Shown piece by piece: positions 1 to 64,000 of a stretch of DNA of 64,000 bases. The stretch lies in NCBI GenBank assembly GCA_964396385.1, contig CAYNFH010000003.1, positions 12,178 to 76,177 of the forward strand, written 5' to 3'. Under the pieces are notes generated by a model. That model searched no databases and was not told the DNA's origin. It saw only the letters and a program-made list of their open reading frames with translations. Within the stretch, counting starts at the first letter, position 1. Each line of letters starts with the position of its first letter. The DNA comes from an uncultured Chthonomonadaceae bacterium. Lineage in GTDB: Bacteria; Armatimonadota; Chthonomonadetes; Chthonomonadales; CAJBBX01. The position numbers and the translations under genes were made by a program.

Positions 1-1486
1 CCGTCCCCGTGCTGGAGACGTAGAGGTCGACCGGGATGGGCCCTGCGATGGAGAGGTCCGAATCCAGCGGGCCGGTCTGGTAGACCAGCACGTCCGGCCG
101 GTGGGCGGCAAAGCGCTGGTCCTCGATGAGGTACTGGTTGACGTGGCGGCTGCGCTCCGGCTGCGTCGCCAGGGCCGTATACGGCACCGGTTTGTCGGGG
201 TCGCTCAGGTACTCATCGAAGGCGGGACCGGCGCCCGCGGGCGGTCCGGTGTTCAACTGGCCGGCAATGCCCAGGTACAGGGAGCGGGAGGTTACATTCC
301 TCGGCGGCCAGGAGTCGAGCCGCAGCCAGCGGTTGGAGCCGGTCTGGAACGCCAGGACCCTGGGCTGTGGAGCGGCGCCCCCATCCTTCAGGTAGTAGTT
401 GAAGAACGGTCGCTCCACATTATCCCGGAAGTACGGGCCCGTGGGGTCGCCGAACGTGATGTCGCCCAGCCGGTCCCCCGCCCCGCCGGCCCATCCGCCG
501 TGGACCCACGGCCCCATCACCAGCATGTTGGGGGTGCCGGGATCCTGCTTCTGAATCGCCTCGTGCACGTGCAGCGCGCCGTACATGTCCTCCGCGTCGT
601 ACCAGCCGCCCACGGTCATTACGGCGCAGTGGATGTCCCGGAGGTTCGGCTCCAGCCGGCGCGCCTTCCAGTAGGCGTCGTACGTTCCGTGCTGCATCAG
701 CTCGTCCCAGAAGCCAACCTCGTGATGTAGGTACTTCTCGTCCACCGTCTTCAGCGGGCCCAGGGACAGGTACCAGTCGTACATGTCCATGGTGGGGATG
801 TTCAGCCCCGGCGACCACTCTGTGGTAGGCTTGGGACGCGGCTTGCCGAAGAAGGCGAAGAAGGGCAGCGCGTCGATAAGGAAGAAGGCGCCGTTGTGGT
901 GGAAGTCGTCGCCGATGAACCAGTCTGAGACCGGCGCCTGAGGGGACACGGCCTTCAGCGCCGGATGGGAGTCGATGGCGCCACACGCCGCGTAGAAGCC
1001 GGGATAGGAGATGCCCCACATGCCCACGCGGCCGTTATTGTTGGGGACGTTCTTGATGAGCCAGTCGATGGTATCGTAGGTATCGGTGCTTTCGTCGATC
1101 TGGCCCGTGGCGTGGGGACCGGCGTGCTCCGGGCGGACGTTGACGTACTCCCCCTCCGACATGAACCTGCCCCGCACGTCCTGGCGGACGAAGATGTAGC
1201 CGTCCTCCGCGTAGTGCGACGAATCCATGAACTGACGGGGGAACTTGTCCTCCCCGTAGGGGCCCACGCTGTACGGCGTGCGCTCCATGACGATGGGGTA
1301 CGGGTGGGAACCGTCCTTGGGCGTGTAGATGGCGGTAAAGAGCTTCACGCCGTCCCGCATGGGAATCCGCACCTCCCGCTTATCGTAGTGCTCCCGGATA
1401 TAATCTGCCCCCTGCGCGCCGGTAAGCGCAGGTGCCAGGAGGAACAGGCAGGCGAGCATGGATGCGAGCGGTCGTGCGGAAGGCAT
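1..1486 (-). CDS. CocE/NonD-family (peptidase S15, X-Pro dipeptidyl-peptidase-like) alpha/beta hydrolase, secreted; C-terminal end runs off the window
   Basis: Absent from the ORF track because it is open to the window edge. My minus-strand translation from ATG at 1486 gives MPSARPLASMLACLFLLAPALTGAQG (signal peptide), then PIVMERTPYSVGPYG, YIFVRQDVRGRFMSEGEY, GRVGMWGISYPGFY (GxSYxG nucleophile elbow) and MGPWVHGGW. Confidence 0.8.
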   Translation of the reverse strand, partial: MPSARPLASMLACLFLLAPALTGAQGADYIREHYDKREVRIPMRDGVKLFTAIYTPKDGSHPYPIVMERTPYSVGPYGEDKFPRQFMDSSHYAEDGYIFVRQDVRGRFMSEGEYVNVRPEHAGPHATGQIDESTDTYDTIDWLIKNVPNNNGRVGMWGISYPGFYAACGAIDSHPALKAVSPQAPVSDWFIGDDFHHNGAFFLIDALPFFAFFGKPRPKPTTEWSPGLNIPTMDMYDWYLSLGPLKTVDEKYLHHEVGFWDELMQHGTYDAYWKARRLEPNLRDIHCAVMTVGGWYDAEDMYGALHVHEAIQKQDPGTPNMLVMGPWVHGGWAGGAGDRLGDITFGDPTGPYFRDNVERPFFNYYLKDGGAAPQPRVLAFQTGSNRWLRLDSWPPRNVTSRSLYLGIAGQLNTGPPAGAGPAFDEYLSDPDKPVPYTALATQPERSRHVNQYLIEDQRFAAHRPDVLVYQTGPLDSDLSIAGPIPVDLYVSSTGT

Positions 1487-1571
1487 GCGGTGACTCCTAT
1501 CGTGGGGTTGCTGCGTCCTCCTTCCCCGGGAACCGGACGCAATCCTGCGGAGGCAAGTTAGGCCCCGAGAC

Positions 1572-2891
1572 TCAGGACGGTTTCGCGGCAGCGAAGGCAG
1601 GTTTGGTGTCCAGGAGTATCCCTTTGATGGCCAGCCGGTCCTGCGCGGAGAGGCGGGTGAAGTCCGGGGACTGGTCCTTGCCTGAGAGCACTTCCCACAG
1701 TCGGTGGTAGACGTACTGCCTGGCTTCCGCGGGCAAACTGTCGAACGCTTCCGAGTAGATGAGGTAGCTGCAGGGGTAGCGGAACAGCCGCTTCGTCAGG
1801 TCCAGCTCCCGAAGGGAGCGGCCGCGGTGGTCCTTGGGTCCTCTGCGCTGGAACTCGCCTCCAAAGCCGCTGGTGCCGATGACCGGCTCCGTAAGCGGCG
1901 CCTCATTCGCAAACAGCAGGCCCTTCACCAGAGGCTCGCACGCCGCTTTGATTCGAGATGTCGTGCTCTCCGAGCGGTAGTCGGCCGGCCGCTTCAGCTC
2001 CTTGTTCAGCGCCTCCTCGTACTCCAGCGCGACCCGCGTCTGGTACACCGCCTGCTCGATCAGGTTCTGCAGGTGCGTCTGGTGCTCCATCACCATGAGC
2101 GCCACGATGTCGCTGTACTTGCTCAGGTACGGCGAGGTGTCCAGGTAGCTGCTCAGGTCCGTGACGTTGGAGCCCTTCTGCGGGTCGAACGGCGCACTCT
2201 GGCGGAATACCTGGTTGCCCATGTGATACTGCCCGCCGCTCTTGCCGGTCACGTACCACCCTCCCCACCGCTCCTTCATCGGGCTCTCATCCGTCGTGAG
2301 GTAGGTGCCCTCCGTGAGGACCGGCTGGCCGTCCGGCCCGGGATAGACGCTCCGCATGATGTGGCCGGGGATGTCCCGCGTGAGCGTGGACTCGTGGCAC
2401 TGGAGGCACTCGTCCGTCTGGCGGATGAATTTTGGCGCGGTGCCCTTCTCCTGCGGGAGGACGTAGAACACGGCCCCAAACCTAGGATCCACCGCCGCCG
2501 CCTCCAGCACTCGCCCGCCCTGGACAAACCCGATGTAGACGCCGTCGTTGAATTAGAGAGCGCGGGGTGAGTCCGGGGAGATGATGTCGCGCTGGAAGCT
2601 GGTCTTGGAGAAGACGAGGGTCTGGGAGGAGACGGGTACGCCCAGCGCGTCCAGCACGGACCGCAGATAGCCCCGGCCGGCCTCGAACTGGAGCTTGACC
2701 TCGCCCTTGTCGATGCGCTGTTGGAGACGGGTTATCGCGTCGTCCGGTTTGGACTCCGAGTAGCGGATGGCGGGGTCTTCGCACAGGCGCGTCTGCTGCA
2801 CGCGCGCGGCGGCCAGGAGCGGCGCCGCTCCCGCAAGCAACCCCCCGATTATGATTCCCGCTCGTTTCCAGTTTCGCATCATGTTGCCCAT
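1572..2891 (-). pseudogene. Secreted mono-haem c-type cytochrome-like protein (CXXCH) interrupted by an in-frame TAA at 2553-2555
   Basis: Track ORFs 2553..3044(-) and 1572..2510(-) share one frame. Read-through gives ...SKTSFQRDIISPDSPRAL*FNDGVYIGFVQGGRVLEAAAVDPRFGAVFYVL..., continuous sequence across the stop. N-terminus MGNMMRNWKRAGIIIGGLLAGAAPLLAAA (ATG 2891) looks like a signal/TM segment. Haem motif is ECLQCH. Confidence 0.6.
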
Positions 2892-3019
2892 CTCTCCCGT
2901 AGCAGTACACCCACAGTATATCGGACAGCAAGGTCCAATTTCCACCGCCGGAGAACTGCTTTCTTGCTCGGCAGACTCAGCGAGCTGAGTACACCACGGA
3001 TAGATGGTAAATGGTATGG

Positions 3020-3025
3020 TACAAT
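3020..3025 (+). promoter_or_regulatory. -10-like box TACAAT 6 nt upstream of the vapB ATG (possible leaderless transcript)
   Basis: Sequence reads ggTACAATgccaccATG, with no Shine-Dalgarno between the box and the ATG at 3032. Confidence 0.35.
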
Positions 3026-3031
3026 GCCACC

Positions 3032-3295
3032 ATGCTGCGAACAACCATCGATAGAGCGGGACGGGTTGTCATCCCTAAAGTGCTCCGGGACGCGCTGAGG
3101 CTCGAGCCGGGTGACGAGCTGGACCTGGAACCGTCTGCTGGAGCGATAACCATTCGGCCGGTCCACGCACCGGCGCCGCTGGTGAAGGAGCAGGGAATCT
3201 GGGTGTATAGAGCCGGAAGGCCGCTTAGCGACCTCTCCATTCTGGACGCAATCAGTGAAGCGCGTGAGGAACGGACTAAGGACCTCCTCGGTTGA
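3032..3295 (+). CDS. vapB: AbrB/MazE/SpoVT-family antitoxin (VapB-like)
   Basis: MLRTTIDRAGRVVIPKVLRDALRLEPGDELDLE is a typical SpoVT/AbrB swapped-hairpin motif. Its stop overlaps the start of the PIN gene (TTGA). Confidence 0.8.
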   Translation: MLRTTIDRAGRVVIPKVLRDALRLEPGDELDLEPSAGAITIRPVHAPAPLVKEQGIWVYRAGRPLSDLSILDAISEAREERTKDLLG

Positions 3296-3717
3296 AGGAG
3301 TTCTTCGACACTTCGGTTCTCGTGGCCGCGCACCTGGGGGACCATCCACACCATCAGCCGAGCGTCGCCGCGCTAGCCAGTGCAGAGAAGGCCAGATCCG
3401 GATGCGCCGCGCACTCGCTGGCGGAGATCTATTCCGTTATCACGCGGTTACCCCTTCGACCTCCCATCGCGCCGGAGCAGGTCATGCTGTTCTTGGAGGA
3501 CATCCGGGAGCGGCTCGCCGTCATTCCTCTGGATGAGTCCGGCTACTTTGCCACTCTTGCAGACGCCTCTGCCCGTCGCATTACGGGGGGCCAGATCCAC
3601 GATGCTTTGATGCTGAGATGCGCGGCCAATGCCGCCGCTGAGACCATCTACACCTGGAACGTTAAGCATTTCCAGCGCATTGCCCCCGATCTCGCGGACC
3701 GCATCCGCACCCCGTAG
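3292..3717 (+). CDS. vapC: PIN-domain ribonuclease toxin (VapC-like)
   Basis: The N-terminal FFDTSVLVAA acidic motif, a 141-aa size, and coupling to the upstream AbrB-type antitoxin all fit VapC. Confidence 0.8.
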   Translation: MKEFFDTSVLVAAHLGDHPHHQPSVAALASAEKARSGCAAHSLAEIYSVITRLPLRPPIAPEQVMLFLEDIRERLAVIPLDESGYFATLADASARRITGGQIHDALMLRCAANAAAETIYTWNVKHFQRIAPDLADRIRTP

Positions 3718-3821
3718 CGAGTGGCCTAACCACTTAACAATAGCGCGCGTGGGCCGCCGCAGCAACTGTCGGAACGCCACTCGCAGGAGGGGAATCGCCC
3801 GAAATCCCCGAACAGCAGGGC

Positions 3822-5882
3822 ATGGCGGCGCAGCGCGTTTTCCACTCCCCCTATTCCCACGGCTTCATCCGCGCGGCGGTAGGCGTCCCTTCACTGCGGG
3901 TCTCTGATCCCGCCTACAACGCCGAGCAAACGCTGGCGCTCGCCCGGCGCGCCAGCGAGCAGCACGCCGCCGTCTGCCTGTTTCCGGAGCTCGGAATCTC
4001 GGCCTACACCAACGAGGATCTCTTCCACCAGGATGCCCTGCTAGATGCGACGCGGGATGCCGTGCGCCGAATCGTTCAGGAGAGCGCGAAGCTGGAGCCC
4101 GTCCTGCTGGTGGGCGCTCCCCTGCGCTTCGAGAGCAAGCTGTTCAACTGCGCGGTAGTCGTCTACCGGGGCCGTATCCTGGGGATCGTGCCCAAGACCT
4201 ACCTTCCCAACTACCGCGAGTTCTATGAGCAGCGGCAGTTCACGTCCGGGCGGGACGCCGTGAGCCAGGAGATCCCCTTCCTCGAAGCGACCGTGCCGTT
4301 CGGCAGCGACATCGTGTTCCAGGCCTCCAACGTGGAGGGTTTTGGGCTGCACGTGGAGATCTGTGAGGATGTCTGGACCCCCATTCCGCCCAGTAGCTTC
4401 GGCGCGCTGGCCGGCGCCACGGTGCTCGCCAACCTCTCCGCCAGCAACATTACAGTCGGTAAAGCGGAGTACCGCAGGGAGCTGTGCGCGCTGCAATCCG
4501 GCCGGTGCATCGCCGCCTACCTCTACTCCGCCGCCGGGCCTGGAGAGTCGACCACGGACCTGGCCTGGGACGGCTACGCCCTGATCTACGAGAACAACGA
4601 GCTGCTGGCGGAATCGGAGCGGTTCCGCAGCGACCAGCTCATCCTGGCCGACATCGACCTGGAGCGCCTGGTGCAGGACCGCATGCGCATGACTAGCTTC
4701 AACGATTCCGTCGGATATCACCTGGAGCGCATCCGGTCTATGCGCCGCGTGGAGTTCGAGCTGCGCGTCCCAACTGGCGAGATCCCGCTGATGCGGCGCG
4801 TGGAGCGGTTCCCCTACGTGCCGAGCGACCCGCGCGTGCGCGACGAGCGGTGCTTCGAAGTGTACAACATCCAGGTCCAGGGGCTGATGAAGCGGCTCCA
4901 GAGCACCGGAATCCGAAAGGTAGTCATCGGCGTTTCAGGCGGGCTGGACTCCACGCACGCCCTTATCGTGGCGGCGAAGACCATGGAGCGGATGGAGCTG
5001 CCGCTCACCAACATCCTGGCCTACACCATGCCGGGCTTCGCCACGAGCGACGTTACGAAGAGCAATGCCTGGAAGCTCATGATGGCCCTGGGGGTCACAG
5101 CGGAGGAGATAGATATCCGGCCCTCCTGCACGCAGATGCTGCGGGACATCGGCCACCCGTTCGTGGGTGGAATGCCGGTGTATGACATCACCTTCGAGAA
5201 CGTGCAGGCCGGCGAGCGGACTTCCCACCTCTTCCGCCTGGCCAACCTGCACGACGGTCTGGTGCTGGGGACGGGCGACCTGAGCGAGCTGGCGCTGGGC
5301 TGGTCTACCTACGGCGTGGGCGATCAGATGTCGCACTACAACGTGAACGCTTCCGTGCCCAAGACGCTCATCCAGCACGTCATCCGGTGGGTGGTGGATT
5401 CCGGGCAGTTCGATAAGGAGACCGGCGAGGTGCTGCAGAGCATTGTAGACACGGAGATCTCGCCGGAGCTCGTGCCGCACGAGGAGGGAGATACAGGCCA
5501 GCCCTCGCAGCGGACGGAGGAGAAGATAGGGCCGTACGAGCTGCAGGACTTTAACACCTACTACATCACCCGGTTCGGTTTCCTCCCCAGCAAGGTGGCC
5601 TACCTGAGTCACAACGCGTGGGGCGACAAGGATGCGGGAGCGTGGTCGGACCTGGTGCCGCCGGAGAAGCGGCACGCGTATGACCTGGCGACCATCAAGA
5701 AGTGGCTGGAGGTGTTCCTGTACCGCTTCTTCCGGATCAGCCAGTTCAAGCGCTCCGCCATCCCCAACGGCCCGAAGGTAGGGAGCGGCGGATCTCTTTC
5801 CCCCCGTGGCGACTGGCGCGCCCCCTCCGATTCGGAGGCCACCGTCTGGCTGGAGGAGCTGCGCCGAAATGTGCCGGATTGA
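3822..5882 (+). CDS. nadE: Glutamine-dependent NAD(+) synthetase (long form, N-terminal CN-hydrolase domain plus synthetase domain)
   Basis: 686 aa. Carries the nitrilase-type FPELGISAY...EICEDVW motifs and the ATP-pyrophosphatase P-loop GVSGGLDST. Confidence 0.93.
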
Positions 5883-5992
5883 ATCGTCCCCTATTGGAAG
5901 GCAGACTGTCACTCTCACACCGAGCGGTCGTATAAAACAGACCAGCGCCCTAAGGCGTCAGCGCCCTTGTCCTTCCAAGAAGGGATACCACC

Positions 5993-6334
5993 ATGAGACG
6001 TCTGCTGTACGGCTGGACCGCATTGGCAGGCATCGGCGGCGTGCTTCTCTCCGGCGCCGCTGCCCCCGCAAAGGCGGATGACTGCGACCGCTACGACCGC
6101 TACCGCTACGAGGACGCCCGATACTACGACCGGGACTGCGACCGGGACCGGTACTATCGCGCAGACTACTACCGGGACCGCGATTGCGACCGCGATCGCT
6201 ACTACCGCACCTATTACCGGGACTGTGACCGCGACCGGTACTACCGGGGCTCCAACGTCCGGGTGGACCTGGACTTCCGCCTCGGACGGGACCGCGCCCA
6301 CATCCGGTACCACGATCGCGGGCACGGCTGGTAA
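5993..6334 (+). CDS. Small secreted Arg/Asp/Tyr-rich repeat protein (3x DCDRDRYYR)
   Basis: Signal peptide MRRLLYGWTALAGIGGVLLSGAAAPAKA/DD, then YYDRDCDRDRYYRADYYRDRDCDRDRYYRTYYRDCDRDRYYRG. I recognise no family for it. Confidence 0.55.
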   Translation: MRRLLYGWTALAGIGGVLLSGAAAPAKADDCDRYDRYRYEDARYYDRDCDRDRYYRADYYRDRDCDRDRYYRTYYRDCDRDRYYRGSNVRVDLDFRLGRDRAHIRYHDRGHGW

Positions 6335-6340
6335 GTGAGT

Positions 6341-6403
6341 GACGGCGGACGGGAGACGGACGGGTTGTAGCTCCGTCGGTCATCCGTCTTCCGTCCTCCG
6401 TCT
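6341..6403. repeat. Imperfect hairpin whose arms are tandem GACGG-type units, between convergent genes
   Basis: gacggcggacgggagacggacgg...ccgtcggtcatccgtcttccgtcctccgtc. The arms are roughly complementary. Confidence 0.6.
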
Positions 6404-6405
6404 CT

Positions 6406-7452
6406 TCAGTACCCGTGCCCGTCCGCTTCCAGCGTGACCTTGCCCCGGAACGAGTGGAAGAGATAGGTGAAGTAGCCGATCGCCAGGACGATGGCGATGA
6501 TCCACCAGGCCAGCCCTACCCGCAGCCCGATGCCTCCCGCCGCCGCGGAGAAGATGGTGAGTGAGTATGCGGGGCTCAGCGTAGACGAGAGCAGCGTAGG
6601 ATACAGCCCGGCGGCCGTCGCGCCGAGCAAGCTGGCGATGAACACGCAGGAGGCCAGGAACGCCGGAAGCTCCGCCCCCCGCCGGTGGAGCACAAGCACC
6701 ATCGCTAGGCTCCCGAGGATGATCGGCACCAGGATCCAGGTCACGGGCCGCCCGCCAATATTGTGGTAGAGGCCCGGCTGCACCGCCGCCGTCCCGATGG
6801 TAGCCAGAACGAACAGCGCCACCGTGGCGCCCCAGAGCCCTGTCACGGCCGCGCGGGCCCGCGCCTGGACCTCGCCGGCCGTCTTGTAGACCAGATACAG
6901 CGCGCCGTGGCCGGCGAGCACGACCAGCGTAAACACTCCCACCAGCACCGTGTACCAGTCCAGCACACCGGGATTGGCACCGGTGCGGAAGTCTGTAAAC
7001 AGCGGCCCGTGGAAGTAGCCCTGTGCGTCCAGCGGTACGCCACGGATGACGCAGCCCAGCGCGGCGCCAAGCACGATAGCCATCAGCAGCGAGGAGAAGA
7101 AGAAGGTCCTGTCCCAGAAGCTCCGCCAGAGCGAGTCTTCTTGCAGCGACCGGAACTCGATGGAGATTCCCCTCAGCACCAGGAGCCAGAGCACCATCAT
7201 CATCGGCATGTAGAAGCCGCTGAACCCGGCCGCGTAGGCGCGAGGGAAGGTGAAAAAGAGCACGCCTCCGCTCACGATGAGCCAGACCTCGTTGCCGTCC
7301 CACACCGGGCCGATGGCCGCTAGCACCGTGCGCCGCTCGTCATCGTTCCTGGCCACGGCCAGGTGCAGGATTCCCGCGCCGAAGTCGAATCCGTCCAGCA
7401 CCACGTAACCGGCCAGCATGAGGCAGAAGATGACAAACCAGAGAGATTCCAT
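6406..7452 (-). CDS. cydB: Cytochrome bd ubiquinol oxidase subunit II
   Basis: MESLWFVIFCLMLAGYVVLDGFDFGAGIL is the canonical CydB N-terminus. The protein is polytopic. Confidence 0.93.
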   Translation of the reverse strand: MESLWFVIFCLMLAGYVVLDGFDFGAGILHLAVARNDDERRTVLAAIGPVWDGNEVWLIVSGGVLFFTFPRAYAAGFSGFYMPMMMVLWLLVLRGISIEFRSLQEDSLWRSFWDRTFFFSSLLMAIVLGAALGCVIRGVPLDAQGYFHGPLFTDFRTGANPGVLDWYTVLVGVFTLVVLAGHGALYLVYKTAGEVQARARAAVTGLWGATVALFVLATIGTAAVQPGLYHNIGGRPVTWILVPIILGSLAMVLVLHRRGAELPAFLASCVFIASLLGATAAGLYPTLLSSTLSPAYSLTIFSAAAGGIGLRVGLAWWIIAIVLAIGYFTYLFHSFRGKVTLEADGHGY

Positions 7453-7463
7453 TTAGAACTCCG

Positions 7464-7520
7464 GTGTGGGAGTATGGGAGTATGGGCGTATGGGCGTCCC
7501 GAATCCGGCCACTCCCACAC
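7464..7520. repeat. Intercistronic hairpin/tandem-unit element between cydA and cydB (GGGAGTATGG units, loop containing GAATCCGG)
   Basis: gtgtgggagtatgggagtatgggcgtatgggcgt-cccgaatccggcc-actcccacac. It belongs to the same unit family as 23193-23265. Confidence 0.65.
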
Positions 7521-7522
7521 AA

Positions 7523-8875
7523 TCACATGGCAACGTGTGCCCCCTCGTCAACTCCCCCCGCCGCCACGGGGCCGCGGGCAATCTGCTGGACCATGAGAAA
7601 CAGGAACAGCACGCCCATCACGAAATAGAGGCCCATGAAGCCCAATGAGGTGAACGCCACGTCACCGCCGCTCACGTAGCTGGAGGTTCCTTCTGCCGTC
7701 CGCTGCAGGCCGTACACCAGCCACGGCTGCCGTCCCATCTCCGCCGCCAGCCAGCCGAACGAGGTGGCGAGGTACGGGAACGGAAAGGCCAGCATCAGGA
7801 TCCAGAGCATGGGGCGGCTTGTAGCCAGCTTCCCGCGCCACAGCAGGAAGGCCGACGCGCCCATGATCAGGATGAAGAGGGTCCCCAGTCCCACCATGAT
7901 GTGGTAGGAGTAGTAGAGCAGCTCGATGTTGTCCGGCCGCTGGTCCGGCGGGATGTCGTCGATTCCGGTCACCGTCTCTCCCAGCGAGCCGTAGGCCAGG
8001 AAGCTCAGGATGCCCGGCACAACGATGGGGTTCTCCAGCCGGCGGTTCTGCACGTCCGGCTGCCCGATGATGGCTAGCTCCGCATGGTCCCCGGTCTGGA
8101 ACTTCCCCTCCATGGCGGCCAGCGCCGATTTCTGATAGCGCGCCATCATCTTGCCGTGGAAGTCTCCCGTCGGGAACACCTGGAGCAGGCAGGCGATGAG
8201 CCCCACCGTCACACCCACCTTCAGGAACACCTGGGCATCCTCCGCGTGCCGGCCCGCCAGGGCGTAGAACGCCCCGATGGCGGCGACCACGAAGGAGGCG
8301 GTGACAACGGCCGCGCACATGTTGTGGGCGTACTGCCACAGGGCCCATGGGTTGAACAGGTATCCCCACATATCCGCAAGCTGGAGCTTCCCGCTAGTGC
8401 CCACGGCGTAGCCCACCGGGTGCTGCATGAAGGCGTCGGTGGCGATGATGAAGTAGCCGGACAGCCAGGAGCCCAGGAAGAGCATGAGGGCGGAGACCAT
8501 GTGGCCGCGCGGGCCCAACCGCTTCTCCCCGAAGAGGAACAGGCCCAGGAACGCGGACTCCGCGAAGAAGGCGAACATCCCCTCCAGCGCCAGCGTGAGG
8601 CCGATGACCCCGCCCGCGTAGTCTGAGAACCGGGCCCAGTTGGTCCCGAACTGAAACTCCATGGGGATGCCAGTGACCACGCCCACGGCGAAGTTGATGC
8701 CGAAGATCCGCGCCCAGAACCGGGCCGCGTTGTGGTACCGCTCGTCGTTCTTGCGCAGGGCGATGGCCTTCATTACCACGATGAGCAGCGCCAACCCCAT
8801 GGTGAGCTGGGGGAAGAGGTAGTGGTACGTAATAGTGAACGCGAACTGGAACCGGTCCCACGCCAGGGCATTCAT
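7523..8875 (-). CDS. cydA: Cytochrome bd ubiquinol oxidase subunit I
   Basis: The true start is the ATG at 8875 (MNALAWDRFQFAFTITYHYLFPQLTMGLA...GIPMEFQFGTNW). The track ORF to 9466 is an upstream Arg/Gly-rich extension. Confidence 0.93.
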   Translation of the reverse strand: MNALAWDRFQFAFTITYHYLFPQLTMGLALLIVVMKAIALRKNDERYHNAARFWARIFGINFAVGVVTGIPMEFQFGTNWARFSDYAGGVIGLTLALEGMFAFFAESAFLGLFLFGEKRLGPRGHMVSALMLFLGSWLSGYFIIATDAFMQHPVGYAVGTSGKLQLADMWGYLFNPWALWQYAHNMCAAVVTASFVVAAIGAFYALAGRHAEDAQVFLKVGVTVGLIACLLQVFPTGDFHGKMMARYQKSALAAMEGKFQTGDHAELAIIGQPDVQNRRLENPIVVPGILSFLAYGSLGETVTGIDDIPPDQRPDNIELLYYSYHIMVGLGTLFILIMGASAFLLWRGKLATSRPMLWILMLAFPFPYLATSFGWLAAEMGRQPWLVYGLQRTAEGTSSYVSGGDVAFTSLGFMGLYFVMGVLFLFLMVQQIARGPVAAGGVDEGAHVAM

Positions 8876-9067
8876 AGGCGGGCATACTCCTGCGGTCACA
8901 CTGCTGACGGACCCAGTATGGCCCCAGTTCCCCTCCCCCGCATCCCCTCTTCGGCGGATTCGAGCCGAACGCGCGCGAAGAATACCCTGAAGTGAGTATA
9001 TCTTGCGGCTGCCCGGACGGTTAGAATCGGCTTGCCTGCCGGACAGACCGGGTTTACGGAGGCACGG

Positions 9068-10750
9068 ATGAGCAGAACATGCAGAGTCCCTTCGGCCAGG
9101 ATGCGGCGAACGAAGGCGCAGGACATCCTGCCCTCTCCACACGACCACCTCTACACCGGCCACCGTCCGGTGGAGGACCGCCTCATCACCACCTTTATGC
9201 TGGCGGGAGAGGAGCTTCTGAAGCATCTCGGCGGCGCTGGGCATAAACCGCAGCAAGCGGCGCACGCTCGGCCTATGGACATGCAGAGCCCCGCCTCGTT
9301 TGAATACAGCGGCTGGCTCCTGGAGGTTGCAGACCTCGTTGCCAGGCGGCTGTCCGAGGACCCGGCGCGCGGGGAGATGCTGGAAGAGATGCTGCGCGAG
9401 CTGGGCGACGGCGCGGAGCTGCGCATGTTGTTCCAACGACGCATCGCCGACATGCCGCAGCCACATGCGCAGGACATGCAGGGCAAGCCGGTCCTCACGC
9501 GCCGCGAGGTAGACGTGCTCCGGTGCGCCGCCGAGGACCTATCGCATGAGGAGATTGGCGCGCGGCTCGGAATCGCGGTCGAAACCGTGCACACGCACTT
9601 CCGGCGGATCTATAAGAAGCTGGGCGTGCAGCGGCCCATGCAGGCCGTTGCGAGGGCGGTTGCCATGCGGTTTCTGCCGATCGAGGCGGTGGACCTCATA
9701 AGACTGGCGGCCCGGTGTTCACTCGGGAACTTTTCTGCGTTCGGTACATGGGTCAACCACGGTCCCGGTCGCTGGAACGACCGGGACCGTGGCCGGCTGA
9801 GGCAGATCGCGGCCGCGGGACTTGCGTTGTTCCTCGTGACGCACGCCGCAGCGCAGGTGACCGAGATCGAACGGGGGATCCGGCAGCGCATGGGGAACTC
9901 GCCAGCCACGCTTTGCTGCCTCTCGGGCGCAGGCGAAATCGTATGGTCGCGGTCATACCCAAAGCTGTACTCGTTCCAATCTGTAGCCATCGCGCCTACT
10001 GACTCCGCGCGGCACGGTTTCAGTTCCGGCCACCTCTATGCCATGGCGCCGACCGAGCGCCCCATTGGGCTCAACGAAGGGATCATCGTCGAGGTCGACC
10101 AGAATGGGCGATATGTACGCCAGTACCATGGCGCCCTAGAGCTCGGCAGGCGACTGACTGCCGACAGCAGCCTCGCCTTTGCCGCGGACGGACGGCTGCT
10201 GGCAACCACCGGGTTCCTGACAGACGGATTGCTCGGCTTCACAGATGGTGGCGCTACCGTCCAGCGGATTGCGGAGGGCTGCTTCAACCAGGTCTGCCAG
10301 GACCCCTCGGGGCGCACCTATGGTGTGCAGAACAGCGGAGTTGGCTCCGTGGTCAAGGTGCTCGACCCCCTCGGACGGCTGGAGCGAACGTTCGCGAGCA
10401 GCACCGCATCGGAGACATGGTACGGTGGCATCGCGGTGGATCCGGTGGGCCGGGTCTTCGTAAGCCGGTGCCAGGGCGAAGCGCACAGCGGCGCACCCTC
10501 TTCCGTGGACGTGTACGACTCGTCCGGAGGGTTGACGGCGACATTAACCGACTCCGCGCTCGAAGGCGGCAGGCTCTGGGCCGGAGAGGATGGACAGATC
10601 TACACGGCCTCGCAGCGACGCGGGCAGATTGTCGTAATGGACGCTTCCGGCCGCATCTGCCGGCGTATGGACGTACCCGGCCTCCTCCGGCCGTACTCCG
10701 GCTGCGTGGGAAGCGACGGGCTGCTTTACGTCTGCGGCGCGCAGACGTAG
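9068..10750 (+). CDS. Membrane-anchored one-component regulator: N-terminal LuxR-type HTH, one TM helix, C-terminal NHL-like beta-propeller
   Basis: HTH is LTRREVDVLRCAAEDLSHEEIGARLGIAVETVHTHFRRIYKKLGV. TM segment is LRQIAAAGLALFLVTHAAA. C-terminal repeats are of the form ...GRLLAT/GRVFVS/GQIYTA/GLLYVC. GGAGG sits 5 nt before the ATG at 9068. Paralog of 25528..27159. Confidence 0.75.
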   Translation: MSRTCRVPSARMRRTKAQDILPSPHDHLYTGHRPVEDRLITTFMLAGEELLKHLGGAGHKPQQAAHARPMDMQSPASFEYSGWLLEVADLVARRLSEDPARGEMLEEMLRELGDGAELRMLFQRRIADMPQPHAQDMQGKPVLTRREVDVLRCAAEDLSHEEIGARLGIAVETVHTHFRRIYKKLGVQRPMQAVARAVAMRFLPIEAVDLIRLAARCSLGNFSAFGTWVNHGPGRWNDRDRGRLRQIAAAGLALFLVTHAAAQVTEIERGIRQRMGNSPATLCCLSGAGEIVWSRSYPKLYSFQSVAIAPTDSARHGFSSGHLYAMAPTERPIGLNEGIIVEVDQNGRYVRQYHGALELGRRLTADSSLAFAADGRLLATTGFLTDGLLGFTDGGATVQRIAEGCFNQVCQDPSGRTYGVQNSGVGSVVKVLDPLGRLERTFASSTASETWYGGIAVDPVGRVFVSRCQGEAHSGAPSSVDVYDSSGGLTATLTDSALEGGRLWAGEDGQIYTASQRRGQIVVMDASGRICRRMDVPGLLRPYSGCVGSDGLLYVCGAQT

Positions 10751-10893
10751 GCTCCGATATCGCCACGCCAATTTCACGCGCAAGGCATCGGGCGACTGCT
10801 TTAGGTGGCAATAGTAGCAACAGAGGCGACGATGACGGCCGAAACGTGCCGGAGCCTGTCCGGTACGGGACTTCCATCGAAAAGGAGAGACAG

Positions 10894-11868
10894 ATGAGGC
10901 GGAACAGAACAACTTGCAGAACCGTGGTAGCCCTATTCGCCACTCTGCTCGCGGCCGGGGCGGTGCCGGCGGCAGGGCAGGGGCATTGGGGCCTAGCACC
11001 CATGCAGACGGCGAGGGAGTTCCTGGGCGCGGCGACGGGAGGTGACGGGCTGATCTATGCGGTGGGCGGCGGGAATACAACATCCGGGACCACCGCAACC
11101 GTCGAGGCCTACGATCCCGTCGCGGACAGTTGGCATTTTGTCGCCCCAATGTCCCGTTCGCGGTACGACCTGGCGGTTGTCGGAGGCCCGGACGGCCGCA
11201 TCTATGCGATTGGCGGCGAGACCTTCGAGGGCGGCCGTCGCGTCCTCAACACCAATGAGGCCTACGATCCGGCCACAGGCAGCTGGACGACCCTCTCTCC
11301 CATGCCGACTGCGCGGCGCGGTCTTGGGGGCGCTGTGGGATCGGATGGCCGGATCTACGCTATCGGCGGGGCCGACGGTGTTCACCCGCCGATGAATACA
11401 GTCGAAGCCTACGATCCCGCCTCGGACACGTGGGCCCAGGTCTCGCCCATGCCGACAGCCAGGGAAGAAATGGGCGTGACTGCCGGCGCGGACGGCCGCA
11501 TCTACGTCATCGGCGGCACGCAGCAAGGGGCTCCCCTAAGTCGCCTGAACGCGGCGGAGGTCTACGATCCGAGCGTGGACTCCTGGACCACTCTGACGCC
11601 CATGCCGACTCGCCGGCGCGGACTGGCGGCGGCCACGGATTCGGCCGGGCGCATCTACGCCATCGGCGGTGAGGTCGCGGACCATATCGAATCGGGTCTC
11701 GTGGAGATCTACGACCCCGTAGCCGGCCAATGGAGCACCGGTCCTTCCATGCCCACCGCGCGGTTGGCTCTGGCGGCTACGACGGCGCTAGACGGCCGCA
11801 TATTCGCCCTGGGGGGCTGGAGCGGCGCCGCCGATCTGACGACTGTGGAGGCATTCACGCCGCAGTAG
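10894..11868 (+). CDS. Secreted Kelch-repeat beta-propeller protein
   Basis: Signal peptide MRRNRTTCRTVVALFATLLAAGAVPAAGQ, then six repeats of the form PMPTAR..LG.A...DGRIYAIGG. Confidence 0.85.
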   Translation: MRRNRTTCRTVVALFATLLAAGAVPAAGQGHWGLAPMQTAREFLGAATGGDGLIYAVGGGNTTSGTTATVEAYDPVADSWHFVAPMSRSRYDLAVVGGPDGRIYAIGGETFEGGRRVLNTNEAYDPATGSWTTLSPMPTARRGLGGAVGSDGRIYAIGGADGVHPPMNTVEAYDPASDTWAQVSPMPTAREEMGVTAGADGRIYVIGGTQQGAPLSRLNAAEVYDPSVDSWTTLTPMPTRRRGLAAATDSAGRIYAIGGEVADHIESGLVEIYDPVAGQWSTGPSMPTARLALAATTALDGRIFALGGWSGAADLTTVEAFTPQ

Positions 11869-11963
11869 AGGGACCTCCCGCCCGGCGCCCCCCGGCCATG
11901 CTGAAGACGGGGCTACCTTCTTGCCGGCTTACAAGGAAGTAGCCACTCTTTAGCGGGCTTGAG

Positions 11964-12566
11964 TCACTCCAGGTCCGGGAGGGACTCGCGGGACAGGAGG
12001 AGGCGGATGGAGCGGGCCCGGCCGCGAGTACGCGCGATGAATCCGTTCTCCTCCAGCGTGACAACCATCTGATGCGCGGAGGGCGCCGAGACGCCGAAGT
12101 AGCGCGCCATCTCCGCTTCGGCGGGCGGCGTACCGTGCAGCTTGGTGTAGTAGTGGATGAAGGCAAGATACTGCCCTTGCTTCCGCGTATAGGCCGGACG
12201 TGGGGCCGGCACGGGATGGCCCATCAAGCTGGCATTTACCTCTGATAGGATTCTCGTCAGCTCCGTATTTTCTGGCGGTGGCGCCGTCCGCTTCCGCGAC
12301 TTGGCTGCGGGCCTGGAGACCTGCTTGGACAAGCCCTTGAGGCGACGGTCGGTCGCTTCCAGGTCGAACCTCTCCGGGTCAAAGGAGCCGCCGATCCACT
12401 CCCGCATGTCCTTGTGGTCCGGGTGATTGGGATTGGACATGGCCTCCAGAAACTCCAGGTATCCCCACGTGCCTCCGCAGTCCTCCGGCGGACAGGCTCT
12501 CTCGCCCGCTAGGCAGCGGGGGTACACGGCTCCCGGCTCGGCTGGGAGGACCTTCTCCAGCAGCAC
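11964..12566 (-). CDS. pRiA4b ORF-3-like (PF07929-type) C-terminal fragment fused to a LexA/MarR-like winged-helix domain; probably a truncated gene
   Basis: ...PPEDCGGTWGYLEFLEAMSNPNHPDHKDMREWIGGSFDPERFD is the family C-terminal motif. Its YEYDFGDSWEHEV core lies upstream of the GTG start (12567-12611), behind an in-frame TAG. The C-terminus QGQYLAFIHYYTKLHGTPPAEAEMARYFGVSAPSAHQMVVTLEENGFIAR looks like a wHTH. Confidence 0.55.
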   Translation of the reverse strand: MLLEKVLPAEPGAVYPRCLAGERACPPEDCGGTWGYLEFLEAMSNPNHPDHKDMREWIGGSFDPERFDLEATDRRLKGLSKQVSRPAAKSRKRTAPPPENTELTRILSEVNASLMGHPVPAPRPAYTRKQGQYLAFIHYYTKLHGTPPAEAEMARYFGVSAPSAHQMVVTLEENGFIARTRGRARSIRLLLSRESLPDLE

Positions 12567-12692
12567 TTCGTGCTCCCAGCTATCGCCAAAGTCGTACTCG
12601 TAGATGCACTTCTACTTCTCCTGATGGGCGGTTTGATTCGCCTCAGCGTGATCTTGAGCTGGTATATCCGCGTATCCATCGGGCTCACTCTC

Positions 12693-13241
12693 TTAAGGCT
12701 GGGCGTCTCCCGGATTCAGCCAGAGCGGCTCATCGCCGGCGGTAGCGGCGTCGATTACAGGAAAGAGATAGGAGTAGGCGACGCGCCAGCGCTGGCCGCT
12801 GCTGGTGAGGACGGTGGCCGTCTTTGGGTTAAGGCTCAGGATGCGGCCGTACACCTCCCGGTTCTGCCGGTCCCGGAATCCTACCTGATCGCCCACCTTC
12901 CAACTGAATGGCCCTGGCGCGGGCCGGGGAGAATCGGGTGGAGGTGCAACGTCGCCGGCATCCAGGCTTACCGCGCTGAAGAGGATGGACCAGCGCTGTT
13001 GGTCGTGCACGTTCTCAACCAGCAGACGCGTCCGCTTCAGCTCAATAACGGTCGCTTCCACCAGACGGTACTCCGCCTCGTCGAAGTACCGGACGCGCAT
13101 TCCGGGCCGGAGCCGGGCGCGGACCTGCTCTATCCGCTCCGGATCGTCCAGCAGGCGCGAGATGGCGGCCCGCAGTGTGTATAGCTCAAACAGCGAGGCG
13201 GGGGCTACCTCCGTGATGACGCGCTGGTAGTCTAGGGCCAC
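12693..13241 (-). CDS. Hypothetical protein
   Basis: 182-aa ORF with non-degenerate composition (MALDYQRVITEVAPASLFELYTLRAAISRLLDDPERIEQVRARL...). No family recognised. It shares a frame with the downstream pRiA4b fragment. Confidence 0.5.
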   Translation of the reverse strand: MALDYQRVITEVAPASLFELYTLRAAISRLLDDPERIEQVRARLRPGMRVRYFDEAEYRLVEATVIELKRTRLLVENVHDQQRWSILFSAVSLDAGDVAPPPDSPRPAPGPFSWKVGDQVGFRDRQNREVYGRILSLNPKTATVLTSSGQRWRVAYSYLFPVIDAATAGDEPLWLNPGDAQP

Positions 13242-13607
13242 ACGTTCTCCTCCCGAAAACCGCCGGTGCGCGGTGTGAATCTCCCCGCAAAAATACTCGA
13301 GCCGGCTTGGAACACTCCGGCCGCTTCGGCAGACAAACAGATGTACTCCTTCGGGGGTTCATCTCCTGCCGGTGTCGTTCAGGCGGAGTGCGGCGCCGGC
13401 AGGGGATTTCGACCCCGACAATCTGATTGCCGATACGGGCAGAAGGACTGGCAGAATCGGTCCTTCGATCGTCCTGGGAGGGCTGCTCACGCAGAGCAGC
13501 CCTCCTTCGCGTGTGGACTCCCGCGAGGATAAGGAGAAGCAGACCCAGAAGGTCGAGGTCACCGGCGACCCGGCCCTCAGCGAACCCTCTCCGGGAGAGG
13601 AAGGGGG

Positions 13608-14537
13608 TTAGTGCATCTCGGCTTCGGTGGTGCCGATAGCGTTGCGATAGAAGCTGAACCGCACGTCCGGGTGGTGCGCCAGGAGCGACATCGGCACCGA
13701 GGAGTCCGCGATTCCCTTCGAGATCATGAGCGTGGTCAGCCGCATGCCGAACGGATTGTCGTGCGTGCCGGGATGCCAGATGGAAACGCGCTCCGCCAGC
13801 CAGGTCTGCTTCGGCCCTACCGTGATGGCGTGGGTCGGCACCAGCGGGATATTACCCCCGCCGGACGTGCGGGCGTTCTGGATAAGCGTCAGCGGGTGGA
13901 GCTCCACAACACGCGTGCCGAGTGCGCGGTACTCCTCCGGCGTGGGCGGTGCGTCCCGGTACGCGCCCTCGCGGCGCACGGGGTCATTGAACGCCCAGTG
14001 CTTCACCTCGCCCTGCCCGCCCTGCATCACCGCGCAGCGCACTCCATTCCAGCTCGCCTCGTAGCGCGAAGGCTCGGCCGCGGGGAAGTGGATGTTCTGC
14101 GCCGGCATCGCCAGCTCCGGCCGGATGCGGCGGAAGCAGAGGTCCAGGTCCGCCTTGGCGAAGGAGAGCGGATGCTCCGCCCCCACCTCGCGGCCGTCCA
14201 GGCACCACTCGTCCATGCCCCAGAAGTGCGCGCTCTTCAGGCAGAGGTCCAGGTCGTTCACCAGCCGCGCGACCAGCGGGAGCTGCTCCGTGGGGCCGAT
14301 GGGCCCGCAGATGCCCACCGGATTGTCCGGCGTCGACTGCTTCCACGCGTTCACGTACTCCAGCGCCTCCGCCAAGTAGAACTCTTCCAGCGTGTCGTAC
14401 AGAACAACGGAGAAGCCGGGGCGGCTCAAGTCCTGCAGGTCCTCCGCCGTCAGCGCGGCGGCGTCCTTCAAGAGCTCCGGCTCCAGCGTCGTATAGTCCC
14501 ACCAGTCGGGCGCGATTTTGCTCTGTGGACGGCTCAT
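13608..14537 (-). CDS. Glucosamine-6-phosphate deaminase / 6-phosphogluconolactonase-superfamily (NagB-like) protein
   Basis: Start [13 protein letters not shown] at 14537. Carries FWGMDEW and [14 protein letters not shown]-type motifs. The track ORF to 14891 is an N-terminal extension. Confidence 0.65.
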
Positions 14538-14727
14538 GTTCGGTTCTTCGATTCTCGGTTTTCGAGATACGTGCGCCTCGAGATTCCAGGGGGTTAGACG
14601 GGGCTCCTGCCTTCTGTTGACACGAACGGGCCGGGTCACTATAATGCCGCTACGAACTTCCGCCTCCGCGATCTGCCGTTCGACCTCATTGCCCGGATTC
14701 CGCGGGAACCGGACTCGGAGAGCACCG

Positions 14728-16428
14728 ATGAAACGTCGATTTCTGCTGCCCCTGGTTACTCTTCTCCTTCTGGACATTGTTGCTGCGATAGCCTGCCAAG
14801 CCCAGGCCATCAGGGTGAAGGTCAAAGCGGAGCCAGCCGCCGCCCAGTTGGGCGCGCAGGTGACTGTCAAGGCGAGGGTGGCCTTGGACACACCAGCCGC
14901 CGAGCCGCTTGCGAAGGCCAGGGTTTACTTCTACACGGACATAAATCCCCGTACCGGCGCTCCAATGGGCACGCCGAAAGCTATGGTCGTCGCCGATTCC
15001 AACGGAGTGGCCACTGCGTCCTTCAGCATGCCCAAGCCGGTTTATGCTCCAACCGCGAATGCGCTGCGCAACATGGCTCCGACCGAGATACCGCTCGTGG
15101 CGGAATACCCCGGAGATGGCCGCTCCATACTTCCCGCCAGGGACCGCACCGACATCAGCGTGCTGAAGCAGGATACGTTCATGGGGCTGCGTTTGACCAA
15201 GATGGACGCGAAGACCGCCTCCTTTGAGGTCACTCTCAACGCACAACATATCGGACCTATCTACAGTTTCAAGTGTAGTGTGTCCGCCGGAGCGAAAACG
15301 TTTAAGGTACAGGGCCAGGATAAGGTTTACAGGGCTGTTTTCGACCTCCCAACCCCACCGGCGACGAGCCCCATCTCACTCACGATCAGCTTTGCTGGGA
15401 GCCCGGACTACAATCCGGTGAGCGTAACGCGGAGTTTCAACGGCAGGGCGAACTGCTTTCTCACGGTCGGCCTTTACGGCCGGCCGGGACGCAAAGCGTA
15501 CGGGGAATTCTGGTTAAACACCGAGATGGGGCAGCCCACCGCTGTGGGGCTGAACGGCAGCGCGAGCCCGCTCAGCGGTAAGCCCGTCACCGTAACCGGC
15601 CTCGGATCCGCGTCCTACACGGGATACACGGATTCGACAGGTTGGGCCCGGATAGGTGCGCCCATGCCACCCGGCGTCAAGGCTGGAGACACGGTACCCT
15701 GCACCGTACACTTCGACGGCGACGCGCAATACAACCCGGTCAGCGCCAATGCCCGAGTCCTAGTAGGAGATTACAAGTACCGCGCAGCCATCGCTTCCAA
15801 TGGCGACATCTTCGCAAAGCCCGGAACGCAGATCCGTCTGCATTTTGCTCTCACGGGCGAGCCCGATTCGAAAGGCCATCTGGAGCCACTGCCTGGAAGA
15901 ACGTTGACCGTAAAGGTCTCGAAGCCCATCAACTTTGAGGATTACGCAGAGATCGCCCACTTCTCGCTCGCCACCGATGCGGCTGGCAGCGCGACTGTCC
16001 CGTTCACCATCCCGATGGACCTCCAACCGGGCGGAAACCTCGCCTACGAGGCGAGCTGGCCCGGTGATAGCGACCTGGACAAGGCGCTCGCGCTCCATGC
16101 CGTCTATCTCCAGAAGTTCGACTCGCAGATCGTAACGGACGGGCTGTTCCTGTCGTTGGCGCGCAAGACCCTGGAGGGCACGATCAAGATACTTCACGAT
16201 GGGCCTCAAAACGCCCCGGACTCCGGAATCATCCTGGTCTCAGGACCCAACTGCGCAGGATTGGAATACGCCAAGGATGTGAAACCCGGTGGGAAGGTTC
16301 AGATACCGCTGACGGAATTCCCGACGGGTCTCAAGGCGGGGGACACCTTCAAGTTCTGCGAGATCGAATACGAAGGTAAAGATACGTACAACCGGGCGCA
16401 GGTTCTGATAAAGGTTCCCGTGAGGTAG
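14728..16428 (+). CDS. Secreted repetitive beta-sandwich (Ig-like) protein, function unknown
   Basis: Signal peptide [27 protein letters not shown] at ATG 14728. Recurrent ...[18 protein letters not shown] segments follow. Confidence 0.65.
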
Positions 16429-16491
16429 CCGACCACAGCCTGGATTCGGCTTTTCGATTCCGGAGAAGACAGATAATATCCCGGTGAAATA

Positions 16492-16517
16492 GGCTGGGTG
16501 GTAACCCCCACCCAGCC
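16492..16517 (+). terminator. Perfect 10-bp stem-loop downstream of 14728..16428
   Basis: GGCTGGGTGG-taaccc-CCACCCAGCC. No U-tract follows. Confidence 0.5.
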
Positions 16518-16538
16518 TCGCGCCTCTCGCCTCCCTCC

Positions 16539-16573
16539 TACTGACTACTGACTACCGACTACTGACTACTGAG
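16539..16573. repeat. Tandem heptamer block, 5 x TACTGAC (one-armed)
   Basis: tactgac tactgac taccgac tactgac tactgag. Confidence 0.8.
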
Positions 16574-16577
16574 TCAC

Positions 16578-16702
16578 GGGCAGCCCACGTAGTTGCCCCG
16601 CTCCCCTACCAGCCCCCAGAAGCTGAGCCGGCCGTTTAAGGGCGAGCGGATGGTTCCATGGCAGCTAGCCCCTTAAACGGTTAAGATTTCCGTGGGCTGC
16701 TT
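16578..16702. other. Nested long-range inverted repeats upstream of the blaI-like gene (candidate structured RNA or DNA element)
   Basis: Outer pair is GCAGCCCACG (16578-16587) with CGTGGGCTGC (16693-16702). Inner pair is CCGTTTAAGGG...CCCTTAAACGG around 16632-16680. Confidence 0.4.
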
Positions 16703-16768
16703 TGTTGTTCCTCTGGTTTGGGTAAGATGGGAGAGAGTAGGACGTACTATTCCGTATGAGGTGTCGGA

Positions 16769-17152
16769 ATGCCTAGACCCCCCCTAGGAGAGCAGCAGCT
16801 AGACCTGCTCCGCTTCGTCAGCGAGCACTCCCCCATCACCGCCCGCGAAGTGGCGGAACAGTATGGTGAGCCCAACGGGCTCGCCCGCACCACCGTCGTG
16901 ACGGTCCTGGAGAAACTGAGGCAGAAAGGGTATCTCACTCGGGCCCAGGTAGACGGCGTCTACCAGTACTCCCCTGCTTCGGGTCCCGCCATGTGGCAGG
17001 ACGTGATCCACCAGTTCGTGGAGCGCACGCTCGGCGGCCGCCTCGGCCCCTTCGTCGCCTACCTCACCAACCAGAATAACCTCACGCCGGAGGAGATTCA
17101 GGAGCTGGAGGAGCTGGTCAAGAAGGCGAAGCAGCAGAACCAGGACAAATAG
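16769..17152 (+). CDS. BlaI/MecI/CopY-family transcriptional repressor
   Basis: Winged helix LDLLRFVSEHSPITAREVAEQYGEPNGLARTTVVTVLEKLRQKGYLTR, 127 aa. Confidence 0.85.
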   Translation: MPRPPLGEQQLDLLRFVSEHSPITAREVAEQYGEPNGLARTTVVTVLEKLRQKGYLTRAQVDGVYQYSPASGPAMWQDVIHQFVERTLGGRLGPFVAYLTNQNNLTPEEIQELEELVKKAKQQNQDK

Positions 17153-17317
17153 CCCTCCACGCCCCACTCACGGACTTCGGCCTGACACCGTCCCTGCGCG
17201 TCATCCCCAGCTTAGCGATGGATCTCTTCTGAAAATGCCTGACCTCCGGTCACACCGGCGGAGGCGCTGCGGCGGCGGCTAGAGATGGCAGGCGTGCGGG
17301 TACACAGTGGCTGCAGT

Positions 17318-17602
17318 CTATGCCGCGAGCTGGAGACTCACCGTCCTGCCGAGCCGCGTCTCCAGAGTGATGAGCGTCTCTAGGCTGAACTTCTCCCACC
17401 GGCCGTGAACCAAGTCTGAGAAGCGCGAGCGAGTGATGCCGAGTCTGTCGACCGCCTCGGCCGAATTCATACCGGTCGACTGGATGAACTCACGAAGGTC
17501 GCTCAGCAGCATGGCCCTCATCTGAAGGATGGATGCTTCTTCCGGGCCAAACCCGAGGTCCGCAAAGACGTTGCCGCTGCTCTCGTGGATGGGTTCGTCC
17601 AC
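17318..17602 (-). CDS. XRE-family HTH antitoxin-like protein
   Basis: NVFADLGF...MNSAEAVDRLGITRSRFSDLVHGRWEKFSLETLITL. It abuts the stop of the toxin remnant. Confidence 0.75.
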   Translation of the reverse strand: MDEPIHESSGNVFADLGFGPEEASILQMRAMLLSDLREFIQSTGMNSAEAVDRLGITRSRFSDLVHGRWEKFSLETLITLETRLGRTVSLQLAA

Positions 17603-17719
17603 CTATCTTTCCCCTATCTGACGGTACCGTTGCCGCGCCAAATCGATGTCTGATTGCCTGGTCCTGCGGGTCTTCTTCTGGAAAGAGTGCAGAACGTACA
17701 CCGTGATATAATGGCCCAT
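17603..17719 (-). pseudogene. C-terminal remnant of a Gp49/RelE-ParE-superfamily toxin (N-terminal two thirds missing)
   Basis: GHYITVYVLHSFQKKTRRTRQSDIDLARQRYRQI matches the conserved ...VLHxFxKKTxKTPxxEIxxAxxR tail. The upstream part of the ORF is overlapped by the opposite-strand higB. Confidence 0.6.
17707..17712 (+). promoter_or_regulatory. TATAAT box 5 nt upstream of the higB ATG (possible leaderless transcript)
   Basis: gTATAATggcccATG, with no SD. Confidence 0.35.
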
Positions 17720-18011
17720 GCACGTGATCGCCAGGCGGACGCTCCGCGAGTTCTGGGAGCGGCATACGGACGCGGAGGACGCGCTCACTGCCTGGTATCA
17801 GGACGCCTCTAGGGCAACCTGGCGGACGCCTGATGACATCCGCGCCTTATATGCAACGGCCAGTTTCGTGCCTAACAACCGGGTCGTCTTCAACATTCGC
17901 GGGAATTCGTACCGTCTGGTCGTACACGTGGTGTATCGCACGGGACGCGTGTATGTCCGGTTCGTGGGCACGCACGCGGAATACGACCGAATCGACGCCG
18001 AGACCGTTTGA
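17718..18011 (+). CDS. higB: HigB-family mRNA interferase toxin
   Basis: MHVIARRTLREFWERH...FNIRGNSYRLVVHVVYRTGRVYVRFVGTHAEYDRI is typical of the HigB_toxin family. Confidence 0.85.
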   Translation: MHVIARRTLREFWERHTDAEDALTAWYQDASRATWRTPDDIRALYATASFVPNNRVVFNIRGNSYRLVVHVVYRTGRVYVRFVGTHAEYDRIDAETV

Positions 18012-18023
18012 CGGATAGGAACT

Positions 18024-18416
18024 ATGGACATTCGGCCCCTAAGGACAGAGGCAGACTACTCTGCGGCGCTGGAGGAGATCGGACGGTTGCTCAGACATGA
18101 ACCGCAGCCTGGAACGCCTGAAGACGACCGCCTGGAGGTTCTCTCCATTCTGGTGGAAGCCTATGAGAATCGAAGCTGCCCCATGCCTCTGCCCTCACCC
18201 ATCGGCGCTATCGCGTACTACATGGAGAGCCGCGGGCTCACGCGGAAGGACCTGGAGCAGTACATCGGCGGCCGAGGACGAGTAACCGAGGTCCTGAACC
18301 GGAAGCGGCCTCTCACCATGCAGATGGTACGCCGGCTGCACCAGGGACTCGGCATCCCCGCTGATGTTCTCATCCAGCCTTACCCGCTGGATACTGAGCC
18401 GGCAAAGGCCGCCTGA
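18024..18416 (+). CDS. higA: HigA-family HTH antitoxin
   Basis: IRPLRTEADYSAALEEI...PIGAIAYYMESRGLTRKDLEQYIGGRGRVTEVLNRKRPLTMQMVRRL. Confidence 0.85.
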   Translation: MDIRPLRTEADYSAALEEIGRLLRHEPQPGTPEDDRLEVLSILVEAYENRSCPMPLPSPIGAIAYYMESRGLTRKDLEQYIGGRGRVTEVLNRKRPLTMQMVRRLHQGLGIPADVLIQPYPLDTEPAKAA

Positions 18417-18727
18417 ACACTGCTCTCGCTGCCGTCAGAGAACCGGTCGGATGACTGAGCTCCGCCGGCAGGCCCCTATTCCCAGCTATGCCGCGCCGAA
18501 GCCGGCTCTAGCGCACTCATGGATCCAGCCGCCGGTCCGCCCTGGAGACCCTTCGGCGAAATCTGCACCCTTTTTGCGCTTATTGCGCTTTCTGCGCAAG
18601 ACCGGAGTCCTGCCCCTCTTGAGCTTGGGACGGGTGGTGCCCCCTTATAGCGCTTTCCGCGCTTTTCGCGCAATCTCCACCCATTACCCCGCAGACGCCT
18701 GCGCCGTGCTGTTGGAGAGGCAGATCC

Positions 18728-18753
18728 GAATTTGGCGCGGCCGCGCCAAATTC
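18728..18753. repeat. Perfect 26-nt palindrome GAATTTGGCGCGG|CCGCGCCAAATTC, followed by GAGACAaTGTCTC (18754-18766)
   Basis: Read directly from the sequence. Member of the AATTTG...CAAATT palindrome family. Confidence 0.85.
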
Positions 18754-18805
18754 GAGACAATGTCTCACTCTGACCGCCCGCCGCCTCCGCACTCGAACAC
18801 ATGCC

Positions 18806-18833
18806 GTCTGTGGTCTGTGGTCTATGGTCTGTA
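18806..18833. repeat. Tandem heptamer block, 4 x GTCTGTG
   Basis: gtctgtg gtctgtg gtctatg gtctgta. Confidence 0.8.
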
Positions 18834-18916
18834 CCGCCACAAGATCTCGTAGGAATCCCGCCTCGCTCGAACGCTCGCCCTCAAAGAGGCACGGGAGTGA
18901 CTCGGCGCGGACGCGG

Positions 18917-18943
18917 CAATTTGACACGCCGCGTGTCAAATTG
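18917..18943. repeat. 27-nt palindrome CAATTTGACACGC-c-GCGTGTCAAATTG
   Basis: Read directly from the sequence. Same terminal motif as the others, with a different covarying core. Confidence 0.85.
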
Positions 18944-18967
18944 GGGCAGAACCCTCCTCCATAGTCG

Positions 18968-19005
18968 CCACCGCCCCGACTCGGCGCGCCGAGTCGGGGC
19001 GGTGG
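18968..19005 (-). terminator. Perfect 38-nt palindrome just 3' of the 19026..20117 gene
   Basis: CCACCGCCCCGACTCGGCG|CGCCGAGTCGGGGCGGTGG, about 20 nt after the stop codon. Confidence 0.55.
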
Positions 19006-19025
19006 ACCGCGCAAGACCGGACGGC

Positions 19026-20117
19026 TTACTGGATCTCGACCCGCTTGGCCGTGAGGGTCATCGTCGAGAGGTCCAGCGTCCCGACCACCTCCACGGTCTC
19101 GCCGGTGGAGATGTCCGCGAAGCTGGCGCTATGATGATGGCCCCGATGGAACACCGTGTGCGCGTCCGTCACCACCGTAATCGTCCCGGAGTTCGGAGCG
19201 AAGTGGTCCGCATCCTGGAGCGTGAGCTGGAAGCTGGAGTGGGTGGTATCCACCGTTCCAACGGTACCTCTGGCGCCGACGAAGTGCATGCCGTTGTCCG
19301 AGTCGGAGTCGTTGTCCACGATGATCCGGTCGGCGGTTACCACGTGTGAAGTGGTATCCACCGTGCCGCGCACCTCCACCTGCTGGCCGTTAGCGAGGGT
19401 CATGGACTGACCGCCGTGCTCGCCGAAGACCACCGTATCCGGCGTGAGCGCTACGTGCACGATGTGGCCGTTGCGCAGCGTCAGGTCGAAGCCGGAGCTG
19501 GTGAGGTTCGTGACCGTGCCGTGGAGCTCGGCGAACTTCTGCTTGGGCCCGAAGTGCGAGTTATCACCCTGGTGGATGCTCGGCTGGAGCTTGCCGCCCA
19601 CGAGCTGGAACGCCGCCAGGTCGAAGTCCACCACCAGGTTGGAGAGCTGGCCGGACGCGACGGGAGTGGTGGCCACCAGCGTGATCTGCCGCTCGCCGTT
19701 GCCGATGTCCGTCCCGCCGGTTACCTGCACGGTTTGCGGGGGCCCGCCGTTGCTGGGCACCAGCGTCACGTCGTCGCCAAGCGTCACGCGGACCTGGGTG
19801 TAGTTGGCCGCCGGCACGGTGACGGTGGAGAGGAGCTGTGCCGCGCTGGACAGCGAGGCGATGTCGATCGGGGTGCCGTTCGGGTCGTCGGAGGCAAAGA
19901 GCGTTACCCAGTTCATTCCATCGGTGCTGGCCTCTATCTTGAAGAGGTCCACCCAGACCTGGCTGAACTGGTCGTTAAAGCTGTCGGTGACGAATACCCC
20001 CATCTCTCCCGATCCGCTTGTGGACCCGCCGCCTCCGCCTCCGCCGCAGCCGCTCAGCGCGAGAGCCATGGAGAGGACTGTCGTTGCTACCATCAACGGG
20101 CGCCACGTAGTTCGCAT
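19026..20117 (-). CDS. Lipoprotein with a DUF4382-like N-terminal domain and DUF5666-like repeats
   Basis: Lipobox LALSGC followed by a GGGGGGS linker. Also VFVTDSFNDQFSQVWVDLFKIE...NYTQVRVTLG, and repeated GTVTNLTSSGFDLTL / GTVGTVDTTHSSFQLTL segments. Confidence 0.75.
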   Translation of the reverse strand: MRTTWRPLMVATTVLSMALALSGCGGGGGGGSTSGSGEMGVFVTDSFNDQFSQVWVDLFKIEASTDGMNWVTLFASDDPNGTPIDIASLSSAAQLLSTVTVPAANYTQVRVTLGDDVTLVPSNGGPPQTVQVTGGTDIGNGERQITLVATTPVASGQLSNLVVDFDLAAFQLVGGKLQPSIHQGDNSHFGPKQKFAELHGTVTNLTSSGFDLTLRNGHIVHVALTPDTVVFGEHGGQSMTLANGQQVEVRGTVDTTSHVVTADRIIVDNDSDSDNGMHFVGARGTVGTVDTTHSSFQLTLQDADHFAPNSGTITVVTDAHTVFHRGHHHSASFADISTGETVEVVGTLDLSTMTLTAKRVEIQ

Positions 20118-20270
20118 AGAAGATCTGCTCCTTCCTTACAGTGGTACATGTGGCACACGAACGCGGACAGCAGGGGCGGAATCGCTGCCTCACCTGACTC
20201 TGACGGCTCGCCGCACATAGTGTTCCATGCCCAGCCTCTTCCGCAGCCCGAAGGGGTTCCCCTCCAATAG

Positions 20271-20290
20271 CACCGGGCTTCAGCCCGGTG
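20271..20290 (-). terminator. 8-bp stem with tetraloop hairpin 15 nt after the stop of 20305..22287
   Basis: CACCGGGC-ttca-GCCCGGTG. Confidence 0.4.
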
Positions 20291-20304
20291 AGGGCCACTG
20301 GCGG

Positions 20305-22287
20305 CTATCCAAACCAAACAGGATACGCCTGCGCCCCTTCCTGCCACCAGGCGCCGATAAGCCCCCACACGGCGCCGGCCACGAAGAAGTGGCCCAGCGC
20401 AAAGCCCAGAAAGGCGGGCACGGCACGGCGGTAGAGCGGCATACCGCCCCAACGGAGGATGGCGGTCTTGGCGATCCAGGTCAGGAAAAACGACCACCAC
20501 ACGGTCCCGCCAAAGGCCGTGGCCACCGCATAGCCGACCGGATGCAGCGGGAAGCTCACAAACGCGCTCCGGAGCAGGAGCAGCGCCGCGGCCAGGAGCG
20601 CTCCGAAGATGGAGGCGCCGGTACGGTATAGGTCCGGAAGCGCGGGGGCGGTCGGGGCATTGACCACGTCCGTGTACTCCGGAATGGAGAGCCACGTGCC
20701 CCAGATGCCGCCGCGCAGGTTCTGCGCCCCGTATCGATAGTATGGGTCCAGGTGGTAGTAGTAGGCGACCACCAGCCCCACCAGGCAGGCCAGCACCATG
20801 ACGGCGCATATCTGCCTCCGCCCGATGCGCGCCTCCTCCGCTATCTTGAGGCTCTCGATCTGGTAGCCGATGGCGCTGGGGAAGTATCCGCGCGCCAGCA
20901 CGGTGAGCATGGCGAAGATCACCAGAGTGGTGGGAATCTTCCCGCCTAGGAACGGCGCGACCCCCAGCGTGTAGAGCAGGATCTTCTTCTGCTGGTAGAA
21001 CGGGAACAGCCAGATAAGCGGTACGCCGGCCGCCGCCCGGATGCGCGCGACTACCAGCGCGGTGAGGAGCACGATCGCCAGGTAGGCTACCGGCACCCAG
21101 GGCTTCATGCCCGCCGCTATGCAGAACCAGCAGAGGAAGACGAAGCTGCCCACGAGCCCCGGCAGCGCCCAGCGTGGGATGCCCTCTACGCGCTCCGCCG
21201 GCCGCCAAAGTGAGCGGAGCGAACGCGCGATGTCGGCCCGCACCTGCCAGAGCGACCAGACGCCGAGCAGCAGGAACGCTCCAATGCTCTGCTGCTGCTC
21301 GAACGGCGCACCTGGAATGTCGAAGGCGTAGGCGGACGCCAGCAGAGCCTCCGCTTTCGAGACCACGAAGAAGAACCACATGGAGAACAGGATCTCGGAG
21401 GGCACCAGGAAGCCGAAGCCTATCAGCTCCGGCCGGTACCAGAGCTCCAGCGGCTGGAGCACCTTGAAGTTCGAGTTCTCCAGCATGGGGCTGAGGTCCA
21501 GCAGCTTCCCGGGCGCGGGCATACCGGGAAACATGCCCTGGAGCATGTTGATCACATTGTAGACCGCCGCCAGGGCGAAGCCGCCCCACATCCAGGGGTC
21601 CCGCAGAAAGGCCGGGGCGGACTGGCGGCCACTGGCGGCGGTGATCTCCAGCGGCAGCTCCACAATGGGGAAGGTAAGGCGCTCCTCGTGGATCCAGCGT
21701 CGACGCACCAGCAGCATCATGCAGAGCATGCAGACCCAGAGCGCCAGAAAGAAGGCGGTCCAGGCGGCCATCGGGACCAGCCAGAGGCGCCACGGCACCG
21801 CGCCGGTGGGGCTGCGCACGTACAGGTCGTGGATCGCCTTCGGATCCTTCACTACGAGCCAGTTGGGGAAGGCCGGCCAGAGGGACGCGAAGTCGTTGGA
21901 GGCGGTGGCAAAGTAGAACGGGGCGGTGATGAGCGAGAGCCAGAAGCGCGCCACCCCCACCCCCAGCATGGTAATGGCGATGGCGATGAAGCAGTAGATG
22001 GTGAGCATCTCCGCCCGCGTCAGCGCGAGTCGGGCGGCCGCGCGGCGAAGCAGCGGATTGAGCAGCACCAGCGCCATGAGCACGGCGATGGCCGGGATCG
22101 GCGGAACGCTCTCCGTGATCTGGGTGGAGAGCACCACGATCTCCGCCTGCCGCACCCAGACCCCGCAGGCGACGGTGAGGACGATGGCTATAAGAACGGA
22201 GCGCGCCGTGACGCGCCCCTCGCCGCGCTCCACCGGCTCGGGGACTGTGCTCTGCTCTTCGCCGGGTGACACGCGCGGCAGCGCCAT
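20305..22287 (-). CDS. Large polytopic membrane protein of unknown function (more than 12 predicted TM segments)
   Basis: 660 aa with long hydrophobic stretches throughout. The overlapping 566-aa ORF in another frame is Arg/Gly/Ala/Pro junk. Confidence 0.8.
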   Translation of the reverse strand: MALPRVSPGEEQSTVPEPVERGEGRVTARSVLIAIVLTVACGVWVRQAEIVVLSTQITESVPPIPAIAVLMALVLLNPLLRRAAARLALTRAEMLTIYCFIAIAITMLGVGVARFWLSLITAPFYFATASNDFASLWPAFPNWLVVKDPKAIHDLYVRSPTGAVPWRLWLVPMAAWTAFFLALWVCMLCMMLLVRRRWIHEERLTFPIVELPLEITAASGRQSAPAFLRDPWMWGGFALAAVYNVINMLQGMFPGMPAPGKLLDLSPMLENSNFKVLQPLELWYRPELIGFGFLVPSEILFSMWFFFVVSKAEALLASAYAFDIPGAPFEQQQSIGAFLLLGVWSLWQVRADIARSLRSLWRPAERVEGIPRWALPGLVGSFVFLCWFCIAAGMKPWVPVAYLAIVLLTALVVARIRAAAGVPLIWLFPFYQQKKILLYTLGVAPFLGGKIPTTLVIFAMLTVLARGYFPSAIGYQIESLKIAEEARIGRRQICAVMVLACLVGLVVAYYYHLDPYYRYGAQNLRGGIWGTWLSIPEYTDVVNAPTAPALPDLYRTGASIFGALLAAALLLLRSAFVSFPLHPVGYAVATAFGGTVWWSFFLTWIAKTAILRWGGMPLYRRAVPAFLGFALGHFFVAGAVWGLIGAWWQEGAQAYPVWFG

Positions 22288-22306
22288 CGGATTGCCTTCT
22301 CTCCGC

Positions 22307-23191
22307 CTACGGGTTCCTCAGCCCGTCCTCCCGGTACACGCCCGCGGCGGGCGGCGGCACCTGGGACAGGTCCAAAGCCGGCGTGAAGCTCTCCGCGAGC
22401 CGCACGTTTCGGTCCACCTCCTCCACGGTTCGCATGCCCACCAGGGCCACGTGCACGCGCGGGTCCGAGAGGACGAAGCGGAGGCAGACTTCGTTCGGGT
22501 CGCGCGCGGCGGGCCACTCCGGCGCCAGGTCTCGCAGGATGCGCTGAAGGATGCCGCTGGTGAGCGGCCGCATCACGGCGATGCCCATTCCAGCCTCGCT
22601 CGCCCTGGGCAGCGCGTGCTGAGACGCCTGGTGGTTGAGCAGGTTGTACCGTAACTGCACCACGTCGAAAGCGCCGGAGGTGATGAGCGGGAGCGCGGTG
22701 AAGGGCTCCTCGCAGGTGAAGCCTATGAACCGGACCTTGCCCTGCTTCTTCAGCCGGACCAGCCCCTCGAGCGGAGCGCCCTCCAGGATGTGGCGCACGT
22801 GCGTCTCTGTGAACATGCCGCCGTGGAGCTGCGCCACGTCCACCGTCTCGCGCCGCAGCCGCCGGAGCGACTGCTCCACGCTGGAGACCACCTGCTCGGC
22901 GCCACCGGACCAGCCGCACTTGGTGGCCAGGGTGTACGGCTCGGTCACACCCTGGAGCGCTTCCCCCAGGACTGCCTCCGAGTTGCCGTTGCCGTAACCA
23001 GCCGCCGTATCGAAGTAGGTGATGCCGGCTTCGAGCGCATGCCGGACGATCCGGACGGCGACCCGCCGCCCCTCCGCGCTGAACGGGTTCCATCCGGCGG
23101 CCTCATCCAGCGCGCCTAATGGGTACCCGCCGAAGCCCAGCCGCGTGACCGTCCGTCCCGTACGCCCGAAGGTAGTGAAGGGAAGAGACAT
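22307..23191 (-). CDS. Aldo/keto reductase
   Basis: Start MSLPFTTFGRTGRTVTRLGFGGYPLG at 23191. Also YFDTAAGYGNG and LATKCG. The 13-aa track extension comes from the hairpin element. Confidence 0.88.
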   Translation of the reverse strand: MSLPFTTFGRTGRTVTRLGFGGYPLGALDEAAGWNPFSAEGRRVAVRIVRHALEAGITYFDTAAGYGNGNSEAVLGEALQGVTEPYTLATKCGWSGGAEQVVSSVEQSLRRLRRETVDVAQLHGGMFTETHVRHILEGAPLEGLVRLKKQGKVRFIGFTCEEPFTALPLITSGAFDVVQLRYNLLNHQASQHALPRASEAGMGIAVMRPLTSGILQRILRDLAPEWPAARDPNEVCLRFVLSDPRVHVALVGMRTVEEVDRNVRLAESFTPALDLSQVPPPAAGVYREDGLRNP

Positions 23192-23192
23192 A

Positions 23193-23265
23193 GGGGTATG
23201 GGAGTATAGGAGTGTAGGAGTGTGGGGCAATCACTCCCATACCCCCACACTCCGACGCTCCCACA
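23193..23265. repeat. Intercistronic hairpin built of GGAGT(A/G)T(A/G)G units between the two AKR genes
   Basis: ggggtatgggagtataggagtgtaggagtgtgggg-caatca-ctcccatacccccacactccgacgctcccacac. Confidence 0.7.
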
Positions 23266-23271
23266 CCGTTC

Positions 23272-24282
23272 TTACCGGCGCGCCACCTGCTGGTCCCGCT
23301 CGCGGGGAAGCCGGTACCAGACGGCGTCGCAGGCTTCGCGCTCTTCATCGTCCAGGGTCATCTCCACGCCGTGGAGGCTGTCCTGGAGCTGCTCCGGCCG
23401 GCTCGCGCCGACGATGGCGCTGGTGATGCCGGGCTGGGCGAGTACCCACGCCACAGCGGCGTGGGTAAGGCTCTTGCCACGCTCCCGGAAGAACTGGCTC
23501 AGCCCCTCCGCTTCCTCCATCACGGCGTCCTTCCAGTAGCGGCGGCGGTAGAGGTCACCCGCATGCTGGAGGGAGAACCGGGTGCCCTGCTCCACCTGCT
23601 GGCCGGGCCGGTAGCGGCCGGTGAGCATGCCGCCCGCCAGCGGGTTGTAAACGATAACGCCCACTCCCTGGGCTCGGCACGCGGGCAGCAGCTCATCCTC
23701 TATCATGCGGAAGAGCAGGTTGTACCTCGGCTGCACGCAGTCGTACCGCGCGAGTCCATGCTTGTCGCTGGTCCAGAGAGCCTCCATGAGCTGCCAGGCG
23801 GGATAGTTGGAGCTGCCTATGTACCGGACCTTGCCTGAGTGGACCAGGTCGTCGAAGGCCCGAAGCGTCTCCTCGATCGGAGTAGTTAGGTCGGGCGAGT
23901 GGGACTGGTAGAGGTCAATGTAGTCCGTCTGGAGGCGGCGCAGGCTCTCCTCGCAGGCTCGCAAGATGTGCTTTCGGCTGAGCCCTTCGTCGTTCGGGCG
24001 AGGTCCCATGGCGCCGCGGCACTTGGTTGCGAGCACGATCCGCTCGCGCGCCCCCCGCTCCTTGAGCCAACGACCGACAATCTCCTCCGTTGCGCCGGCC
24101 CGCTCCTGTCCGCCGCCCAGCGGGTAAACGTCCGCGGTATCGAAGAAGTTGACCCCTGCCTGGTCCGCCACGTCCATGATGCCGAAGGCGGTGCGCTGGT
24201 CCGCCTGGTTGCCGAAGGTCATGGTGCCGAGGCACACCTCGCTCACCTTCAGCCCCGTCCGCCCCATCTGCCTGATCTGCAT
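23272..24282 (-). CDS. Aldo/keto reductase (Kv-beta/Tas-like)
   Basis: Start MQIRQMGRTGLKVSEVCLGTMTFG at 24282. Also FFDTADVYPLGG, VLATKC and YIGSSNYPAWQL. Confidence 0.9.
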   Translation of the reverse strand: MQIRQMGRTGLKVSEVCLGTMTFGNQADQRTAFGIMDVADQAGVNFFDTADVYPLGGGQERAGATEEIVGRWLKERGARERIVLATKCRGAMGPRPNDEGLSRKHILRACEESLRRLQTDYIDLYQSHSPDLTTPIEETLRAFDDLVHSGKVRYIGSSNYPAWQLMEALWTSDKHGLARYDCVQPRYNLLFRMIEDELLPACRAQGVGVIVYNPLAGGMLTGRYRPGQQVEQGTRFSLQHAGDLYRRRYWKDAVMEEAEGLSQFFRERGKSLTHAAVAWVLAQPGITSAIVGASRPEQLQDSLHGVEMTLDDEEREACDAVWYRLPRERDQQVARR

Positions 24283-24379
24283 CTGTCCCCTCCCACAGGT
24301 CGCTAAGCAGGGATTCGGGGCGCACCCCGCCCGCCCCTGCCGGAGTAGGCGTGGTGTTGACGGCATGTATGCCCGCTAG

Positions 24380-24385
24380 TATAAT
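24380..24385 (+). promoter_or_regulatory. TATAAT -10 box upstream of 24405..24680
   Basis: gctagTATAATcccgccGAGGAGagacacgATG. A leader with an SD follows the box. Confidence 0.4.
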
Positions 24386-24404
24386 CCCGCCGAGGAGAGA
24401 CACG

Positions 24405-24680
24405 ATGAGCCACACAATCACCCTGCAGATCCCGGATAGCGTCTATCGGCCGTTGGTGGAGAGAGCAGAGCGCGAGGGACGCACGCCGGAGGAGGTCGCC
24501 ACGGACTTGCTGGCGCTTGCTGCCTGTGAGGAGCAGGAGGATCCGCTTCTTCAGCTCGCCGGCGCGCTCGAAGCGGATGTCCCGGATTTGGGGACCAAGC
24601 ACGACCAGTACCTCCGCGAGGAAGCAGACGGCGGCTTAGGCTGCCAGGACAGACCGAATGCGTATGTGCTGACGAGCTGA
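24405..24680 (+). CDS. Small antitoxin-like protein (orphan; no toxin downstream)
   Basis: MSHTITLQIPDSVYRPLVERAEREGRTPEEVATDLL...DPLLQLAGALEADVPDLGTKHDQYL resembles RHH-type antitoxins with a DPLLxLAG tail. Confidence 0.55.
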   Translation: MSHTITLQIPDSVYRPLVERAEREGRTPEEVATDLLALAACEEQEDPLLQLAGALEADVPDLGTKHDQYLREEADGGLGCQDRPNAYVLTS

Positions 24681-24698
24681 TTCAGGGAGGTTATAGAT

Positions 24699-24905
24699 CT
24701 ACGATGGCTTCACTGCCGACTGCCTGCGGGTTTTGGGCCGGCTCGTCCGCACGTCGGTCGGAACCGAGCCATTATGAAGGCCGTCCCCCAGGTCGAGTTT
24801 TCCCTCGCTCTCGAGTCGAGCCAGCTCGTCCAAGTCCGAGTCGGTCTCTGGAATGAGAGTCACGATCTCCTGTCCGTCGATTGCTATTCGGGTCACTCGT
24901 TTCAT
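24699..24905 (-). CDS. Small acidic protein, possible antitoxin/immunity partner of the upstream gene (Phd/YefM-like strand motif)
   Basis: MKRVTRIAIDGQEIVTLIPETDSDLDELARLESEG. Its ATG overlaps the upstream stop by 4 nt. Confidence 0.45.
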   Translation of the reverse strand: MKRVTRIAIDGQEIVTLIPETDSDLDELARLESEGKLDLGDGLHNGSVPTDVRTSRPKTRRQSAVKPS

Positions 24906-25366
24906 CTGGGTTCCTCGCTGAGGACGACATATTCAAACTGTTGGCCGAACCGGCCGTTCCTCCAGCCCGGTCCCTCGTACCATGCGAAGATGCGTACGGC
25001 TGGCACGTTCTCCTCAATGACTCCGTATGGCCCAAACTTCATGGCCATGTCGAGACTGGCCGTGAAGCTCGACAGGATCGAAGGCGTTTCATAGGGAGCA
25101 GCCAGTCCTCTGTACAACCGCACTTGTAGTATACTGCGACGTCGGAGCGCCTCCTGCGTATCCTCGTAGATGCGGCGCACGGTCGCCCTCCAGGGCTTTA
25201 CGTCTCCCGCTTCGATCTGGTACCGGTTACGGGAATAAGCGATTCCGCCGACCCGAAACTCCGCTTGAGCTGCCAACTTGAGGATTACGGAGAGGCGGCT
25301 ACGGCTGTCGTCCGTCCATGCGCCGATCAACTGGCGCCTTCTGGCCTGGAACTCCCGTTGATCCAC
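24902..25366 (-). CDS. Hypothetical 154-aa protein with an R-S-E ADP-ribosyltransferase-like motif pattern (tentative)
   Basis: VRLYRGL ... LSSFTASLD ... GQQFEYVVL resembles the ART signature Arg / S-T-S / Q-x-E followed by hydrophobics. GTG start without a clear SD. Confidence 0.4.
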   Translation of the reverse strand: MDQREFQARRRQLIGAWTDDSRSRLSVILKLAAQAEFRVGGIAYSRNRYQIEAGDVKPWRATVRRIYEDTQEALRRRSILQVRLYRGLAAPYETPSILSSFTASLDMAMKFGPYGVIEENVPAVRIFAWYEGPGWRNGRFGQQFEYVVLSEEPR

Positions 25367-25527
25367 GCAGCCGAATTGGTCTTAGAGCCGCCAGATTCCT
25401 TCCGGCTTGGACAAGCTAAGGAGGACGGCGGCGAAAGCTCCGCCAGAATTGCGGAGGAGGACGCTAGCATGGTAGGAGCCTCTACGCCGCCAAGCGAACG
25501 CTGAATTGAACACTGAGAGGGCATTAA

Positions 25528-27159
25528 GTGGCGAGGCATTCTATGCACCAGAACGAGGAGATTCCGTGCGCGCGGTCTGAGCCGGCGGACATAGAGGACG
25601 TGGCCATCTCTCGGCTGCTGGAGTACGCGGGAGAGCTCGCCAGGTGGCAGCATCGGGGCGAAAGCGAAACCTGTTCGGAGCTGCCGAGCCGTATAGGGTC
25701 GTTGCTGGACCTCGTGTCGCGGGACGGGGAGTTGGCGGAGTTCCTGGAGACCCTGCCGCAGTCGCTGGGCAGCGGTCTGCTCTTGCCTACCATCTTCCGC
25801 AGCCTGTTTCCCGCGGAGCCACAGCCCATCGCCGTTCCGCGTATGGAGAGTGGACCGCCAAGACTGGCCCCGCGGGAGTTGCAGATTCTCGGGGCAATCG
25901 CGGAGGGGAAGTCCAGGAATCAGATAGCGCGCGAGCTTTCGCTCGAGGTGAGCACAGTGAGGTCCTACTTCGATAGTATCTTCGAAAAGCTGGAGGCGAC
26001 GAGCTCGCTGGATGCTGCTGCGCGAGGCGCGGCACTGGGACTTGTGCCGTTCGACCCCGTTGACCTCGTCCGGCCGGTGGCGGACGGGAGGGCGCTGGAC
26101 TTCAACCATTTCAGCTATCTCCTCGTTGGGAGAGAAACTCTGCTCCAGGGAGGAGAAGACACGGTGAGCCTATGGCGGCAGCGGCTTGCCGCCGTCGGGC
26201 TGTTGCTCTTCTTATTTGCCGCCGCACTCCAATACCCGCCAGTTTCACGCGCCGCCATGGCAGTAACGTCACATCAGCACGGCTACGTGCTCGAATACAC
26301 GCCGGAGGGCAAACTTGTTCACCGCTTCAACGCAGGTGGGCAACTGCGATATCCTCGGGCGCTGGCCGTCTGCCCACCTGCCGGTGAATATCACGGATTC
26401 GCAAAGGGAAACCTCTTCGTCCTCGACAACGGCAGCGGCCCGGATTGGCTCAACCCGAGCAGCGTTACGGAAACCACCACAACCGGAGAGTACGTCCGCT
26501 CATTCACGGGAGGGCGATATCTCAGTAACAGGCTGACTGCGGACTTTGGCCTGGCGTTCACCGCGGACGGCCGCTTATTAGCTGCCAGTGGGGACATGAC
26601 CGACGCGATCCTTGAGTTCACCGAAGGCGGCAGGGCGGTCCGCCGGTTTGCCAACCTGGTTCCGTACGGCGGAGTTGCCACGGACCGGAAGGGGCACGTC
26701 TACGTGGCCGGAGGACGATGGGACCGGAATCCGGTGCACGTATTTAGCGCCGGGGGCCGGCTCTTGAGGACCGTGGGCAACGGCGACGGCAGTGCCATTG
26801 GGGTCGGAGCCTACAAAGGCGTTGCCGTAGACCACCTGGGTAGCCTCTACGTCGCGAATCTGGAGAACCGGGTTATTGAAGTATACGATGGGAGAGGCCG
26901 GCTCACGCGCTGCATTGGCCAAGGTCTGCTCCACTATCCCTCCTACATGGCGCTCAGCAGTGATGGGCGGCTGTACGTCCTGGATGACGCCAGTGTCGAT
27001 GGAGCTGAGTTACACAATACTGGCCGGCGGACCGTTCAGGTCTTCGACAGCTCAGGTGGCGGCTTTCTCTACTCGTTCACTGCTCCTCCCCGCATCCGAT
27101 TCACCAACCTCACCATCGGTCCCACCGGAAACCTCCTCATAGCGGGATACCGGGAGTAG
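25528..27159 (+). CDS. Membrane-anchored LuxR-HTH / TM / NHL-like beta-propeller regulator (paralog of 9068..10750)
   Basis: HTH is LAPRELQILGAIAEGKSRNQIARELSLEVSTVRSYFDSIFEKL. TM segment is LAAVGLLLFLFAAAL. The block LTADFGLAFTADGRLLAASG aligns with LTADSSLAFAADGRLLATTG of the paralog. Confidence 0.75.
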   Translation: MARHSMHQNEEIPCARSEPADIEDVAISRLLEYAGELARWQHRGESETCSELPSRIGSLLDLVSRDGELAEFLETLPQSLGSGLLLPTIFRSLFPAEPQPIAVPRMESGPPRLAPRELQILGAIAEGKSRNQIARELSLEVSTVRSYFDSIFEKLEATSSLDAAARGAALGLVPFDPVDLVRPVADGRALDFNHFSYLLVGRETLLQGGEDTVSLWRQRLAAVGLLLFLFAAALQYPPVSRAAMAVTSHQHGYVLEYTPEGKLVHRFNAGGQLRYPRALAVCPPAGEYHGFAKGNLFVLDNGSGPDWLNPSSVTETTTTGEYVRSFTGGRYLSNRLTADFGLAFTADGRLLAASGDMTDAILEFTEGGRAVRRFANLVPYGGVATDRKGHVYVAGGRWDRNPVHVFSAGGRLLRTVGNGDGSAIGVGAYKGVAVDHLGSLYVANLENRVIEVYDGRGRLTRCIGQGLLHYPSYMALSSDGRLYVLDDASVDGAELHNTGRRTVQVFDSSGGGFLYSFTAPPRIRFTNLTIGPTGNLLIAGYRE

Positions 27160-27275
27160 AGACACTCCACCCTGCCACAGTTGTCTACCAGCCTCAATAC
27201 GGAATAGACGGGCCAGTTGCCTGCCTCTTATGCTGATTCGTCAACTACTGATCTCAGCAAAGGAGGAAGTCTCAC

Positions 27276-28565
27276 ATGCGTACAACCCTTTGGAATCTCG
27301 CTCGCTGCGTCCTGCTGGTTGCGGTTGTGTCCATGGCGCAATCCCCCTGCTGCCTGTCACAAGCGGCTGTTGCCTGGGGAGGCAACGTAAACGGCCAGCT
27401 CGGGGATGGAACCAACACGAACCGAAGCGCTCCGGTCCAGGTGAGGGATCCCGGCGATCCCACCGGCTTCCTGCAGAACGCCGCCGCCATTAGCTGCTAC
27501 GGGTTCCACAGCGTGGCGCTCAGGACGGACGGCACCGTTTGGACGTGGGGGCTCAACAACTACGGCCAGCTCGGAGACGGAACTTCGACGGATCGGAATA
27601 CGCCGGTGCAGGTAATCGACCCGACCGATCCAACGGGCTTCCTGCAAAACGTGGTGAGCGTGGCGACGGGCGGCTACCATACGCTCGTCGTGAAGGCGGA
27701 CGGCACCGTGTGGGCCTGGGGCAACAATAACTTTGGCCAGCTAGGCAACGGCACGACGGTCAACAGCAGGGTCCCTGTGCGGGTACTGGATTCCGCCGAC
27801 CCGTCTGGCTTCCTGCAGAATGTGTCCGGAGTAGCCGGTGGCGACGCGCAGACGGTAGCCGTAAAGACAGATGGGACCGTGTGGACCTGGGGAGCCAATA
27901 GCTATGGTCAGTTGGGAGACGGCACCACCACGGGCCGCTCCACACCGGTGCAGGTGAAGGACCTCAACGATCCATCCGGGTACCTCCAGAACGCGGTGTA
28001 CGTCCAGGGTGGGGCGTATCAGGCACTCGCTCTGCTGGCAGACGGGACGGTCCGCGGATGGGGCAGGAACGATGAGGGCGAGCTGGGAGACGGCACCTTC
28101 ATGAGCCGGACCTCCGCCGTACAGACGATAGACCCGACAGACCCCAGCGGATTCCTGCAAAACGTATCGGTGCTCTCGGGAGGGGCGTCCCACGGCGTTG
28201 TGCTGAAGGGAGACGGCACCGTCTGGGCGTGGGGCCACAATGGACTGGGCCAGCTCGGCGATGGCACTACCACCTTCCGCAACTCCCCCGTGCAGGTTAA
28301 GGATCCAGGCGATCCAAGCGGGTTTATTCAGGGCGTCGCGAACCTAAACGTGGCGGGTGCGGGCTACCACAGCCTTGCCATCAAGGCAGATGGGACGGCC
28401 TGGGCATGGGGAGACAACGACCACGGTCAGCTTGGGGATGGCACCACTGCCAACCGGCCCACTCCTGTTCAGGTCACGAACCCCTCGGACCCGACCGGAT
28501 TCCTTCAGGGTGTGACGGCTCTGGCAGAGGGCGTCTACCACAACCTGGGTACCGTTACACCTTAG
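27276..28565 (+). CDS. Secreted RCC1-repeat beta-propeller protein
   Basis: Signal peptide, then seven repeats of the form WGxNxxGQLGDGTxxxRxxPVQV. Confidence 0.88.
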   Translation: MRTTLWNLARCVLLVAVVSMAQSPCCLSQAAVAWGGNVNGQLGDGTNTNRSAPVQVRDPGDPTGFLQNAAAISCYGFHSVALRTDGTVWTWGLNNYGQLGDGTSTDRNTPVQVIDPTDPTGFLQNVVSVATGGYHTLVVKADGTVWAWGNNNFGQLGNGTTVNSRVPVRVLDSADPSGFLQNVSGVAGGDAQTVAVKTDGTVWTWGANSYGQLGDGTTTGRSTPVQVKDLNDPSGYLQNAVYVQGGAYQALALLADGTVRGWGRNDEGELGDGTFMSRTSAVQTIDPTDPSGFLQNVSVLSGGASHGVVLKGDGTVWAWGHNGLGQLGDGTTTFRNSPVQVKDPGDPSGFIQGVANLNVAGAGYHSLAIKADGTAWAWGDNDHGQLGDGTTANRPTPVQVTNPSDPTGFLQGVTALAEGVYHNLGTVTP

Positions 28566-28639
28566 ATGGATCCACTCAGCCGGCGCCGGGCCATGAGAAT
28601 CTCGCGGCCCCCCCTGTCTTGCGGGGAGGCCCAACTCTG

Positions 28640-28780
28640 TCAGGCCGCTAACACGCTTGCGGGGTCTATGGCGGTTACGGCGGGATAGCGGGTGAAGTCA
28701 GTAGTATTGAAGGTGAGCAGGTAGGTGACGCCGTAAACGAGCAGCACGGCCACCAGACGGGCGTCGTGCGCCTGCCGTGG
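28640..28780 (-). pseudogene. C-terminal remnant of a PIN-domain (VapC) toxin
   Basis: My translation PRQAHDARLVAVLLVYGVTYLLTFNTTDFTRYPAVTAIDPASVLAA* matches the conserved VapC tail (HDAxIVA...LLTFNxxDFxR). It lies in frame immediately after the TAG of the dehydrogenase gene. Confidence 0.55.
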
Positions 28781-29866
28781 CTAGGACTGGATTCCGGCGA
28801 CTTCGGTGCAGGAGCGCTGGGAGGAGGAGGAATCCTCCTCGTGGTGGGTGGCGCCATCGGCGCCCACGCGATGGGTGGGTTTGCCCCGTCGGAACGCGCG
28901 GATATTGCCGATGGTGGTGTCCAGGATGCGCTGGATGGCCTCCACGCTGTCCGAAGCGATGTGTGGGGTGATCAGCACGTCCGGGCGGCGCAGGAGGATC
29001 TGGTTGCGCAGAGCCACCTCCAGACTGTGCCGGCTCGCCTCCGGGTTGCCGAGGAGCTGCTGCTCGTCGCTCAGGTTCTCCTCTCCTTCCAGAACGTCCA
29101 GGCCCGCGCCGGCCAGGGTGCCCCTGTCCAGAGCCTCCACGAGGGCGGCCGAATCCACCAGCGCACCGCGCGCAGTGTTGATGAGGAGAGCGCCTCGCTT
29201 GAACAGCTCAATGTTGTGGAAGCCAATGAGGTGATGGCTCTCCGGCGTGAGCGAGGCATGGAGTGTAACGATGTCCGAGCGGCGAAGCAGGTCCTCCAGT
29301 GCGGTGTAGGTGAACCCCGCGCGCCGGGCCAGGTCCGGCTTCTGAACCGGATCCGACGCAAGCACCCCCATCCCGAACCCCTGCGCCATCTGAACTACGA
29401 ACCGGCCGATGTGCCCCACCCCAACCACGCCCAGGGTCTTGCCACGCAGGTCGAAGCCGCGGAGACCTTCCATGGAGAAGTCACCTGCGCTGGTGCGCGT
29501 ATTGGCCGTACAGATATTGCGGGAAAGCGCCAGGATGAGCGCAAAGGTGTGCTCGGCCACGGTATTCTCGCCGTAGCTCGGCACGTTGCTCACCACGATG
29601 CCTCGCTGGGCGGCGGCCGCCACGTCGATATGCTCGAACCCCGTGGAGCGGGTAGCGATCAGCTTCAGATTGGGTAGCGACTCGATCACGCCGGCCGACA
29701 CTCTGGAGGTGACCGAGGTAGACAGAACGTCGGCGTGCTGCCCCATATCCGGAACCTGAGCCGGCCGCGTTAGGGGCTCCTCGAAGCTGTGGATGACTTC
29801 ATCCTGGAGGTGATTCTCCAGGTAGCGACGCTTCTCGGCGTCTGCCTCAAACGCATAGATACTCAT
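28781..29866 (-). CDS. D-isomer-specific 2-hydroxyacid dehydrogenase (NAD-binding)
   Basis: Start MSIYAFE at 29866. Carries GKTLGVVGVGHIGRFV (the GxGxxG motif), INTARGALVD and ITPHIAS. A non-conserved tail of about 30 aa follows. Confidence 0.88.
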   Translation of the reverse strand: MSIYAFEADAEKRRYLENHLQDEVIHSFEEPLTRPAQVPDMGQHADVLSTSVTSRVSAGVIESLPNLKLIATRSTGFEHIDVAAAAQRGIVVSNVPSYGENTVAEHTFALILALSRNICTANTRTSAGDFSMEGLRGFDLRGKTLGVVGVGHIGRFVVQMAQGFGMGVLASDPVQKPDLARRAGFTYTALEDLLRRSDIVTLHASLTPESHHLIGFHNIELFKRGALLINTARGALVDSAALVEALDRGTLAGAGLDVLEGEENLSDEQQLLGNPEASRHSLEVALRNQILLRRPDVLITPHIASDSVEAIQRILDTTIGNIRAFRRGKPTHRVGADGATHHEEDSSSSQRSCTEVAGIQS

Positions 29867-29897
29867 CTGCGCACATTCTGCCGGGCTGCCGCTGGAG

Positions 29898-30290
29898 CTA
29901 GTCCAGCGCCTGGGTTTGGGAAGGAGAAGTGGTGGGCCGTGGCGGCGTAAAGTCCACCCCGGCGGGCCTCCGCGCCCTGCGGGCCGCCTGCTCCTCGGTC
30001 GGGAGCTCGCCCCTGGCAATGGCGTCCCGAACGGCCTGCGCAATGCGTTCGGCTATCTCATGCAGGCGGGCATGGCGCAGCCACTCCGTATCGAGCGGCG
30101 CATCCCCGGGATAGAAGTACGTGTAGCCGTTGGCGACGTTGCGGAACGCGATGCAGGACGGCGTGCGGGAAGACGAGCTGTGCAGGATACGGGCGTGCTC
30201 GATGATGCGCCGCACGTGATCGTCCCGGCCCCTCAATGTCTCCGCGGCCACGGTCATCACCTGATTCAGCTTGTCCCGAAGCGCCTCCAT
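29898..30290 (-). CDS. Hypothetical protein
   Basis: Start MEALRDKLNQVMTVAAETL at 30290. The 24-aa upstream extension in the track is translated hairpin repeat. Confidence 0.5.
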   Translation of the reverse strand: MEALRDKLNQVMTVAAETLRGRDDHVRRIIEHARILHSSSSRTPSCIAFRNVANGYTYFYPGDAPLDTEWLRHARLHEIAERIAQAVRDAIARGELPTEEQAARRARRPAGVDFTPPRPTTSPSQTQALD

Positions 30291-30313
30291 CGGTACTGCC
30301 CAGCCCCCAATCA

Positions 30314-30378
30314 AAGGATGAAGGATGAGGGATGAGGGATGAATCCGGAATTCATCCTTCATCCTTCATCCCTCATCC
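30314..30378. repeat. Intercistronic hairpin built of GGATGA(A/G)-type units with a GAATCCGGAATTC loop
   Basis: aaggatgaaggatgagggatgagggatgaat-ccgg-attcatccttcatccttcatccctcatcc. Confidence 0.75.
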
Positions 30379-30424
30379 GTTGTCCATGAGTATGGCGTTG
30401 AACGTGGCCTTTCGGTTCCCCGAT

Positions 30425-31516
30425 TCAGCGGCCAACGCCGAGCATTTCCGTCCGGCCGCAGCACGCCGCCATCCACTCGCGGACCGGGAAGGTTACCACC
30501 GCCCGGGCGCCGCCTCCGGATGCATTCTCCCACGCGATCTGGCCCTTCAGGTCCCAGGCTGTGAGGCTCTGGATGAGCTCCATGCCCGTGTGCCCGGCCC
30601 GGCCTGGCTGGAACCCTTCCGGTAGGCCTCGTCCGTGGTCCCGCACCTCCAGCTCGGCGGTTTCTCCGTGCAGCAGGAGGGATAGCTCGATGTCACCCTC
30701 GCCGTGCTTGGCAGCGTTGCTGATGAGCTCGGTGGCAAGCACGATGAGGGAGGTCACCTGGCGAATAGGAAGCAGGAAATCGTCCGCCGTTAACCGGAGC
30801 TCCCGTTCACCAACCACGGAGCGGGTGAGCGGCAGCAGGTCCTGCAGCGCGGTCTTCGCGCTCATCGCTTCGATGTCGCCGTTCTGCTTGGCCTCCCGGG
30901 TGAGCACCTCGTGGAGGGCGGCGAGGGAGCGGATGTGCTGGCTCAGCCGCTTGAGCTCCGCCACGGGTACCGTGTCCCCGTCCTGCATCACCTGCATGTC
31001 CACCAGCGCGGAGATTACCTGGAGGTTGTTCTTCACCCGGTGGTGCGTCTCCGCCATCGCCATTCGGAGCCGCTCCTGGATGCGCTTGCGCTCAGTCACG
31101 TCGAACACCGCGACAAGTCGGGCCTCACGAGAGCCCCAGACGATGGGCTGCGTGGTCAGCTCTACGTCGATGATAGCGCCGTCGCGCGTGCGGTGGATCC
31201 ACTCACCCCCAAAGGGCTGGTTGGCTCGGATGGCGGAGATTGCGTCCAGCAGTCTCCGCGCCTCCTCCGGTGGGCCGATGTCCAGCACCGAAAGCGCAAG
31301 GAACTCGTCCCGCGAGAAGCCGTAGTGGCGCACGGCGGCCTCGTTAACGGCGAGAAAACCGAGAGTCTGGTGGTCCAGCACCCACATGGGCAGCGGGTTG
31401 GCTTCGAAGAGGAGCTGGTACTCGCCATCTGTGGGCCGGGCGGCGCGCTGCTCGTGCAGGAGGGTGGAAAGGACGGCGATGGTGGGGTTGGGAACGGCGA
31501 CAGACGCTTCCGACAT
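30425..31516 (-). CDS. PAS-domain sensor histidine kinase (HisKA_2/HWE-like)
   Basis: PAS region is YQLLFEANPLPMWVLD...FLAVNEAAVRHYGFSRDEF. The H-box is HHRVKNNLQVISALV. The ATPase region includes NAAKHG...DHGRGLP. Confidence 0.85.
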   Translation of the reverse strand: MSEASVAVPNPTIAVLSTLLHEQRAARPTDGEYQLLFEANPLPMWVLDHQTLGFLAVNEAAVRHYGFSRDEFLALSVLDIGPPEEARRLLDAISAIRANQPFGGEWIHRTRDGAIIDVELTTQPIVWGSREARLVAVFDVTERKRIQERLRMAMAETHHRVKNNLQVISALVDMQVMQDGDTVPVAELKRLSQHIRSLAALHEVLTREAKQNGDIEAMSAKTALQDLLPLTRSVVGERELRLTADDFLLPIRQVTSLIVLATELISNAAKHGEGDIELSLLLHGETAELEVRDHGRGLPEGFQPGRAGHTGMELIQSLTAWDLKGQIAWENASGGGARAVVTFPVREWMAACCGRTEMLGVGR

Positions 31517-31795
31517 AGCAGTCTCCCTGAAATCGACGAGATAGAACTGTCCGCTCGTCGGGGAGCGCTCTGACCTATTCACCGCGCGAACGGGGACTCC
31601 TCCGCGACTTACCCCACCGCTTGCCCCTTAGAGAGGGCGAGGCAAAGCAGCGGGCATGGTGAGGTGCCTGACTCCGCGAAACTTGGTTCCGGTTTTCCTG
31701 TCTTAGAGAGAGTATCTATTCGTCGGCCGGGCTTTAGCCGTACGCCGCGCTATCCTGTTAGAAGTACCTGTTATCCGCCTTGGAAGGAGAGGGCC

Positions 31796-32101
31796 ATGAG
31801 GACCACGCGACCGAAAGTCCGGCTGATCATCCGTCGTGGACGCGCGTCTAGGCCGACCGCGGCGATAGCTTACGATACTAAGCGAGTGGAAGCCGTCGAG
31901 CGGCTGATCGCCCTCCTCGAGAGGTCGGCGTTTCCCGCTCGGCCGCACCGCATCGGTGTGCGCCCCGGGCGTGTCGATACGCGGTCGCTTCTGGAGCGGC
32001 TGAGAGCGGCCCGCGCCGTGTACGTGCTCTCCTCCGGCGTGGTGGCGCGCACCGGTCCGGGGGCGTATACGCGGGCTTCGTTGCAGGAGCTGGAAGAGTA
32101 G
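31796..32101 (+). CDS. Small hypothetical protein
   Basis: GGAGAG SD before the ATG at 31796; MRTTRPKVRLIIRRGRASRPTAAIAYDTKRVEAVERLIALLERS... Confidence 0.4.
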   Translation: MRTTRPKVRLIIRRGRASRPTAAIAYDTKRVEAVERLIALLERSAFPARPHRIGVRPGRVDTRSLLERLRAARAVYVLSSGVVARTGPGAYTRASLQELEE

Positions 32102-32305
32102 CCGGTCAGCCACGGCAGCCCGCCGGGACCATTCCCGGCAGGCTGCGAGCGTTTACCAGCGGTGACGGTAGAACCGGTGCGCGTAGAAGCCCCGGCCACG
32201 GTAGTAGCGGCCGCCTCCGATGCCGATGGAAAGGCCGAAGCTGGGCCCATAGTAGACCGGACCGTAGCAGGCCACGTAGCCGCGCGGGCGGCAGGGCGGC
32301 CGGAG

Positions 32306-32320
32306 TGAGACATTGTCTCA
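32306..32320. repeat. Palindrome TGAGACAtTGTCTCA (copy 1; same unit at 32719-32733 and, inverted, at 18754-18766)
   Basis: Read directly from the sequence. Confidence 0.85.
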
Positions 32321-32460
32321 AAATGCAAACCGGCTCGGCAGCAGCGGATCACCGCCCTTCCCCTTCGAGGGGCAGCGTTCGAGCGAGGCGGGACTCCCAC
32401 GAGCACATTTGGCTTTGGCAAGTGGTGAGAGATGGAGCTCGTCGGGGCTCGCGTGGTACC

Positions 32461-32488
32461 CCAATTTGAGGGGATCCCCTCAAATTGG
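32461..32488. repeat. Perfect 28-nt palindrome CCAATTTGAGGGGA|TCCCCTCAAATTGG
   Basis: Read directly from the sequence. Confidence 0.85.
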
Positions 32489-32718
32489 CGCGGAGGGACA
32501 TTGTATTGCGATGATGGCGTTCCACTACAATATGGCACCATGGCCTCAAATTGTAGTGATTTGCTCCCATCGCTGGACGCGCATACCTCACCTGCGACTT
32601 CCGCCTGGACGCCCGTTAGCCCGCATGAGGGTGCCGTGCGGGATGCCCCTATGCCGGGCGCGCTAACTTGCCCAGGCAGACATCCAGTGCCTGGCTCAGA
32701 TCGCCGGGTAGGACCATC

Positions 32719-32733
32719 TGAGACATTGTCTCA
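32719..32733. repeat. Palindrome TGAGACAtTGTCTCA (copy 2), followed by AATTG
   Basis: Read directly from the sequence. Confidence 0.85.
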
Positions 32734-32862
32734 AATTGAAAATAGACGGGATGTTCTGACCGGGAGAAGAGGCGGACGGGTACGGCGCTCTAGCTGTTTT
32801 CAGCAATGGTTGGCATGTGTTGGTCGATGGTTGATGGCCGGATAATTAGGACTGATAGTGCA

Positions 32863-32886
32863 AATTTGAGATCGCGATCTCAAATT
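32863..32886. repeat. Perfect 24-nt palindrome AATTTGAGATCG|CGATCTCAAATT
   Basis: Read directly from the sequence. Confidence 0.85.
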
Positions 32887-33011
32887 GTAAACGCGATGAA
32901 CCTGTTAGACGTTTCCCAGCTTCTGGTGTTGTTCCGGCGGAGGGCAAAGGACAGAAGCGCCCGCCCCGTACAGCGTGCTAGAATAGCGTAGCACTCCTAC
33001 CAGGCAACCCT

Positions 33012-33587
33012 ATGTCCAGACCCGGCCGCTGCATACCTCTCCTATTTGCGCTGGTTTGCGCCTGCACGGCGGCTGCCGCACTGCAGAAAGGGCGAAAGCC
33101 CGCTCCGCCGCCGCTGGCGCGACCGTTTGCGCTGGCGGACGTGGAGGGCAAGCGGCACGCGCTGGCGGACTACCGCGGCAAGCCGGTGGCGCTCCAGTTC
33201 TGGTGCGGGTGCCAGTGGTGCCATGACATGGCCAAGCTGTGGGGACAGGCGCAGCGCTCCGGCGCCCTCCAGGTGGGCGGGCAGATTCCCCCTACGCTGG
33301 TGGTCTTCGCGGGCAGCGCAGATGAGCTGAAGGGCTTTGCGACGGAGACGGGGCTCGATCCCGCCACCACGGTGCTGATGCCGGACCCGGACCTGGCGGT
33401 AGCGCAGCCGTACCACGCCGTTCCCTGCCCGCGCGTGTTTGTGCTGGATTCGGGCGGCCGGATCCGGTATACGAACAACCGCGCGGATGACGCCGCGCGC
33501 AAGGGCCCCGCTGCGCTCATCACTGGCCGCGCAGCGGACGCTCTCCAGGGTTTGAAGCCGCTTGCCGCGAAGGGCAAAAAGGGATGA
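33012..33587 (+). CDS. Secreted thioredoxin-fold (TlpA/redoxin-like) protein with an atypical CGCQWC motif
   Basis: Signal peptide, then FALADVEGKRHALADYRGKPVALQFWCGCQWCHD and PRVFVLDSGGRIRY. Confidence 0.7.
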   Translation: MSRPGRCIPLLFALVCACTAAAALQKGRKPAPPPLARPFALADVEGKRHALADYRGKPVALQFWCGCQWCHDMAKLWGQAQRSGALQVGGQIPPTLVVFAGSADELKGFATETGLDPATTVLMPDPDLAVAQPYHAVPCPRVFVLDSGGRIRYTNNRADDAARKGPAALITGRAADALQGLKPLAAKGKKG

Positions 33588-33655
33588 CCAGCAGAGTACA
33601 CCGCCGGTGCCCGGCGACTAATGTCGCGGGCAACAGGAACAGAAAGTCCACCTTC

Positions 33656-34786
33656 ATGGACTCTGGATTCCGATTCCGCGCAGGCGGACTTCGCGTGTTT
33701 GTTGCCGCCATTTCAATCTCCGCCTTGTCCACGAGTGCCGTCGCCCAGACGTCGCCATCGGGGCTGGTAGTGGAGGGGAAGGACGGCGTGATCGTCTACG
33801 GCCCCACACGGGCCCTGTTCGACTTCGGCACGGTGGACCCGCTCACCACGCCCAGGCTGGAGCACCTGTTCACGCTGAAGAACGGCGGAACGGCGACGCT
33901 CACGGTGGGCAACCTGATGCCTTCCTGCGGGTGCACCACGGCTCTGATCGGATCCGGAGACGAGCAGTCCCGCACGCTGGCGCCGGGCGCGGAGGCGAGC
34001 GTGCGCACGGTCTTAGACGTGGCCCACAGCTTCGGAGGAATGCTGGACAAGTACGTGACGGTCTACCTGCAGGGCCAGAGTGTACCGGCCGCCGTCCTGG
34101 AGCTGCGAGTAAACGTGCGGCCGCTAATCAGCTTCTCCAGACCGCTCATCGGGTTCGGGCAGGTGCCGACGGGGGAAACCAGAAGCATTGACCTTACGGC
34201 TACGGTGGATGCCCGGCTGGCGTCTGGCGGCGTGCTGCCGAAGCTGGCATCGAGCGATCCGGACGTTACGGTAGCCCCCTCCGGCGGGCAGACAGAGACC
34301 CTGCGGGACGGTAAGCCGATGCTCGCGCAGTCCTACACGTGCACGGTCTCCCCGCACGCGCACCTGGGAGTGCTGAACGGAACCGTCTACTTTCTCGTCC
34401 GCCCCTCCACGACGCCCCGCCCGGAGGACGCGCTTGCGAGCTTCTCCGTCCCGTTCAGCGGCGAAGTCACGGGGAAGATCTCTGCTGCTCCCGCCACGGT
34501 CATGTTCGGGGCCGCCGCGGTGGGCCGGGAGGTGACGCGAACGGTGACCATCACAGGCGTCAATCCCGAAGCCGTGCGCGGGCTGCACTTAGGTGACCCC
34601 GGCCCATGGCTTACGGCGAAGATGGAGCCGCCCGCAGCCGACCGGCCGAACCAGGCGGCGCTCCAGGTCACGCTCACCAGCCACGCGCCTACCGGAAGCA
34701 TCCAGTCCCACGTCGACATAACGACTACGGACGGGCAGCGGCTCGTAGTGCCGGTTATCGCCTACGTCGTACCCGTCCCGAAGTGA
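33656..34786 (+). CDS. DUF1573-domain secreted protein
   Basis: Start MDSGFRFRAGGLRVFVAAISISALSTSAVAQ. Hallmark FDFGTVDPLTTPRLEHLFTLKNGGTATLTVGNLMPSCGCTTA. Confidence 0.8.
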   Translation: MDSGFRFRAGGLRVFVAAISISALSTSAVAQTSPSGLVVEGKDGVIVYGPTRALFDFGTVDPLTTPRLEHLFTLKNGGTATLTVGNLMPSCGCTTALIGSGDEQSRTLAPGAEASVRTVLDVAHSFGGMLDKYVTVYLQGQSVPAAVLELRVNVRPLISFSRPLIGFGQVPTGETRSIDLTATVDARLASGGVLPKLASSDPDVTVAPSGGQTETLRDGKPMLAQSYTCTVSPHAHLGVLNGTVYFLVRPSTTPRPEDALASFSVPFSGEVTGKISAAPATVMFGAAAVGREVTRTVTITGVNPEAVRGLHLGDPGPWLTAKMEPPAADRPNQAALQVTLTSHAPTGSIQSHVDITTTDGQRLVVPVIAYVVPVPK

Positions 34787-35367
34787 CCGTAGAACCCGTA
34801 ACCCTCGAAGGGCAGCACGTCCGACTGGAGCCCCTGGCAATGCAGCACCTGGAGGGGCTCTGCGCCGTAGGACTCGACCCGAGCATCTGGACGTGGATGC
34901 CCGCCAACCCGCGCACGCCGGATGAGATGCGGGAGGTGGTTGCCGCGGCCCTGCGGGACCAGTCGGCCGGGGTCGCCCTCCCGTTTGCCACCATTGACCG
35001 AGCGACGGACCGGGTGGTCGGAAGCACGCGCTACCTGGCCATCACCCCCGAGCACCGGCGTGTGGAGATCGGTTGGACCTGGATCGCCCCGGCCTGGCAG
35101 CGCACGGCCATCAACACGGAGGCCAAGTACCTGATGCTCCGGCACGCCTTTGAAAAGCTGGAGTGCGTGCGGGTGGAGCTGAAGACGGACCGGCTGAACG
35201 AGCGGTCCCGGGCGGCTATCCAGCGCATCGGCGCACAGGAGGAAGGCACGCTCCGCAGCCACATGCTGATGCCCGGCGGCCGGCTTCGAGATACCGTATA
35301 CTACAGCATCCTGGCGCCGGAATGGCCCGGCGTGAAGGCGGAGCTGGAGAGAAAGCTGAGGATGTAA
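34783..35367 (+). CDS. GNAT-family N-acetyltransferase (RimJ/RimL-like)
   Basis: GTG overlaps the upstream stop (GTGA). Motifs: LEGQHVRLEPL..., VEIGWTWIAPAWQRTAINTEAKYLMLRHAFEKL and NERSRAAIQRIGAQEEGTLR. Confidence 0.85.
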   Translation: MTVEPVTLEGQHVRLEPLAMQHLEGLCAVGLDPSIWTWMPANPRTPDEMREVVAAALRDQSAGVALPFATIDRATDRVVGSTRYLAITPEHRRVEIGWTWIAPAWQRTAINTEAKYLMLRHAFEKLECVRVELKTDRLNERSRAAIQRIGAQEEGTLRSHMLMPGGRLRDTVYYSILAPEWPGVKAELERKLRM

Positions 35368-35377
35368 ATTGATAAAT

Positions 35378-35425
35378 GGGTAAATGAGTGTACCTGGCGA
35401 GATCCCGGCGTACACTCATTTACCC
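35378..35425. repeat. 16-bp-stem hairpin whose left flank is a TAAATNNN x3 tandem, immediately after the GNAT stop
   Basis: GGGTAAATGAGTGTAC-ctggcgagatcccggc-GTACACTCATTTACCC, preceded by gTAAATtgaTAAATgg. Confidence 0.7.
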
Positions 35426-35471
35426 GTCTACTGCCCCACAGCAGGCGGCAAAAGCGCTGACCCAGACGCCT

Positions 35472-35506
35472 GAAGGGCCGGCTGCAAATCAGGCAGCCGG
35501 CCCTTC
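35472..35506. terminator. 14-bp perfect stem-loop between convergent genes (bidirectional terminator candidate)
   Basis: GAAGGGCCGGCTGC-aaatcag-GCAGCCGGCCCTTC. Confidence 0.6.
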
Positions 35507-35554
35507 AATCTGTTGAGTGTTACCCCACTACGTGGAGCAGTTTCCGCGTACGCC

Positions 35555-35851
35555 TCAGGTGGCCGGCGCAGCGCTGGCTTCGCTCTTAGTCTCCGTTTTG
35601 GACTCCGTCTTGGTCTCGGACTTCGTCTCCGCCTTCGTTTCCGCGGGCTTATCGGCATCCGCCTTCTTGCCGGAGCGCCCGTAGTCGTTCACGTGGAAGC
35701 CCGGCCCCTTGAAGACGATTCCCACCGGGTAGAGCAGCCGGCGCAGCTCGCCGCCACAGCCCTCATGGATGGAGAGCGGATCCTCCGTGATGCGCTGAAA
35801 CACCTCAAACTGCTCGTTGCACTTCGTACACTCGTAACCGTACGTAGGCAA
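35555..35851 (-). CDS. FmdB-family zinc-ribbon protein (CxxC...CxxC)
   Basis: MPTYGYECTKCNEQFEVFQRITEDPLSIHEGCGGELRRL. The C-terminus is a Lys/Glu/Thr-rich repeat tail. Confidence 0.85.
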   Translation of the reverse strand: MPTYGYECTKCNEQFEVFQRITEDPLSIHEGCGGELRRLLYPVGIVFKGPGFHVNDYGRSGKKADADKPAETKAETKSETKTESKTETKSEASAAPAT

Positions 35852-35895
35852 TGCCCCTCACCTCGCTGTACAAGATTTCAACCGTATCTATTATA

Positions 35896-38889
35896 TCACG
35901 GGTGGGTGCGGCCCATACCGAGCGCGGACAATAAGCGCGTGACGTCGGCCACTTCGCGCTTCATACCGAGCTCCTGGAAGACCGAAACCGCCTCAGAATA
36001 TAACTTGTGCGCGGATGTCAAGTCGTCCTGGCCTGCAGCCACCCTTCCCAGGTCGCGCAAGCAGGTCGCTTCACTCTTGCGGCTGCCAATGCGCCGGCTG
36101 ATCTGCAGCGCCGTTTCCAGCGCCTGCCGCGCAGAGGCGTACTCCTTCTGTTCGCCCAAGACCCGGCCCAGCAACTCCAGATTCCATGCGATGCCTGCCT
36201 GATCGCCCAGCTCCACATACAGGTCTCGCGCCTCCTCCAGAGCGGAGCGCGCATTGGCATAGTTGCGCTCCCGAATGGCGACCAATCCCAGGCTGTTTAA
36301 GGACCACGCCTGGCCGGCCAGATTGCTATAGTCGCGGTAAATGGCCAGAGTGCGCAGGAAGGATGAGCGCGCCTTTTCTTCGTCAGCCTCTTCCAGGTAG
36401 GTGTATCCCAAGCAGCCCAGATTCCACGCCTCGTTCATCGCGTCGCCGCGCTTGCGGTGCAGCTTCAGCGCCTCCTCCATCAGTTCCCGTCCCAGGGCCA
36501 CCTGCCCCTGCTCCCGGGCCACATAGCCAAGCCGGCCCAGCGCCTCTGCCTCACCACGGCTATTGCCCAACTTACGGAAGAGCTCCACGGCCTGCTGCAG
36601 GCTCTTGCGCGCCTCTTCGTATCGGCCCTGGTTGGACACAACATCTCCGAGCCACAACAGCGCCTCCGCCTCCCCGTCAGCGCAGCCTGACTCCCGCGCA
36701 AGCGCGAGCGCCATCTGACAGTGGGTCGCGGCATCCTCGAAGTCGCCCTGGCATTGGGCCAGACCACCCAGTCCGCAGAGGGCGGCGATTCGTACGGCCG
36801 GTGGGGCTTGGGTTCCGGAGCGAGAAAGCGCTCGGCCGAGCCGGTCACGCCCCTCCCTTACGTGGCCGCGAAGCCACCAGAACCGATAGAGACTGGAAGC
36901 GAGCCACAGTCCCCACTCGGCCTCTGTTCCGTCCTGTTCGGCCCAGCTCAGGGCGGTCCGAAGGTTGTCATGCTCCTCCTCTAGCCGGTTGAGCCACTCT
37001 TGCTGCTTAGGTCCCATGATCTCGGCGGCGGCACGCTCTCCCACGCTCAAGAAGTAGGCGGCATGATTCCGCGGAATTCCCTCCGCTTCCGTGGGATCGG
37101 CTATGAGTTTGGCCCTGGCGTACTGACGGATGGTGTCCAGCAGCCGGTAGCGTGGCGCTCCGCCGTGAAGGTCGTAGACAACGAGGGACCTGTCGACGAG
37201 CGAGGTGAGTACGTCCTCCGTCTCCGGTACCTCCGTCACTTCACGTACGGCCTGCAGGTCCGCGCCTCCGGAGAACACGCACAGACGCCTTAGAAGCCGC
37301 TGCTCCTCAGCGGTGAGCTGATCGTAGGACCAGTCGATGAGCGCCTCCAGCGATTGGTGGCGCGGCATGGCGGAGCGGCTTCCGCCGCGCAGCAGCCTGA
37401 ACCGGTCACTCAGACCCGCGTGGATGGCTTCGACTGAAAGGGCCCGTATGCGCGCCGCCGCAAGCTCTATGGCGAGCGGGATCCCGTCGAGCTGCCGGCA
37501 GATGTCCGCCACGACCTCCGCGTTAGCGCCGGTCAGCCGCCAATCCGGCTGGACGCGTCGCGCCAGCTCAACAAAGAGGCTCACAGCCGGGTACTCCTGA
37601 ATCACCGCCAGCCAATCCTTGTCTTGCGCTGTTCGAGGTGGCCGGCGTTTTTGTCCGATGGCGACAAACGGACATGGCAGGCCGGGAACGCGCCACGTGA
37701 CCTCGCCGGTGACCCGGAGCGGCTCCCGGCTCGTGGCGAGGATTCGTACCTCCTGGCCGCAGCCCAACAGATCAGACACGACGTTGGCGCAGTCCTGCAG
37801 CAGGTGCTCGCAGTTGTCCAGGACAATCAGCAGTCGCCTGGTTGAAAGAAACTCCTTCAAACTCTCCAGCGGAGACCTGTTGGGCTGCTCCGCTACCCCA
37901 AGAGTCCTCGCGATAACCGGCACAATGAGAGCAGCATCTGCGAGCCCGGAGAGGTCCACGAACCAGGCGCCGTGCGTGTAAGCGGTGGCTGCCGTCTGAG
38001 CGGCGGCAATGGCCAGCCGGGTCTTGCCAATCCCGCCTGTACCGCACAAGGTGACCAGGCGCGCGGAGGAGATGCTGGCGACGATGTCCTTGACGGCCAA
38101 TTCACGGCCGACCAGACCGGTAAGTGGGTGCGGAAGTCGACCAGAGACCGCCGCGGAAAGCCGTGTGAGGGCAGGCACAGATTGGCGGTGCTTGAGACGT
38201 TCGTAAAGCGCGGCCGTCGCCGGGTCCGGAGCGGCATTCAGCTCCCGGTAGAGATAGAGACGAAAGTCCCGGTATACCTGCGCCAGTGCGGCGTGCTCAC
38301 TACGCTCCGCCAGCAGCTCCATCAGGGTGCGGAGCGCCGTCTCCCGGAGCGGGTCCACAGCCATTACACGCCGCAGGTACCCCGTAGCCGCCGAGGTGTC
38401 GCCCTGCGCTGCCTCGTCGGCAGCAAGCCGCTCCAGGGCGGCGACATAGGCCTGGGCGCGCAACTCACGCTCCGGGGTCACCCAGTCCGCGCCGAGGCCG
38501 GCCAGCAGCTCGCCGCGATAGATCTCGACCGCGCGATGAAGTGCCGGAGGATCGCTTCGGCTCACAAGACAGTCGAACTCTGTCACGTCGATCCACGCGC
38601 CGGAGGTTTCCAGGCGGATGCCGCGGATGGTGGGGGAGGATAACCGCGTGGCCTCCTCGCCAAGCGCGTCGCGCAGGTCGGTGAGATTGCGCCGGAGGTT
38701 ATAGCGAGACTGATCTGGGCGGCTGTCCGGCCAGAGCGTCTCGGCTAGCCATTCCCGGTCCAGTACCTGGCCGCCGCGCAGGGCCAGGAGCGCCAGCAAC
38801 TCCTGGCCCGCGCGCGAGCGCAGTGCGCCCATCGGGGCGCCATCAACCTGGACGTCGACCGGACCGAAGAGACGTATCTCAAGGGACAT
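35896..38889 (-). CDS. SARP/AfsR-type regulator: winged-helix BTAD N-terminus, NB-ARC (STAND) ATPase, C-terminal TPR array
   Basis: N-terminus is LEIRLFGPVDVQVDG...ELLALLALRGGQVLDREWLAETLWPD. P-loop is LVTLCGTGGIGKTRLA. Multiple TPR repeats of the form A...LG.V....G.Y..A follow. Start is ATG 38889, with an alternative GTG at 38910. Confidence 0.85.
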   Translation of the reverse strand: MSLEIRLFGPVDVQVDGAPMGALRSRAGQELLALLALRGGQVLDREWLAETLWPDSRPDQSRYNLRRNLTDLRDALGEEATRLSSPTIRGIRLETSGAWIDVTEFDCLVSRSDPPALHRAVEIYRGELLAGLGADWVTPERELRAQAYVAALERLAADEAAQGDTSAATGYLRRVMAVDPLRETALRTLMELLAERSEHAALAQVYRDFRLYLYRELNAAPDPATAALYERLKHRQSVPALTRLSAAVSGRLPHPLTGLVGRELAVKDIVASISSARLVTLCGTGGIGKTRLAIAAAQTAATAYTHGAWFVDLSGLADAALIVPVIARTLGVAEQPNRSPLESLKEFLSTRRLLIVLDNCEHLLQDCANVVSDLLGCGQEVRILATSREPLRVTGEVTWRVPGLPCPFVAIGQKRRPPRTAQDKDWLAVIQEYPAVSLFVELARRVQPDWRLTGANAEVVADICRQLDGIPLAIELAAARIRALSVEAIHAGLSDRFRLLRGGSRSAMPRHQSLEALIDWSYDQLTAEEQRLLRRLCVFSGGADLQAVREVTEVPETEDVLTSLVDRSLVVYDLHGGAPRYRLLDTIRQYARAKLIADPTEAEGIPRNHAAYFLSVGERAAAEIMGPKQQEWLNRLEEEHDNLRTALSWAEQDGTEAEWGLWLASSLYRFWWLRGHVREGRDRLGRALSRSGTQAPPAVRIAALCGLGGLAQCQGDFEDAATHCQMALALARESGCADGEAEALLWLGDVVSNQGRYEEARKSLQQAVELFRKLGNSRGEAEALGRLGYVAREQGQVALGRELMEEALKLHRKRGDAMNEAWNLGCLGYTYLEEADEEKARSSFLRTLAIYRDYSNLAGQAWSLNSLGLVAIRERNYANARSALEEARDLYVELGDQAGIAWNLELLGRVLGEQKEYASARQALETALQISRRIGSRKSEATCLRDLGRVAAGQDDLTSAHKLYSEAVSVFQELGMKREVADVTRLLSALGMGRTHP

Positions 38890-39140
38890 TTCAAGATGAA
38901 CCAGACGCACAATAGATGCGCCCTCGGTCCCGTGAGACGGCAGTGGTGGATGATGGTACCGAAGGGGCGGAACGTCCTCGGCAGCAACGGGCGTGTCACG
39001 ACCGCAGCATTATACGCCGTGTCTGTTCTCTTGATGTCTCCTTAACTCCTCCGTATTAGAACCAGGCGTGTGTACGGGTTGGACGTACGGACCCTGCCTC
39101 CGGCCGAGCTACAATTCCGGTCCAGCTACTCTGGGCTCGG

Positions 39141-39884
39141 TCATGGCTGTACAGTGAGGCCACCAAGGTTGACGCGGACGTCCGCCTTGTGCTCGAAGTC
39201 GCCGTTGGCGACAAGCGTGAAGACAAGGTCCTGGAGGGTCTTGCCCACCGGGATTGCAAAGAGGATTGGGAAGTCAACCTTGGAACCCGGGATTAGAAAC
39301 TTCGTCTGAACGGGCGCGCCAGCAAAGTCGTAACCTACGGGGCGGAATGCCTCGCCGTCGGTATCCGCGATGGCATTATGGACATCCGAGCCGACCCACA
39401 GGCGGGAGTCCATTTTACGGCCGTTTACCACGTGGCAGTCGACCAGAATGAGCCCGTAGCCTCTCTTCGGCGTGACCACCATCGTGTCTCGTTGAACGGA
39501 CACGGCATCCTCGTCGGCCAAGGTCACGTCGGGAGTCCGCATCGTGTAGCTTTCCACCTCCTTGACGCTCAGCACGGAGAACCTCCACCGGCCGTCGAAG
39601 AGCAGGTCGCCAATCTTGCCCCGAAGGCCCTCAACCGGATTGGCGCCGCCGGCGAGCTTCATCTCGAGGCCATCTGAGCGAGTTTCTACAACCATCTGAA
39701 GCGCTCGTGCCACATCGGCAACAGGAACATAGGCCTGGCCTCCGATGGTCCGCAAGCGCGCAGATGCCACCTTTCCATTGATGATAAGCCGTGTCCCCAC
39801 ACCTAAAGCGAAGGCGTAAGAGCCACAGCATGTGACTGCTCCTAAGATCAGCCAGCAGTGCGGCCGTTTGATTTGAATAGTCAA
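39141..39884 (-). CDS. Secreted protein with a copper-amine-oxidase-N-like stalk domain and a DUF4352-like beta-sandwich
   Basis: TTG start 7 nt after AAGGAG. LIINGKVASARLRTIGGQAYVPVADVARAL, then ...GLILVDCHVVNG...FPILFAIPVG. Confidence 0.6.
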   Translation of the reverse strand: MTIQIKRPHCWLILGAVTCCGSYAFALGVGTRLIINGKVASARLRTIGGQAYVPVADVARALQMVVETRSDGLEMKLAGGANPVEGLRGKIGDLLFDGRWRFSVLSVKEVESYTMRTPDVTLADEDAVSVQRDTMVVTPKRGYGLILVDCHVVNGRKMDSRLWVGSDVHNAIADTDGEAFRPVGYDFAGAPVQTKFLIPGSKVDFPILFAIPVGKTLQDLVFTLVANGDFEHKADVRVNLGGLTVQP

Positions 39885-39914
39885 CTTCTATCTCCTTGAA
39901 TGCATGCTCGACGC

Positions 39915-41669
39915 CTATTCCGATACTTCGTATGTGAATGTCCGCGCGCTCCACCGCGCGGTCCCGATTCGGATCGCCTTCAGCAGAGCCTGAAGGTGGG
40001 CTAACTCCGTCTTAGAGTAACGCGGGTCCACGGCGCCGGAGCCGCTGACCCAACCTGCCCCCACGGTAGGCTCCAGGGGCGGGAGCTGGTCCACCGACAC
40101 CAGAATGGCGCGAACCAGTGTGTGACCCAGTGGCGTCGCGCCGTTTACCTCAAACTCCTGGCGGGGCAGTCTGCTCTTTCCCGGGGGGAGCACGTTGCGG
40201 GGTTCGGCCGGCGCAGGCCAGACGAGCTGGACCACACCATCAGCGTCGTCCTGATCCAGCAGGTACAGGTAGCCTCCGGTCGGCGTGTCCACCTGCACGT
40301 GGAACAGCTCCCCACGCCGGTATCGGGGCTGTTCCGGGGCGATGCTCCAATCCACCGGCAGCGTACCGCTTCCGCTCGCCGCCATCCGGAACAGTCGGAG
40401 CACATACGCCTGGCGCCGCAAGTAGTCCGCCAATCCCGCGCTCATGAGCGACGGTACATCCGTGCCGGAGTACTCCGCCTTGCGGAACTCATCCACTTCA
40501 TCACCGGCTACCCGCGCATGCCATACGCGGCCGACGCGGCTGAGGGAGATGATGCGGTCGGGCCGGTCCCCGTACTGCGGCACGAGCGCAGCCTCCGGCA
40601 GCCGCTTCGACAAGAATGTCTGCCAGGCGGGGCCGGCCTGCGCCAGGAGCTTTTTGCGCTCGGCGTCCTCCCTTCCGGGAGGGGCATCGAGCCCTACCCG
40701 CAGCGTCTGCTCCTTGCGCCGGAGGGCGTCCACCATGCCGGCCGCTTGTGCCGCGACCGGTGGGGGCGGCGGAGGCGGTGGACCGGAGAGCATCGGGGAT
40801 CCGGAGCTTAGCAATGGCCTATCGAAGAGCTGCGTGAGCCCGGGGCGGTCCGGATAGGGCCGCAGGCCCGGCATGTAGCCCGGCCGGCTCGCGAACCGCT
40901 TCCGGACCTCCTCCAGCAGGGAGCGGTAGGTGGGCGCCTGCTTCTGCACGAGGGCGGTCATAGCGACGTTGCTCAACTCGTCCGAAAATGCGCCGGCCCA
41001 GGTGTTGGAGCTGAAGTCCACGCGCCACTCGTACGCACTGCCTTCGCTTCCGCAGGCGGCGAGCAGAATGCCCGGTCCGCGGTAGAGCTGCTTGCGGGGA
41101 ACACCGGGACGGGAGACGCAGCGGGGAACGTTCTTGTAGTACCGGTCCTCCCCGCGGAGGGGCGGCCGGACGTAGCAGGTGTCCAGGACGATCACCGGTG
41201 TCGCTTTGCTTCGGACGACCTGTTGCGCCCAGACCTCCACGGCCGACATCCGGACGTCTCGCGCGGCGCTCTTGGGCTGGCCGTCATAGGGAACCAGCGT
41301 GGGCTCCATCTCCTTTGTGGCTCGCGGCGCGGAGGCGGGGGGAGCGATGGAGCCCCGGCCGCTGAAATAGAACAGGATCTCATCGCCCTCTCGGGCCGAG
41401 TCCGCCAGCGCCTGGAGGCCCTTCCGGATGGCCGCGCCGGTCGCCGCGGATCCACGCAGCTCCTGGACGGCGCAGTGGCCGTACTCCAGCACGGCTCGCA
41501 TCTGCTTGAGGTCCGTCGCGGCCCCGTGAAGCTGGTCGTAAGAGTCGTGGATGAAGGGATAGGTGTCCAGGCCCACCAGCAGCGCACGGCTCGCGGCGTG
41601 TGTCTGCCGCGCCGCGAGCAGTATCGCCGCGGCCAGAACGGCGCGCCGGACGGCGAGCAGCCGGCTCAT
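39915..41669 (-). CDS. Secreted caspase-fold (peptidase C14-like) protein with catalytic His replaced by Arg (pseudo-caspase), plus a DUF4384-like C-terminal domain
   Basis: ALLVGLDTYPF...ILFYFSGRGS, where active homologs have GHG. VLDTCY retains the Cys. The C-terminal GELFHVQVDTPTGGYLYLLDQDDADGVVQLVWP is like DUF4384. The ATG overlaps the upstream stop. Confidence 0.7.
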   Translation of the reverse strand: MSRLLAVRRAVLAAAILLAARQTHAASRALLVGLDTYPFIHDSYDQLHGAATDLKQMRAVLEYGHCAVQELRGSAATGAAIRKGLQALADSAREGDEILFYFSGRGSIAPPASAPRATKEMEPTLVPYDGQPKSAARDVRMSAVEVWAQQVVRSKATPVIVLDTCYVRPPLRGEDRYYKNVPRCVSRPGVPRKQLYRGPGILLAACGSEGSAYEWRVDFSSNTWAGAFSDELSNVAMTALVQKQAPTYRSLLEEVRKRFASRPGYMPGLRPYPDRPGLTQLFDRPLLSSGSPMLSGPPPPPPPPVAAQAAGMVDALRRKEQTLRVGLDAPPGREDAERKKLLAQAGPAWQTFLSKRLPEAALVPQYGDRPDRIISLSRVGRVWHARVAGDEVDEFRKAEYSGTDVPSLMSAGLADYLRRQAYVLRLFRMAASGSGTLPVDWSIAPEQPRYRRGELFHVQVDTPTGGYLYLLDQDDADGVVQLVWPAPAEPRNVLPPGKSRLPRQEFEVNGATPLGHTLVRAILVSVDQLPPLEPTVGAGWVSGSGAVDPRYSKTELAHLQALLKAIRIGTARWSARTFTYEVSE

Positions 41670-43765
41670 CGAGCGACCCCCCGTCGATCGACTTCAATGT
41701 TCGCCAGCGCTGTATGGCGGAGGTGATCTCCCCGCACCGCGAAGCGGTAGAGCCGCCACAGGCTGCTGTTCACCAGATCGCTGACGGTCACGCCGCGCGT
41801 ACTGCACGCATGGACCACGGCGTGCTCCATGTTGCCGAAGCGGGGGTCCCGCAGCCGCCCCACGTAGATGCCGGTGTGGTGGTTCCCGTCGTACAGCCGG
41901 TAAGGGTTGTTCTGGAAGATGAGCCGGTCTCCCGGCTGGAGCGCGTCCAGGCTGGGGGGCGGTCCCAGGGAGACGGCGCGGCCGAAGATCTCCGCTGGAC
42001 CGCTCTTCCAGTGGACCACCGCACCGTAGTCCTCCATGTTATGGACCGGCGGCGAGGGCACGGGCAGACGTGCGCGCGCATAAACGGCGGCGACGAAGTG
42101 AGAGCAGTCGATGCCGCGGTTGAGGTCCGTGCCGCCCCAGCTATAGGGCGTGCCGATGTACTTCAGGCCCTCACGCGCCGCCATTATGCCTCCCGTCAGC
42201 GGGGGAGCGGAGGAAGGCGCGGTGGGGAACGTCGCCAGGTCCAGGCCCGACGCCCTGACATAACCCGTTATCTCGCCCGCGGTAACGCGGACCAACCCGG
42301 CTCCTGGCACCTTGCCGACCACCAGCACCAGCGAGTTCTTGGGCAGGGTGGTAAGCACCGGCGCACCCCTGCCGGTATGCTGGCGGATCTCCAGGGCAGT
42401 CCGCGCTTTGCCTACGGCCTCCAGCGGCTGCAGACTGTTGGGGCCGAGCGGCGGAGGCGGCGGAAATCGTACGGTGTTGGATGTCGGGAAGGGGCGCAGG
42501 AGGTTCACCACCTCCCCGGGCTCCAGCTCCGTGCCGGGCGGCAGCGCCGTGTTGGCGGCCAGGAACTGGGTAGCGGTGACGCGGCACCGTTTGGAGAGGG
42601 ATGCGACCGTCTCACCCGGCTGGACCGCGTAGAGGCCGGTCACCTGGTAGCCCGCAGACTTGGGACGCGTGCCGTCCTCCTGAAGGCCGGCGATGACTAC
42701 CACCGGAGCGCCGAGCGGCAGGCGGTCGTCCGGGCGGAGACCGTTCAGCGTCCTGAGCAGGCTAACCGGCATCCGCGCCGAGGCCGCGACCTCCTCCAGT
42801 CGCTGGCCCGGTTTCAACGCGATCGTCTCGAAGCGGATGGGCGAGGGGGTCACATGCTGGCGCAGTCCGACCACGTACCAGTCCCCTTCCTTAATCTCGC
42901 CGCGCCGGATGGCCGCGAGGGCGTCTCCGTCGGAAGGCTGAACTCTCGTGACAACCGCCGCATAGGATCCGTATGTATGGCCCAGCGCACCGTAGAAGCT
43001 CGTCTCCGCTCGCACGGGGGACTGCGGACCGCCGGCCCGCGGCGTGGGCTTGTCCGTGGCGCGCGGGTGGGTGACTGGCGCCCCGAATGCGTTGGTCCCG
43101 AGCAGCGGGACCGGGATCCCTTCACTCAGGGTGTATATCTGCACGAAGGCCGGAACGGGGGGACGCACCCAGAGCAGCAGTGTCTTGGCGGGAGGAGAGA
43201 CACCCATCTCCGGGAGGAGCGAGAAGTCCGGGAGCGCGCTAGCCCCGCCGGCCAGACCCAGCTTCTGCCTCCAGTAGGCCGGTGTGAAGAGGGAGATCTG
43301 GGCGCCTCCCACCTCCATGCCGATCCCCAGTAGCCCTGCCAGGCTCTCCAGGCCCACCATCATCGTCTCGCCGTGTCCAGGCAGCGCCATCCTGCGGGGC
43401 GGGGCGGACAGGTACACCCGGCGTGTTGCTTCCCCCTCACGACCTGGACTCACCTCCGCGTAGCTGCCCGATTGGTCCGCCGCCGGAAGCTGGATGACGA
43501 CCTTGCCGCCGACCAGGACTTTACAGAAGGTGGGGTCCGTCGCGTCCAGATTGGCTTGCCCGTGGGTGAGCACGCTCAGCGCGCGCTCCAGGGGCACGCG
43601 ATAGTCGTTCAGCTCGATGGCGACCGGCCCAATGTCTACCGGCTGCTCATCCATCCGCACGACGATATGGGGCAGCAGCCGGAGATCGGCGCGCGCGGAA
43701 CGGAGCAGCGCGCCGGCCAGCGCCATGCTGCCGAGCAGGAGCGCAGCGCGATAGCCCGGTCTCAC
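41666..43765 (-). CDS. Secreted cell-wall hydrolase: LysM repeats, SH3b-like domain and NlpC/P60 cysteine peptidase
   Basis: LysM-like segments are IALKPGQRLEEVAASARMPVSLLRTLNGL and YAVQPGETVASLSKRCRVTATQFLAANTAL. NlpC/P60 region is GTPYSWGGTDLNRGIDCSHFV...HHTGIYVG. The GTG overlaps the upstream stop. Confidence 0.85.
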   Translation of the reverse strand: MRPGYRAALLLGSMALAGALLRSARADLRLLPHIVVRMDEQPVDIGPVAIELNDYRVPLERALSVLTHGQANLDATDPTFCKVLVGGKVVIQLPAADQSGSYAEVSPGREGEATRRVYLSAPPRRMALPGHGETMMVGLESLAGLLGIGMEVGGAQISLFTPAYWRQKLGLAGGASALPDFSLLPEMGVSPPAKTLLLWVRPPVPAFVQIYTLSEGIPVPLLGTNAFGAPVTHPRATDKPTPRAGGPQSPVRAETSFYGALGHTYGSYAAVVTRVQPSDGDALAAIRRGEIKEGDWYVVGLRQHVTPSPIRFETIALKPGQRLEEVAASARMPVSLLRTLNGLRPDDRLPLGAPVVVIAGLQEDGTRPKSAGYQVTGLYAVQPGETVASLSKRCRVTATQFLAANTALPPGTELEPGEVVNLLRPFPTSNTVRFPPPPPLGPNSLQPLEAVGKARTALEIRQHTGRGAPVLTTLPKNSLVLVVGKVPGAGLVRVTAGEITGYVRASGLDLATFPTAPSSAPPLTGGIMAAREGLKYIGTPYSWGGTDLNRGIDCSHFVAAVYARARLPVPSPPVHNMEDYGAVVHWKSGPAEIFGRAVSLGPPPSLDALQPGDRLIFQNNPYRLYDGNHHTGIYVGRLRDPRFGNMEHAVVHACSTRGVTVSDLVNSSLWRLYRFAVRGDHLRHTALANIEVDRRGVAR

Positions 43766-45114
43766 CGGTTCTCTCCCTTGCCGATGACGCTGAAGGTGAC
43801 CTCGGACGTGTAGAACACGCCGGCGGGGGCGCGGGCCTCCCGGAGCCGCTTCATTCCCTGGAAGCGCACTCCTTCGTCACCTACGTTGGCAGCGTCTATG
43901 ACCGCGGCCGCCTTCTCCCTCGTGGTGAAGAGAAGTGCCTTCACGTGCTCCAGCCCTTTCTCATCCGCCGTGTAGTACTCGCTGGGTGGCGGCGGGAGCC
44001 TCTTGACGTCGCCGACCTCTACCTGGGCTGTGCTCACGTCTCCCTTTGGAAACAGGCGATAGACCTTGCCGTCCACGTTGCGGTCCAGCACCACCAGGAA
44101 GCCGGTGACGCCGATTTTCACGTCCAGGCGGATGGGCTCGCCCAGCTCAAAGGCGGTGTGGTCCGGGATCAGGCTGAGGGAGAGCGCCGCGGGATCCACG
44201 TGGTCGCTGTTAAAGTCTTGCCAGAGGGTCGGGGGATCCTGCTCTGTGCTGGAGACCGTCGCGAGACGGTCCTTGGAGTCGAACAGCGACGCCTGCACAT
44301 AGGCCGGGGAGATAGTCGGGTGCTGGTGGAACCGGTCGCCGAGCGTCTCCGCGACTTTCCCCTTCACCTCCGCGTGGAGGGTTCCCCACGGGAGGCTGCT
44401 GTCCTGCTTCAGCTCTTCCACCAGATCACTGGTGAAGACGCCGTGGTACTCGCCCTTGAATCGGCCCTCCAGCGCCTGCTCGTTGCCCTGCGCCGCGGTC
44501 CAGTAGCATACGTTGCTGTCCTTCACCAGGTCGCTCTGAGTGTCCTGATGGCTCGCCGGCCGGGCCGTGATGCTCTTGGAGCCTGCCGGCGCATAGTAGC
44601 GCGGCCGGAAGTCGCGCCGGTCCTCCGTAGAGATGAATTTACGCATGGCGCCGGAGAAGCAGGAGTCCAGAACCACTGTACGGGCGCGGCCGGGGACAGC
44701 GCGCACGGTCTGGTAGAGCTCTTCCGGCGTAATCCCGTTGCCCTGTGCCGTGGAGTCGGTAGGCATCAGCTCCATGCGCGGCTCATCCCGGCCGTGGCCC
44801 GCGAAGTAGAGGAGAAAGCGCTCACTCGGGCCCACGCGCGCGCCAATAGAGGAGATGTTCGCCAGGATGGCCGCGCGCGTCGCCTGCTCGTTGAGCAGCA
44901 GCGTGACCTTGAAGCCGAGGTCCTTCAAGGCTCCGGCCATCAGGCGGGCGTCTCCCTCGCAGCCTCGCAGCGTGTTAGCACGGGCGAGTTGGTACCGCTG
45001 TACCCCGATCACCAGGGCTTGATCCTCGCTTTGCGCAGGCGCCTGCGCGGCAAGCATCGCAAGCAGCAGGAACGCCGTAACAGCGGCGGATCGCATGGAC
45101 GTTAAGCGTTTCAT
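43762..45114 (-). CDS. Secreted caspase-family (peptidase C14) protease with a DUF4384-like C-terminal domain; catalytic dyad intact
   Basis: Start MKRLTSMRSAAVTAFLLLAMLAAQAPAQ at 45114. Motifs: ALVIGVQRY, LLYFAGHGR, VLDSCFSG and GEPIRLDVKIGVTGFLVVLDRNVDGKVYRLFP. The track ORF to 45741 is an extension. Confidence 0.85.
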   Translation of the reverse strand: MKRLTSMRSAAVTAFLLLAMLAAQAPAQSEDQALVIGVQRYQLARANTLRGCEGDARLMAGALKDLGFKVTLLLNEQATRAAILANISSIGARVGPSERFLLYFAGHGRDEPRMELMPTDSTAQGNGITPEELYQTVRAVPGRARTVVLDSCFSGAMRKFISTEDRRDFRPRYYAPAGSKSITARPASHQDTQSDLVKDSNVCYWTAAQGNEQALEGRFKGEYHGVFTSDLVEELKQDSSLPWGTLHAEVKGKVAETLGDRFHQHPTISPAYVQASLFDSKDRLATVSSTEQDPPTLWQDFNSDHVDPAALSLSLIPDHTAFELGEPIRLDVKIGVTGFLVVLDRNVDGKVYRLFPKGDVSTAQVEVGDVKRLPPPPSEYYTADEKGLEHVKALLFTTREKAAAVIDAANVGDEGVRFQGMKRLREARAPAGVFYTSEVTFSVIGKGENR

Positions 45115-45192
45115 GCGCGGCTCTTCGCGTGGCGTTTGGGCTATTCCTCGCCCCTTCCAGCCCTTTCGGAGGGATCTGCGCAAATGGGCCGG

Positions 45193-45216
45193 TTTCGGCA
45201 ACGCTTTCGGCAACGG
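45193..45216. promoter_or_regulatory. Tandem direct repeat TTTCGGCAACG(C/G) x2 in the divergent caspase-operon / CIS promoter region
   Basis: ggTTTCGGCAACGCTTTCGGCAACGGtgg, about 80 nt upstream of the first CIS gene. Confidence 0.4.
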
Positions 45217-45297
45217 TGGGCCTGTAGACTGGCCGTGGTCAGGACGCAAGAGCCCCTGAACGTCCGACAACGCCCTGGAAGGCAAAACGATCCGCCC

Positions 45298-46518
45298 ATG
45301 ATCCACGACGTGGACGAGACCCTGCGCAAGCTGCTGGTGGAGGAGCTGGCTCGCATTCCCGGCGACCCCGTGCGTCACCCCGATCAGATTGGGTTCGACC
45401 CGCCGTCGGTGGCGGAGGCCATCCAGGATCGGGCGGCTCGCGTAAACCTGTACCTGCACGACGTCCGGGAGAACCGCGACCTGCGGGACGAGGGGTTCGT
45501 GTCGGTCCCCGGTCCACCGGACAGAAGCGCCGTAGGCCGCCGCCAGACGGGGGTGCGGCTGGACCTTTCCTATCTCATCACCGCGTACGCGGGCGATGAC
45601 GCCGCGGTGGAGCACCGGCTGCTGTCCGATATTCTCATCGTCCTGCTGCGCACTCTGTCGGCGCCCACCAAGTACCTCAGCGGAGAGCTGGAGGGGCTGG
45701 GCTCCAACGCCGTCCTGCTGACCGTGGCCCAGCCGGACCACATCGCTAACAGCGATCCCGCGTCCTTATGGCAGGCGCTCGGCGGAACGCTCCGGCCGGC
45801 CGTGAGCCTCGTGGTCACGACGCCGTTCGACCCGTTCGCTACCGTCTGGGCCAGGGCGGTGAAGGAGGCGATCCTGGGGGTAGGTCAGGGTCTTCCCCCC
45901 GACGGCCCCAGGCGTCCGCTGGGGATGACCGGCGTGTGGGTGAGTGCGGCCGGCGTGGCGCTGAACCAGGAGACGGAGAGACCGCTGGAGGGTGTGCGGG
46001 TAACCGTCTCCGGCCGCCGCGAGTCCGTGCACACCGATTCCCACGGGTTCTTCCACCTACTCAACCTGCCGGCCGGCCCGTATACCCTCCAGTTCGAGAA
46101 GAAAGGCTACCAGGCGCAGTCGCTGGCCGTGTACGCGCCACAGCTCGGACGACCGGACCAACTGGAGCCCACCGTCGCCGCGCTGCGTGCACTCAGCCCG
46201 GAGGAGCGCGCTGCGCAGGCTGCGGGTCAGGCGGCCGCCCGGGCCACGTCGGCCGTTATCGAGAGAGACCGTACCTACCGCGTCTCCCTCACCGGCACGC
46301 TCACCTTCGCCGATGGCCGGCCCGCCGCCAACATACCCGTCCGTGTTGGACGCCACACCACGACCACGGACCTTTCCGGAGTCTACTACTTCCTGGACCT
46401 TCCGCCGGGAGATCACACGGTCTATGCGGACGTACCCGGCCAGGGTCCACTCAAGGCGGTGCCCGGAGAGGCCACTCCCATCCTTTCCGGCCCGCCAGCC
46501 GGCCGCTCTCGTTCATAG
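45298..46518 (+). CDS. DUF4255 (Pvc16/Afp16 N-terminal-like, tail cap/terminator) fused to two carboxypeptidase-regulatory-like beta-sandwich domains
   Basis: MIHDVDETLRKLL...VNLYLHDVRENRDLR...LDLSYLITAYAG are DUF4255 hallmarks. Then VRVTVSGRRESVHTDSHGFFHLLNLPAGPYTLQFEKKGY and a second TTTDLSGVYYFLDLPPGDHTVYA. Confidence 0.8.
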   Translation: MIHDVDETLRKLLVEELARIPGDPVRHPDQIGFDPPSVAEAIQDRAARVNLYLHDVRENRDLRDEGFVSVPGPPDRSAVGRRQTGVRLDLSYLITAYAGDDAAVEHRLLSDILIVLLRTLSAPTKYLSGELEGLGSNAVLLTVAQPDHIANSDPASLWQALGGTLRPAVSLVVTTPFDPFATVWARAVKEAILGVGQGLPPDGPRRPLGMTGVWVSAAGVALNQETERPLEGVRVTVSGRRESVHTDSHGFFHLLNLPAGPYTLQFEKKGYQAQSLAVYAPQLGRPDQLEPTVAALRALSPEERAAQAAGQAAARATSAVIERDRTYRVSLTGTLTFADGRPAANIPVRVGRHTTTTDLSGVYYFLDLPPGDHTVYADVPGQGPLKAVPGEATPILSGPPAGRSRS

Positions 46519-46551
46519 CGCGGTTCCCTTTCTCGTTTGCAGGAGGACACG

Positions 46552-48405
46552 ATGCCTGAATACCTAGCACCCGGCGTATTCGTTGAAGAGATTGACAACG
46601 GCAGCAAGCCCATAGAAGGCGTGGGCACAAACACGGTCGCCTTCGTGGGCTTCGCGAAGAGCGGGGACTTCAACACCCCCACCTTTATCTCCAACTGGAC
46701 GCAGTTCTGCCAGAGCTTCGGCGAGGAGGAGAACGCGCTTGTTCGCGCCCTCTCCGACGAGCTGGGAATCACCGGCCCGGAGGTCGTAGCCGCCAAGCGC
46801 GCCTCGCGCAAAGGCTGGATAGAGTACGCGCAGACTGCGGTCCAGAGTGCTATCCGCGAGCGCCCGGCCAATGCCAAGGGTAGCAAGAGCTGGCAGGACT
46901 TCCTGCGCACCCACCAGATTCCCATGAGCGGCCTGCCATACGCGGAGGGCAGCTACCTGGCGCACACGGTCCGCGGCTACTACGACAACGGCGGAGGGCG
47001 CGCGTACATTGTGCGCATTCCACGCCGCCAGGATGTGGAGTCGCTGCTTTATAAGGTCAATGGCCAGGCCGACAGCAAGAAGCTGGCCCCGCCTCCACCA
47101 CTCACTATCGGTCCCTATACTTTCAAGGCCGCGAAGACCGCCGCAGACCCAGTTCAGATCGAGGTGGAGCACGTTGGGGACGGAGAGGAGTTCCGGATCA
47201 AGCTGTCTCAGGGCGACGCCTCGGAGTCCTATGGGTACGGCAAGGACAAGCCCTTGACTCCGGACGGGCTGGCCCAGGCGCTCACTCGCTCCAAGCTGGT
47301 GGACGTACAGACGGCGGACGCCGCCACCATGACGCGGCCGGAAGCTCGCATCTATACCATTGAGGCCGCGAGCCTCGTCCCGGTTGCTGCTTCCGGCGCA
47401 CCCGAGTCGCTCTCCGTCAGCGCGCTGGCAGCGCTCAAAGCGGAGGATTTCATTGGGGACGAGGCGCAGCGCACCGGCGTTAACGGGCTCGCGCTGCTGG
47501 ACGACGTCAACGCGGTCTGCGTGCCGGACCTCATGGCGGGCCTCTATCAGCGGCAGAGTGTAAACGGTAACGGCGGACCGGCGGTGGAGACGCTCGCACT
47601 GAACGACGCGCGCCGACAGGCGATCCTCGACGCTCAGTGCGCCGTGGTGGCCTATTGCGAGCGCTCCGCGGACCGAATGGCTATCCTGGACCCGCTGCCA
47701 GGATTGACGCCGCAGCAGATGCGCGACACCACGCTCAATACCCCCTATAACTGCGATCACGGCCAGGCGGCCATTTACTATCCCTGGATCAGGATCACGG
47801 ACCCGATGCGCCGGGGCCAGCAGATGATGTGCCCACCCTGCGGCCACGTGGCGGGCGTCTGGGTGCGGGCGGCGGTTGAGCGCGGAGTACACAAGGCACC
47901 GGCCAACGAGGCGCTGCTCGGAGCCGTGGCCCTGGAGGTGGGGATTACGAAGGGCGAGCAGGAGATCCTCAACCCGGAGGGCATCAATGCTATCCGTGCG
48001 TTCCCCGGCACCGGCATCCGCATCTGGGGCGCCCGTACGCTGGCGACCGTGGGCAACCCCTCCTGGAAGTACGTCAACGTCCGACGGTTGTTCAACTACC
48101 TGGAGAAATCCATGGAGCGCGGGCTCCAGTGGGTGGTCTTCGAGCCAAACGACTCGGACCTGTGGGGCCGGGTGCGCCGAAACATCGCCGCCTTCCTGTG
48201 GACCGAGTGGAAGGAAGGAAAGCTGTTCGGAACGACTGCGGCGGAGGCGTTCTACGTCAAGTGCGACTCGGAGACAAATCCCCAGGAGATGATCGATCTC
48301 GGCAGGCTGTACGTGGAGATCGGGGTCAACCCCGTCAAGCCGGCGGAGTTCGTGATTGTGCGCATCGGGCAGTGGTCGGCCAGCAGCAGCATCGCAGAAG
48401 CGTAG
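46552..48405 (+). CDS. Contractile tail sheath protein
   Basis: AGGAGG SD. MPEYLAPGVFVEEID is the canonical sheath N-terminus. Also GINAIRAFPGTGIRIWGARTL...NVRRLFNYLEKS...FVEF-type C-terminal motifs. Confidence 0.92.
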   Translation: MPEYLAPGVFVEEIDNGSKPIEGVGTNTVAFVGFAKSGDFNTPTFISNWTQFCQSFGEEENALVRALSDELGITGPEVVAAKRASRKGWIEYAQTAVQSAIRERPANAKGSKSWQDFLRTHQIPMSGLPYAEGSYLAHTVRGYYDNGGGRAYIVRIPRRQDVESLLYKVNGQADSKKLAPPPPLTIGPYTFKAAKTAADPVQIEVEHVGDGEEFRIKLSQGDASESYGYGKDKPLTPDGLAQALTRSKLVDVQTADAATMTRPEARIYTIEAASLVPVAASGAPESLSVSALAALKAEDFIGDEAQRTGVNGLALLDDVNAVCVPDLMAGLYQRQSVNGNGGPAVETLALNDARRQAILDAQCAVVAYCERSADRMAILDPLPGLTPQQMRDTTLNTPYNCDHGQAAIYYPWIRITDPMRRGQQMMCPPCGHVAGVWVRAAVERGVHKAPANEALLGAVALEVGITKGEQEILNPEGINAIRAFPGTGIRIWGARTLATVGNPSWKYVNVRRLFNYLEKSMERGLQWVVFEPNDSDLWGRVRRNIAAFLWTEWKEGKLFGTTAAEAFYVKCDSETNPQEMIDLGRLYVEIGVNPVKPAEFVIVRIGQWSASSSIAEA

Positions 48406-48430
48406 TCTTCGACGATAGGAGGGATTAGCA

Positions 48431-48865
48431 ATGGCTGAAGTGATTGGGGCATTGAGGTGGTACCTCGAAGTCGACGGCATAACGGAAGGAATCTTTCGGG
48501 AGGTGACGGGGCTCGATTCCGAGACGGAGGTGATCGAGCACCGGGTCACGGGCAAGAACGGCAACCTGATAGTCCACAAGGTGCCGGGTGCGCTCAAGTG
48601 GTCCAACGTCACCCTCCGCCGCGGAATTACGGACGACCGGAAGCTGCACGACTGGCGCAAAAAGATCGAGGACGGGCAGATCGAGGCGAACCGCAAGAAC
48701 GGGACGATCACCTGCTTCGCCCCGAACGGCGATGTAGTCGCAAAGTACTCGTTCAAGAAGGGCTGGCCGTGTAAGTGGCGGGGGCCGGGACTGGACGCCA
48801 CCAAGAACGAGTTGGCCATTGAAGAGCTGGAGCTGGCCCACGAGGGGCTGGAGCGCCAGCAGTAA
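48431..48865 (+). CDS. Tail tube protein (gp19/Afp1-like)
   Basis: FREVTGLDSETEVIEHR...KVPGALKWSNVTLRRGI...WPCKWRGPGLDA...IEELELAHEGL. Confidence 0.88.
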   Translation: MAEVIGALRWYLEVDGITEGIFREVTGLDSETEVIEHRVTGKNGNLIVHKVPGALKWSNVTLRRGITDDRKLHDWRKKIEDGQIEANRKNGTITCFAPNGDVVAKYSFKKGWPCKWRGPGLDATKNELAIEELELAHEGLERQQ

Positions 48866-48876
48866 TGAGGCCCTAG

Positions 48877-49221
48877 ATGAACAAGGCATCCGGCCTACAA
48901 ACCGAGTTCGAGTTCACCCTTCCTAAGGGATATGTGGGACCGGACGGTACGCTGCACCGGAAGGGCAGGATGCGCCTCGCCACGGCCATCGACGAGATCG
49001 CTCCGCTGCGGGATCCGCGCGTCCGCTCCAATGAGGCGTACCTGGTGATCATCCTGCTCGCCAGGGTGATCACCCAGCTAGGGACGCTCGACGGCATCGA
49101 CACCGGCGTGATCGAAGGGCTGTTTTCTGCCGACCTTGCCTACCTCCAGGACTTCTACCGGAAGATCAACGACGTGGATGGAGGTGAGGCCGCGGGGGAG
49201 GACGGCCAGACGGGGGAATAG
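48877..49221 (+). CDS. Tail-assembly-chaperone-like protein (P2 gpE-like)
   Basis: FEFTLPKGYVGPDGTLHRKGRMRLATAIDEIAPLRDPRV..., an acidic tail, and a position directly after the tube gene. Confidence 0.55.
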   Translation: MNKASGLQTEFEFTLPKGYVGPDGTLHRKGRMRLATAIDEIAPLRDPRVRSNEAYLVIILLARVITQLGTLDGIDTGVIEGLFSADLAYLQDFYRKINDVDGGEAAGEDGQTGE

Positions 49222-49379
49222 CGCGCTACCCCTCGGAGGCGCTGTACGAGGAGGTAGCGTACATTGCTTACCACTTCCACTGGCCGCTTGAGGACATCCT
49301 CAACCTGGAGCACGCCGAGCGCCACAAGTGGATCGAGGAGATAGGGAAGATAAACCGGCGCCTGACGGCCGGGGAGTAG
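49188..49379 (+). CDS. Start-less conserved small ORF in the -1 frame relative to 48877..49221 (YHFHW motif; DUF6760-like from memory)
   Basis: My translation is ...GGIARYPSEALYEEVAYIAYHFHWPLEDILNLEHAERHKWIEEIGKINRRLTAGE*. No ATG/GTG/TTG occurs between the upstream in-frame TGA (49185) and the conserved part. Two G5 runs lie in the overlap. Confidence 0.5.
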   Translation, partial: GRGGGRPDGGIARYPSEALYEEVAYIAYHFHWPLEDILNLEHAERHKWIEEIGKINRRLTAGE

Positions 49380-49386
49380 GGCGGAA

Positions 49387-50012
49387 ATGGTGGCTGCAGT
49401 CGCCCATGCAAACGATCTGACGCTCGCCGCGACCACGGCCGTGCTCAAGAGCTTTCTGGAGAACGGCATGGTGGATCGCGGAGTGACAGCCAACGTAGGG
49501 GCCGGGGCGCTCGTCACTGCCCAGCCCCCGGACCGCGTGGAGACGGGTCCGGAGGAGAAGGCCCAGCTCAACCTATTCCTGTACCAGGTCAAGCCAAAAG
49601 GGATGGACTACGGGAGCCGCGCGTCTCCCGGCGAGGACGAGCGCTGGGTCTCCCGGGCCGCTGCGTTTGAGCTGAACTACCTGATCACCGCCTATGGCGG
49701 CGAAGACCTCCAGCCGGAGCTGCTGCTTGGCTTCGTAGTGGAAGCGTTCGCTGAGCGTCCGGTGCTGTGCGGCGACGTCATCGGGCCGGCGCTGGCGTTC
49801 GAGGGGCACGGCAAGCCCATGGCGCCAGGCTTCGCCGCCATGCGCAAGAGCGGCCTCGATAAGCGGCTGCGTGAGATACGAATGAACCTGCAAGCGCTCA
49901 CGCCGGATGAGATGTTCAACATCTGGTCCACCCTCCAGGCGACGTTCCGGCCATCGGTGGTGTACCGAGTCCAGGTCTTTCGGGACGGGGCAGCGCAGGA
50001 AGGATCGGAGCC

Positions 50013-50016
<4 letters not shown>
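49387..50016 (+). CDS. DUF4255 (Pvc16_N) domain protein
   Basis: LNLFLYQVKP... and FELNYLITAYGGEDL are DUF4255 hallmarks. Confidence 0.8.
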
Positions 50017-52031
<2,015 letters not shown>

Positions 52032-52053
52032 GCCCGGGTTGGGAGGTGGGCGG

Positions 52054-52617
52054 ATGGCAGGCAAGATAAAGGCAGGTCTCGTAGCGCCTCAGCGCGCGAC
52101 AACTCACGAAGGAGGGCCCGCACCTGCGCCCGCCGCCCGGGGCGCGCGCACTCCGGCGATCCACACGGCCGGAAAGGCCGAGCCAGGCTTTGGCCACAAC
52201 TTCGCCAACGTACAGGTGGCGGCGGAGCCGGATGTGGACGCGCCACCAAACGTGGTGCATCGGCGGGTGATGGAGGAGATGGAGCAATCCCTGGGCGGGG
52301 GTGGCGGCGGGATGGGTAGCGCTGCCTCCGGAATGCTGGCAGGGCTGGGCGGAGGCGGGCTGGGAAGCGCCGCTTCAGGGATCATGGCAGGTTTGGGCGG
52401 GCTCGGCTTGCCGGACCCGACCTTTGGCATGGCCGGCAAAGCCCTCTCCATGGGCCAGGACGCGGCCAGCACGCTGGGTGGCGCGGCGGCGCCGTACGCG
52501 GCGCCGTTCATGAATCCTCTGGGATCGCTCGCGGGTGCGGCCAGCGGTCTAGCGGGCTCCATCGGAGGTCAGCTTCCGGCACTCCCGAGCCTCGATCCCA
52601 GCTTATTGCTTATGTAG
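52054..52617 (+). CDS. Small Gly-rich protein carrying only the FGHxF..V.V leader motif of DUF4157 (eCIS cargo-type N-terminus)
   Basis: GGGAGG SD. EPGFGHNFANVQV, then repeats of GGLGSAASG(I/M)(M/L)AGLGG. Confidence 0.6.
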   Translation: MAGKIKAGLVAPQRATTHEGGPAPAPAARGARTPAIHTAGKAEPGFGHNFANVQVAAEPDVDAPPNVVHRRVMEEMEQSLGGGGGGMGSAASGMLAGLGGGGLGSAASGIMAGLGGLGLPDPTFGMAGKALSMGQDAASTLGGAAAPYAAPFMNPLGSLAGAASGLAGSIGGQLPALPSLDPSLLLM

Positions 52618-52650
52618 AAGCGGTAGGCGAGTACGGCGCAGGTTGAAGGC

Positions 52651-54912
52651 GTGAGGATGGAAACGAGGATTAGACGTCTCACCAGTCCAGGCGCACAAGC
52701 GGGGCCAGCTCACGGTCCGGCCGTCGCGGCGCGCGCCAGACCTGTCACCCGAGCATCCCGGCACGGCAGTCCCGACACCGTTCGCGCCACGGTAAGTGTC
52801 CCTTTCGGCCATGACTTTGGCCATGTGCACGTCCAGGCGGGAGCGGAGGCGGACGTTCACCGATGGCCGTTTGACGATGACAGCAGCAACAAGAGTCCCG
52901 GCATACTCGACAGCCTGGGGTCGATGGCTTCCGGAGCGTGGGATGCAACCAAGGCGGGCGCATCGGCTGTGGGTGGCGCGGCCTCAGGTGCTTACGATAA
53001 GTACCAGCAGATGACGGACACCAAGCCGGTAGCAGCCGGAGACGCCAAGATCGACTGGACCGGCAAGACCCCGATCTCGTGGACACAGGCCTTGGGCGCC
53101 GGCGTTGATTGGATGGAGAAGAAAGCGGGCGAGGGGCTGGATGCAGGGGCCAAGTCGGCGGAAGGCATTCCGGTTCTGGAGCAGCTTGCCGGCGCAGGGG
53201 CATTTGTGGGCAAGGGAATGACCAATCTTACGGGCGGGGTCATTCGAGGAGCCGGGGATATTGTCGGCGGAATCGAGAATGTCTTTGCCCATCCGATTGA
53301 CTCGGCGGCAGGGATCGAAGGCATTCTGGAGCACAACAGCACCATTCCCTTCATGGGCTCCACCCTCAAGGCCATCCACGGAGCGTACGACATCGCAACG
53401 GACAAGAAGAACGCGGAGTACGGCAACTCCTGGGGCGATCTGGCCAATCACGTCTTCAACCCCATGCAGCAGATGAAGGACGACCAGGCATTCGATTCCA
53501 ACCTGGCGCGGGGCATTGTGGCTCCGGGAACGAAGGACTGGGGCGATGCGTGGAACCACATCAAGCAGAATCCGGCGGATGCGTTTGGCCGCGCGGTGAC
53601 CAACATAGCGCCTATGGTGATGGGTTTGGGTGAAGCGGCAGGAGGGGAAGAAGCCGGGCAGGCTTCGAAAGGTCTGGCTGAACCGACTCCGAAGCCCCCG
53701 TCGGGCCCGCTTCCGGAACGGCTGCCTTTGCCTGAGCCAGCGCCGACGCCGGTAGAGATACCCAAGCCAATCGAGCCGCTGCCATCTCCTGGGGAGCCTC
53801 CTCCCTCATCCGCGCCTAGGTCGTCACCGCCGTCGACTCCGGAGCCGCCGGGTTCCGGTCCGCCGACCAAGCGCTATCCTGTTGGCCCGTCCGGAGAGCC
53901 GGAGCCTCCGGTGCCCGGTTGGAACGATCCGCCCTCATCGCGCCCGCCGTCGTCCGGGGAACCGCCTTCTTCCGGCAGCCCGCGCGCATCCGGGGAGCCG
54001 CCCACTTCCAGTAAGCCATCGACGTCCGGTGAGTCACCGGCCAGCGGAGGACCGGAGGGCGGGTCCAAGGGGACGAAGGGACAGCTCGATCAACGGCTTC
54101 AGAACATGCTGGACAACGACATCGATCCCCAGCAGCATCTGGGATACAGTTCGGAGGAGTGGAACCAGCTCCAGAAGGACGCCGCTTCCAATCCGGACAA
54201 GGCGCTTAAGGATCTGGACGCGCGGATGGACCGTCATGGGGTGCGTGCCGAGACATCCGCCGGCCCGGCCAGCGAACCAGAACCTCAACTGAAGGTTCCC
54301 GAAGTGCCGGACAACCCTCTGGACCTTCCGGAGTATCAGGCGGCGATAGAGGAAGCGCAGCAGAAGAAGATGTTTGAGCCGGCCAACCCAAAGAAGGCTC
54401 ACTACCAGGCAGGCGGCTCACAGACAAGCGGTTGGGCCGGCGCCGAGGACCAGGTCGACCGCGTGCTATCAGAGGCGCGCCAGGCCGGCTTCGATCCAGA
54501 GCCTCACCCGTTCGATCCGAAAGGCGAGCCTGGCAAGTACGGCGCTTCTCACGCCGAGGCGAAGGGCGTTGTCCAGGAGCCCGGCGTACCGGGCCAGGTA
54601 GATAAGCCAATGTGCGAAGAGAACTGTCGGCCGCTGGTGAAGGCCCTCGTCCAAGAAAATGGTGTACCTCAGGTTATCGCGGATCCGGATGCGACCCGCG
54701 TCTTCATGCCTGACGGCAGCGTGCATGAAGCCCCAGGCCCATCCGGCGAGCCGCCTAAGGCCACCTTTCCAACAGAACCGGGCGGGCAACCGCCGGCCGA
54801 CTTCTCGGATCTCACTGACAGCCCTCCGGAAGGGATGAAGGGCGTAAACGGGGATGATTGGGCAAAGGCTGTTGCGCAGTTGCGTGAGCAGCTCAAGAAT
54901 TCGGGCAGGTGA
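52651..54912 (+). CDS. DUF4157-leader cargo/effector with a conserved central module and a deaminase-like C-terminal domain
   Basis: VPFGHDFGHVHVQ leader. Central 220 aa are identical to the next gene. The C-terminus YGASHAEAKGVVQEPGVPGQVDKPMCEENCRPLVKALVQENG shows an HAE ... PxCxxC pattern. Alternative ATG at 52657. Confidence 0.75.
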   Translation: MRMETRIRRLTSPGAQAGPAHGPAVAARARPVTRASRHGSPDTVRATVSVPFGHDFGHVHVQAGAEADVHRWPFDDDSSNKSPGILDSLGSMASGAWDATKAGASAVGGAASGAYDKYQQMTDTKPVAAGDAKIDWTGKTPISWTQALGAGVDWMEKKAGEGLDAGAKSAEGIPVLEQLAGAGAFVGKGMTNLTGGVIRGAGDIVGGIENVFAHPIDSAAGIEGILEHNSTIPFMGSTLKAIHGAYDIATDKKNAEYGNSWGDLANHVFNPMQQMKDDQAFDSNLARGIVAPGTKDWGDAWNHIKQNPADAFGRAVTNIAPMVMGLGEAAGGEEAGQASKGLAEPTPKPPSGPLPERLPLPEPAPTPVEIPKPIEPLPSPGEPPPSSAPRSSPPSTPEPPGSGPPTKRYPVGPSGEPEPPVPGWNDPPSSRPPSSGEPPSSGSPRASGEPPTSSKPSTSGESPASGGPEGGSKGTKGQLDQRLQNMLDNDIDPQQHLGYSSEEWNQLQKDAASNPDKALKDLDARMDRHGVRAETSAGPASEPEPQLKVPEVPDNPLDLPEYQAAIEEAQQKKMFEPANPKKAHYQAGGSQTSGWAGAEDQVDRVLSEARQAGFDPEPHPFDPKGEPGKYGASHAEAKGVVQEPGVPGQVDKPMCEENCRPLVKALVQENGVPQVIADPDATRVFMPDGSVHEAPGPSGEPPKATFPTEPGGQPPADFSDLTDSPPEGMKGVNGDDWAKAVAQLREQLKNSGR
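52921..53546 (+). repeat. 626-bp segment 100% identical to 55544..56169 (copy 1)
   Basis: Compared by eye base-for-base. All six-frame track ORFs in the two segments are identical at offset 2623. Confidence 0.9.
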
Positions 54913-54976
54913 ACCCACGATGCGTCACAGATCGGGCCCCTGGAGGCTCGGGCAGTTGACTGAGAGAGGTTAGCCA

Positions 54977-57919
54977 ATGGGCGGGCGGGCGATGCGATCA
55001 TCCAAGCATGCCGAGGCACCGGGTCATGCGGAAGCGGTTCACACGGGAGTGCGTGACACCGTTCAGCAGGGCACGCGCGCCGGAGGCAGTCCGCTGCCGC
55101 ACGCCGCCCGGGTGAAGATGGAAGAGCGGTTTGGTCACGACTTCGGCCAGGTTCGCGTTCACGACGGACCGGATGCGAACCTCTCGGCGGATGGCCTAGC
55201 TGCCCATGCCTATACCGTTGGATCCGACATAGTGTTCAACCAGGGGAAATTCAATCCAGACAACGCGGACGGCGAGGAGATGCTGACGCACGAGCTGACG
55301 CACGTTATTCAGCAGGGCGGTCAATCCGCGGCCAGCGCGGGCGGCGAGCTGGAAATCAGCGACCCTTCCGATCCGGCGGAGCAAGAGGCGCATGAGCTGG
55401 CAAAGGAGATGCGGGGCGACGAGGATTCCGCAAGTCCTTCGGCCGCCCCGGCGGCTTCGGTCCATCGCTGGCCCTGGGATGACGACGATAAGAAGAGTGG
55501 AGGCGGCGGAGGCAGCAGCCCCGGCATACTGGACAGCCTGGGCTCGATGGCTTCCGGAGCGTGGGATGCAACCAAGGCGGGCGCATCGGCTGTGGGTGGC
55601 GCGGCCTCAGGTGCTTACGATAAGTACCAGCAGATGACGGACACCAAGCCGGTAGCAGCCGGAGACGCCAAGATCGACTGGACCGGCAAGACCCCGATCT
55701 CGTGGACACAGGCCTTGGGCGCCGGCGTTGATTGGATGGAGAAGAAAGCGGGCGAGGGGCTGGATGCAGGGGCCAAGTCGGCGGAAGGCATTCCGGTTCT
55801 GGAGCAGCTTGCCGGCGCAGGGGCATTTGTGGGCAAGGGAATGACCAATCTTACGGGCGGGGTCATTCGAGGAGCCGGGGATATTGTCGGCGGAATCGAG
55901 AATGTCTTTGCCCATCCGATTGACTCGGCGGCAGGGATCGAAGGCATTCTGGAGCACAACAGCACCATTCCCTTCATGGGCTCCACCCTCAAGGCCATCC
56001 ACGGAGCGTACGACATCGCAACGGACAAGAAGAACGCGGAGTACGGCAACTCCTGGGGCGATCTGGCCAATCACGTCTTCAACCCCATGCAGCAGATGAA
56101 GGACGACCAGGCATTCGATTCCAACCTGGCGCGGGGCATTGTGGCTCCGGGAACGAAGGACTGGGGCGACGCGTGGAACCACATCAAGGAAAACCCGATG
56201 GATGCGCTCGGGCGGGCAGGGACGAACGTGCTGCCCATGGTCATGGGGATGGGCGAAGCGGGGGCCGGAGAGGCCGCAGGGGAAGGCAGCGGAGCAGCCA
56301 GGGCCGCGGGTGAGGGAGGCGCGGGCGCTGGAGCCAAGACGTTGCCCGGACTCGGACCGCCCGGTCCGCCCGTGAAGACGCTTCCCGGATTGGGACCTCC
56401 TGGCCCAGAACTGCCAGTCCCGGTGGAGGCTCCTTCTGTACCGAAAGCGCCTTCGGGCGGCGTCCCCGAGCCCGCCGTGGCGCCGGCCGAAGCGCCAGTA
56501 GCGCCCTCCGAGCCCGCCCCAGCGGCGCCACGGCCCAAGGCCAATGTAGAGATCAACGCGAACGTGGCCAAACCCGGTCAGGGCAACGTACAGATTATAA
56601 AGAACATCCTCGAGAAGCCGCCCGGCGAGGCGCCTGGTGTTCCGCCGACGGAGCGCGGTCCGCTGACTTCGCCTGCCGCGGAGAGTGTCCCCCCTCCAAC
56701 CGAGGCCGTGCCTACGGTCCGCGAGCCTCACGTAGTCAACCCGAGCGGCGAGCCCGTGGTGGTAAACCCCAACGCGCCCTTCTTTGCGGACCCGGGCGAC
56801 CCCACGGTTCATCCGCTGGAATCACCCGCGGCCAAGAGCCTGCCCGCGCCTCCCACGGTGCCGGATCCCGCTACAATTCCGGGGCCCCTTGACGTCCCCC
56901 CAGCCACCGTGCCGGATCCACCCACTCTTCCCGGCCTTGGGCCAAAGACGCTTCCGGGACTCGGGGTTCCAGGCCCCGAGCTGCCGTCGGCCATCAGCCA
57001 GCTCGATCCCGCTCTGTTCGAGCCGGCGCCCGTCACACCGAAGGTACCCTCGCGGCCGCCGGGAGTTCCTGCGCCCGAGCCGTTCAATCCGGATATCCCG
57101 GTGATTGAGCCGGAGCCCCCGACAGGTCCACCTCGGCCGGCGCCGGCCCCCGAGCCGCCAGCGCCAAACATCCACGAGGCGCCGAGCCATGTGCCAAGCG
57201 GAGAGCCCAGCAGCAACGCCTTCTCGCATGGCAGGCTCGAACCGTTCAGGCACGTGCCGGAGCCCAGCGTTCCGCCGGGATTTGAAAACGTGCCGCGGCC
57301 GTTCCCTGCCCCGCGAGAGCCGGTCCCCCTGCCGGACCAGACTCCTTCCCTGGGTTCCGTTCCGGATCCGGCGACCATTCCACCGGAACGGCCCCCAAAT
57401 ACGGTGGTGCAAGAGCCCCAGTCAACGCTTCCATCCAGCTCCGGGCCCTCAAGCAGCTCGAGTTTCCCGGAAGTGCCTTCGTTCCCGAGCTCCGAGTTCC
57501 CGGCACCCACCATCCCGGACGGGCCGCCGACTATCAGGGAGCCTGACTTTAGCCCGAAGCCTCCGGGGGCCCCCATCGCCCCGGAGCCGATCCCGAAGCT
57601 GCCAGGCGGCCCCAAAGAGGGACCTCCGATCCCGCGCGAGGAACCGCTGTCGCGCCCGGCAGACACGCCGCGTCAACCGATCGATATACCGGGCTCCATA
57701 CCGCCGCCGCCCGACACAATACCCGACGGACCAATCACGCAGGATGCTCCGTCCTCATCGGGCAGCGAGACGCCGACGCTGCGCGGGCTGGGAGGCGTGC
57801 CGGCCATACCGCGCGGGTTTGATCCGGGCGCCTTGATCCAGCTCATGCTCGACACTCCGGGCGCTGGAAGCGTTGTCGAACTGATGCAGCAGCTCGGCAT
57901 GCCCACGCGACGCGCCTGA
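54977..57919 (+). CDS. Full DUF4157 (zincin HExxH) cargo/effector with the shared central module and a ~580-aa Pro-rich C-terminal region
   Basis: LPHAARVKMEERFGHDFGQVRVHDG...AHAYTVGSDIVFNQGKF...EEMLTHELTHVIQQ. KTLPGLGPPGP repeats. GAGAGG SD. Confidence 0.85.
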   Translation: MGGRAMRSSKHAEAPGHAEAVHTGVRDTVQQGTRAGGSPLPHAARVKMEERFGHDFGQVRVHDGPDANLSADGLAAHAYTVGSDIVFNQGKFNPDNADGEEMLTHELTHVIQQGGQSAASAGGELEISDPSDPAEQEAHELAKEMRGDEDSASPSAAPAASVHRWPWDDDDKKSGGGGGSSPGILDSLGSMASGAWDATKAGASAVGGAASGAYDKYQQMTDTKPVAAGDAKIDWTGKTPISWTQALGAGVDWMEKKAGEGLDAGAKSAEGIPVLEQLAGAGAFVGKGMTNLTGGVIRGAGDIVGGIENVFAHPIDSAAGIEGILEHNSTIPFMGSTLKAIHGAYDIATDKKNAEYGNSWGDLANHVFNPMQQMKDDQAFDSNLARGIVAPGTKDWGDAWNHIKENPMDALGRAGTNVLPMVMGMGEAGAGEAAGEGSGAARAAGEGGAGAGAKTLPGLGPPGPPVKTLPGLGPPGPELPVPVEAPSVPKAPSGGVPEPAVAPAEAPVAPSEPAPAAPRPKANVEINANVAKPGQGNVQIIKNILEKPPGEAPGVPPTERGPLTSPAAESVPPPTEAVPTVREPHVVNPSGEPVVVNPNAPFFADPGDPTVHPLESPAAKSLPAPPTVPDPATIPGPLDVPPATVPDPPTLPGLGPKTLPGLGVPGPELPSAISQLDPALFEPAPVTPKVPSRPPGVPAPEPFNPDIPVIEPEPPTGPPRPAPAPEPPAPNIHEAPSHVPSGEPSSNAFSHGRLEPFRHVPEPSVPPGFENVPRPFPAPREPVPLPDQTPSLGSVPDPATIPPERPPNTVVQEPQSTLPSSSGPSSSSSFPEVPSFPSSEFPAPTIPDGPPTIREPDFSPKPPGAPIAPEPIPKLPGGPKEGPPIPREEPLSRPADTPRQPIDIPGSIPPPPDTIPDGPITQDAPSSSGSETPTLRGLGGVPAIPRGFDPGALIQLMLDTPGAGSVVELMQQLGMPTRRA
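55544..56169 (+). repeat. 626-bp segment 100% identical to 52921..53546 (copy 2)
   Basis: See copy 1. Confidence 0.9.
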
Positions 57920-57977
57920 CGGGGATCACGTTCAGACAACTTGTGAAGACGCGGCGGAGTGAAGGAGCAGATGAGCC

Positions 57978-58268
57978 TTGGCAGCCGGTGAAGCGGAAGA
58001 GGAGGAGGCTGGCGTAAGCCAGCAGCGCGAGCAGCGGGCTCCGACTCCCGCCCTTGTCTTCGCGATTCCAGCGAAGACCGCGGCCTCCGAGGGGCCGGCC
58101 GCCCCATCGCAAACTGCAACCGAGGATCGAGGGGCAGCCGCCAAGCAGGGCTCCGGCGCGGCACCGGGGCAGGCGGATCCGCGCGCGGTGGCGGACCGTG
58201 TGTACGAGCTGATGCGGGAAGAAATGGAGCATTCGGTGCTCCGCGGGATGCGGCGGCGGGGATGGTGA
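57978..58268 (+). CDS. Small acidic/Ala-rich protein whose C-terminal motif is shared with the 1043-aa protein
   Basis: TTG start 10 nt after GGAG. C-terminus AVADRVYELMREEMEHSVLRGMRRRGW compares with LLATEVWSILKRRLEIEGERRGRR. Confidence 0.4.
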   Translation: MAAGEAEEEEAGVSQQREQRAPTPALVFAIPAKTAASEGPAAPSQTATEDRGAAAKQGSGAAPGQADPRAVADRVYELMREEMEHSVLRGMRRRGW

Positions 58269-58281
58269 GACGGAAGAGCTG

Positions 58282-58313
58282 GTGTTCAGGTGTTCAGGTC
58301 TTCAGGTGTTCAG
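58282..58313. repeat. Tandem octamer block, 4 x GTGTTCAG, between CIS genes
   Basis: gtgttcag gtgttcag gtcttcag gtgttcag. Confidence 0.8.
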
Positions 58314-58343
58314 GAACAGAAACGGGGAGGGGCTTAGCAGACG

Positions 58344-58823
58344 ATGTTAGTTGCCACACGTCCTTCGTCCAACGGCAGCCAGGCGCCGGCGGAGCAGCCG
58401 AGATCAAAGGACCCGCATCTGGGGCTGCGGTTCTGGGTGCAGCTCGGCCAGGTGGAGGTGGCGGGCTTTCAGGAGTGCTCCGGCCTGGAGATTGAAACCG
58501 AGGTCTTCGAGTACCGCGAGGGCGGCCTGAACACCTATGTCCACAAGCTGCCTGTGCGCGCCAAGTACAAGAACATCACTCTCAAACGCGGCCTGGACGA
58601 GAACCAGGACCTCTATAGCTGGTACGTCAAGGCCATGAACAACGACATGGGCCGGCAGAACATCTCCATCATCGTCTATGACTCGCTCGGCAAGCAGGTG
58701 GAGAAGTGGGACCTCCAGCGGGCATGGCCGTGCAAATGGACGGGACCCGAGCTAAAGGCTGAACACGGGGCGGTCGCGGTGGAGACGGTCGAGATAGCCC
58801 ACGAGGGACTGCTGCCCCGGTAA
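58344..58823 (+). CDS. Second tail tube-family protein (Afp5/Pvc5-like)
   Basis: FQECSGLEIETEVFEYREGG...KLPVRAKYKNITLKRGL...WPCKWTGPELKA...VETVEIAHEGL, parallel to the first tube protein. Confidence 0.85.
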   Translation: MLVATRPSSNGSQAPAEQPRSKDPHLGLRFWVQLGQVEVAGFQECSGLEIETEVFEYREGGLNTYVHKLPVRAKYKNITLKRGLDENQDLYSWYVKAMNNDMGRQNISIIVYDSLGKQVEKWDLQRAWPCKWTGPELKAEHGAVAVETVEIAHEGLLPR

Positions 58824-58869
58824 GGAAGAGCGCCGCTCCCCTTTTGCGGCGCAACACACGGAACACGAC

Positions 58870-61800
58870 ATGCGTAAGGAAGCCCAGCCGGCGGCAATGC
58901 TGAAGGTTCCGCTGTCCGTCCGCCGGACGGCGGCGTTCGGCCGCATGGTAGCCGGCCGCGTGGGGAGCACGTGGAGTCCCGTGGCGGCACGCGTCAGGAT
59001 GCTCTCCCGGACCTCACGCGCGCGCCTGGCCGGCTGGCGGTTGGACCGGCTGGCGTCCTGGACCAACCCATTCCTCCATGGGTTCATAACGCGCGGCATG
59101 AGCCGTTTTGGCTTGCTGGAGCGGGCGCGCCCCGCCCTCGACCTCTATCTGTCCAGACCGGCCATCCCGATGGTCTCCTGGCTCGGAGTGGCGGCGCCGC
59201 AGCCGGAGCGTTTCGAGCCGGAGCCGTTCGAGCTTTCTCGGAGCTTCGGCTCGCCAGGAGCATATACAGCGGCAGGGGCCGCGGACAGTACAAGAGGCGG
59301 CCCGGTGGGGCTGCCGATCCGGGCGGCGCTCCCGGCCCGGATGAGACCTGCACCTGCTCCGGAAGGACAAGCGGTCTTGCCGAGGGATGTAGGAGTGCGG
59401 CCCTTCGCGCCACATAGCGTCTCGAGCCCCCAGGGCGCCCTGCGCCATGGGCAGGGTGCGCATCTCCGGACGAGCCTCGCCAGCCAGATCGCGCGCTCCC
59501 ACCGCCTGATTACGCGCGCGCCGGTGCGCAGCTCACATGTCGCGGCAGCCCTGAAGTCTGGCACGAATCCGTCGCGACCTGTGGTGCGGGCGCCGTCCTC
59601 ACGGGTCCACCGCTCCGCAGGTATGGCGTCGGTTCGGGGCGGAATCGCGCCTCCGCGGCTGGCCGCACCCAGCATCCTTCGGGGCCGCGGACTTCCGCGT
59701 CCCGTGACGCCCGCCGGGCAGGTCGGGTCCGTTGCGGCGCGAACTCGCCCGAGACAGGACCATGCGGCCGGCAAGCGGATTCTGCCACGCGGCCAAACCG
59801 GGCATCCTTCTACGCTCGCATTCCTGCCCCTCAGCGCGAGTCCTACGGCGGCGCCGGACGCGACTCCGGACGGGAGCCCTTTCCGGCACCGCCCGCAGCC
59901 GGACTCAGCAGATTCCCCGTCGCTTCGCGGCACTGAGCATCTGGCGGAGATGGGCGAGATACGGGGCCAGAGTCTGGAGGGCGCGCCAGGCGCTGCCCTG
60001 CCATTCCCAGAAGGATTGAGCAGGATCCTGGCCTTTGTGAACGGGCAGGTCCCCCGCGCGGCCGGATCGAGCGGGCCTGTGATGGAGAACCGCAGCGGCG
60101 GGGTTAAAGAGTCTGGGCGCGGATCGGAAGGGCTACTACGCCGCCGAGGAGAGCTGCCTGTCCTCGGGATGACAGATCGCGGCTTCGCGCGGTCTGGAGG
60201 TACGGGAGAGTTGCGGGAAGCAAAGCAGGTCCCTCCCAGTGTCCTGCCCTCTGCGCACCGCGCATTCACCCGCCTGGAGATGGCAAGTCGCTACGATAGA
60301 TACTCTGGAGGCACAGCGTTCAAATCGGCAGGCGGCCAGGTCCCTCGATTCCCCGGGATAACAAGTTGGTACGTTCCGGTCCTCTCGCATACGGCGTCGC
60401 ACTTGCCCCATGGGGTTCCTCGGAACAGCCCGCACGGCGCGGCGATCCTGGATCCGCGCGAGGCCGGCGGCATCGCACCGAGGTTGTTGAAGAACGTAAC
60501 GCAGGGTGGAGGCGGCAAGCCGGGCCAATCAGCTCTGGTGTCGCGCGCAGTGGCCGCACCGCGGGTTCCGGGACTCCATATTGTGGCCCGTGCCCCGCGG
60601 CTGACTCCCGGGCCGGCCGCCAGCCGAGTGACCCGATCAATCGGCGCGGCAAGGGCTTCCGGGCTGGATGCGCCGCCGCCGCCGAGGACGCCACAGAAGC
60701 AGACGGTGGCGCACCGGCAGGGAGCAATCGGACCGATGGCGGCCGTGGTCGCCCGGCGATACCCGGCGCTCGCGGATAGAGCTCCGGAGCATGCGGTGGT
60801 ACGGCCGGTGATACGGCCATTCCTGGCGGAGATATGGGCAAAGAGCGACGGAGTGACGCGAGCGATTCGGGGGCCGGGTCCGCGCAGACCCGATCTTCGA
60901 AGTGGAGATGGGGCCACCTTCACGCCAGCTCGTGCGTGGGAGTCGAGGCCGGACCCTGCAGTTGACGGCTTCTTACCACTCTCAATCCCGAGTCACGGCC
61001 TTTGGACCCAGGCAGACGTGCCAGACCCGGTTGACGCGGGCTGGCAAAGCTCGGCGCATGGCCCTGCGAAACCAGTCACCGCGTGGACAATAGGTCCGCA
61101 GCCGGAGGCAGTTCGGCAGCGACCGACCGGACCAGCGCGGTCCGCTCCCGTACGGCCGGTCGGCACGCCGCGGGTAATGCGCTCCGCGCGCGGCGTCGCG
61201 ACCAGACCGACCCAATCTCCTGCGCCCGCTGCATCGAGATCGGCGCGTTCGCGAAGCGCCATTCCCGACCTGAGGAGCCGCCTTTCGCCAGCACTGGCGC
61301 GGCTCGTGACCAGCCGTGCACAGCGCGGTGGACATGCGGACCCGGCGGTAGCCCCGGTTTTCTCCTCCCCTCTGATGGCGGCAGGTGGCGGGAGAACAGT
61401 CGGGCTGCCGGCTCAACTTTCCGCACACATACTCGGGCCGCCCCGGCGCCTGCCGAAAATCGGCGAATCGCCTAAGCCAACCGGCGCTTCGCTCCCGATA
61501 GCCCGTGGCCCGACGCGACCGCAGCCGTTCCCAGACCTGGTCACCGGAGAGTCCGCACCGGCAACCAGGCCGATCGGGCGGCGGGACCGGGCTAATGTTA
61601 TGTTGGTGGACTCCTTGAAGCCGGCACACAGCCTACCGGCTATGGCAGAGCGCCTGCCCATGGCACCGGTCGGAGCAGCGCGTCCGACCGGTGCCAAATC
61701 GGCCGGAACGACCGGTGAGACAGTCGCGCGGACGCCCGGAATATCGGCCCGCGCTGCGGCGCCCGCATTATGGATGCCGACCCTGCCCGCCCTTTCCCGC

Positions 61801-62001
61801 GCTCGGCAGAAGGCAATTCCCGTAGTGCAGCGGGAGGCGTCCGAGTCGCCGGCGCCTACCGGGAGCAAGGCGCATTCGGCCGAGGCGGCCAAGGGCGATA
61901 CGGGCGACGCGGCCAACCAGGTGCAACTTCTGGCTACGGAGGTGTGGTCTATCCTGAAGCGGCGTCTGGAGATAGAGGGCGAGCGCCGGGGTCGGCGGTG
62001 A
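58870..62001 (+). CDS. 1043-aa Arg/Pro/Ala/Ser-rich low-complexity protein; positional candidate for tail-length (tape-measure-like, Afp14-type) protein
   Basis: Uninterrupted 3.1-kb ORF between the tube-2 and LysM genes. Only the C-terminal 25 aa look ordered. Confidence 0.55.
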   Translation: MRKEAQPAAMLKVPLSVRRTAAFGRMVAGRVGSTWSPVAARVRMLSRTSRARLAGWRLDRLASWTNPFLHGFITRGMSRFGLLERARPALDLYLSRPAIPMVSWLGVAAPQPERFEPEPFELSRSFGSPGAYTAAGAADSTRGGPVGLPIRAALPARMRPAPAPEGQAVLPRDVGVRPFAPHSVSSPQGALRHGQGAHLRTSLASQIARSHRLITRAPVRSSHVAAALKSGTNPSRPVVRAPSSRVHRSAGMASVRGGIAPPRLAAPSILRGRGLPRPVTPAGQVGSVAARTRPRQDHAAGKRILPRGQTGHPSTLAFLPLSASPTAAPDATPDGSPFRHRPQPDSADSPSLRGTEHLAEMGEIRGQSLEGAPGAALPFPEGLSRILAFVNGQVPRAAGSSGPVMENRSGGVKESGRGSEGLLRRRGELPVLGMTDRGFARSGGTGELREAKQVPPSVLPSAHRAFTRLEMASRYDRYSGGTAFKSAGGQVPRFPGITSWYVPVLSHTASHLPHGVPRNSPHGAAILDPREAGGIAPRLLKNVTQGGGGKPGQSALVSRAVAAPRVPGLHIVARAPRLTPGPAASRVTRSIGAARASGLDAPPPPRTPQKQTVAHRQGAIGPMAAVVARRYPALADRAPEHAVVRPVIRPFLAEIWAKSDGVTRAIRGPGPRRPDLRSGDGATFTPARAWESRPDPAVDGFLPLSIPSHGLWTQADVPDPVDAGWQSSAHGPAKPVTAWTIGPQPEAVRQRPTGPARSAPVRPVGTPRVMRSARGVATRPTQSPAPAASRSARSRSAIPDLRSRLSPALARLVTSRAQRGGHADPAVAPVFSSPLMAAGGGRTVGLPAQLSAHILGPPRRLPKIGESPKPTGASLPIARGPTRPQPFPDLVTGESAPATRPIGRRDRANVMLVDSLKPAHSLPAMAERLPMAPVGAARPTGAKSAGTTGETVARTPGISARAAAPALWMPTLPALSRARQKAIPVVQREASESPAPTGSKAHSAEAAKGDTGDAANQVQLLATEVWSILKRRLEIEGERRGRR

Positions 62002-62040
62002 TTGCGGCTCTGCGGCGCTTCCTGGCACGGAGAACGAGAC

Positions 62041-62688
62041 ATGGGACTTACGAAAGCTACCATCACAAACCTGGAAACGAACGAGCAGATTTCGTGCAAG
62101 TTCAACCCCACCGAGTACACGATTAACAAGGAGAACTCCTGGAAGAGCAAGCCGGTGGTGGGAAAGAACGTGCCCAAGCTGGAGTTCACGGGCGGTGGCG
62201 CGCAGATACTGACCATGGAGCTCTTCTTCGACGCCCACGAGGATAAGGGCGATGTCCGCGTCGATGTGAAGAAGCTGATGGCGCTCACCCTCATCCACCC
62301 GAAGCCGAAGAACGACAAGACCAAGCGCTCGCGGCCACCCCTATGCATCTTCCAGTGGGGACCCAACTGGGAGTTCAAGGCGGCCGTCACCAAGCTTTCG
62401 GTCAAGTACACGCTCTTCCATCAAGACGGCACGCCTGTCAGGGCGACGGCCAACATTACCTTCCAGGAGGCGGAGGACGAGAAGGAGCAGAAGAAGACCA
62501 ACCCCACCTCCTACTCGGAGCCCGGCCGCAAGCGTAGGGAGGTCCGGCCGCACGATACCCTGGCGCTGATCGCCTTTGAGGAGTTCGGCGACCCCACCTT
62601 GTGGCGGCAGATCGCCGATGAGAACCGGCTGGACGACCCCCTCTCGCTGCATGCCGGCCAGATCATCTCTATCCCGCCGCGCGCGTAA
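62041..62688 (+). CDS. Tube-initiator-like protein with a C-terminal LysM domain (Afp7/Pvc7-like)
   Basis: FNPTEYTINKENSWK...LEFTGGGAQILTMELFFD is tube-fold-like. LysM region is HDTLALIAFEEFGDPTLWRQIADENRLDDPLSLHAGQIISIP. Confidence 0.8.
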   Translation: MGLTKATITNLETNEQISCKFNPTEYTINKENSWKSKPVVGKNVPKLEFTGGGAQILTMELFFDAHEDKGDVRVDVKKLMALTLIHPKPKNDKTKRSRPPLCIFQWGPNWEFKAAVTKLSVKYTLFHQDGTPVRATANITFQEAEDEKEQKKTNPTSYSEPGRKRREVRPHDTLALIAFEEFGDPTLWRQIADENRLDDPLSLHAGQIISIPPRA

Positions 62689-62701
62689 CCGTGGAATACC
62701 C

Positions 62702-64000
62702 ATGGCTCAAGAACCGCACGTACCGCAATTCAACCTGAAGATAAACGGGCAGCAAGCGCCTAAAGAGGTGATGGACCAGATGCTCGACTGTACGGTCGAG
62801 AACAGCCTCCACCTGCCCGACATGTGCACCGTCCGCATCCACGACGCTGGCTTTAAGTGGCTGGACGAGCAGGTCTTCCGCGAGGGTAAGAAGATGGAGG
62901 TGGAGGGAAGTGAAGGCGAGTCCGCGCCGCTAGCCTCCCTATTCAAGGGGGAGATCACGGGGCTGGAGCTGGACCTGGCCGGGCACGGCGTCCCCACGCT
63001 GGTGGTGCGCTGCTTCGACCGCGCACACCGCCTCCACCGAGGGCGGATGAGCCGCTCCTTCGTGCAGGTCACCGACACGGACATCGTGCGGAAGGTGGGC
63101 GAGGAAGCCGGATTCAGCGTCGAGGCAGATGGGGCGACCGAAGTGTACGACTGGGTGATGCAGAACAACCAGACGAACTGGGAGTTTCTCACGGACCGCG
63201 CGCGGCGGATCGGCTACCGCCTCTACGTGAAGGACGCCGACAAGCTGTGCTTCAAGAAGGTGCAGGAGCCTACCGGCGACACTATCCAGCTCGATTGGGG
63301 CAAGAACCTCCGCTCCTTCCGTCCGCGCACGTCCGCATCGCCCCAGGTAGATGAGGTGACGGTCCGCGGATGGGACCCCGGGCGCAAGGAGCCGATCATC
63401 GGCCGGTGCACGAACGCGGCGGGGACGCCGGACGTGGGCGAGGATCGTCGGGGCGGAGAGGTCGGACACAAAGCGTTCGGAGCGGCGCGGATGGTGCTGG
63501 TGGACCAGCCTATCCAGACGCAGAATGAGGCCGATAACCTGGCGCGATCCATCTGCGATTCTATCGGCAACAGCTTCCTGGAGGCGGAGGGGCTCTGCTA
63601 CGCGGTACCCGGGCTGATGCCGGGGAAGGTGGTGGAGATCAAGAACATCGGCCGGAGGTTCAGCGGCAAGTACTACGTGACCGCTACGACCCACACCTAT
63701 ACGCCGGGAGAGGGCTACTCCACGCTCTTCGCCGTGAGCGGCAAGCAGCCGGGCACGCTGCTCTCGCTGCTGGACGGCGAGGACGCCGCGGCGCGGATGA
63801 AGCTGGGGGGCAATATCGTCATCGGCGTGGTAACCAACAACCAGGATCCGGAGGACCGCGGGCGGGTCAAGGTCCGGTACCCTTGGCTCTGCGACCAGGA
63901 CGAGAGCTACTGGGTGCGCGTGGCGGCACCCATGGCCGGTGCGGGTCGCGGCTTCTACTACATTCCCGAGGTGGACGACGAGGTGCTGGTGGCGTTTGAG
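62702..64000 (+). CDS. VgrG/gpD-gp5-like baseplate hub-spike protein (Afp8/Pvc8-like), 3' end off window
   Basis: Not in the track because it is open to the edge. My translation from ATG 62702 gives MAQEPHVPQFNLKINGQQAP...VENSLHLPDMCTVRIHD...QNNQTNWEFLTDRARRIGYRLYV...GKYYVTATTHTY...GVVTNNQDPEDRGRVKVRYPWL...YWVRVAAPMAG...YIPEVDDEVLVAFE. Confidence 0.88.
   Translation, partial: MAQEPHVPQFNLKINGQQAPKEVMDQMLDCTVENSLHLPDMCTVRIHDAGFKWLDEQVFREGKKMEVEGSEGESAPLASLFKGEITGLELDLAGHGVPTLVVRCFDRAHRLHRGRMSRSFVQVTDTDIVRKVGEEAGFSVEADGATEVYDWVMQNNQTNWEFLTDRARRIGYRLYVKDADKLCFKKVQEPTGDTIQLDWGKNLRSFRPRTSASPQVDEVTVRGWDPGRKEPIIGRCTNAAGTPDVGEDRRGGEVGHKAFGAARMVLVDQPIQTQNEADNLARSICDSIGNSFLEAEGLCYAVPGLMPGKVVEIKNIGRRFSGKYYVTATTHTYTPGEGYSTLFAVSGKQPGTLLSLLDGEDAAARMKLGGNIVIGVVTNNQDPEDRGRVKVRYPWLCDQDESYWVRVAAPMAGAGRGFYYIPEVDDEVLVAFE

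Follow-up and report, generated by a model that had tools for sequence, protein, structure and literature searches.

Non-coding islands and their palindromes

The window, a stretch of 64 kb that was analysed as a whole, derives from a GC-rich, uncultured bacterium and has a G+C content of about 65%. All AATTTG-N12/13-CAAATT sites of the window are located inside two non-coding islands, at 18.4-19.0 kb (island 1) and 32.1-33.0 kb (island 2). Island 1 adjoins a higBA module and lies between two convergent gene ends. It spans 609 nt, bordered by the stop codons of higA (18416) and of a minus-strand DUF4382 gene (19026), and is non-coding as described in the initial annotation; clear codon periodicity was not found in its G+C content, by which coding sequence was ruled out as its identity. 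Island 2 constitutes a divergent promoter region of 0.7 kb between a small minus-strand ORF and an AhpC/TSA-like gene starting at 33012. A Pfam scan of the 48 ORFs of the window revealed no transposase, RAYT (Y1_Tnp) or integrase, and no IS or transposase was found in the 64 kb.

The features of both islands are listed in Table 1. All four sequences quoted in the initial annotation, pal1, the GAGACAaTGTCTC hairpin, pal2 and the 38-nt palindrome, were retrieved.

Table 1. Palindromes, direct repeats and homologous blocks of the two islands (halves of a palindrome separated by a slash).
Feature	Sequence	Position	Strand	Description
Direct repeat, left	GCGCAAGACCGGA	18594-18606	+	13 nt, exact
pal1	CGAATTTGGCGCGG/CCGCGCCAAATTCG	18727-18754		28-nt perfect palindrome, centre 0 nt
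Block A	hairpin + ACTCTGACCGCCCGCCGCC	18751-18790	+	85% identical to 32322-32282, opposite strand
c1	GAGACAaTGTCTCA	18754-18767		GAGACA type; touches right end of pal1, opens homology block A
Hairpin, copy in island 1	GAGACAaTGTCTC	18754-18766
Block B		18836-18923	+	73% identical to 32413-32326, opposite strand; ends at left end of pal2
pal2	CAATTTGACACGC-c-GCGTGTCAAATTG	18917-18943		27-nt perfect palindrome, centre 1 nt
GC-rich palindrome		18968-19005		38 nt, perfect, centre 0 nt, without AATTTG ends
Direct repeat, right	GCGCAAGACCGGA	19009-19021	+	13 nt, exact
Counterpart in island 2		32282-32413	-	block B, hairpin and block A, contiguous
c2a	TGAGACAtTGTCTCA, then AAATG	32306-32320		GAGACA type, eroded end
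pal3	CCAATTTGAGGGGA/TCCCCTCAAATTGG	32461-32488		28-nt perfect palindrome
Decayed member	CACTACAATaTGgcaCCATGGCCTCAAATTGTAGTG	32523-32558		outer 9 bp paired perfectly
c2b	ccatcTGAGACAtTGTCTCAAATTG	32714-32738		GAGACA type; right end intact, left end with 2 substitutions
pal4	AATTTGAGATCG/CGATCTCAAATT	32863-32886		24-nt perfect palindrome

The palindromes form a family of about eight copies in the window, with five core types of which four are single-copy within the 64 kb. The GAGACA type, represented by the GAGACAaTGTCTC hairpin, is present in three copies, two of them in unrelated flanks. This hairpin belongs to the same family as the AATTTG...CAAATT palindromes, with its ends eroded. An exact match of 17 nt is common to c2a and c2b, the flanks being unrelated, and TGAGACATTGTCTCAAA is identical at 32306 and 32719, likewise in unrelated flanks. 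In the decayed member the right arm is canonical (CCTCAAATTG), while the left inner arm carries four mismatches. Folded as single-stranded DNA, the palindromes yield stable hairpins with z-scores from -3.7 to -5.5 (pal1: -14.6 kcal/mol, z-score -4.7).

The 38-nt palindrome is situated 20 nt beyond the stop of the minus-strand DUF4382/DUF5666 gene and is not followed by a T-run; it is probably the 3' hairpin of this gene. Every palindrome of island 1 is enclosed by the pair of 13-nt direct repeats.

Statistical support and covariation

The pattern AATTTG-N6..24-CAAATT occurs four times in the window, compared to 0.00 times in 100 dinucleotide-preserving shuffles, and all four sites are perfect palindromes with arms of 12 nt and a centre of 0 or 1 nt. 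Stretches of 24-25 nt with 12/12 paired arms and a centre of 0 or 1 nt number only five in the 64 kb, where about 0.008 would be expected at random by our own estimate. All five are inside the two islands, and four of them have AATTTG/CAAATT ends. As a control, other genomes were scanned with the outer 8+8 bases (CAATTTGA-N8..13-TCAAATTG), resulting in at least 119 matches, mostly AT-rich and due to chance. Among the matches listed, the spacer was perfectly palindromic in 3 out of 119, compared to four out of four in the window.

In pair counting, the eight family members reached a covariation score of 0.408. Shuffles scored 0.172 +/- 0.035, none out of 500 reaching the observed value, and slid partners did not exceed 0.131. 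Double changes are present at all six inner pairs, with only two unpaired cells among them, both in the decayed copy. The description of a conserved outer AATTTG/CAAATT around cores that differ and stay self-complementary thus holds on both counts, perfect spacers and covariation.

The sequences of c2b and pal4 were recovered at 100% identity in an independent Logan unitig (L252, run SRR12266072). An assembly or adapter artefact was ruled out on the basis of this identical unitig, the unique sequence on both flanks and the variable cores. The observation is confirmed as real and lies far above chance.

Homology between the islands

The inverted homology between the islands that had been described earlier is real, with two blocks of 85% and 73% identity; it is not one colinear stretch, since the blocks are in permuted order. 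Block B holds an identical core of 20 nt, TCCCGCCTCGCTCGAACGCT (18856-18875). In island 2, c2a sits between blocks B and A.

Excision of 20 nt (18735-18754) from island 1 yields cgAATTTGAGACAATGTCTCA, which is a canonical end followed by the core as in c2b, and the paralogue in island 2 (gcATTTTGAGACAATGTCTCA) is without pal1. From this alignment, pal1 looks like a 20-bp insertion absent from the paralogous sequence. Behind block B, GACACGC-c-GCGTGTC is found in island 1 and GAGACA-a-TGTCTC in island 2, making pal2 the positional homologue of the GAGACA hairpin. The two occupants of this one homologous position differ by two double compensatory changes.

A possible constraint on self-complementarity

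The combination of conserved ends and covarying cores fits a constraint on self-complementarity, as in a hairpin or cruciform. The initial annotation had read it as the signature of selection on such a structure, or of a dimeric-protein site with a free spacer. The constraint agrees with the data. The free spacer is contradicted, because the spacers are perfectly self-complementary in the proportions given above for window and control.

This bears on the reading of the palindromes as operators bound by one or more dimeric helix-turn-helix regulators, with AATTTGAG as half-site; in island 2, the regulated genes would be the small divergent ORF and the AhpC/TSA-DUF1573 operon. The layout of that promoter region is in keeping with it, c2a being directly upstream of the small ORF, with c2b and pal4 preceding the AhpC-like gene by 280 and 126 nt. 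The half-site is common to pal3, pal4 and the GAGACA type, and identical 17-mers in differing flanks are also typical of strong operators. However, a protein that reads the ends needs no self-complementary spacer, the spacing of the half-sites varies (7-8 nt), the cores differ completely, and in island 1, between convergent gene ends, there is no promoter to regulate. We regard operators as quite unlikely.

A fold would spare a loop of 3-4 nt, and the other hairpins of the window have unpaired loops of 2-6 nt. The palindromes are perfectly paired through their centres, and no G·T pair occurs in pal1 to pal4 or in the 38-nt palindrome. Selection on the fold is therefore not the whole story, and with loops and G·T pairs both missing, one arm would appear to have been copied from the other. 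The data speak for arm-to-arm copying at the DNA level, or for a strict symmetry of the double strand, more than for selection acting on a fold of RNA or of a single strand, and an origin of the perfect arms by independent compensatory mutation is unlikely.

For a role in RNA, as transcription terminators, 3'-end stabilisers or parts of small RNAs, one can point to the intergenic position, the stable stems and the terminator-like placement of the nearby 38-nt palindrome. On the other hand, neither island's palindrome set showed the GC-rich hairpin with a 3-8 nt loop and a T-run of an intrinsic terminator, and a terminator scan gave 0 sites in 18300-19100 and one unrelated site in 31580-33050. 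Rfam had no matches at gathering thresholds in the whole window, and relaxed scans of both islands gave only weak hairpin matches at chance level, far under the cut-offs. Blocks A and B, folded as RNA, do no better than shuffles (z-scores of -1.7 to +0.4) and contain nothing beyond the palindromes. With neither G·U pairs nor free loops, and with copies that are not directly 3' of genes, RNA hairpins are a very improbable explanation.

Comparison with known repeat classes

The REP sequences of REP/RAYT systems (REPtrons) resemble the window family in being short (20-40 nt) extragenic palindromes in multiple copies, often clustered, with families that differ in the stem and a short conserved motif at the hairpin base. 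Those of group 3 are even perfect palindromes concentrated in few loci (PMC8266576). REPs are defined by a conserved GTAG (or GTGG) that directly precedes the palindrome at its 5' side and has no counterpart on the other side (PMC8266576), and have a loop of 3-4 nt (in group 2 a conserved bulge). They also reach high copy numbers genome-wide, in genomes with a tnpA-REP (Y1 HUH) gene that often neighbours the clusters. In the window, by contrast, AATTTG/CAAATT is on both sides and is part of the stem, the centres are 0 or 1 nt between perfect arms, and a Y1 transposase gene is not found nearby. The flanks of pal1 to pal4 are gatc, gcgg, tacc and gtgc; GTAG is found only 3' and CTAC 5' of the decayed copy, which is the wrong orientation.

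With foldback MITEs, the family has in common terminal inverted repeats with TG...CA tips, a possible AATT duplication, the intergenic location, decayed copies and one copy that is insertion-like relative to a paralogue. Known bacterial MITEs are about 50-400 bp, contain internal sequence and can be traced to a parent IS, whereas the whole unit here is two arms of 8 bp, with cores that differ between copies and no known parent. Several copies with one internal sequence are seen for the GAGACA type only (three copies), and no IS is present in the window that could be a parent with the same terminal repeats.

The attC sites have conserved outer boxes around inner arms that vary but stay self-complementary; recognition is of the folded single strand, and the sites are placed at module junctions. 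Their length is 57-141 nt and their pairing imperfect, and they have extrahelical bases, RYYYAAC/GTTRRRY boxes and an adjacent intI. The window palindromes end in CAATTTG/CAAATTG, are perfectly paired over 24-28 nt, and have no integrase in the window.

The cyanobacterial HIP1 and inverted DUS/USS pairs are also very short, lineage-specific, over-represented motifs of obscure origin, some of which form hairpins, but they have one fixed sequence; the window family is fixed at the ends only and its centre varies while remaining complementary. In a CRISPR array, identical repeats alternate at regular intervals with unique spacers of similar length; in the window, the cores differ between copies and the spacings are irregular (163, 37, 155 and 124 nt).

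The window family is not a member of REP/RAYT, attC or intrinsic terminators, and none of the described classes accommodates its combination of two-sided conserved ends, variable and perfectly paired cores and a missing loop. REP, attC and MITEs are small palindromic repeats that repeatedly led to enzymes acting on folded single-stranded DNA. If the present pattern is confirmed genome-wide, it would point to a novel mechanism of DNA-level copying or insertion in a poorly studied, uncultured lineage, which to judge from homologues may be Armatimonadota or Abditibacteriota, and would supply an easily searched sequence signature. At eight copies within a single window of 64 kb, the finding is a solid lead rather than a result.

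The likeness to attC and REP raises the possibility of structure-specific recombination or nicking sites (attC-, IS200/IS605- or REP-like), at which a recombinase or HUH enzyme would read the end on the folded strand while the stem varies, the sites marking junctions of shuffled modules. Fixed ends with covarying cores follow the recognition logic of attC and REP (REP determinants: PMC8266576). The single-stranded hairpins are stable, blocks A and B are permuted between the islands and each is bounded by a hairpin, and island 1 has the higBA module as its neighbour. Genes of the higBA type are common in cassette arrays. Yet the shuffling is backed by two modules only, recognition of a fold needs no complementary loop positions, and the palindromes lack the attC boxes, extrahelical bases and length as well as a 5' GTAG; neither an integrase nor a Y1 transposase is encoded in the window. 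Recombination sites are on these grounds unlikely.

Searches outside the window

By blastn, no match was found for either island in plasmids, nor for island 1 in phages. In viral contigs, AATTTGAG-N6..9-CTCAAATT gave 120 matches, which were redundant phage sequences and AT-rich chance matches, none a GC-rich perfect palindrome, and the 20-mer of block B was not found there. The seven matches to TGAGACAWTGTCTCAAAWTG in metagenome contigs were all in unrelated flanks, and their contigs (26-58% G+C) were without exception less GC-rich than the window (about 65%). Four loci of distant relatives (L121, L122, L250 and L251) contained no family member; the distance shows in the proteins, the best DUF4382 homologues being 45-49% identical and NadE reaching no more than 81%. 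A search of the literature on the motif, or on repeats in Armatimonadetes, found nothing relevant. A tRNA-derived attachment site was rejected.

A proposed family of miniature palindromic repeats

The reading we prefer, at a probability of roughly 0.4, is that the palindromes make up a family of miniature DNA repeats specific to this lineage, of a kind with REP sequences or minimal MITEs of the foldback type. The unit is 23-25 bp, with an AT-rich end of 6-7 bp, (C)AATTTG/CAAATT(G), on each side and an inner arm of 5-6 bp that is GC-rich and specific for the subtype, the two halves being held exactly Watson-Crick complementary through the centre. It behaves as an independent repeat: the GAGACA subtype is found three times, with two copies in unrelated flanks.

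An equally valid parse of the sequences is a TG...CA palindrome of 15-17 bp between duplicated AATT, by which pal1 reads G-AATT-[TGGCGCGGCCGCGCCA]-AATT-C. The TG...CA core is flanked by AATT in all four perfect copies, and by an imperfect AATa...AATT in the decayed copy. A target duplication is inseparable from the outer palindrome here, because AATT is itself palindromic.

New copies may insert at an AATT that is part of a short palindrome, such as CAATTG, GAATTC or one end of an earlier copy, which would give N-AATT-[TG...CA]-AATT-N. Such insertion would account for copies that lie side by side and for their crowding into two non-coding islands that are dispensable. One arm could be copied from the other via a single-strand hairpin intermediate, by snap-back synthesis or by hairpin-templated correction. 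What the analysis demonstrates is the sequences with their statistics, covariation, repetition and recovery in a second assembly; mobility, the AATT target, the copying mechanism and a mobilising enzyme, none being encoded in the window, are what we infer.

The same arrangement would follow if the palindromes were non-mobile by-products of break repair, made in situ when staggered breaks at AATT (for example of the CAATTG type) are filled with snap-back or hairpin-derived filler. Every copy has the form given above, with CAATTG, GAATTC, CCAATTGG or CACTACAATTGTAGTG as residual site, and perfect centres without any G·T pair are consistent with such filler. CAATTG occurs 0 times in the window and GAATTC seven times, but the deficit is not significant with about 1.7-2.8 CAATTG expected (our own estimate from sub-word counts). 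The constant TG...CA termini, the constant insert of 15-17 bp and the three identical GAGACA cores are left unexplained by repair, and we know of no palindrome-making filler process documented in bacteria. Break repair seems distinctly improbable. Avoidance of CAATTG by a restriction system was set aside, as its deficit is not significant.

In its most far-reaching form, the repeat family would comprise the smallest self-propagating DNA elements described so far: TG...CA palindromes of 15-17 bp that insert at AATT, preferably in the middle of a short palindrome already present, including the ends of earlier copies, that have one arm rebuilt via a hairpin intermediate, and that are mobilised by a putative HUH or recombinase-type enzyme of the lineage, as a new class beside REP/RAYT and attC/IntI. 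This is a speculative extension to which we give long odds.

Complementarity at times runs past the conserved end, by up to five further bp in the decayed copy, and such pairing is not predicted by an element with fixed boundaries. Also speaking against the repeat family, four of the five core types are single-copy in the 64 kb, the 48 ORFs scanned include no transposase, RAYT or integrase, and a related element was found neither in the plasmid, phage, viral and metagenome collections searched nor in the four loci of distant relatives. To our knowledge, a transposable unit of 16 bp has no precedent.

The decayed copy and the eroded ends of other members are what would be expected of elements free of host selection.

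A palindrome family in two intergenic islands

Eight related palindromic elements were found in roughly 1.5 kb of non-coding sequence, spread over island 1 (18.4-19.0 kb) and island 2 (32.1-33.0 kb), and none in the rest of the window. All sequences quoted for island 1 in the initial annotation were recovered, among them the 38-nt GC-rich palindrome and GAGACAaTGTCTC, a hairpin that belongs to the AATTTG/CAAATT family. Full members have 12-nt arms of six conserved (AATTTG) and six variable nucleotides (GCGCGG, ACACGC, AGGGGA or AGATCG; AGACA in the 11-nt GAGACA type), and arm conservation drops from end to centre. In the decayed member the right arm is canonical and the outer 9 bp are paired, with four mismatches in the left inner arm. 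Since the 17-mer TGAGACATTGTCTCAAA occurs in identical copies at 32306 and 32719 within unrelated flanks, the repeat unit is the palindrome itself, of about 23 nt.

Palindromes, shared blocks, neighbouring genes and repeats in the window
Feature	Position	Strand	Remarks
pal1, CGAATTTGGCGCGG/CCGCGCCAAATTCG	18727-18754		island 1; perfect
c1, GAGACAaTGTCTC	18754-18766		island 1; GAGACA type
pal2, CAATTTGACACGC-c-GCGTGTCAAATTG	18917-18943		island 1; perfect
GC-rich palindrome	18968-19005		island 1; 38 nt, perfect
c2a, GAGACA-type hairpin	32306-32325		right end CAAAATG
pal3, CCAATTTGAGGGGA/TCCCCTCAAATTGG	32461-32488		island 2, non-coding
Decayed member, CACTACAATaTGgcaCCATGGCCTCAAATTGTAGTG	32523-32558		island 2
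c2b, ccatcTGAGACAtTGTCTCAAATTG	32714-32738		right end intact; left end 2 substitutions from CAATTTG
pal4, AATTTGAGATCG/CGATCTCAAATT	32863-32886		island 2, non-coding
Block A	18751-18790 vs 32322-32282		85% identity
Block B	18836-18923 vs 32413-32326		73% identity; 20-nt identical core TCCCGCCTCGCTCGAACGCT
higB/higA pair	17718-18011 and 18024-18416	plus	left of island 1; Pfam HigB_toxin, HTH_3
DUF4382/DUF5666 gene	19026-20117	minus	right of island 1, stop facing the gap
Small ORF	32144-32310	minus	start tentative; very high third-position GC; Gly/Tyr/Arg-rich peptide (...GYVACYGPVYYGPSFGLSIGIGGGRYYRGRGFYAHRFYRHRW*)
13-nt exact direct repeat GCGCAAGACCGGA	18594-18606 and 19009-19021		
36-nt repeats rich in TTGCGCTTT	18564-18599 and 18638-18673		
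Tandem array, GTCTTCC	6379-6403		
Tandem array, TGGGAGTA	7467-7494		
Tandem array, CTACTGA	16538-16572		
Tandem array, GTCTGTG	18806-18832		
Tandem array, ATAGGAGT	23190-23221		
Tandem array, GTAAATGG	35364-35386		
Tandem array, GGTGTTCA	58281-58314		

Comparison with chance

The conserved ends and covarying self-complementary cores described for island 1 held up against shuffled controls. AATTTG-N6..24-CAAATT occurs at four sites in the 64-kb window, compared with 0.00 in 100 dinucleotide-preserving shuffles. A scan of all 24-25-nt stretches of the window (12-nt arms, centre of 0 or 1 nt) returned five with 12/12 pairing, every one inside the two islands, where about 0.008 are expected by our own estimate for random sequence; four of these five have perfect AATTTG/CAAATT ends. 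As a control, public genomes were scanned with the outer 8+8 bases, giving at least 119 matches, mostly AT-rich and due to chance. The spacer was perfectly self-complementary in 3/119 of the control matches listed and in 4/4 here.

Pairs were counted in an alignment of the eight members, with the centre base of odd-length copies removed and the two innermost positions of the GAGACA type filled with N. Paired cells amounted to 77.6%, against 65.0% in shuffles, and covariation scored 0.408, where shuffles gave 0.172 ± 0.035 (0/500 as high) and slid partners at most 0.131. All six inner pairs were changed on both sides, and the only two unpaired cells among them lie in the decayed copy.

Homology between the islands

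The inverted homology annotated between the islands is real, but is made up of two blocks, A and B. Island 1 reads hairpin, A, 45 nt, B, hairpin, and the minus strand of island 2 reads B, hairpin, A, so the block order is permuted. Past block B, pal2 of island 1 (GACACGC-c-GCGTGTC) has GAGACA-a-TGTCTC as its counterpart in island 2; the stems differ at two positions, both compensated in the opposite arm. Upstream of block A, the sequence is cgAATTTG[GCGCGGCCGCGCCAAATTCG]AGACAATGTCTCA in island 1 and gcATTTTGAGACAATGTCTCA in island 2. Because removal of 20 nt from island 1 restores a canonical end and the GAGACA core, pal1 looks like an insertion, or else like a copy lost from island 2 by precise deletion, with AATT(T/C)G repeats as bounds.

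Symmetry and possible origin

Neither G·T pairs nor unpaired loops occur in pal1-pal4 or in the 38-nt palindrome. Other hairpins in the window (10727, 13477, 16039, 16491, 20271, 23443, 32122) have ordinary unpaired loops of 2-6 nt. An RNA or single-strand fold under selection would keep the central 3-4 nt free, and RNA would allow G·U; the pattern therefore points to strict DNA-level symmetry, or to one arm being made from the other. Blocks A and B folded no better than shuffles, Rfam gave no matches at gathering thresholds, and relaxed Rfam scans of both islands returned only chance hairpin matches far under the cut-offs. That the self-complementary copies act as RNA hairpins is very improbable. 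The 38-nt palindrome probably belongs to the DUF4382 gene as its 3' hairpin; the loop-free perfection that it shares with the family may be owed to the same process.

All full members can also be parsed as N-AATT-[TG-N11..13-CA]-AATT-N, a 15-17 bp TG...CA palindrome with a duplicated AATT on either side and CGAATTCG, CAATTG, CCAATTGG or CACTACAATTGTAGTG as residual site. If copies inserted at AATT, each would again be flanked by AATT, which would account for abutting copies and for clustering; as AATT is palindromic, such an insertion and a plain palindrome look alike in sequence alone. Family ends can be shared because the 7-nt end CAAWTTG is itself palindromic. The GAGACA core adjoins the right end of pal1, and the tail of block B, GGCGCGGaCGCGG, matches the right half of pal1 at 16/19 positions and continues into the left end of pal2. 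CAATTG, the would-be residual site of three palindromes, occurs 0 times in the window, against 7 for GAATTC of equal composition, a deficit that is not significant since only about 1.7-2.8 copies are expected (own estimate from sub-word counts). Break repair in situ at AATT is a rather improbable alternative source of the palindromes.

In the best-supported reading, with a probability of about 0.4, these are miniature palindromic DNA repeats of a lineage-specific family, similar in kind to REP sequences or minimal MITEs. The palindromes would be duplicated as units, a DNA-level copying step would keep or make the arms symmetric, and copies would tend to build up in dispensable intergenic islands; we infer mobility, the AATT target and an enzyme.

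Comparison with known classes

GTAG, the defining motif of REP (PMC8266576), is absent 5' of the palindromes, which also lack the boxes and typical imperfections of integron attC sites. No transposase, Y1 HUH enzyme or integrase was detected by Pfam in the 48 ORFs scanned in the window. Hairpin-specific recombination sites, attC- or REP-like in action, are an unlikely explanation. In island 2, the small ORF, which has no Pfam match, is immediately preceded by the GAGACA hairpin and block B and followed by a shared hairpin (32115-32146). Terminator and promoter scans found no site at the palindromes. It is quite unlikely that the palindromes are operators of dimeric regulators in the island 2 promoter region. 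Blastn searches against plasmids (both islands) and phages (island 1) gave no match, and scans of viral and metagenome contigs with family-specific patterns only chance matches. The small-repeat family in the 64-kb window is real and statistically robust, and fits no described class.

Genomic context and distribution

Island 1 fills a gap of 609 nt (18417-19025) between two convergent gene ends, across which GC by codon position revealed no clear codon periodicity. The 402-nt block between the copies of GCGCAAGACCGGA contains all island 1 palindromes, and this bracketing repeat may have been left behind by an insertion or a local duplication. The region 15000-18416, with a BlaI-type repressor, an HTH_37 protein and higBA, has a GC content of 0.60-0.61 vs about 0.65 and resembles acquired accessory DNA, ending at island 1.

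An assembly artefact was ruled out by Logan unitig L252 from a separate run (SRR12266072), 100% identical over 32551-34694 and including c2b and pal4. A second unitig, L001 (SRR12266071), matches 16568-18499. Unitigs end within the CTACTGA array (16568), 83 nt past the left edge of island 1 (18499) and within the decayed palindrome (32551), a pattern that suggests branching of the assembly graph or loss of coverage at the repeats, or else differences between strains at these points.

The organism is sparsely sampled. Named homologues point to Armatimonadota or Abditibacteriota (Chthonomonadales, Armatimonas, Abditibacteriaceae), though identities are low: named DUF4382 matches share 37-40%, the closest DUF4382 homologue at most 49% and NadE at most 81%. 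Four loci from these relatives contained no family members; the family may be lineage-specific or simply unsampled.

Other features of the window

An extracellular contractile injection system locus (46537-62688) encodes sheath, gp19-like tube, Pvc16_N, AAA ATPase, eCIS_core and CIS_tube proteins, and a 753-aa protein (52651-54912) with a C-terminal SsdA-like single-strand DNA deaminase toxin domain. The tRNA-Ser (anticodon ACT) called by ARAGORN at 56445-56529 (minus), within a 21-nt tandem repeat region of the 980-aa eCIS_core ORF, is probably a false positive. An operon at 39915-45741 (minus) carries two caspase-like (Peptidase_C14) + DUF4384 proteins on either side of a LysM-NlpC/P60 protein. 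Short tandem arrays, each with 3-5 copies of a 7-8-nt unit, are numerous in intergenic spacers, several of them between genes of the same operon, and are reminiscent of cyanobacterial heptamer STRR repeats. At 30313-30379, in the spacer between a PAS histidine-kinase gene and a 2-hydroxyacid dehydrogenase gene, opposed heptamer arrays, (AAGGATG)x4 and (TTCATCC)x4 with junction CCGGAATTC, form a near-palindrome of about 65 nt.

Follow-up and report, generated by a model that had tools for sequence, protein, structure and literature searches.

The tandem-repeat hairpins that we found in a 64-kb stretch of DNA from an Armatimonadota host (the window; GC 65%) are members of a published class of intergenic hepta- and octanucleotide arrays. 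We consider it probable that they evolve by slippage and form RNA hairpins close behind stop codons, at the 3' ends of transcripts or between cistrons. The hairpins are real and lie far above chance expectation. Their design is not an undescribed one: both tandem-heptamer hairpins and convergent inverted pairs have already been published (PMC2670836, PMC4692102); what is new here is the host lineage, the octamer units, and a set of rules that came from tracing one unit into metagenomes.

The longest inverted repeat of the window (E1, 30312-30382; none of the five hairpins, E1 to E5, is assigned a strand) has arms of 33 nt (30312-30344 and 30350-30382) that are 88% complementary and enclose a 5-nt loop. 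Its left arm is made up of GGATGAR x4.3 (30314-30343) and its right arm of YTCATCC x4 (30351-30378), and Tandem Repeats Finder called the two as 7-nt arrays (AAGGATG x4.3 and TTCATCC x4.0), in agreement with the original reading of 30314-30378 as a hairpin of GGATGAR units. The element lies in the gap (30291-30424) that separates a PAS histidine-kinase gene (minus strand, 30425-31582, with its stop at 30425 on the side of E1) from the ATG of a small ORF (minus strand, ATG at 30290). It begins about 42-46 nt past the kinase stop and ends 21 nt ahead of the ATG, the two genes being co-directional. The predicted RNA folds have energies of -51.0 kcal/mol on the minus strand and -50.2 kcal/mol on the plus strand (z of -5.8 and -6.3).

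Two further hairpins have units of their own. E2 (6341-6402) occupies the convergent gap between an ORF on the plus strand (5993-6334) and cydB on the minus strand (6406-7452), starting about 6 nt after the stop of the former and ending about 3 nt short of the stop of the latter. A hairpin of GACGG units had been annotated at 6341-6403; the hairpin was borne out, but its unit is a heptamer and not a 5-mer, with arms of GACGGNN x3.4 and NNCCGTC x4 and folding energies of -42.2 and -37.0 kcal/mol. E5 (35365-35430) consists of three copies of the 8-nt unit TAAATNNN (35365-35386) leading into a 16-bp stem (35378-35393 and 35410-35425), with a fold of -34.3 kcal/mol (z of -6.4). The TAA stop of a GNAT gene (plus strand, 34606-35367) falls inside the first unit, and downstream of the element there is a second hairpin and then a convergent gene. 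Here the earlier description of 35365-35425 as a hairpin with repeat arms is correct for the left array of three TAAATNNN units, but the 16-bp stem itself is non-repetitive.

The remaining two hairpins belong to one family, with the unit GGGAGTAT, and have even the same outer ends (CGGTGTGGGAG ... CTCCCACAC). E4 (23190-23267) has arms of RTRGGRGT x4-5 and ACYCCSAY x4 and takes up the entire gap between two co-directional aldo/keto reductase genes on the minus strand, from about 4 nt after one reductase stop (23272) to the ATG of the next (23191-23189), which, as read from the sequence, opens a typical reductase N-terminus, MSLPFTTFGRTGRTVTRLGFGGYP; its RNA fold on the minus strand is -51.2 kcal/mol. 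E3 (7464-7520) is a one-sided array, in which RTGGGMGT x4 (7464-7497) pairs with a lone complementary unit, ACTCCCACAC (7511-7520), with folds of -28 and -32 kcal/mol (z of about -2.8). It sits within the cydAB pair, in a 70-nt spacer that runs from the cydA stop (7523) to the cydB ATG (7452), 2 nt past the former and 11 nt before the latter. The proposal that the unit differs at every locus is thus correct for E1, E2 and E5, for whose units no second copy was found in about 2.4 Mb of DNA, but not for 7464-7520 and 23190-23267, which share GGGAGTAT and are the only two of the five hairpins with sequence in common. A loop word shared by 30314-30378 and 7464-7520 had also been pointed out; the word, GAATCCGG, has eight occurrences in the window where 3.3 are expected, and its presence in both loops is therefore probably a coincidence.

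Beyond the hairpins, three arrays on the plus strand have no inverted partner. These are CTACTGA x5 (16538-16572), which lies in a long non-coding stretch and whose unit is also present in another contig (L146), GTCTGTG x4 (18802-18832), and GGTGTTCA x4.5 (58279-58314), about 30 nt upstream of a tail-tube gene (plus strand, 58344-58823).

The first-pass annotation had allowed that such structures might be expected by chance, and we addressed this by shuffling. Arrays with a period of 7-8 and at least 3.5 copies number eight in the window, whereas 100 dinucleotide-preserving shuffles of it averaged 0.05 and never had more than 1, and five gapless stems of 16 or more matched bp were observed against 0.2 in dinucleotide shuffles. 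Folded as RNA, on either strand, the five hairpins reach -28 to -51 kcal/mol, and their z-scores lie between -2.8 (E3) and -6.4 (E5). All eight arrays are intergenic, lying between ORFs backed by Pfam or by third-position GC. The array class is defined by head-to-tail units of 5-11 nt, typically 7, in at least three copies and above chance, and the window arrays, with their period of 7-8, fall within it; at least seven different units, three of them octamers, are found within the 64 kb. A Logan assembly of SRR12266072 (the 1.2-kb contig L081, the only further contig found for the organism) has identical bases until it breaks inside a repeat, and this base-for-base agreement indicates that the window sequence is not the artefact of a single assembler. 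A practical consequence is that such repeats break short-read assemblies, as illustrated by the end of that contig within the repeat.

The hairpins are placed and oriented alike. A stop codon precedes each of the five by 2-46 nt, and no divergent gene pair flanks any of them. In every case a G-rich, C-poor arm stands on the 5' side and a C-rich arm on the 3' side, and given the symmetry of a palindrome this G-arm-first polarity is valid on both strands. The arms hold 3-5 units each, as convergent pairs comparable to those of the repeats in PMC4692102.

Several known classes were considered for these elements. Intrinsic (Rho-independent) terminators were ruled out: stems exist, but there is no U-tract directly after them. 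No T-run follows the stems of the hairpins, and a terminator scan of 22000-36000 called none of the three elements located there, with 8 canonical sites against 6.5 and thus no enrichment. Rfam 15 gave no match at gathering score over the entire window; a tRNA scan of the window returned one probable false positive. MITEs were rejected, the flanks having been read and having no terminal-repeat or target-duplication signature; the fixed length of a MITE is moreover contradicted by whole-unit length changes between relatives of other carriers. The REP/BIME/REPIN class was likewise rejected, there being no single conserved palindrome and the units of E1, E2 and E5 each being unique within the window. 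The initial judgement that this is not classic REP/BIME or MITE behaviour therefore stands, since conserved palindrome, target duplication and transposase (about 58 ORFs) are all lacking.

Enterobacterial REPs act as RNA 3' barriers that stabilise upstream mRNA. The window elements resemble REPs and BIMEs in being extragenic palindromes after stops and between cistrons, and a 3'-barrier role may be common to both. They differ in that REPs consist, in a given genome, of a single conserved and imperfect palindrome about 35 nt long, and not of tandem micro-units, and in that REPs are tied to RAYT transposases; neither a RAYT (IS200-like) nor any other transposase was found in Pfam scans of the roughly 58 ORFs of the window.

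Closer counterparts are found among the tandem heptamer repeats, whose function is called unknown in PMC2670836, PMC4692102 and PMC4679880. The STRR of filamentous cyanobacteria are "usually made up of 7 bp repeats" and are hairpin-capable; STRR hairpins occur between hupS and hupL and upstream of hoxW (PMC2670836; Vioque 1997, as cited in PMC2858038), and the roles proposed for them are in transcript stability, translational coupling or termination (PMC2670836). Like the window arrays, STRR are built of 7-nt units in tandem, a genome having several families of them, and they can form hairpins in the intercistronic spacers of operons, in parallel with the cydA-cydB element. Unlike them, they are known from filamentous cyanobacteria and have AT-richer units; octamers fall outside the STRR definition, and neither a G-arm-first rule nor abutment to stops has been reported for STRR.

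The heptamers GGGAATC and GGGGA(C/T)T of Xanthomonas and Nostoc are over-represented in non-coding DNA and transcribed (Rehm et al. 2015, PMC4692102). In the same study four units were preferred, the repeats lay within 50 bp of stops and were rare between divergent genes, and 70 and 75 convergent inverted array pairs, capable of forming stem-loops, were counted per genome in Xanthomonas. Repeat length differed between X. campestris and X. axonopodis with the single or pair type kept. Tandem units, commonly four, on the sense strand near stops and in convergent pairs are thus features common to these repeats and the window elements. The differences are that Xanthomonas uses a single unit genome-wide, against at least seven units, three of them octamers, in 64 kb here, that several window units are without G3 tracts, and that the host here belongs to the Armatimonadota. 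Mrazek and colleagues (2007), as cited in PMC4692102 and PMC4679880, found that heptamers outnumber the other long simple repeats in many bacteria and suggested as a possible reason that 7 nt corresponds to the length of DNA in contact with the DNA polymerase, so that slippage would be promoted. TAACTGA repeats are common to Beggiatoaceae, cyanobacteria and Bacteroidetes (MacGregor 2015, PMC4679880); here too one short unit recurs across distant phyla, intergenically and in 2-6 copies, and the CTACTGA x5 array of the window differs from that unit by one base. In contrast to the window elements, the Beggiatoaceae repeats lie just upstream of starts, form inverted pairs in one case out of 170 and have no predicted folding. 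A preprint on Nostoc (10.1101/2022.06.06.494920) reports that deletion of a heptamer repeat alters expression, and gives no mechanism.

The host proved to be distant from sequenced relatives. The window cydB has its best identity, 71%, to proteins named as Chthonomonadaceae, and 65-67% to Fimbriimonadaceae; no identical protein is on record, and a search via cydB for a close relative among species-representative genomes gave a best identity of 61%. In a collection of 5.8 billion proteins the histidine kinase matched itself, with the next best match at 41%. Armatimonadota relatives (L082-L086; cydB identity 68-71%) have almost no arrays of 7-8-mers and a tight cydA-cydB junction, and one of them (L082) has one element with the C-rich arm first; a high array density is therefore not a phylum-wide trait. 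In three Armatimonadota relatives, with next to no such arrays in 58 kb, the cydA-cydB gap is 9-10 nt, and it is usually 2-20 nt among 77 cydAB loci from many phyla. Given these gaps in relatives, the 70-nt spacer in the window is best regarded as a derived insertion or expansion.

We traced the unit shared by E3 and E4 by scanning metagenomes with two exact units (TGGGAGTATGGGAGTAT), which matched at least 120 contigs; a literature search with the string of GGGAGTAT arrays found no paper. Among the matches listed, the carriers span GC of 0.29-0.72, with 82 contigs below 0.5 and 22 at 0.6 or above, and at least 130 distinct arrays have three or more units, four being the commonest unit count (45 arrays). 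An inverted partner within 200 nt accompanies 55 of the arrays listed, with spacers of 8 to 197 nt between the arms, and the G-rich arm comes first in every one of these 55 pairs. The single arrays also have a polarity: among the 75 listed, 35 have the stop of a long ORF no more than 15 nt away on their G-sense side and 6 have one on the opposite side, and the G-sense stop distances cluster at -10 to +12. The pairs fill gaps bounded by two stops or by a stop and the following start. A stop is found at both arms, as for convergent genes, in 12 of the 55 pairs listed, and at one arm in 29, the other arm then often lying 4-27 nt before a start codon. We considered whether the polarity could be explained by convergent genes that each bring a 3' array of their own, and rejected this as a full explanation, because stops at both arms are present in only 12 of 55 pairs and many pairs lie between co-directional genes.

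One of the carriers (L089) could be assigned to Puia sp. (Chitinophagaceae, Bacteroidota), its flanking M3 peptidase being 90% identical to Puia proteins, and its hairpin spans a convergent-gene gap from stop to stop. Puia loci contain up to 12 arrays per 22 kb, and GGGAGTAT carrier contigs contain other heptamer families that recur, among them AAGCGTT, AAAGCCT and AACAATT. A Shine-Dalgarno- or CsrA-like reading of the G-rich units, suggested by their GGAG and GGA cores, was dropped as a general one, because many units have no such core and because translation in the Bacteroidota carriers is not known to depend on Shine-Dalgarno pairing.

Given the G-rich arms, it was reasonable to consider that a G-quadruplex is the active structure, in DNA or RNA, formed by four G-tracts of the G-rich arm, and that the complementary arm merely competes with it. 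Quadruplex formation by the Xanthomonas and Nostoc heptamers has been demonstrated in vitro (PMC4692102), four units are commonest both there and among the listed matches of the GGGAGTAT family, single arrays right after stops have the G-rich sequence in the sense strand, and in E3 the sequence GGGAGTATGGGAGTATGGGCGTATGGGCG provides four G3 tracts with 5-nt loops. Yet E3 alone among the hairpins has a G3-4 tract in each unit, E1 having mostly GG runs and E2 and E5 being without four G3 tracts, and arrays of the same class (CTACTGA, GTCGTTG, AGCTTCT and AAGCGTT) have no G runs. The Puia variants GAGAGTGT and AAGAGTAT break the G3 tract with the architecture kept, and a stem of 25-33 bp would outcompete a quadruplex. 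We consider this explanation quite unlikely.

The first-pass annotation had further proposed that the elements were generated in situ, and sister loci of other carriers bear on this. In two Acidobacteriaceae contigs (L022 and L050), whose aligned region is 89% identical, one has an additional GTCGTT unit; at another orthologous locus with flanks 89% identical (L156 and L167) there are 3 versus 7 units; and among three Puia strains whose flanks are identical, one arm varies by a 7-nt indel. The numbers of units in the two arms are unequal in 45 and equal in 10 of the 55 GGGAGTAT pairs among the matches listed. Slippage, as one component of in-situ generation, is thus upheld by whole-unit indels in sister loci, but a locus-specific origin is not upheld for GGGAGTAT, which is present in at least 120 contigs. 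Purely local generation is unsupported for the GGGAGTAT elements, since the unit is widely shared and unit families are reused within a genome; reuse of a family at many loci implies either spread between loci or convergence on particular sequences, and neither a transposase (among the roughly 58 ORFs of the window) nor terminal repeats or target duplications were seen that would point to a route of spread. The evidence supports the conclusion that slippage acts in elements of the class to which those of the window belong, and for the window loci we infer it from these sister loci.

Units also change in both arms together. In L157 every unit of both arms is GGGAGTAT / CCCATACT, and in L160, with flanks 91-92% identical to those of L157, every unit of both arms is GAGAGTGT / CTCTCACA. 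Such concerted change requires either templating from arm to arm or selection for pairing. The orthologous gap between peptidase and ThuA genes in Puia, where the peptidases are 79-90% identical, provides a series of states: GGGAGTAT with 4 and 6 units (L089) or with 9 and 3 units (L207), GAGAGTGT with 4 and about 2 units (L209-L211), AAGAGTAT with 5 and 3-4 units (L212-L213), and a lone GGGAGTAT x3 array (L214). A similar turnover was found in one co-directional gap of eight Acidobacteriaceae, each of which has a tandem-heptamer hairpin of 86-109 nt extending from the stop to about 6 nt ahead of the next ATG. Six units are used over the eight genomes (GTCGTTG, AGCTYYT, RGTGRYY, AGCNNTC, AGCTKCT and GGCTTCC), and left and right arms of the same genome pair with a mean of -42 kcal/mol, against -24 kcal/mol for arms combined across genomes, so that the two arms co-evolve. 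In the neighbouring convergent gap a tandem hairpin is found in L050 only, and the close relative L022 has an unrelated hairpin.

The rapid gain, loss and replacement of units, together with the frequent inequality of the arms (45 of 55 GGGAGTAT pairs among the matches listed), might be taken to mean that the elements are functionless by-products of slippage and hairpin-templated copying that persist where they are least harmful, on the 3' side of genes. The polymerase-footprint idea of slippage for heptamers, as cited in PMC4692102 and PMC4679880, would fit this reading, as would the near absence of such arrays from Armatimonadota relatives and a cydA-cydB spacer that is dispensable in at least 70 relatives. 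Neutral tolerance, however, predicts neither G-first order in 55 of 55 pairs nor a bias of 35 to 6 towards the stop side (both among the matches listed). Nor does it account for a hairpin that is kept at one orthologous position in eight species despite sequence turnover, and the Xanthomonas repeats lie in contexts more conserved than control gaps (PMC4692102). We therefore regard a purely neutral origin as very unlikely.

On the other hand, the recurrence of one octamer in very different genomes (GC 0.29-0.72; Bacteroidota and the Armatimonadota window) made it reasonable to ask whether the unit itself, for example GGGAGUAU or GGAUGAR, serves as a binding site that a trans-acting protein or the ribosome recognises, with the copies giving avidity. 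Candidates would be S1, Csp or CsrA-type RNA binders, or an unidentified DNA-binding protein; MacGregor proposed binders for the TAACTGA repeats (PMC4679880), and a heptamer-binding partner was speculated on in the Nostoc preprint (10.1101/2022.06.06.494920). The strict strand polarity is consistent with such a role, as are the use of a few preferred unit families at many loci per genome and the retention of the unit at orthologous loci whose flanks are just 70-92% identical. Against it stand the at least seven different units within one 64-kb window and the six units in eight Acidobacteriaceae at a single orthologous gap; moreover, no candidate binder gene adjoins the elements, and a binder would have poor access to sites buried in a long duplex. 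We give this proposal a low probability.

From the abutment to stops, the polarity, the stability of the folds and the conservation of pairing, the most likely role of the window elements is that of an RNA hairpin at 3' ends and between cistrons. In the mechanism that we favour, two arrays in convergent, G-arm-first orientation would together give a long hairpin. At the DNA level, replication slippage would add or remove whole units and variant units would propagate through an array, both as seen in the sister loci, and arm complementarity would be kept by selection for pairing or by template switching between the arms. At the RNA level, the element would be transcribed as the beginning of the 3' untranslated region of the upstream gene, and the G-rich arm, a few bases past the stop, would pair with the C-rich arm to form a stem with a predicted stability of -28 to -51 kcal/mol. 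This stem could serve as a 3'-end barrier, either by blocking exonucleases or by termination independent of a U-tract. Between co-directional genes, such as cydA and cydB or the two reductases, it may act as an intercistronic stabiliser or decoupler, like the REPs of E. coli operons.

The hairpin is not the whole story, because three arrays of the window and 75 of the 130 GGGAGTAT arrays listed have no partner. The variable spacers of the GGGAGTAT pairs (8-197 nt), the C-first element of L082 and the missing U-tract are further observations that sit poorly with a structure-based model. That one and the same octamer is conserved in different phyla points to a constraint on the sequence itself, for which a pure structure model does not account. 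A more far-reaching proposal is that the elements belong to an unrecognised cross-phylum system, in which stop-anchored, G-first elements undergo hairpin-templated homogenisation of their arms and families such as GGGAGTAT are common to Bacteroidota and Armatimonadota because they are read by a conserved factor or process. We hold this proposal tentatively and think it rather unlikely. Such a system might bring about 3'-end formation independent of a U-tract, or it might form an orientation-specific block to antisense or read-through transcription; the latter is conceivable since the C-rich strand would be a good loading site for Rho.

The window contributes another phylum, and octamer units, to the question of what heptamer repeats do. 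The rules obtained here (G-first polarity, abutment to stops on the sense strand, whole-unit indels and concerted change of the two arms) make that question of function testable. If the elements do set mRNA 3' ends or insulate adjacent genes, they would constitute a common, unannotated signal for termination or transcript stability in GC-rich bacteria and soil bacteria without canonical terminators.

The cydA gene (7523-9466, minus strand), whose spacer to cydB carries the hairpin element E3 in the window, has a longest open reading frame of 647 aa, as against 458-473 aa in relatives, and its Pfam domain begins only at residue 203; the first start codon of this frame is probably not the one used, and the true start would lie some 200 codons further downstream. 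The cydA-cydB spacers of four Acidobacteriaceae contigs hold another common element, GGCTTTAGCCCC(T/A)GAGG, located just before position 10001 in L016, L048 and L077 and at about 5900 in L060, which seems to represent a separate family of dispersed intergenic repeats. The spacer of L048 additionally contains three tandem copies of a unit of about 37 nt.

A 340-nt stretch without coding (16429-16768) lies 5' of a gene of the BlaI/penicillinase-repressor type (16769-17152), and within it we found a terminator-like hairpin (16494-16517), a GCCTCNC x3 array, a CTACTGA x5 array and an additional inverted repeat, CCGTTTAAGGGG...CCCCTTAAACGG (16632-16682). Rfam gave no match in this stretch.

The window also contains a second dispersed palindrome family, AATTTG-N12/13-CAAATT, in which the outer CAATTTG/CAAATTG is conserved and the centre is G+C-rich and variable. 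Four perfect copies were observed (18729-18752, 18918-18942, 32463-32486 and 32863-32886) against 0.00 expected in the window, all four intergenic, with half-sites near 32546 and 32730. The palindrome GAGACAATGTCTC adjoins two of the copies, at about 18760 and 32720. The family could represent operator sites or another repeat class.

The GGTGTTCA x4.5 array is enclosed by a gene cluster (46537-64000) encoding an extracellular contractile injection system, with a sheath, two gp19-type tubes, Pvc16_N, an AAA ATPase, eCIS_core and CIS_tube-LysM. Among the products of this cluster is a 753-aa protein (52651-54912) that ends in an SsdA-type single-strand DNA deaminase toxin domain. The ARAGORN call of a tRNA-Ser with anticodon ACT within the eCIS_core reading frame (56445-56529, minus strand) is probably a false positive. 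Three large genes stand side by side at 39915-45741, two caspase (Peptidase_C14) + DUF4384 proteins on either side of an NlpC/P60 + LysM protein, adjoined by a 1004-aa BTAD/AAA/TPR regulator (35896-38910).

In an Armatimonadota relative (L082, 13590-13635), the hairpin CTCTCCCCTCTCCC...GGGAGAGGGGTTAGGGGTGAGGG places its C-rich arm first, a polarity reversed with respect to all window elements and to 55 of the 55 inverted pairs of the octamer GGGAGTAT among the matches listed. On low-GC, Bacteroidota-like contigs, arrays of GGGAGTAT often have a second array immediately after them whose unit is another heptamer (CGCCAAC, GGTCATC, GCGTTAA or GACCGTCAAC), as at L139 2675-2790, L124 5386-5470, L092 2484-2610 and L132 3260-3330, and a single intergenic gap therefore holds two unrelated unit families.

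Follow-up and report, generated by a model that had tools for sequence, protein, structure and literature searches.

An exported caspase, NlpC/P60 hydrolase and pseudo-caspase triad accompanies contractile injection system loci in Armatimonadota

A triad of genes encoding an active caspase, an NlpC/P60 peptidoglycan hydrolase and a pseudo-caspase is found only in Armatimonadota, and at each of the 16 loci with sufficient flanking sequence, which show at least five gene orders, genes of a contractile injection system (CIS) cluster lie within 10 kb of it. The triad is an undescribed CIS accessory: no description of the cassette was found in the papers searched, none of which pairs contractile injection with Armatimonadota, and caspases are not mentioned in the main text of eCIS surveys. 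Its function is most likely protease-controlled degradation of the cell wall for lysis or release. We tentatively take it to be a periplasmic module that one Armatimonadota lineage of CIS has as an optional accessory and that breaks down the producer's own wall for CIS-linked death or particle release, a reading with close to an even chance of being right.

The window, the 64,000-nucleotide stretch of DNA analysed here, carries on its minus strand a single unit of four genes, encoding the caspase (Casp1), the hydrolase, the pseudo-caspase and an exported protein (p4) of 247 amino acids, 184 bp from a divergent CIS cluster (Table 1). The original prediction placed these reading frames correctly, and the overlaps, gap and divergent region that it described are all seen in the sequence. 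The junctions of Casp1, hydrolase and pseudo-caspase are GTGA and ATGA overlaps, read directly in the sequence, and translation of these three is coupled; the TTG start of p4 then follows after 30 nt that include AAGGAGA. Within the divergent intergenic region, a tandem 12-nt direct repeat, CGGTTTCGGCAA / CGCTTTCGGCAA, occupies positions 45190-45213, although two copies of so short a match may be coincidental, and no sigma-70-type consensus promoter was found in the region.

The predicted CIS cluster is itself real, with Pvc16_N, sheath, gp19 tube, AAA, eCIS_core, CIS_tube/LysM and VgrG matches in Pfam, and extends beyond the window end at 64000. Its first gene has homologues in loci L017 and L100, and in the eCIS loci of Roseiflexus the same afp16-CarboxypepD_reg fusion is again the neighbour of the sheath gene (Geller supplement, PMC8213781). 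The sheath is 56% identical to the Chthonomonas sheath of L015 and L016 and 79% identical over 271 aa to that of Capsulimonas, while the tube and small CIS proteins (48431..49221) share 67-89% identity with those of related CIS loci. For an ORF at 62002-62688, identity to the counterparts in L010, L087, L100, L167, L169 and L170 is 54-65%. Of the two putative effector or cargo genes, one encodes 753 aa including an SsdA_C-like deaminase toxin domain and the other 980 aa including an eCIS_core (DUF4157) domain. Outside Armatimonadota, relatives of Baseplate_J include those of Streptomyces and other Actinobacteria.

Table 1. Features of the window around the triad and the CIS cluster.
Feature	Coordinates	Strand	Evidence
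SARP (Trans_reg_C+BTAD)-NB-ARC-TPR STAND regulator	35896..38910	-	Pfam
p4, 247-aa exported protein	39141..39884	-	RBS before TTG start; no Pfam or PDB match
Pseudo-caspase, exported C14-fold paralogue, 584 aa, catalytic His replaced, with DUF4384	39915..41669	-	Pfam, FSGRG motif
Exported peptidoglycan hydrolase, 699 aa: N-domain (about residues 30-310), two LysM, SH3b, NlpC/P60 catalytic domain	41666..43765	-	Pfam, AF2
Casp1, Sec-exported C14 orthocaspase-like protease, 450 aa, C-terminal DUF4384	43762..45114	-	Pfam, signal peptide, motifs
Divergent intergenic region, Casp1 / first CIS gene, 184 bp	45115..45298	.	Sequence, repeats
First CIS gene, Pvc16_N (afp16-like cap) fused to CarboxypepD_reg domains	45299..46518	+	Pfam
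CIS sheath	46537..48405	+	Phage_sheath_1 + Phage_sheath_1C
Tube protein, gp19 family	48431..48865	+	Pfam
Small conserved CIS protein	48877..49221	+	Conservation
Second Pvc16_N cap protein	49387..50016	+	Pfam
CIS AAA+ ATPase	50013..52031	+	Pfam
Two large putative effector/cargo genes	52651..57919	+	Pfam
Second gp19 tube gene, 1043-aa ORF, CIS_tube/LysM baseplate hub, VgrG-like spike	58344..64000	+	Pfam

All three triad proteins carry signal peptides of the Sec type, which are conserved across their orthologues. Casp1 starts at the ATG at 45114, with a canonical signal peptide, MKRLTSMRSAAVTAFLLLAMLAAQAPA/QS, at its N-terminus. The secreted C14 caspase with DUF4384 that had been proposed is borne out by Pfam scores above cut-off for both domains (Peptidase_C14, 74.9 bits against 21.4; DUF4384, 29.9 bits against 27) and by an intact His/Cys dyad in the motifs FAGHG and LDSCFSG, with both residues retained in 15/15 orthologues. 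The nearest solved sequence is GSU0716 (PDB 3BIJ). Since an Asp lies two residues before the catalytic Cys, Casp1 probably cleaves after Arg or Lys. In the pseudo-caspase, as originally described, the caspase fold and DUF4384 (Pfam, 52.1 bits for Peptidase_C14 and 31.7 bits for DUF4384) are combined with a His-to-Arg replacement, FSGRG, the Cys being retained in LDTCY. None of the 14 orthologues has the catalytic His, which is replaced by Arg in 12 of them and by Leu in 2, and nine have lost the Cys too; this Casp1 paralogue has been catalytically dead from before the lineages split.

The hydrolase retains its Cys-His catalytic residues and wall-binding domains. The LysM (36.4 bits) and NLPC_P60 (39.3 bits) domains of the anticipated LysM-SH3-NlpC/P60 enzyme are recognised by Pfam; SH3_3 scores just 17.2 bits, under its cut-off, and the SH3b assignment comes from an AF2 model with two LysM, one SH3b and one NlpC/P60 domain (pLDDT 83, pTM 0.79). 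Foldseek matches this model to the SH3b+NlpC/P60 D,L-endopeptidases 6BIM, 6BIQ and 4R0K and to MepS, and the fold also matches phage lysins. C554 and H630 do not vary among orthologues, while residue 652 is either H or D. The N-domain of about 300 aa is family-specific, with only 44 representatives (clusters) among 1.84 billion proteins. A search of the flexible linkers for a conserved basic residue found none; the sole candidate, R252 in a VRAET motif, lies inside the N-domain. Full-length homologues are rare and confined to Armatimonadota, with six matches among 5.8 billion proteins, and occur at 14 species-level loci.

The fourth gene of the window is of a different standing. The label CuAO-N/DUF4352-like, earlier given to p4, is not upheld by Pfam, where nothing matches at E<=0.01 (best DUF7055, E=0.063); PDB profiles gave no match, and hhalign aligned p4 with the start of the hydrolase N-domain over 32 columns at a probability of only 12%. 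Elsewhere the position after the triad is held by c2, an unrelated exported protein to which p4 has no homology (hhalign probability 0.07%). Though not the conserved fourth gene of an operon, p4 is a CIS-locus gene, as L086 and L100 have homologues with 41-43% identity placed between their afp16-like and sheath genes.

The linkage between triad and CIS recurs well beyond the window. Triad gene order is the same in 19/19 loci recovered, and 13 of the 16 linked loci carry unmistakable CIS structural genes, the other three having no more than accessory genes linked to CIS (c3/c4 in L001 and L006, an afp16-like gene in L017). The triad usually follows directly after c3 and c4, two bitopic inner-membrane proteins with a single central transmembrane helix and no signal peptide. 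They share this topology with CisA, on which CIS firing and cell death depend in Streptomyces (PMC12237407). In the commonest order, that of Fimbriimonadales, including the closed genome CP129494.1, the cluster runs VgrG-gp25-Baseplate_J-Tail_P2_I-DUF4159-c3-c4-Casp1-NlpC-pseudoCasp-c2, with c4 and the triad on the same strand 52-79 bp apart. Other arrangements place lipoproteins, an outer-membrane beta-barrel or an exported WD40-caspase between c4 and the triad. Chthonomonas has the triad upstream of the sheath gene, the L010/L172 contig between two convergent halves of the CIS, L017 next to the afp16-like gene and the window in divergent orientation from the CIS. Genome-wide synteny is an unlikely reason for this link, because identity among the hydrolase orthologues is only 22-61%, a 60% threshold splits them into 12 lineages and the outer flanks vary from locus to locus; as all triad loci belong to one phylum, independent linkage events are fewer than loci.

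Some CIS of the same lineage have no triad in view. In Capsulimonas corticalis (L167), DUF4159-c3-c4 is followed by Pvc16_N-AAA, and on metagenome contig Ga0172368_10000415 the stretch that begins 10 kb upstream of the sheath gene and reaches 3 kb beyond c4 contains no triad. Both Capsulimonas and L170 have c3 and c4 but not the triad. The closest sheath relatives have none within 10 kb of the sheath gene, most such loci stopping before the 3' end of the cluster. The triad is therefore dispensable for this type of CIS and cannot be a universal release route. For eCIS as a whole, enrichment is not significant for Peptidase_C14 (odds ratio 3.0, q=0.26) and absent for NLPC_P60 (odds ratio 0.48) (Geller supplement, PMC8213781).

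The expected co-occurrence of cassette and CIS holds for the triad but not for the STAND regulator, which has no homologue at any other triad locus. The predicted domains are present (BTAD 56.1, NB-ARC 25.5 and TPR_12 123.8 bits, with Trans_reg_C just below cut-off at 24.5), in an ORF of 1004 rather than 997 aa starting from the GTG at 38910; the NCBIfam AfsR model gives 144 bits against a cut-off of 1430. That this protein is a dedicated switch turning on the protease and hydrolase cassette, as first proposed, is improbable. Its gene does lie on the cassette strand, separated from p4 by 230 bp, the intergenic repeat could be an operator for a winged-helix activator, and SARP genes occur upstream of other CIS loci (L146-L148). 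However, the repeat is short, and BTAD/SARP-TPR regulators are a documented eCIS 'shell' component (odds ratio 28; Geller et al. 2021, PMC8213781), so the CIS operon is an equally likely target. A better reading makes the STAND protein a regulator of the CIS island that is specific to this genome and lies outside the triad module.

Three other roles for the triad can be set against wall breakdown. One is local envelope remodelling or anchoring, in which the hydrolase, with c3 and c4, would open or tether peptidoglycan where a membrane-docked CIS fires and the caspases would process envelope proteins there, much as T6SS, T3SS, T4SS and flagella have dedicated wall hydrolases. The position of the triad after DUF4159 and c3/c4, which join a cytoplasmic to a periplasmic domain, the extra envelope proteins in other arrangements, and the LysM and SH3b domains, which would fix the hydrolase to the wall, all point this way. 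However, the wall hydrolases known from secretion systems are single small proteins that work with no partner protease, the conserved pairing of an active and a dead caspase suggests tight control of a dangerous activity, and docking needs no triad, because c3 and c4 occur without it; remodelling is unlikely. Slightly less likely still is the reading that the triad is a hitch-hiking operon for envelope maintenance (cell separation, wall turnover or surface-protein processing) sharing only co-inheritance or stress regulation with the CIS. LysM-NlpC/P60 enzymes are typical cell-separation autolysins, and the single phylum, the CIS that work without a triad and the lack of NLPC_P60 enrichment in eCIS operons would suit such a role. 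Against it stand a link kept in every informative locus despite sequence divergence, rearranged gene orders and differing flanks, the close same-strand spacing after c4, and the insertion between CIS halves in L010/L172; nor would a housekeeping autolysin be expected to be confined to about 44 sequence clusters.

A weapon is the least probable of these roles and a very unlikely one. The three proteins would be secreted toxins or particle-associated enzymes attacking the wall or surface of target cells, like tail-associated lysins or 3'-encoded eCIS toxins, and in the commonest arrangement the triad does occupy the 3' end of the cluster, the usual place of eCIS toxin genes (PMC8213781). In addition, the hydrolase catalytic domain matches PHROG 329, 'minor tail protein', and EAT10 is a known peptidoglycan-hydrolysing eCIS toxin. 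CIS assembly and cargo loading are cytoplasmic, whereas canonical Sec signal peptides send all three triad proteins to the periplasm; moreover, a toxin role hardly accounts for a dead protease being conserved, and Pfam finds no eCIS_core/DUF4157 domain on the triad proteins.

Under the favoured reading of own-wall breakdown, the triad would be expressed alongside the CIS and cut the producer's own peptidoglycan. The active orthocaspase, with its probable cleavage after Arg or Lys, would supply the protease, its dead paralogue may act as partner, decoy or scaffold, and together the pair would keep the hydrolase in check until needed. Such restraint resembles that of RipA, an NlpC/P60 zymogen that needs proteolytic processing and is a substrate of the protease MarP (PMC6628586). 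Wall breakdown would then complete CIS-linked cell death, free the particles, or both, with the STAND protein perhaps regulating the island in this genome from outside the module. Known eCIS are freed by lysis of the producer, and no lysis cassette is present in some of their loci (PMC10598620); the Roseiflexus CIS is cytoplasmic, with contracted particles seen only in cells that had lysed (PMC12998442). The triad would take the place of the holin-lysin-spanin cassette of tailocins, though neither a holin-like nor a spanin-like gene was seen. The proposal as it stands includes no step for breaching the outer membrane. For the Armatimonadota that carry it, the triad suggests an undescribed way for injection systems to breach the cell wall of their producer.

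Four minus-strand genes and a downstream regulator lie beside the contractile injection system (CIS) of the window, and the placement given for them in the original prediction matches the coordinates of the open reading frames found here. The GTGA and ATGA start/stop overlaps and the 30-nt gap between these genes are likewise seen directly in the sequence. The first three genes, referred to here as the triad, encode a caspase (Casp1), a LysM-SH3b-NlpC/P60 hydrolase, and a pseudo-caspase. They are translationally coupled through the start/stop overlaps, and Sec signal peptides are predicted on all three products. The fourth gene encodes an exported protein, p4, and is followed by the gene for a SARP-NB-ARC-TPR protein, the STAND regulator. 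No Rfam family was found within positions 35000-46000 of the window.

Table. Coordinates of the operon, the regulator, and the effector-like genes in the window, and of the paired membrane protein genes c3 and c4 in related CIS loci (L numbers)
Feature	Position	Strand	Description
Casp1	43762-45114	-	450 aa; ATG at 45114; textbook signal peptide; Peptidase_C14 and DUF4384; FAGHG...LDSCFSG
Hydrolase	41666-43765	-	699 aa; signal peptide, LysM, NlpC/P60
Pseudo-caspase	39915-41669	-	584 aa; signal peptide, Peptidase_C14, DUF4384; FSGRG at catalytic His site
p4	39141-39884	-	247 aa; TTG start; AAGGAGA ribosome-binding site in the 30-nt gap ahead
STAND regulator	35896-38910	-	Trans_reg_C/BTAD-NB-ARC-TPR
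Effector-like gene	52651-54912		753 aa; SsdA_C-like single-strand DNA deaminase toxin domain
Effector-like gene	54977-57919		980 aa; eCIS_core (DUF4157) domain
c3 and c4	L007:3563-8265		
c3 and c4	L169:14412-19093		
c3 and c4	L167:14878-19738		
c3 and c4	L170:14755-19333		
c3 and c4	L172:7490-12120		

The CIS genes of the window encode a Pvc16_N-CarboxypepD_reg protein, the sheath, gp19 tubes, a second Pvc16_N protein, an AAA ATPase, two large effector-like proteins, a CIS_tube/LysM hub, and VgrG, and the cluster continues past the window end. With its sheath, tube, Pvc16 cap, AAA ATPase, LysM-tube hub, and VgrG spike, the system belongs to the Afp/PVC-like CIS; Baseplate J, gp25, and P2_I are present in orthologous clusters. 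All loci carry one CIS lineage: the window's hub protein shares 54-65% identity with its counterparts elsewhere, and the sheath, over its C-terminal part, shares 79% identity with the Capsulimonas sheath. Casp1 and the CIS cluster are split by a 184-bp divergent region (45115-45298), in which no consensus promoter was found. This region contains a tandem 12-nt direct repeat (CGGTTTCGGCAA / CGCTTTCGGCAA) at 45190-45213, with a third CTTTCGG 29 nt upstream, at 45163-45169. The repeat may be an operator or may have arisen by chance.

Clustering of all locus open reading frames, Pfam scans, and longer contexts obtained by a Baseplate_J search revealed how the triad is arranged relative to the CIS. 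In eight Fimbriimonadales species and the closed genome CP129494.1 (arrangement A), a single strand carries eCIS_core, tube, a large ORF, CIS_tube/LysM, VgrG, (PAAR), gp25, Baseplate_J, and Tail_P2_I, followed by DUF4159, c3, c4, Casp1, the hydrolase, the pseudo-caspase, and c2. Here c3 and c4 are two large membrane proteins, c2 is an exported protein unrelated to p4, and the gap between c4 and Casp1 is 52-79 bp; c2 is often followed by the gene for a third exported caspase, which contains PEGA and WD40-like regions. Two further loci (L001 and L006) share this order from c3/c4 onward, as far as their contig ends. In Chthonomonas (arrangement B), the order is lipoproteins, an OMP beta-barrel, an exported WD40 protein, the triad, c2, sheath, tube, and onwards, and in the window (arrangement C) the triad and the sheath half of the CIS are divergently oriented. 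The contig carrying loci L010 and L172 (arrangement D) encodes gp25, Baseplate_J, P2_I, DUF4159, c3, c4, two lipoproteins, an OMP, a WD40-caspase, the triad, and c2, and its c2 end meets a convergent CIS_tube/LysM-VgrG half, so that the triad lies between two CIS halves. In one additional locus (L017, arrangement E), the triad and c2 are followed by a Pvc16_N-CarboxypepD_reg gene on the opposite strand.

The caspase-hydrolase part of the cassette was predicted to co-occur with CIS genes, and this is borne out: CIS-cluster genes lie within 10 kb in 16 of 16 loci with usable flank, with structural CIS genes in 13 of these, and four other loci are too short for the linkage to be judged. The hydrolase orthologues are 22-61% identical, falling into 12 lineages at a 60% threshold, and the outer flanks differ from locus to locus; retained genome synteny is therefore a poor explanation. 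In addition, the 30-kb cluster with its flanks would make up just ~1-2% of such genomes, and repeated re-association after rearrangement is thus unlikely by chance. The association between the triad and the CIS is well supported. The triad is nonetheless optional in this CIS lineage, as it is not in view in two other clusters. Capsulimonas corticalis (L167, AP025739.1, 7300293-7322404; cultured, complete genome) carries a CIS of this lineage running from the sheath through DUF4159-c3-c4 to Pvc16_N-AAA, and on the contig Ga0172368_10000415, which holds a complete CIS, the stretch between 10 kb upstream of the sheath gene and 3 kb beyond c4 is free of the triad. The former species is a natural comparison strain. 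The metagenome sheath scan covered 10-kb flanks, which seldom extend as far as the cluster's 3' end, and it yields no estimate of how often a CIS of this kind is accompanied by a triad. Across all extracellular CIS (eCIS), Peptidase_C14 was found in only 5 operons, with no significant enrichment (q=0.26), and NLPC_P60 was not enriched (Geller et al., 2021, supplement). BTAD regulators, afp16-CarboxypepD_reg fusions, and DUF4159 are already among the eCIS-enriched shell/cloud genes of that survey, whereas the triad as such is not described there (Geller et al., 2021).

Casp1 is a member of the C14 p20 family, with a Peptidase_C14 score of 74.9 bits against the Pfam gathering cut-off of 21.4. 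The His-Cys dyad (FAGHG and LD[SA]C motifs) is kept in all 15 Casp1 orthologues, and the Asp located two positions ahead of the Cys is conserved too. In metacaspases, an Asp at that site goes with a basic P1, and the P1 of orthocaspases is Arg/Lys; by analogy, the conserved Asp suggests that Casp1 prefers a basic P1 residue. The pseudo-caspase (Peptidase_C14, 52.1 bits) has lost the catalytic His in 14 of 14 orthologues, where it is replaced by Arg (12) or Leu (2), and the Cys position, occupied by Cys, Ser, or Ala, has lost its Cys as well in nine of them. The absence of the His throughout identifies a long-maintained pseudo-protease rather than a recent mutation. Judged by these residues, one caspase of the triad is catalytically competent and the other is dead. 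A conserved loss of the dyad within the C14 fold is shared with the cyanobacterial pseudo-orthocaspases, in which Tyr/Ser replace His/Cys (PMC6426788). Those proteins are cytoplasmic, whereas the Armatimonadota pseudo-caspase is exported, variably keeps its Cys, and is operon-paired with an active paralogue; assignment to the Tyr/Ser type was rejected, as the substitutions are Arg/Leu at the His site and Cys/Ser/Ala at the Cys site.

Additional exported caspases flank the triad (L007:14863-17499, also in L008, L011, and L012; L010:5488-8322; L015:5224-8244). Those of the first type are active caspases of 770-880 aa that combine PEGA domains with WD40-like repeats; the second type, of 944 aa, is a WD40-repeat protein that ends in a Peptidase_C14 domain. 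In these lineages, the region around the CIS thus encodes three or four caspase-fold proteins of the periplasm. In another phylum, Dechloromonas aromatica carries a Peptidase_C14 gene and a 5.4-kb LCAT+CHAT gene, likewise of the caspase fold, directly after afp16 (Daro_3616-3618; Geller et al., 2021, supplement), a case which indicates that caspase-fold proteases may recur beside eCIS outside the Armatimonadota. A gasdermin or other known defence system was ruled out for the operon, as PADLOC gave just a generic caspase model for both caspases and no match for p4, c2, or the hydrolase. Bacterial gasdermin operons, as reportedly described by Johnson et al. in 2022, place a C14/CHAT caspase-like protease beside an executor of cell killing, which the protease presumably activates. 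The triad resembles them in the adjacency of a caspase-fold protease gene to a putative executor gene, and differs in that there is no gasdermin, the proteins are periplasmic, and the proposed executor is a wall hydrolase.

The NlpC/P60 domain of the hydrolase scores 39.3 bits against a cut-off of 23, and C554 and H630 are invariant among the orthologues, with H or D at position 652. An AF2 model built from a 32-sequence alignment is confident and compact (pLDDT 83, pTM 0.79), and it comprises a beta-rich N-domain, two LysM domains, SH3b, and NlpC/P60. Foldseek comparison of this model returned 6BIM (E=7e-9) and a TM of about 0.8 to MepS-like domains, with the C-terminal half resembling SH3b-NlpC/P60 D,L-endopeptidases and phage lysins, and gave no structural match for the N-domain. 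From its residues and modelled fold, the hydrolase is predicted to be competent for catalysis. Its linkers hold no conserved basic cleavage site among 32 homologues, and the only candidate is R252, inside the N-domain. This residue, in a VRAET motif, is the sole well-conserved basic residue (78% K/R in the 32 homologues) adjoining a disordered N-domain loop, and could serve as the P1 site of a caspase with Arg/Lys specificity.

Among 5.8 billion proteins, 6 are relatives of the full-length hydrolase; for its N-terminal 370 aa, a set of 1.84 billion yielded 44 cluster representatives, almost all of them 620-800 aa long. When one genome was scanned per species, 14 full-length loci were found, all in Armatimonadota (Fimbriimonadales, Fimbriimonas, Chthonomonas, and unclassified), and no full-length homologue was found in the viral contigs scanned. 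The gene order of active caspase, hydrolase, and second caspase is the same in every locus, and the triad is a narrow, ancient family.

Labelled CuAO-N/DUF4352-like in the original prediction, p4 has no match in Pfam and no PDB profile match. Alignment to the start of the hydrolase N-domain by hhalign gave a 32-column match at only 12% probability, and the possibility that p4 is a diverged copy of c2, which is the fourth gene in most loci, was rejected (hhalign probability 0.07%). Homologues of p4 with signal peptides and 41-43% identity are found in two metagenomic CIS loci (L100:3241-3960 and L086:2065-2853), where they have the afp16-CarboxypepD_reg gene on one side and the sheath gene on the other, with the triad not in view. 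Their position inside other CIS loci ties the window operon to the CIS.

The regulator downstream of p4 has the SARP-type STAND architecture of winged helix, BTAD (56.1 bits), NB-ARC NTPase (25.5), and TPR (TPR_12, 123.8), with Trans_reg_C at 24.5, just under its 26.2 cut-off. It is not an AfsR orthologue, scoring 144 bits against the NCBIfam equivalog cut-off of 1430. BTAD regulators, including Trans_reg_C-BTAD-TPR proteins of ~1050 aa, are eCIS 'shell' genes with an odds ratio of 28 (PMC8213781 and supplement). Bioreactor metagenomes contain a different CIS lineage in which a SARP-domain gene lies upstream of the Pvc16 and sheath genes (L146:3440-4210, L147:2872-3642, and L148:1144-1914); it shares 30% identity with the N-terminus of the STAND regulator, and its position fits BTAD as a general eCIS regulator. 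The window also encodes a GerE (LuxR-type) regulator fused to NHL/SGL beta-propeller repeats (25528-27159), ~18 kb from the CIS and separated from it by housekeeping genes; GerE is the commonest eCIS-associated regulator (Geller et al., 2021).

In this CIS lineage, Baseplate_J, Tail_P2_I, and DUF4159 are invariably followed by c3 and c4, in clusters with and without the triad alike. Both proteins show one strong TM helix near the centre and lack a signal peptide; the N-terminal region of c3 is long and rich in Pro, and in c4 the TM helix is followed by TIG domains. A cytoplasmic N-terminus, one TM helix, and a periplasmic C-domain, encoded within a CIS cluster, make both proteins CisA-like, the likeness being one of topology. 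CisA is a bitopic adaptor needed for CIS firing and cell death in Streptomyces (PMC12237407). The Streptomyces CIS is of a related lineage (actinobacterial Baseplate_J homologues are 35-41% identical), is tied to cell death or lysis, and likewise has cluster-encoded bitopic proteins, whose cytoplasmic N-terminus is long and disordered in part and whose C-domain is periplasmic (PMC12237407). In contrast, a caspase/NlpC-P60 module is not reported from Streptomyces clusters, and the Armatimonadota studied here are diderm, as seen from the OMP beta-barrel genes within the loci.

Tailocins free their particles through producer lysis by a holin-lysin-spanin cassette, and some eCIS loci are without such a cassette (PMC10598620). 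As in R-/F-type tailocins (pyocins), a peptidoglycan hydrolase is encoded here within a phage-tail-like particle cluster; the tailocin enzyme is co-regulated with that cluster and lyses the producer (PMC10598620). Unlike in tailocins, there is no holin or spanin, and the hydrolase, whose lysis role is putative, is Sec-exported and multidomain and has an active caspase on one side and an inactive one on the other. No PHROGs holin/spanin match was found for the triad, p4, c2, c3, c4, or the DUF4159 protein, and the operon encodes four exported proteins only, with no small multi-TM ORF among them, which sets it apart from a tailocin lysis cassette. A precedent for gating is RipA of Mycobacterium tuberculosis, an NlpC/P60 zymogen processed by the periplasmic protease MarP, in which an exported endopeptidase is gated by its N-terminal region and a dedicated exported protease (PMC6628586). 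However, MarP is a serine protease that is not operon-linked to RipA, the role of RipA is in cell separation and involves no CIS, and cleavage of the present hydrolase is hypothetical. The CIS of Roseiflexus is cytoplasmic, with contracted particles seen only in lysed cells (PMC12998442); an afp16-CarboxypepD_reg fusion common to this CIS and that of the triad lineage relates the two, and the behaviour in Roseiflexus is consistent with a role in lysis.

By analogy with these systems, the triad would break down the cell wall of its own producer in coordination with the CIS, the active/dead caspase pair would gate the hydrolase much as the RipA zymogen requires proteolytic processing (PMC6628586), and the module would replace the holin-lysin-spanin cassette of tailocins (PMC10598620). 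This reading is put forward tentatively, its chance being a little under even. A more detailed form, a periplasmic 'caspase switch' for CIS-coupled programmed lysis, is unlikely to be right in all its steps: CIS assembly or firing would be sensed via the periplasmic domains of c3 and c4, the orthocaspase and its ancient dead paralogue, acting as a regulated pair, would cleave the hydrolase N-domain, possibly after R252, and cleavage would unleash the LysM-SH3b-NlpC/P60 enzyme on the sacculus.

Among the alternatives, the exported hydrolase could serve local wall remodelling or anchoring for in-situ firing, which has a small chance of being correct. The triad could also be a hitch-hiking envelope operon; it is dispensable to some clusters of the lineage and recurs beside the CIS in diverged genomes, and this explanation is distinctly improbable. 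The version given in the original prediction, in which the STAND protein acts as the switch of the protease/hydrolase cassette, is very unlikely: BTAD regulators are common in eCIS, and a counterpart of this one is present in none of the other triad loci, so its membership in the cassette does not hold. Least probable, with only a slight chance, is the use of the triad proteins as secreted or particle-borne enzymes against target cells, as the signal peptides and the dead protease speak against such a weapon.

Literature searches found nothing joining 'contractile injection' with Armatimonadota or with orthocaspase/metacaspase terms, and the large eCIS surveys make no mention of caspases in their main text. 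Each component of the triad comes from an established family, and lysis cassettes linked to CIS have precedents; the triad itself is undescribed in eCIS surveys. To our knowledge, a lysis cassette is known for tailocins only, and we know of no established downstream route by which Streptomyces-type CIS cause cell death. Embedded in CIS clusters directly after CisA-like membrane adaptors, the triad is a conserved, compact three-gene candidate for the step by which CIS assembled in the cytoplasm kill or leave their producer. If the 'caspase switch' is true, it would be a bacterial death pathway whose caspase turns on a wall hydrolase and not a gasdermin, and it would supply the missing lysis/release step of a cytoplasmic CIS lineage. 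Exported bacterial caspases and a long-conserved pseudo-caspase would then gain a defined partner in a peptidoglycan hydrolase, and protease-activated cell-death executors would extend beyond gasdermins.
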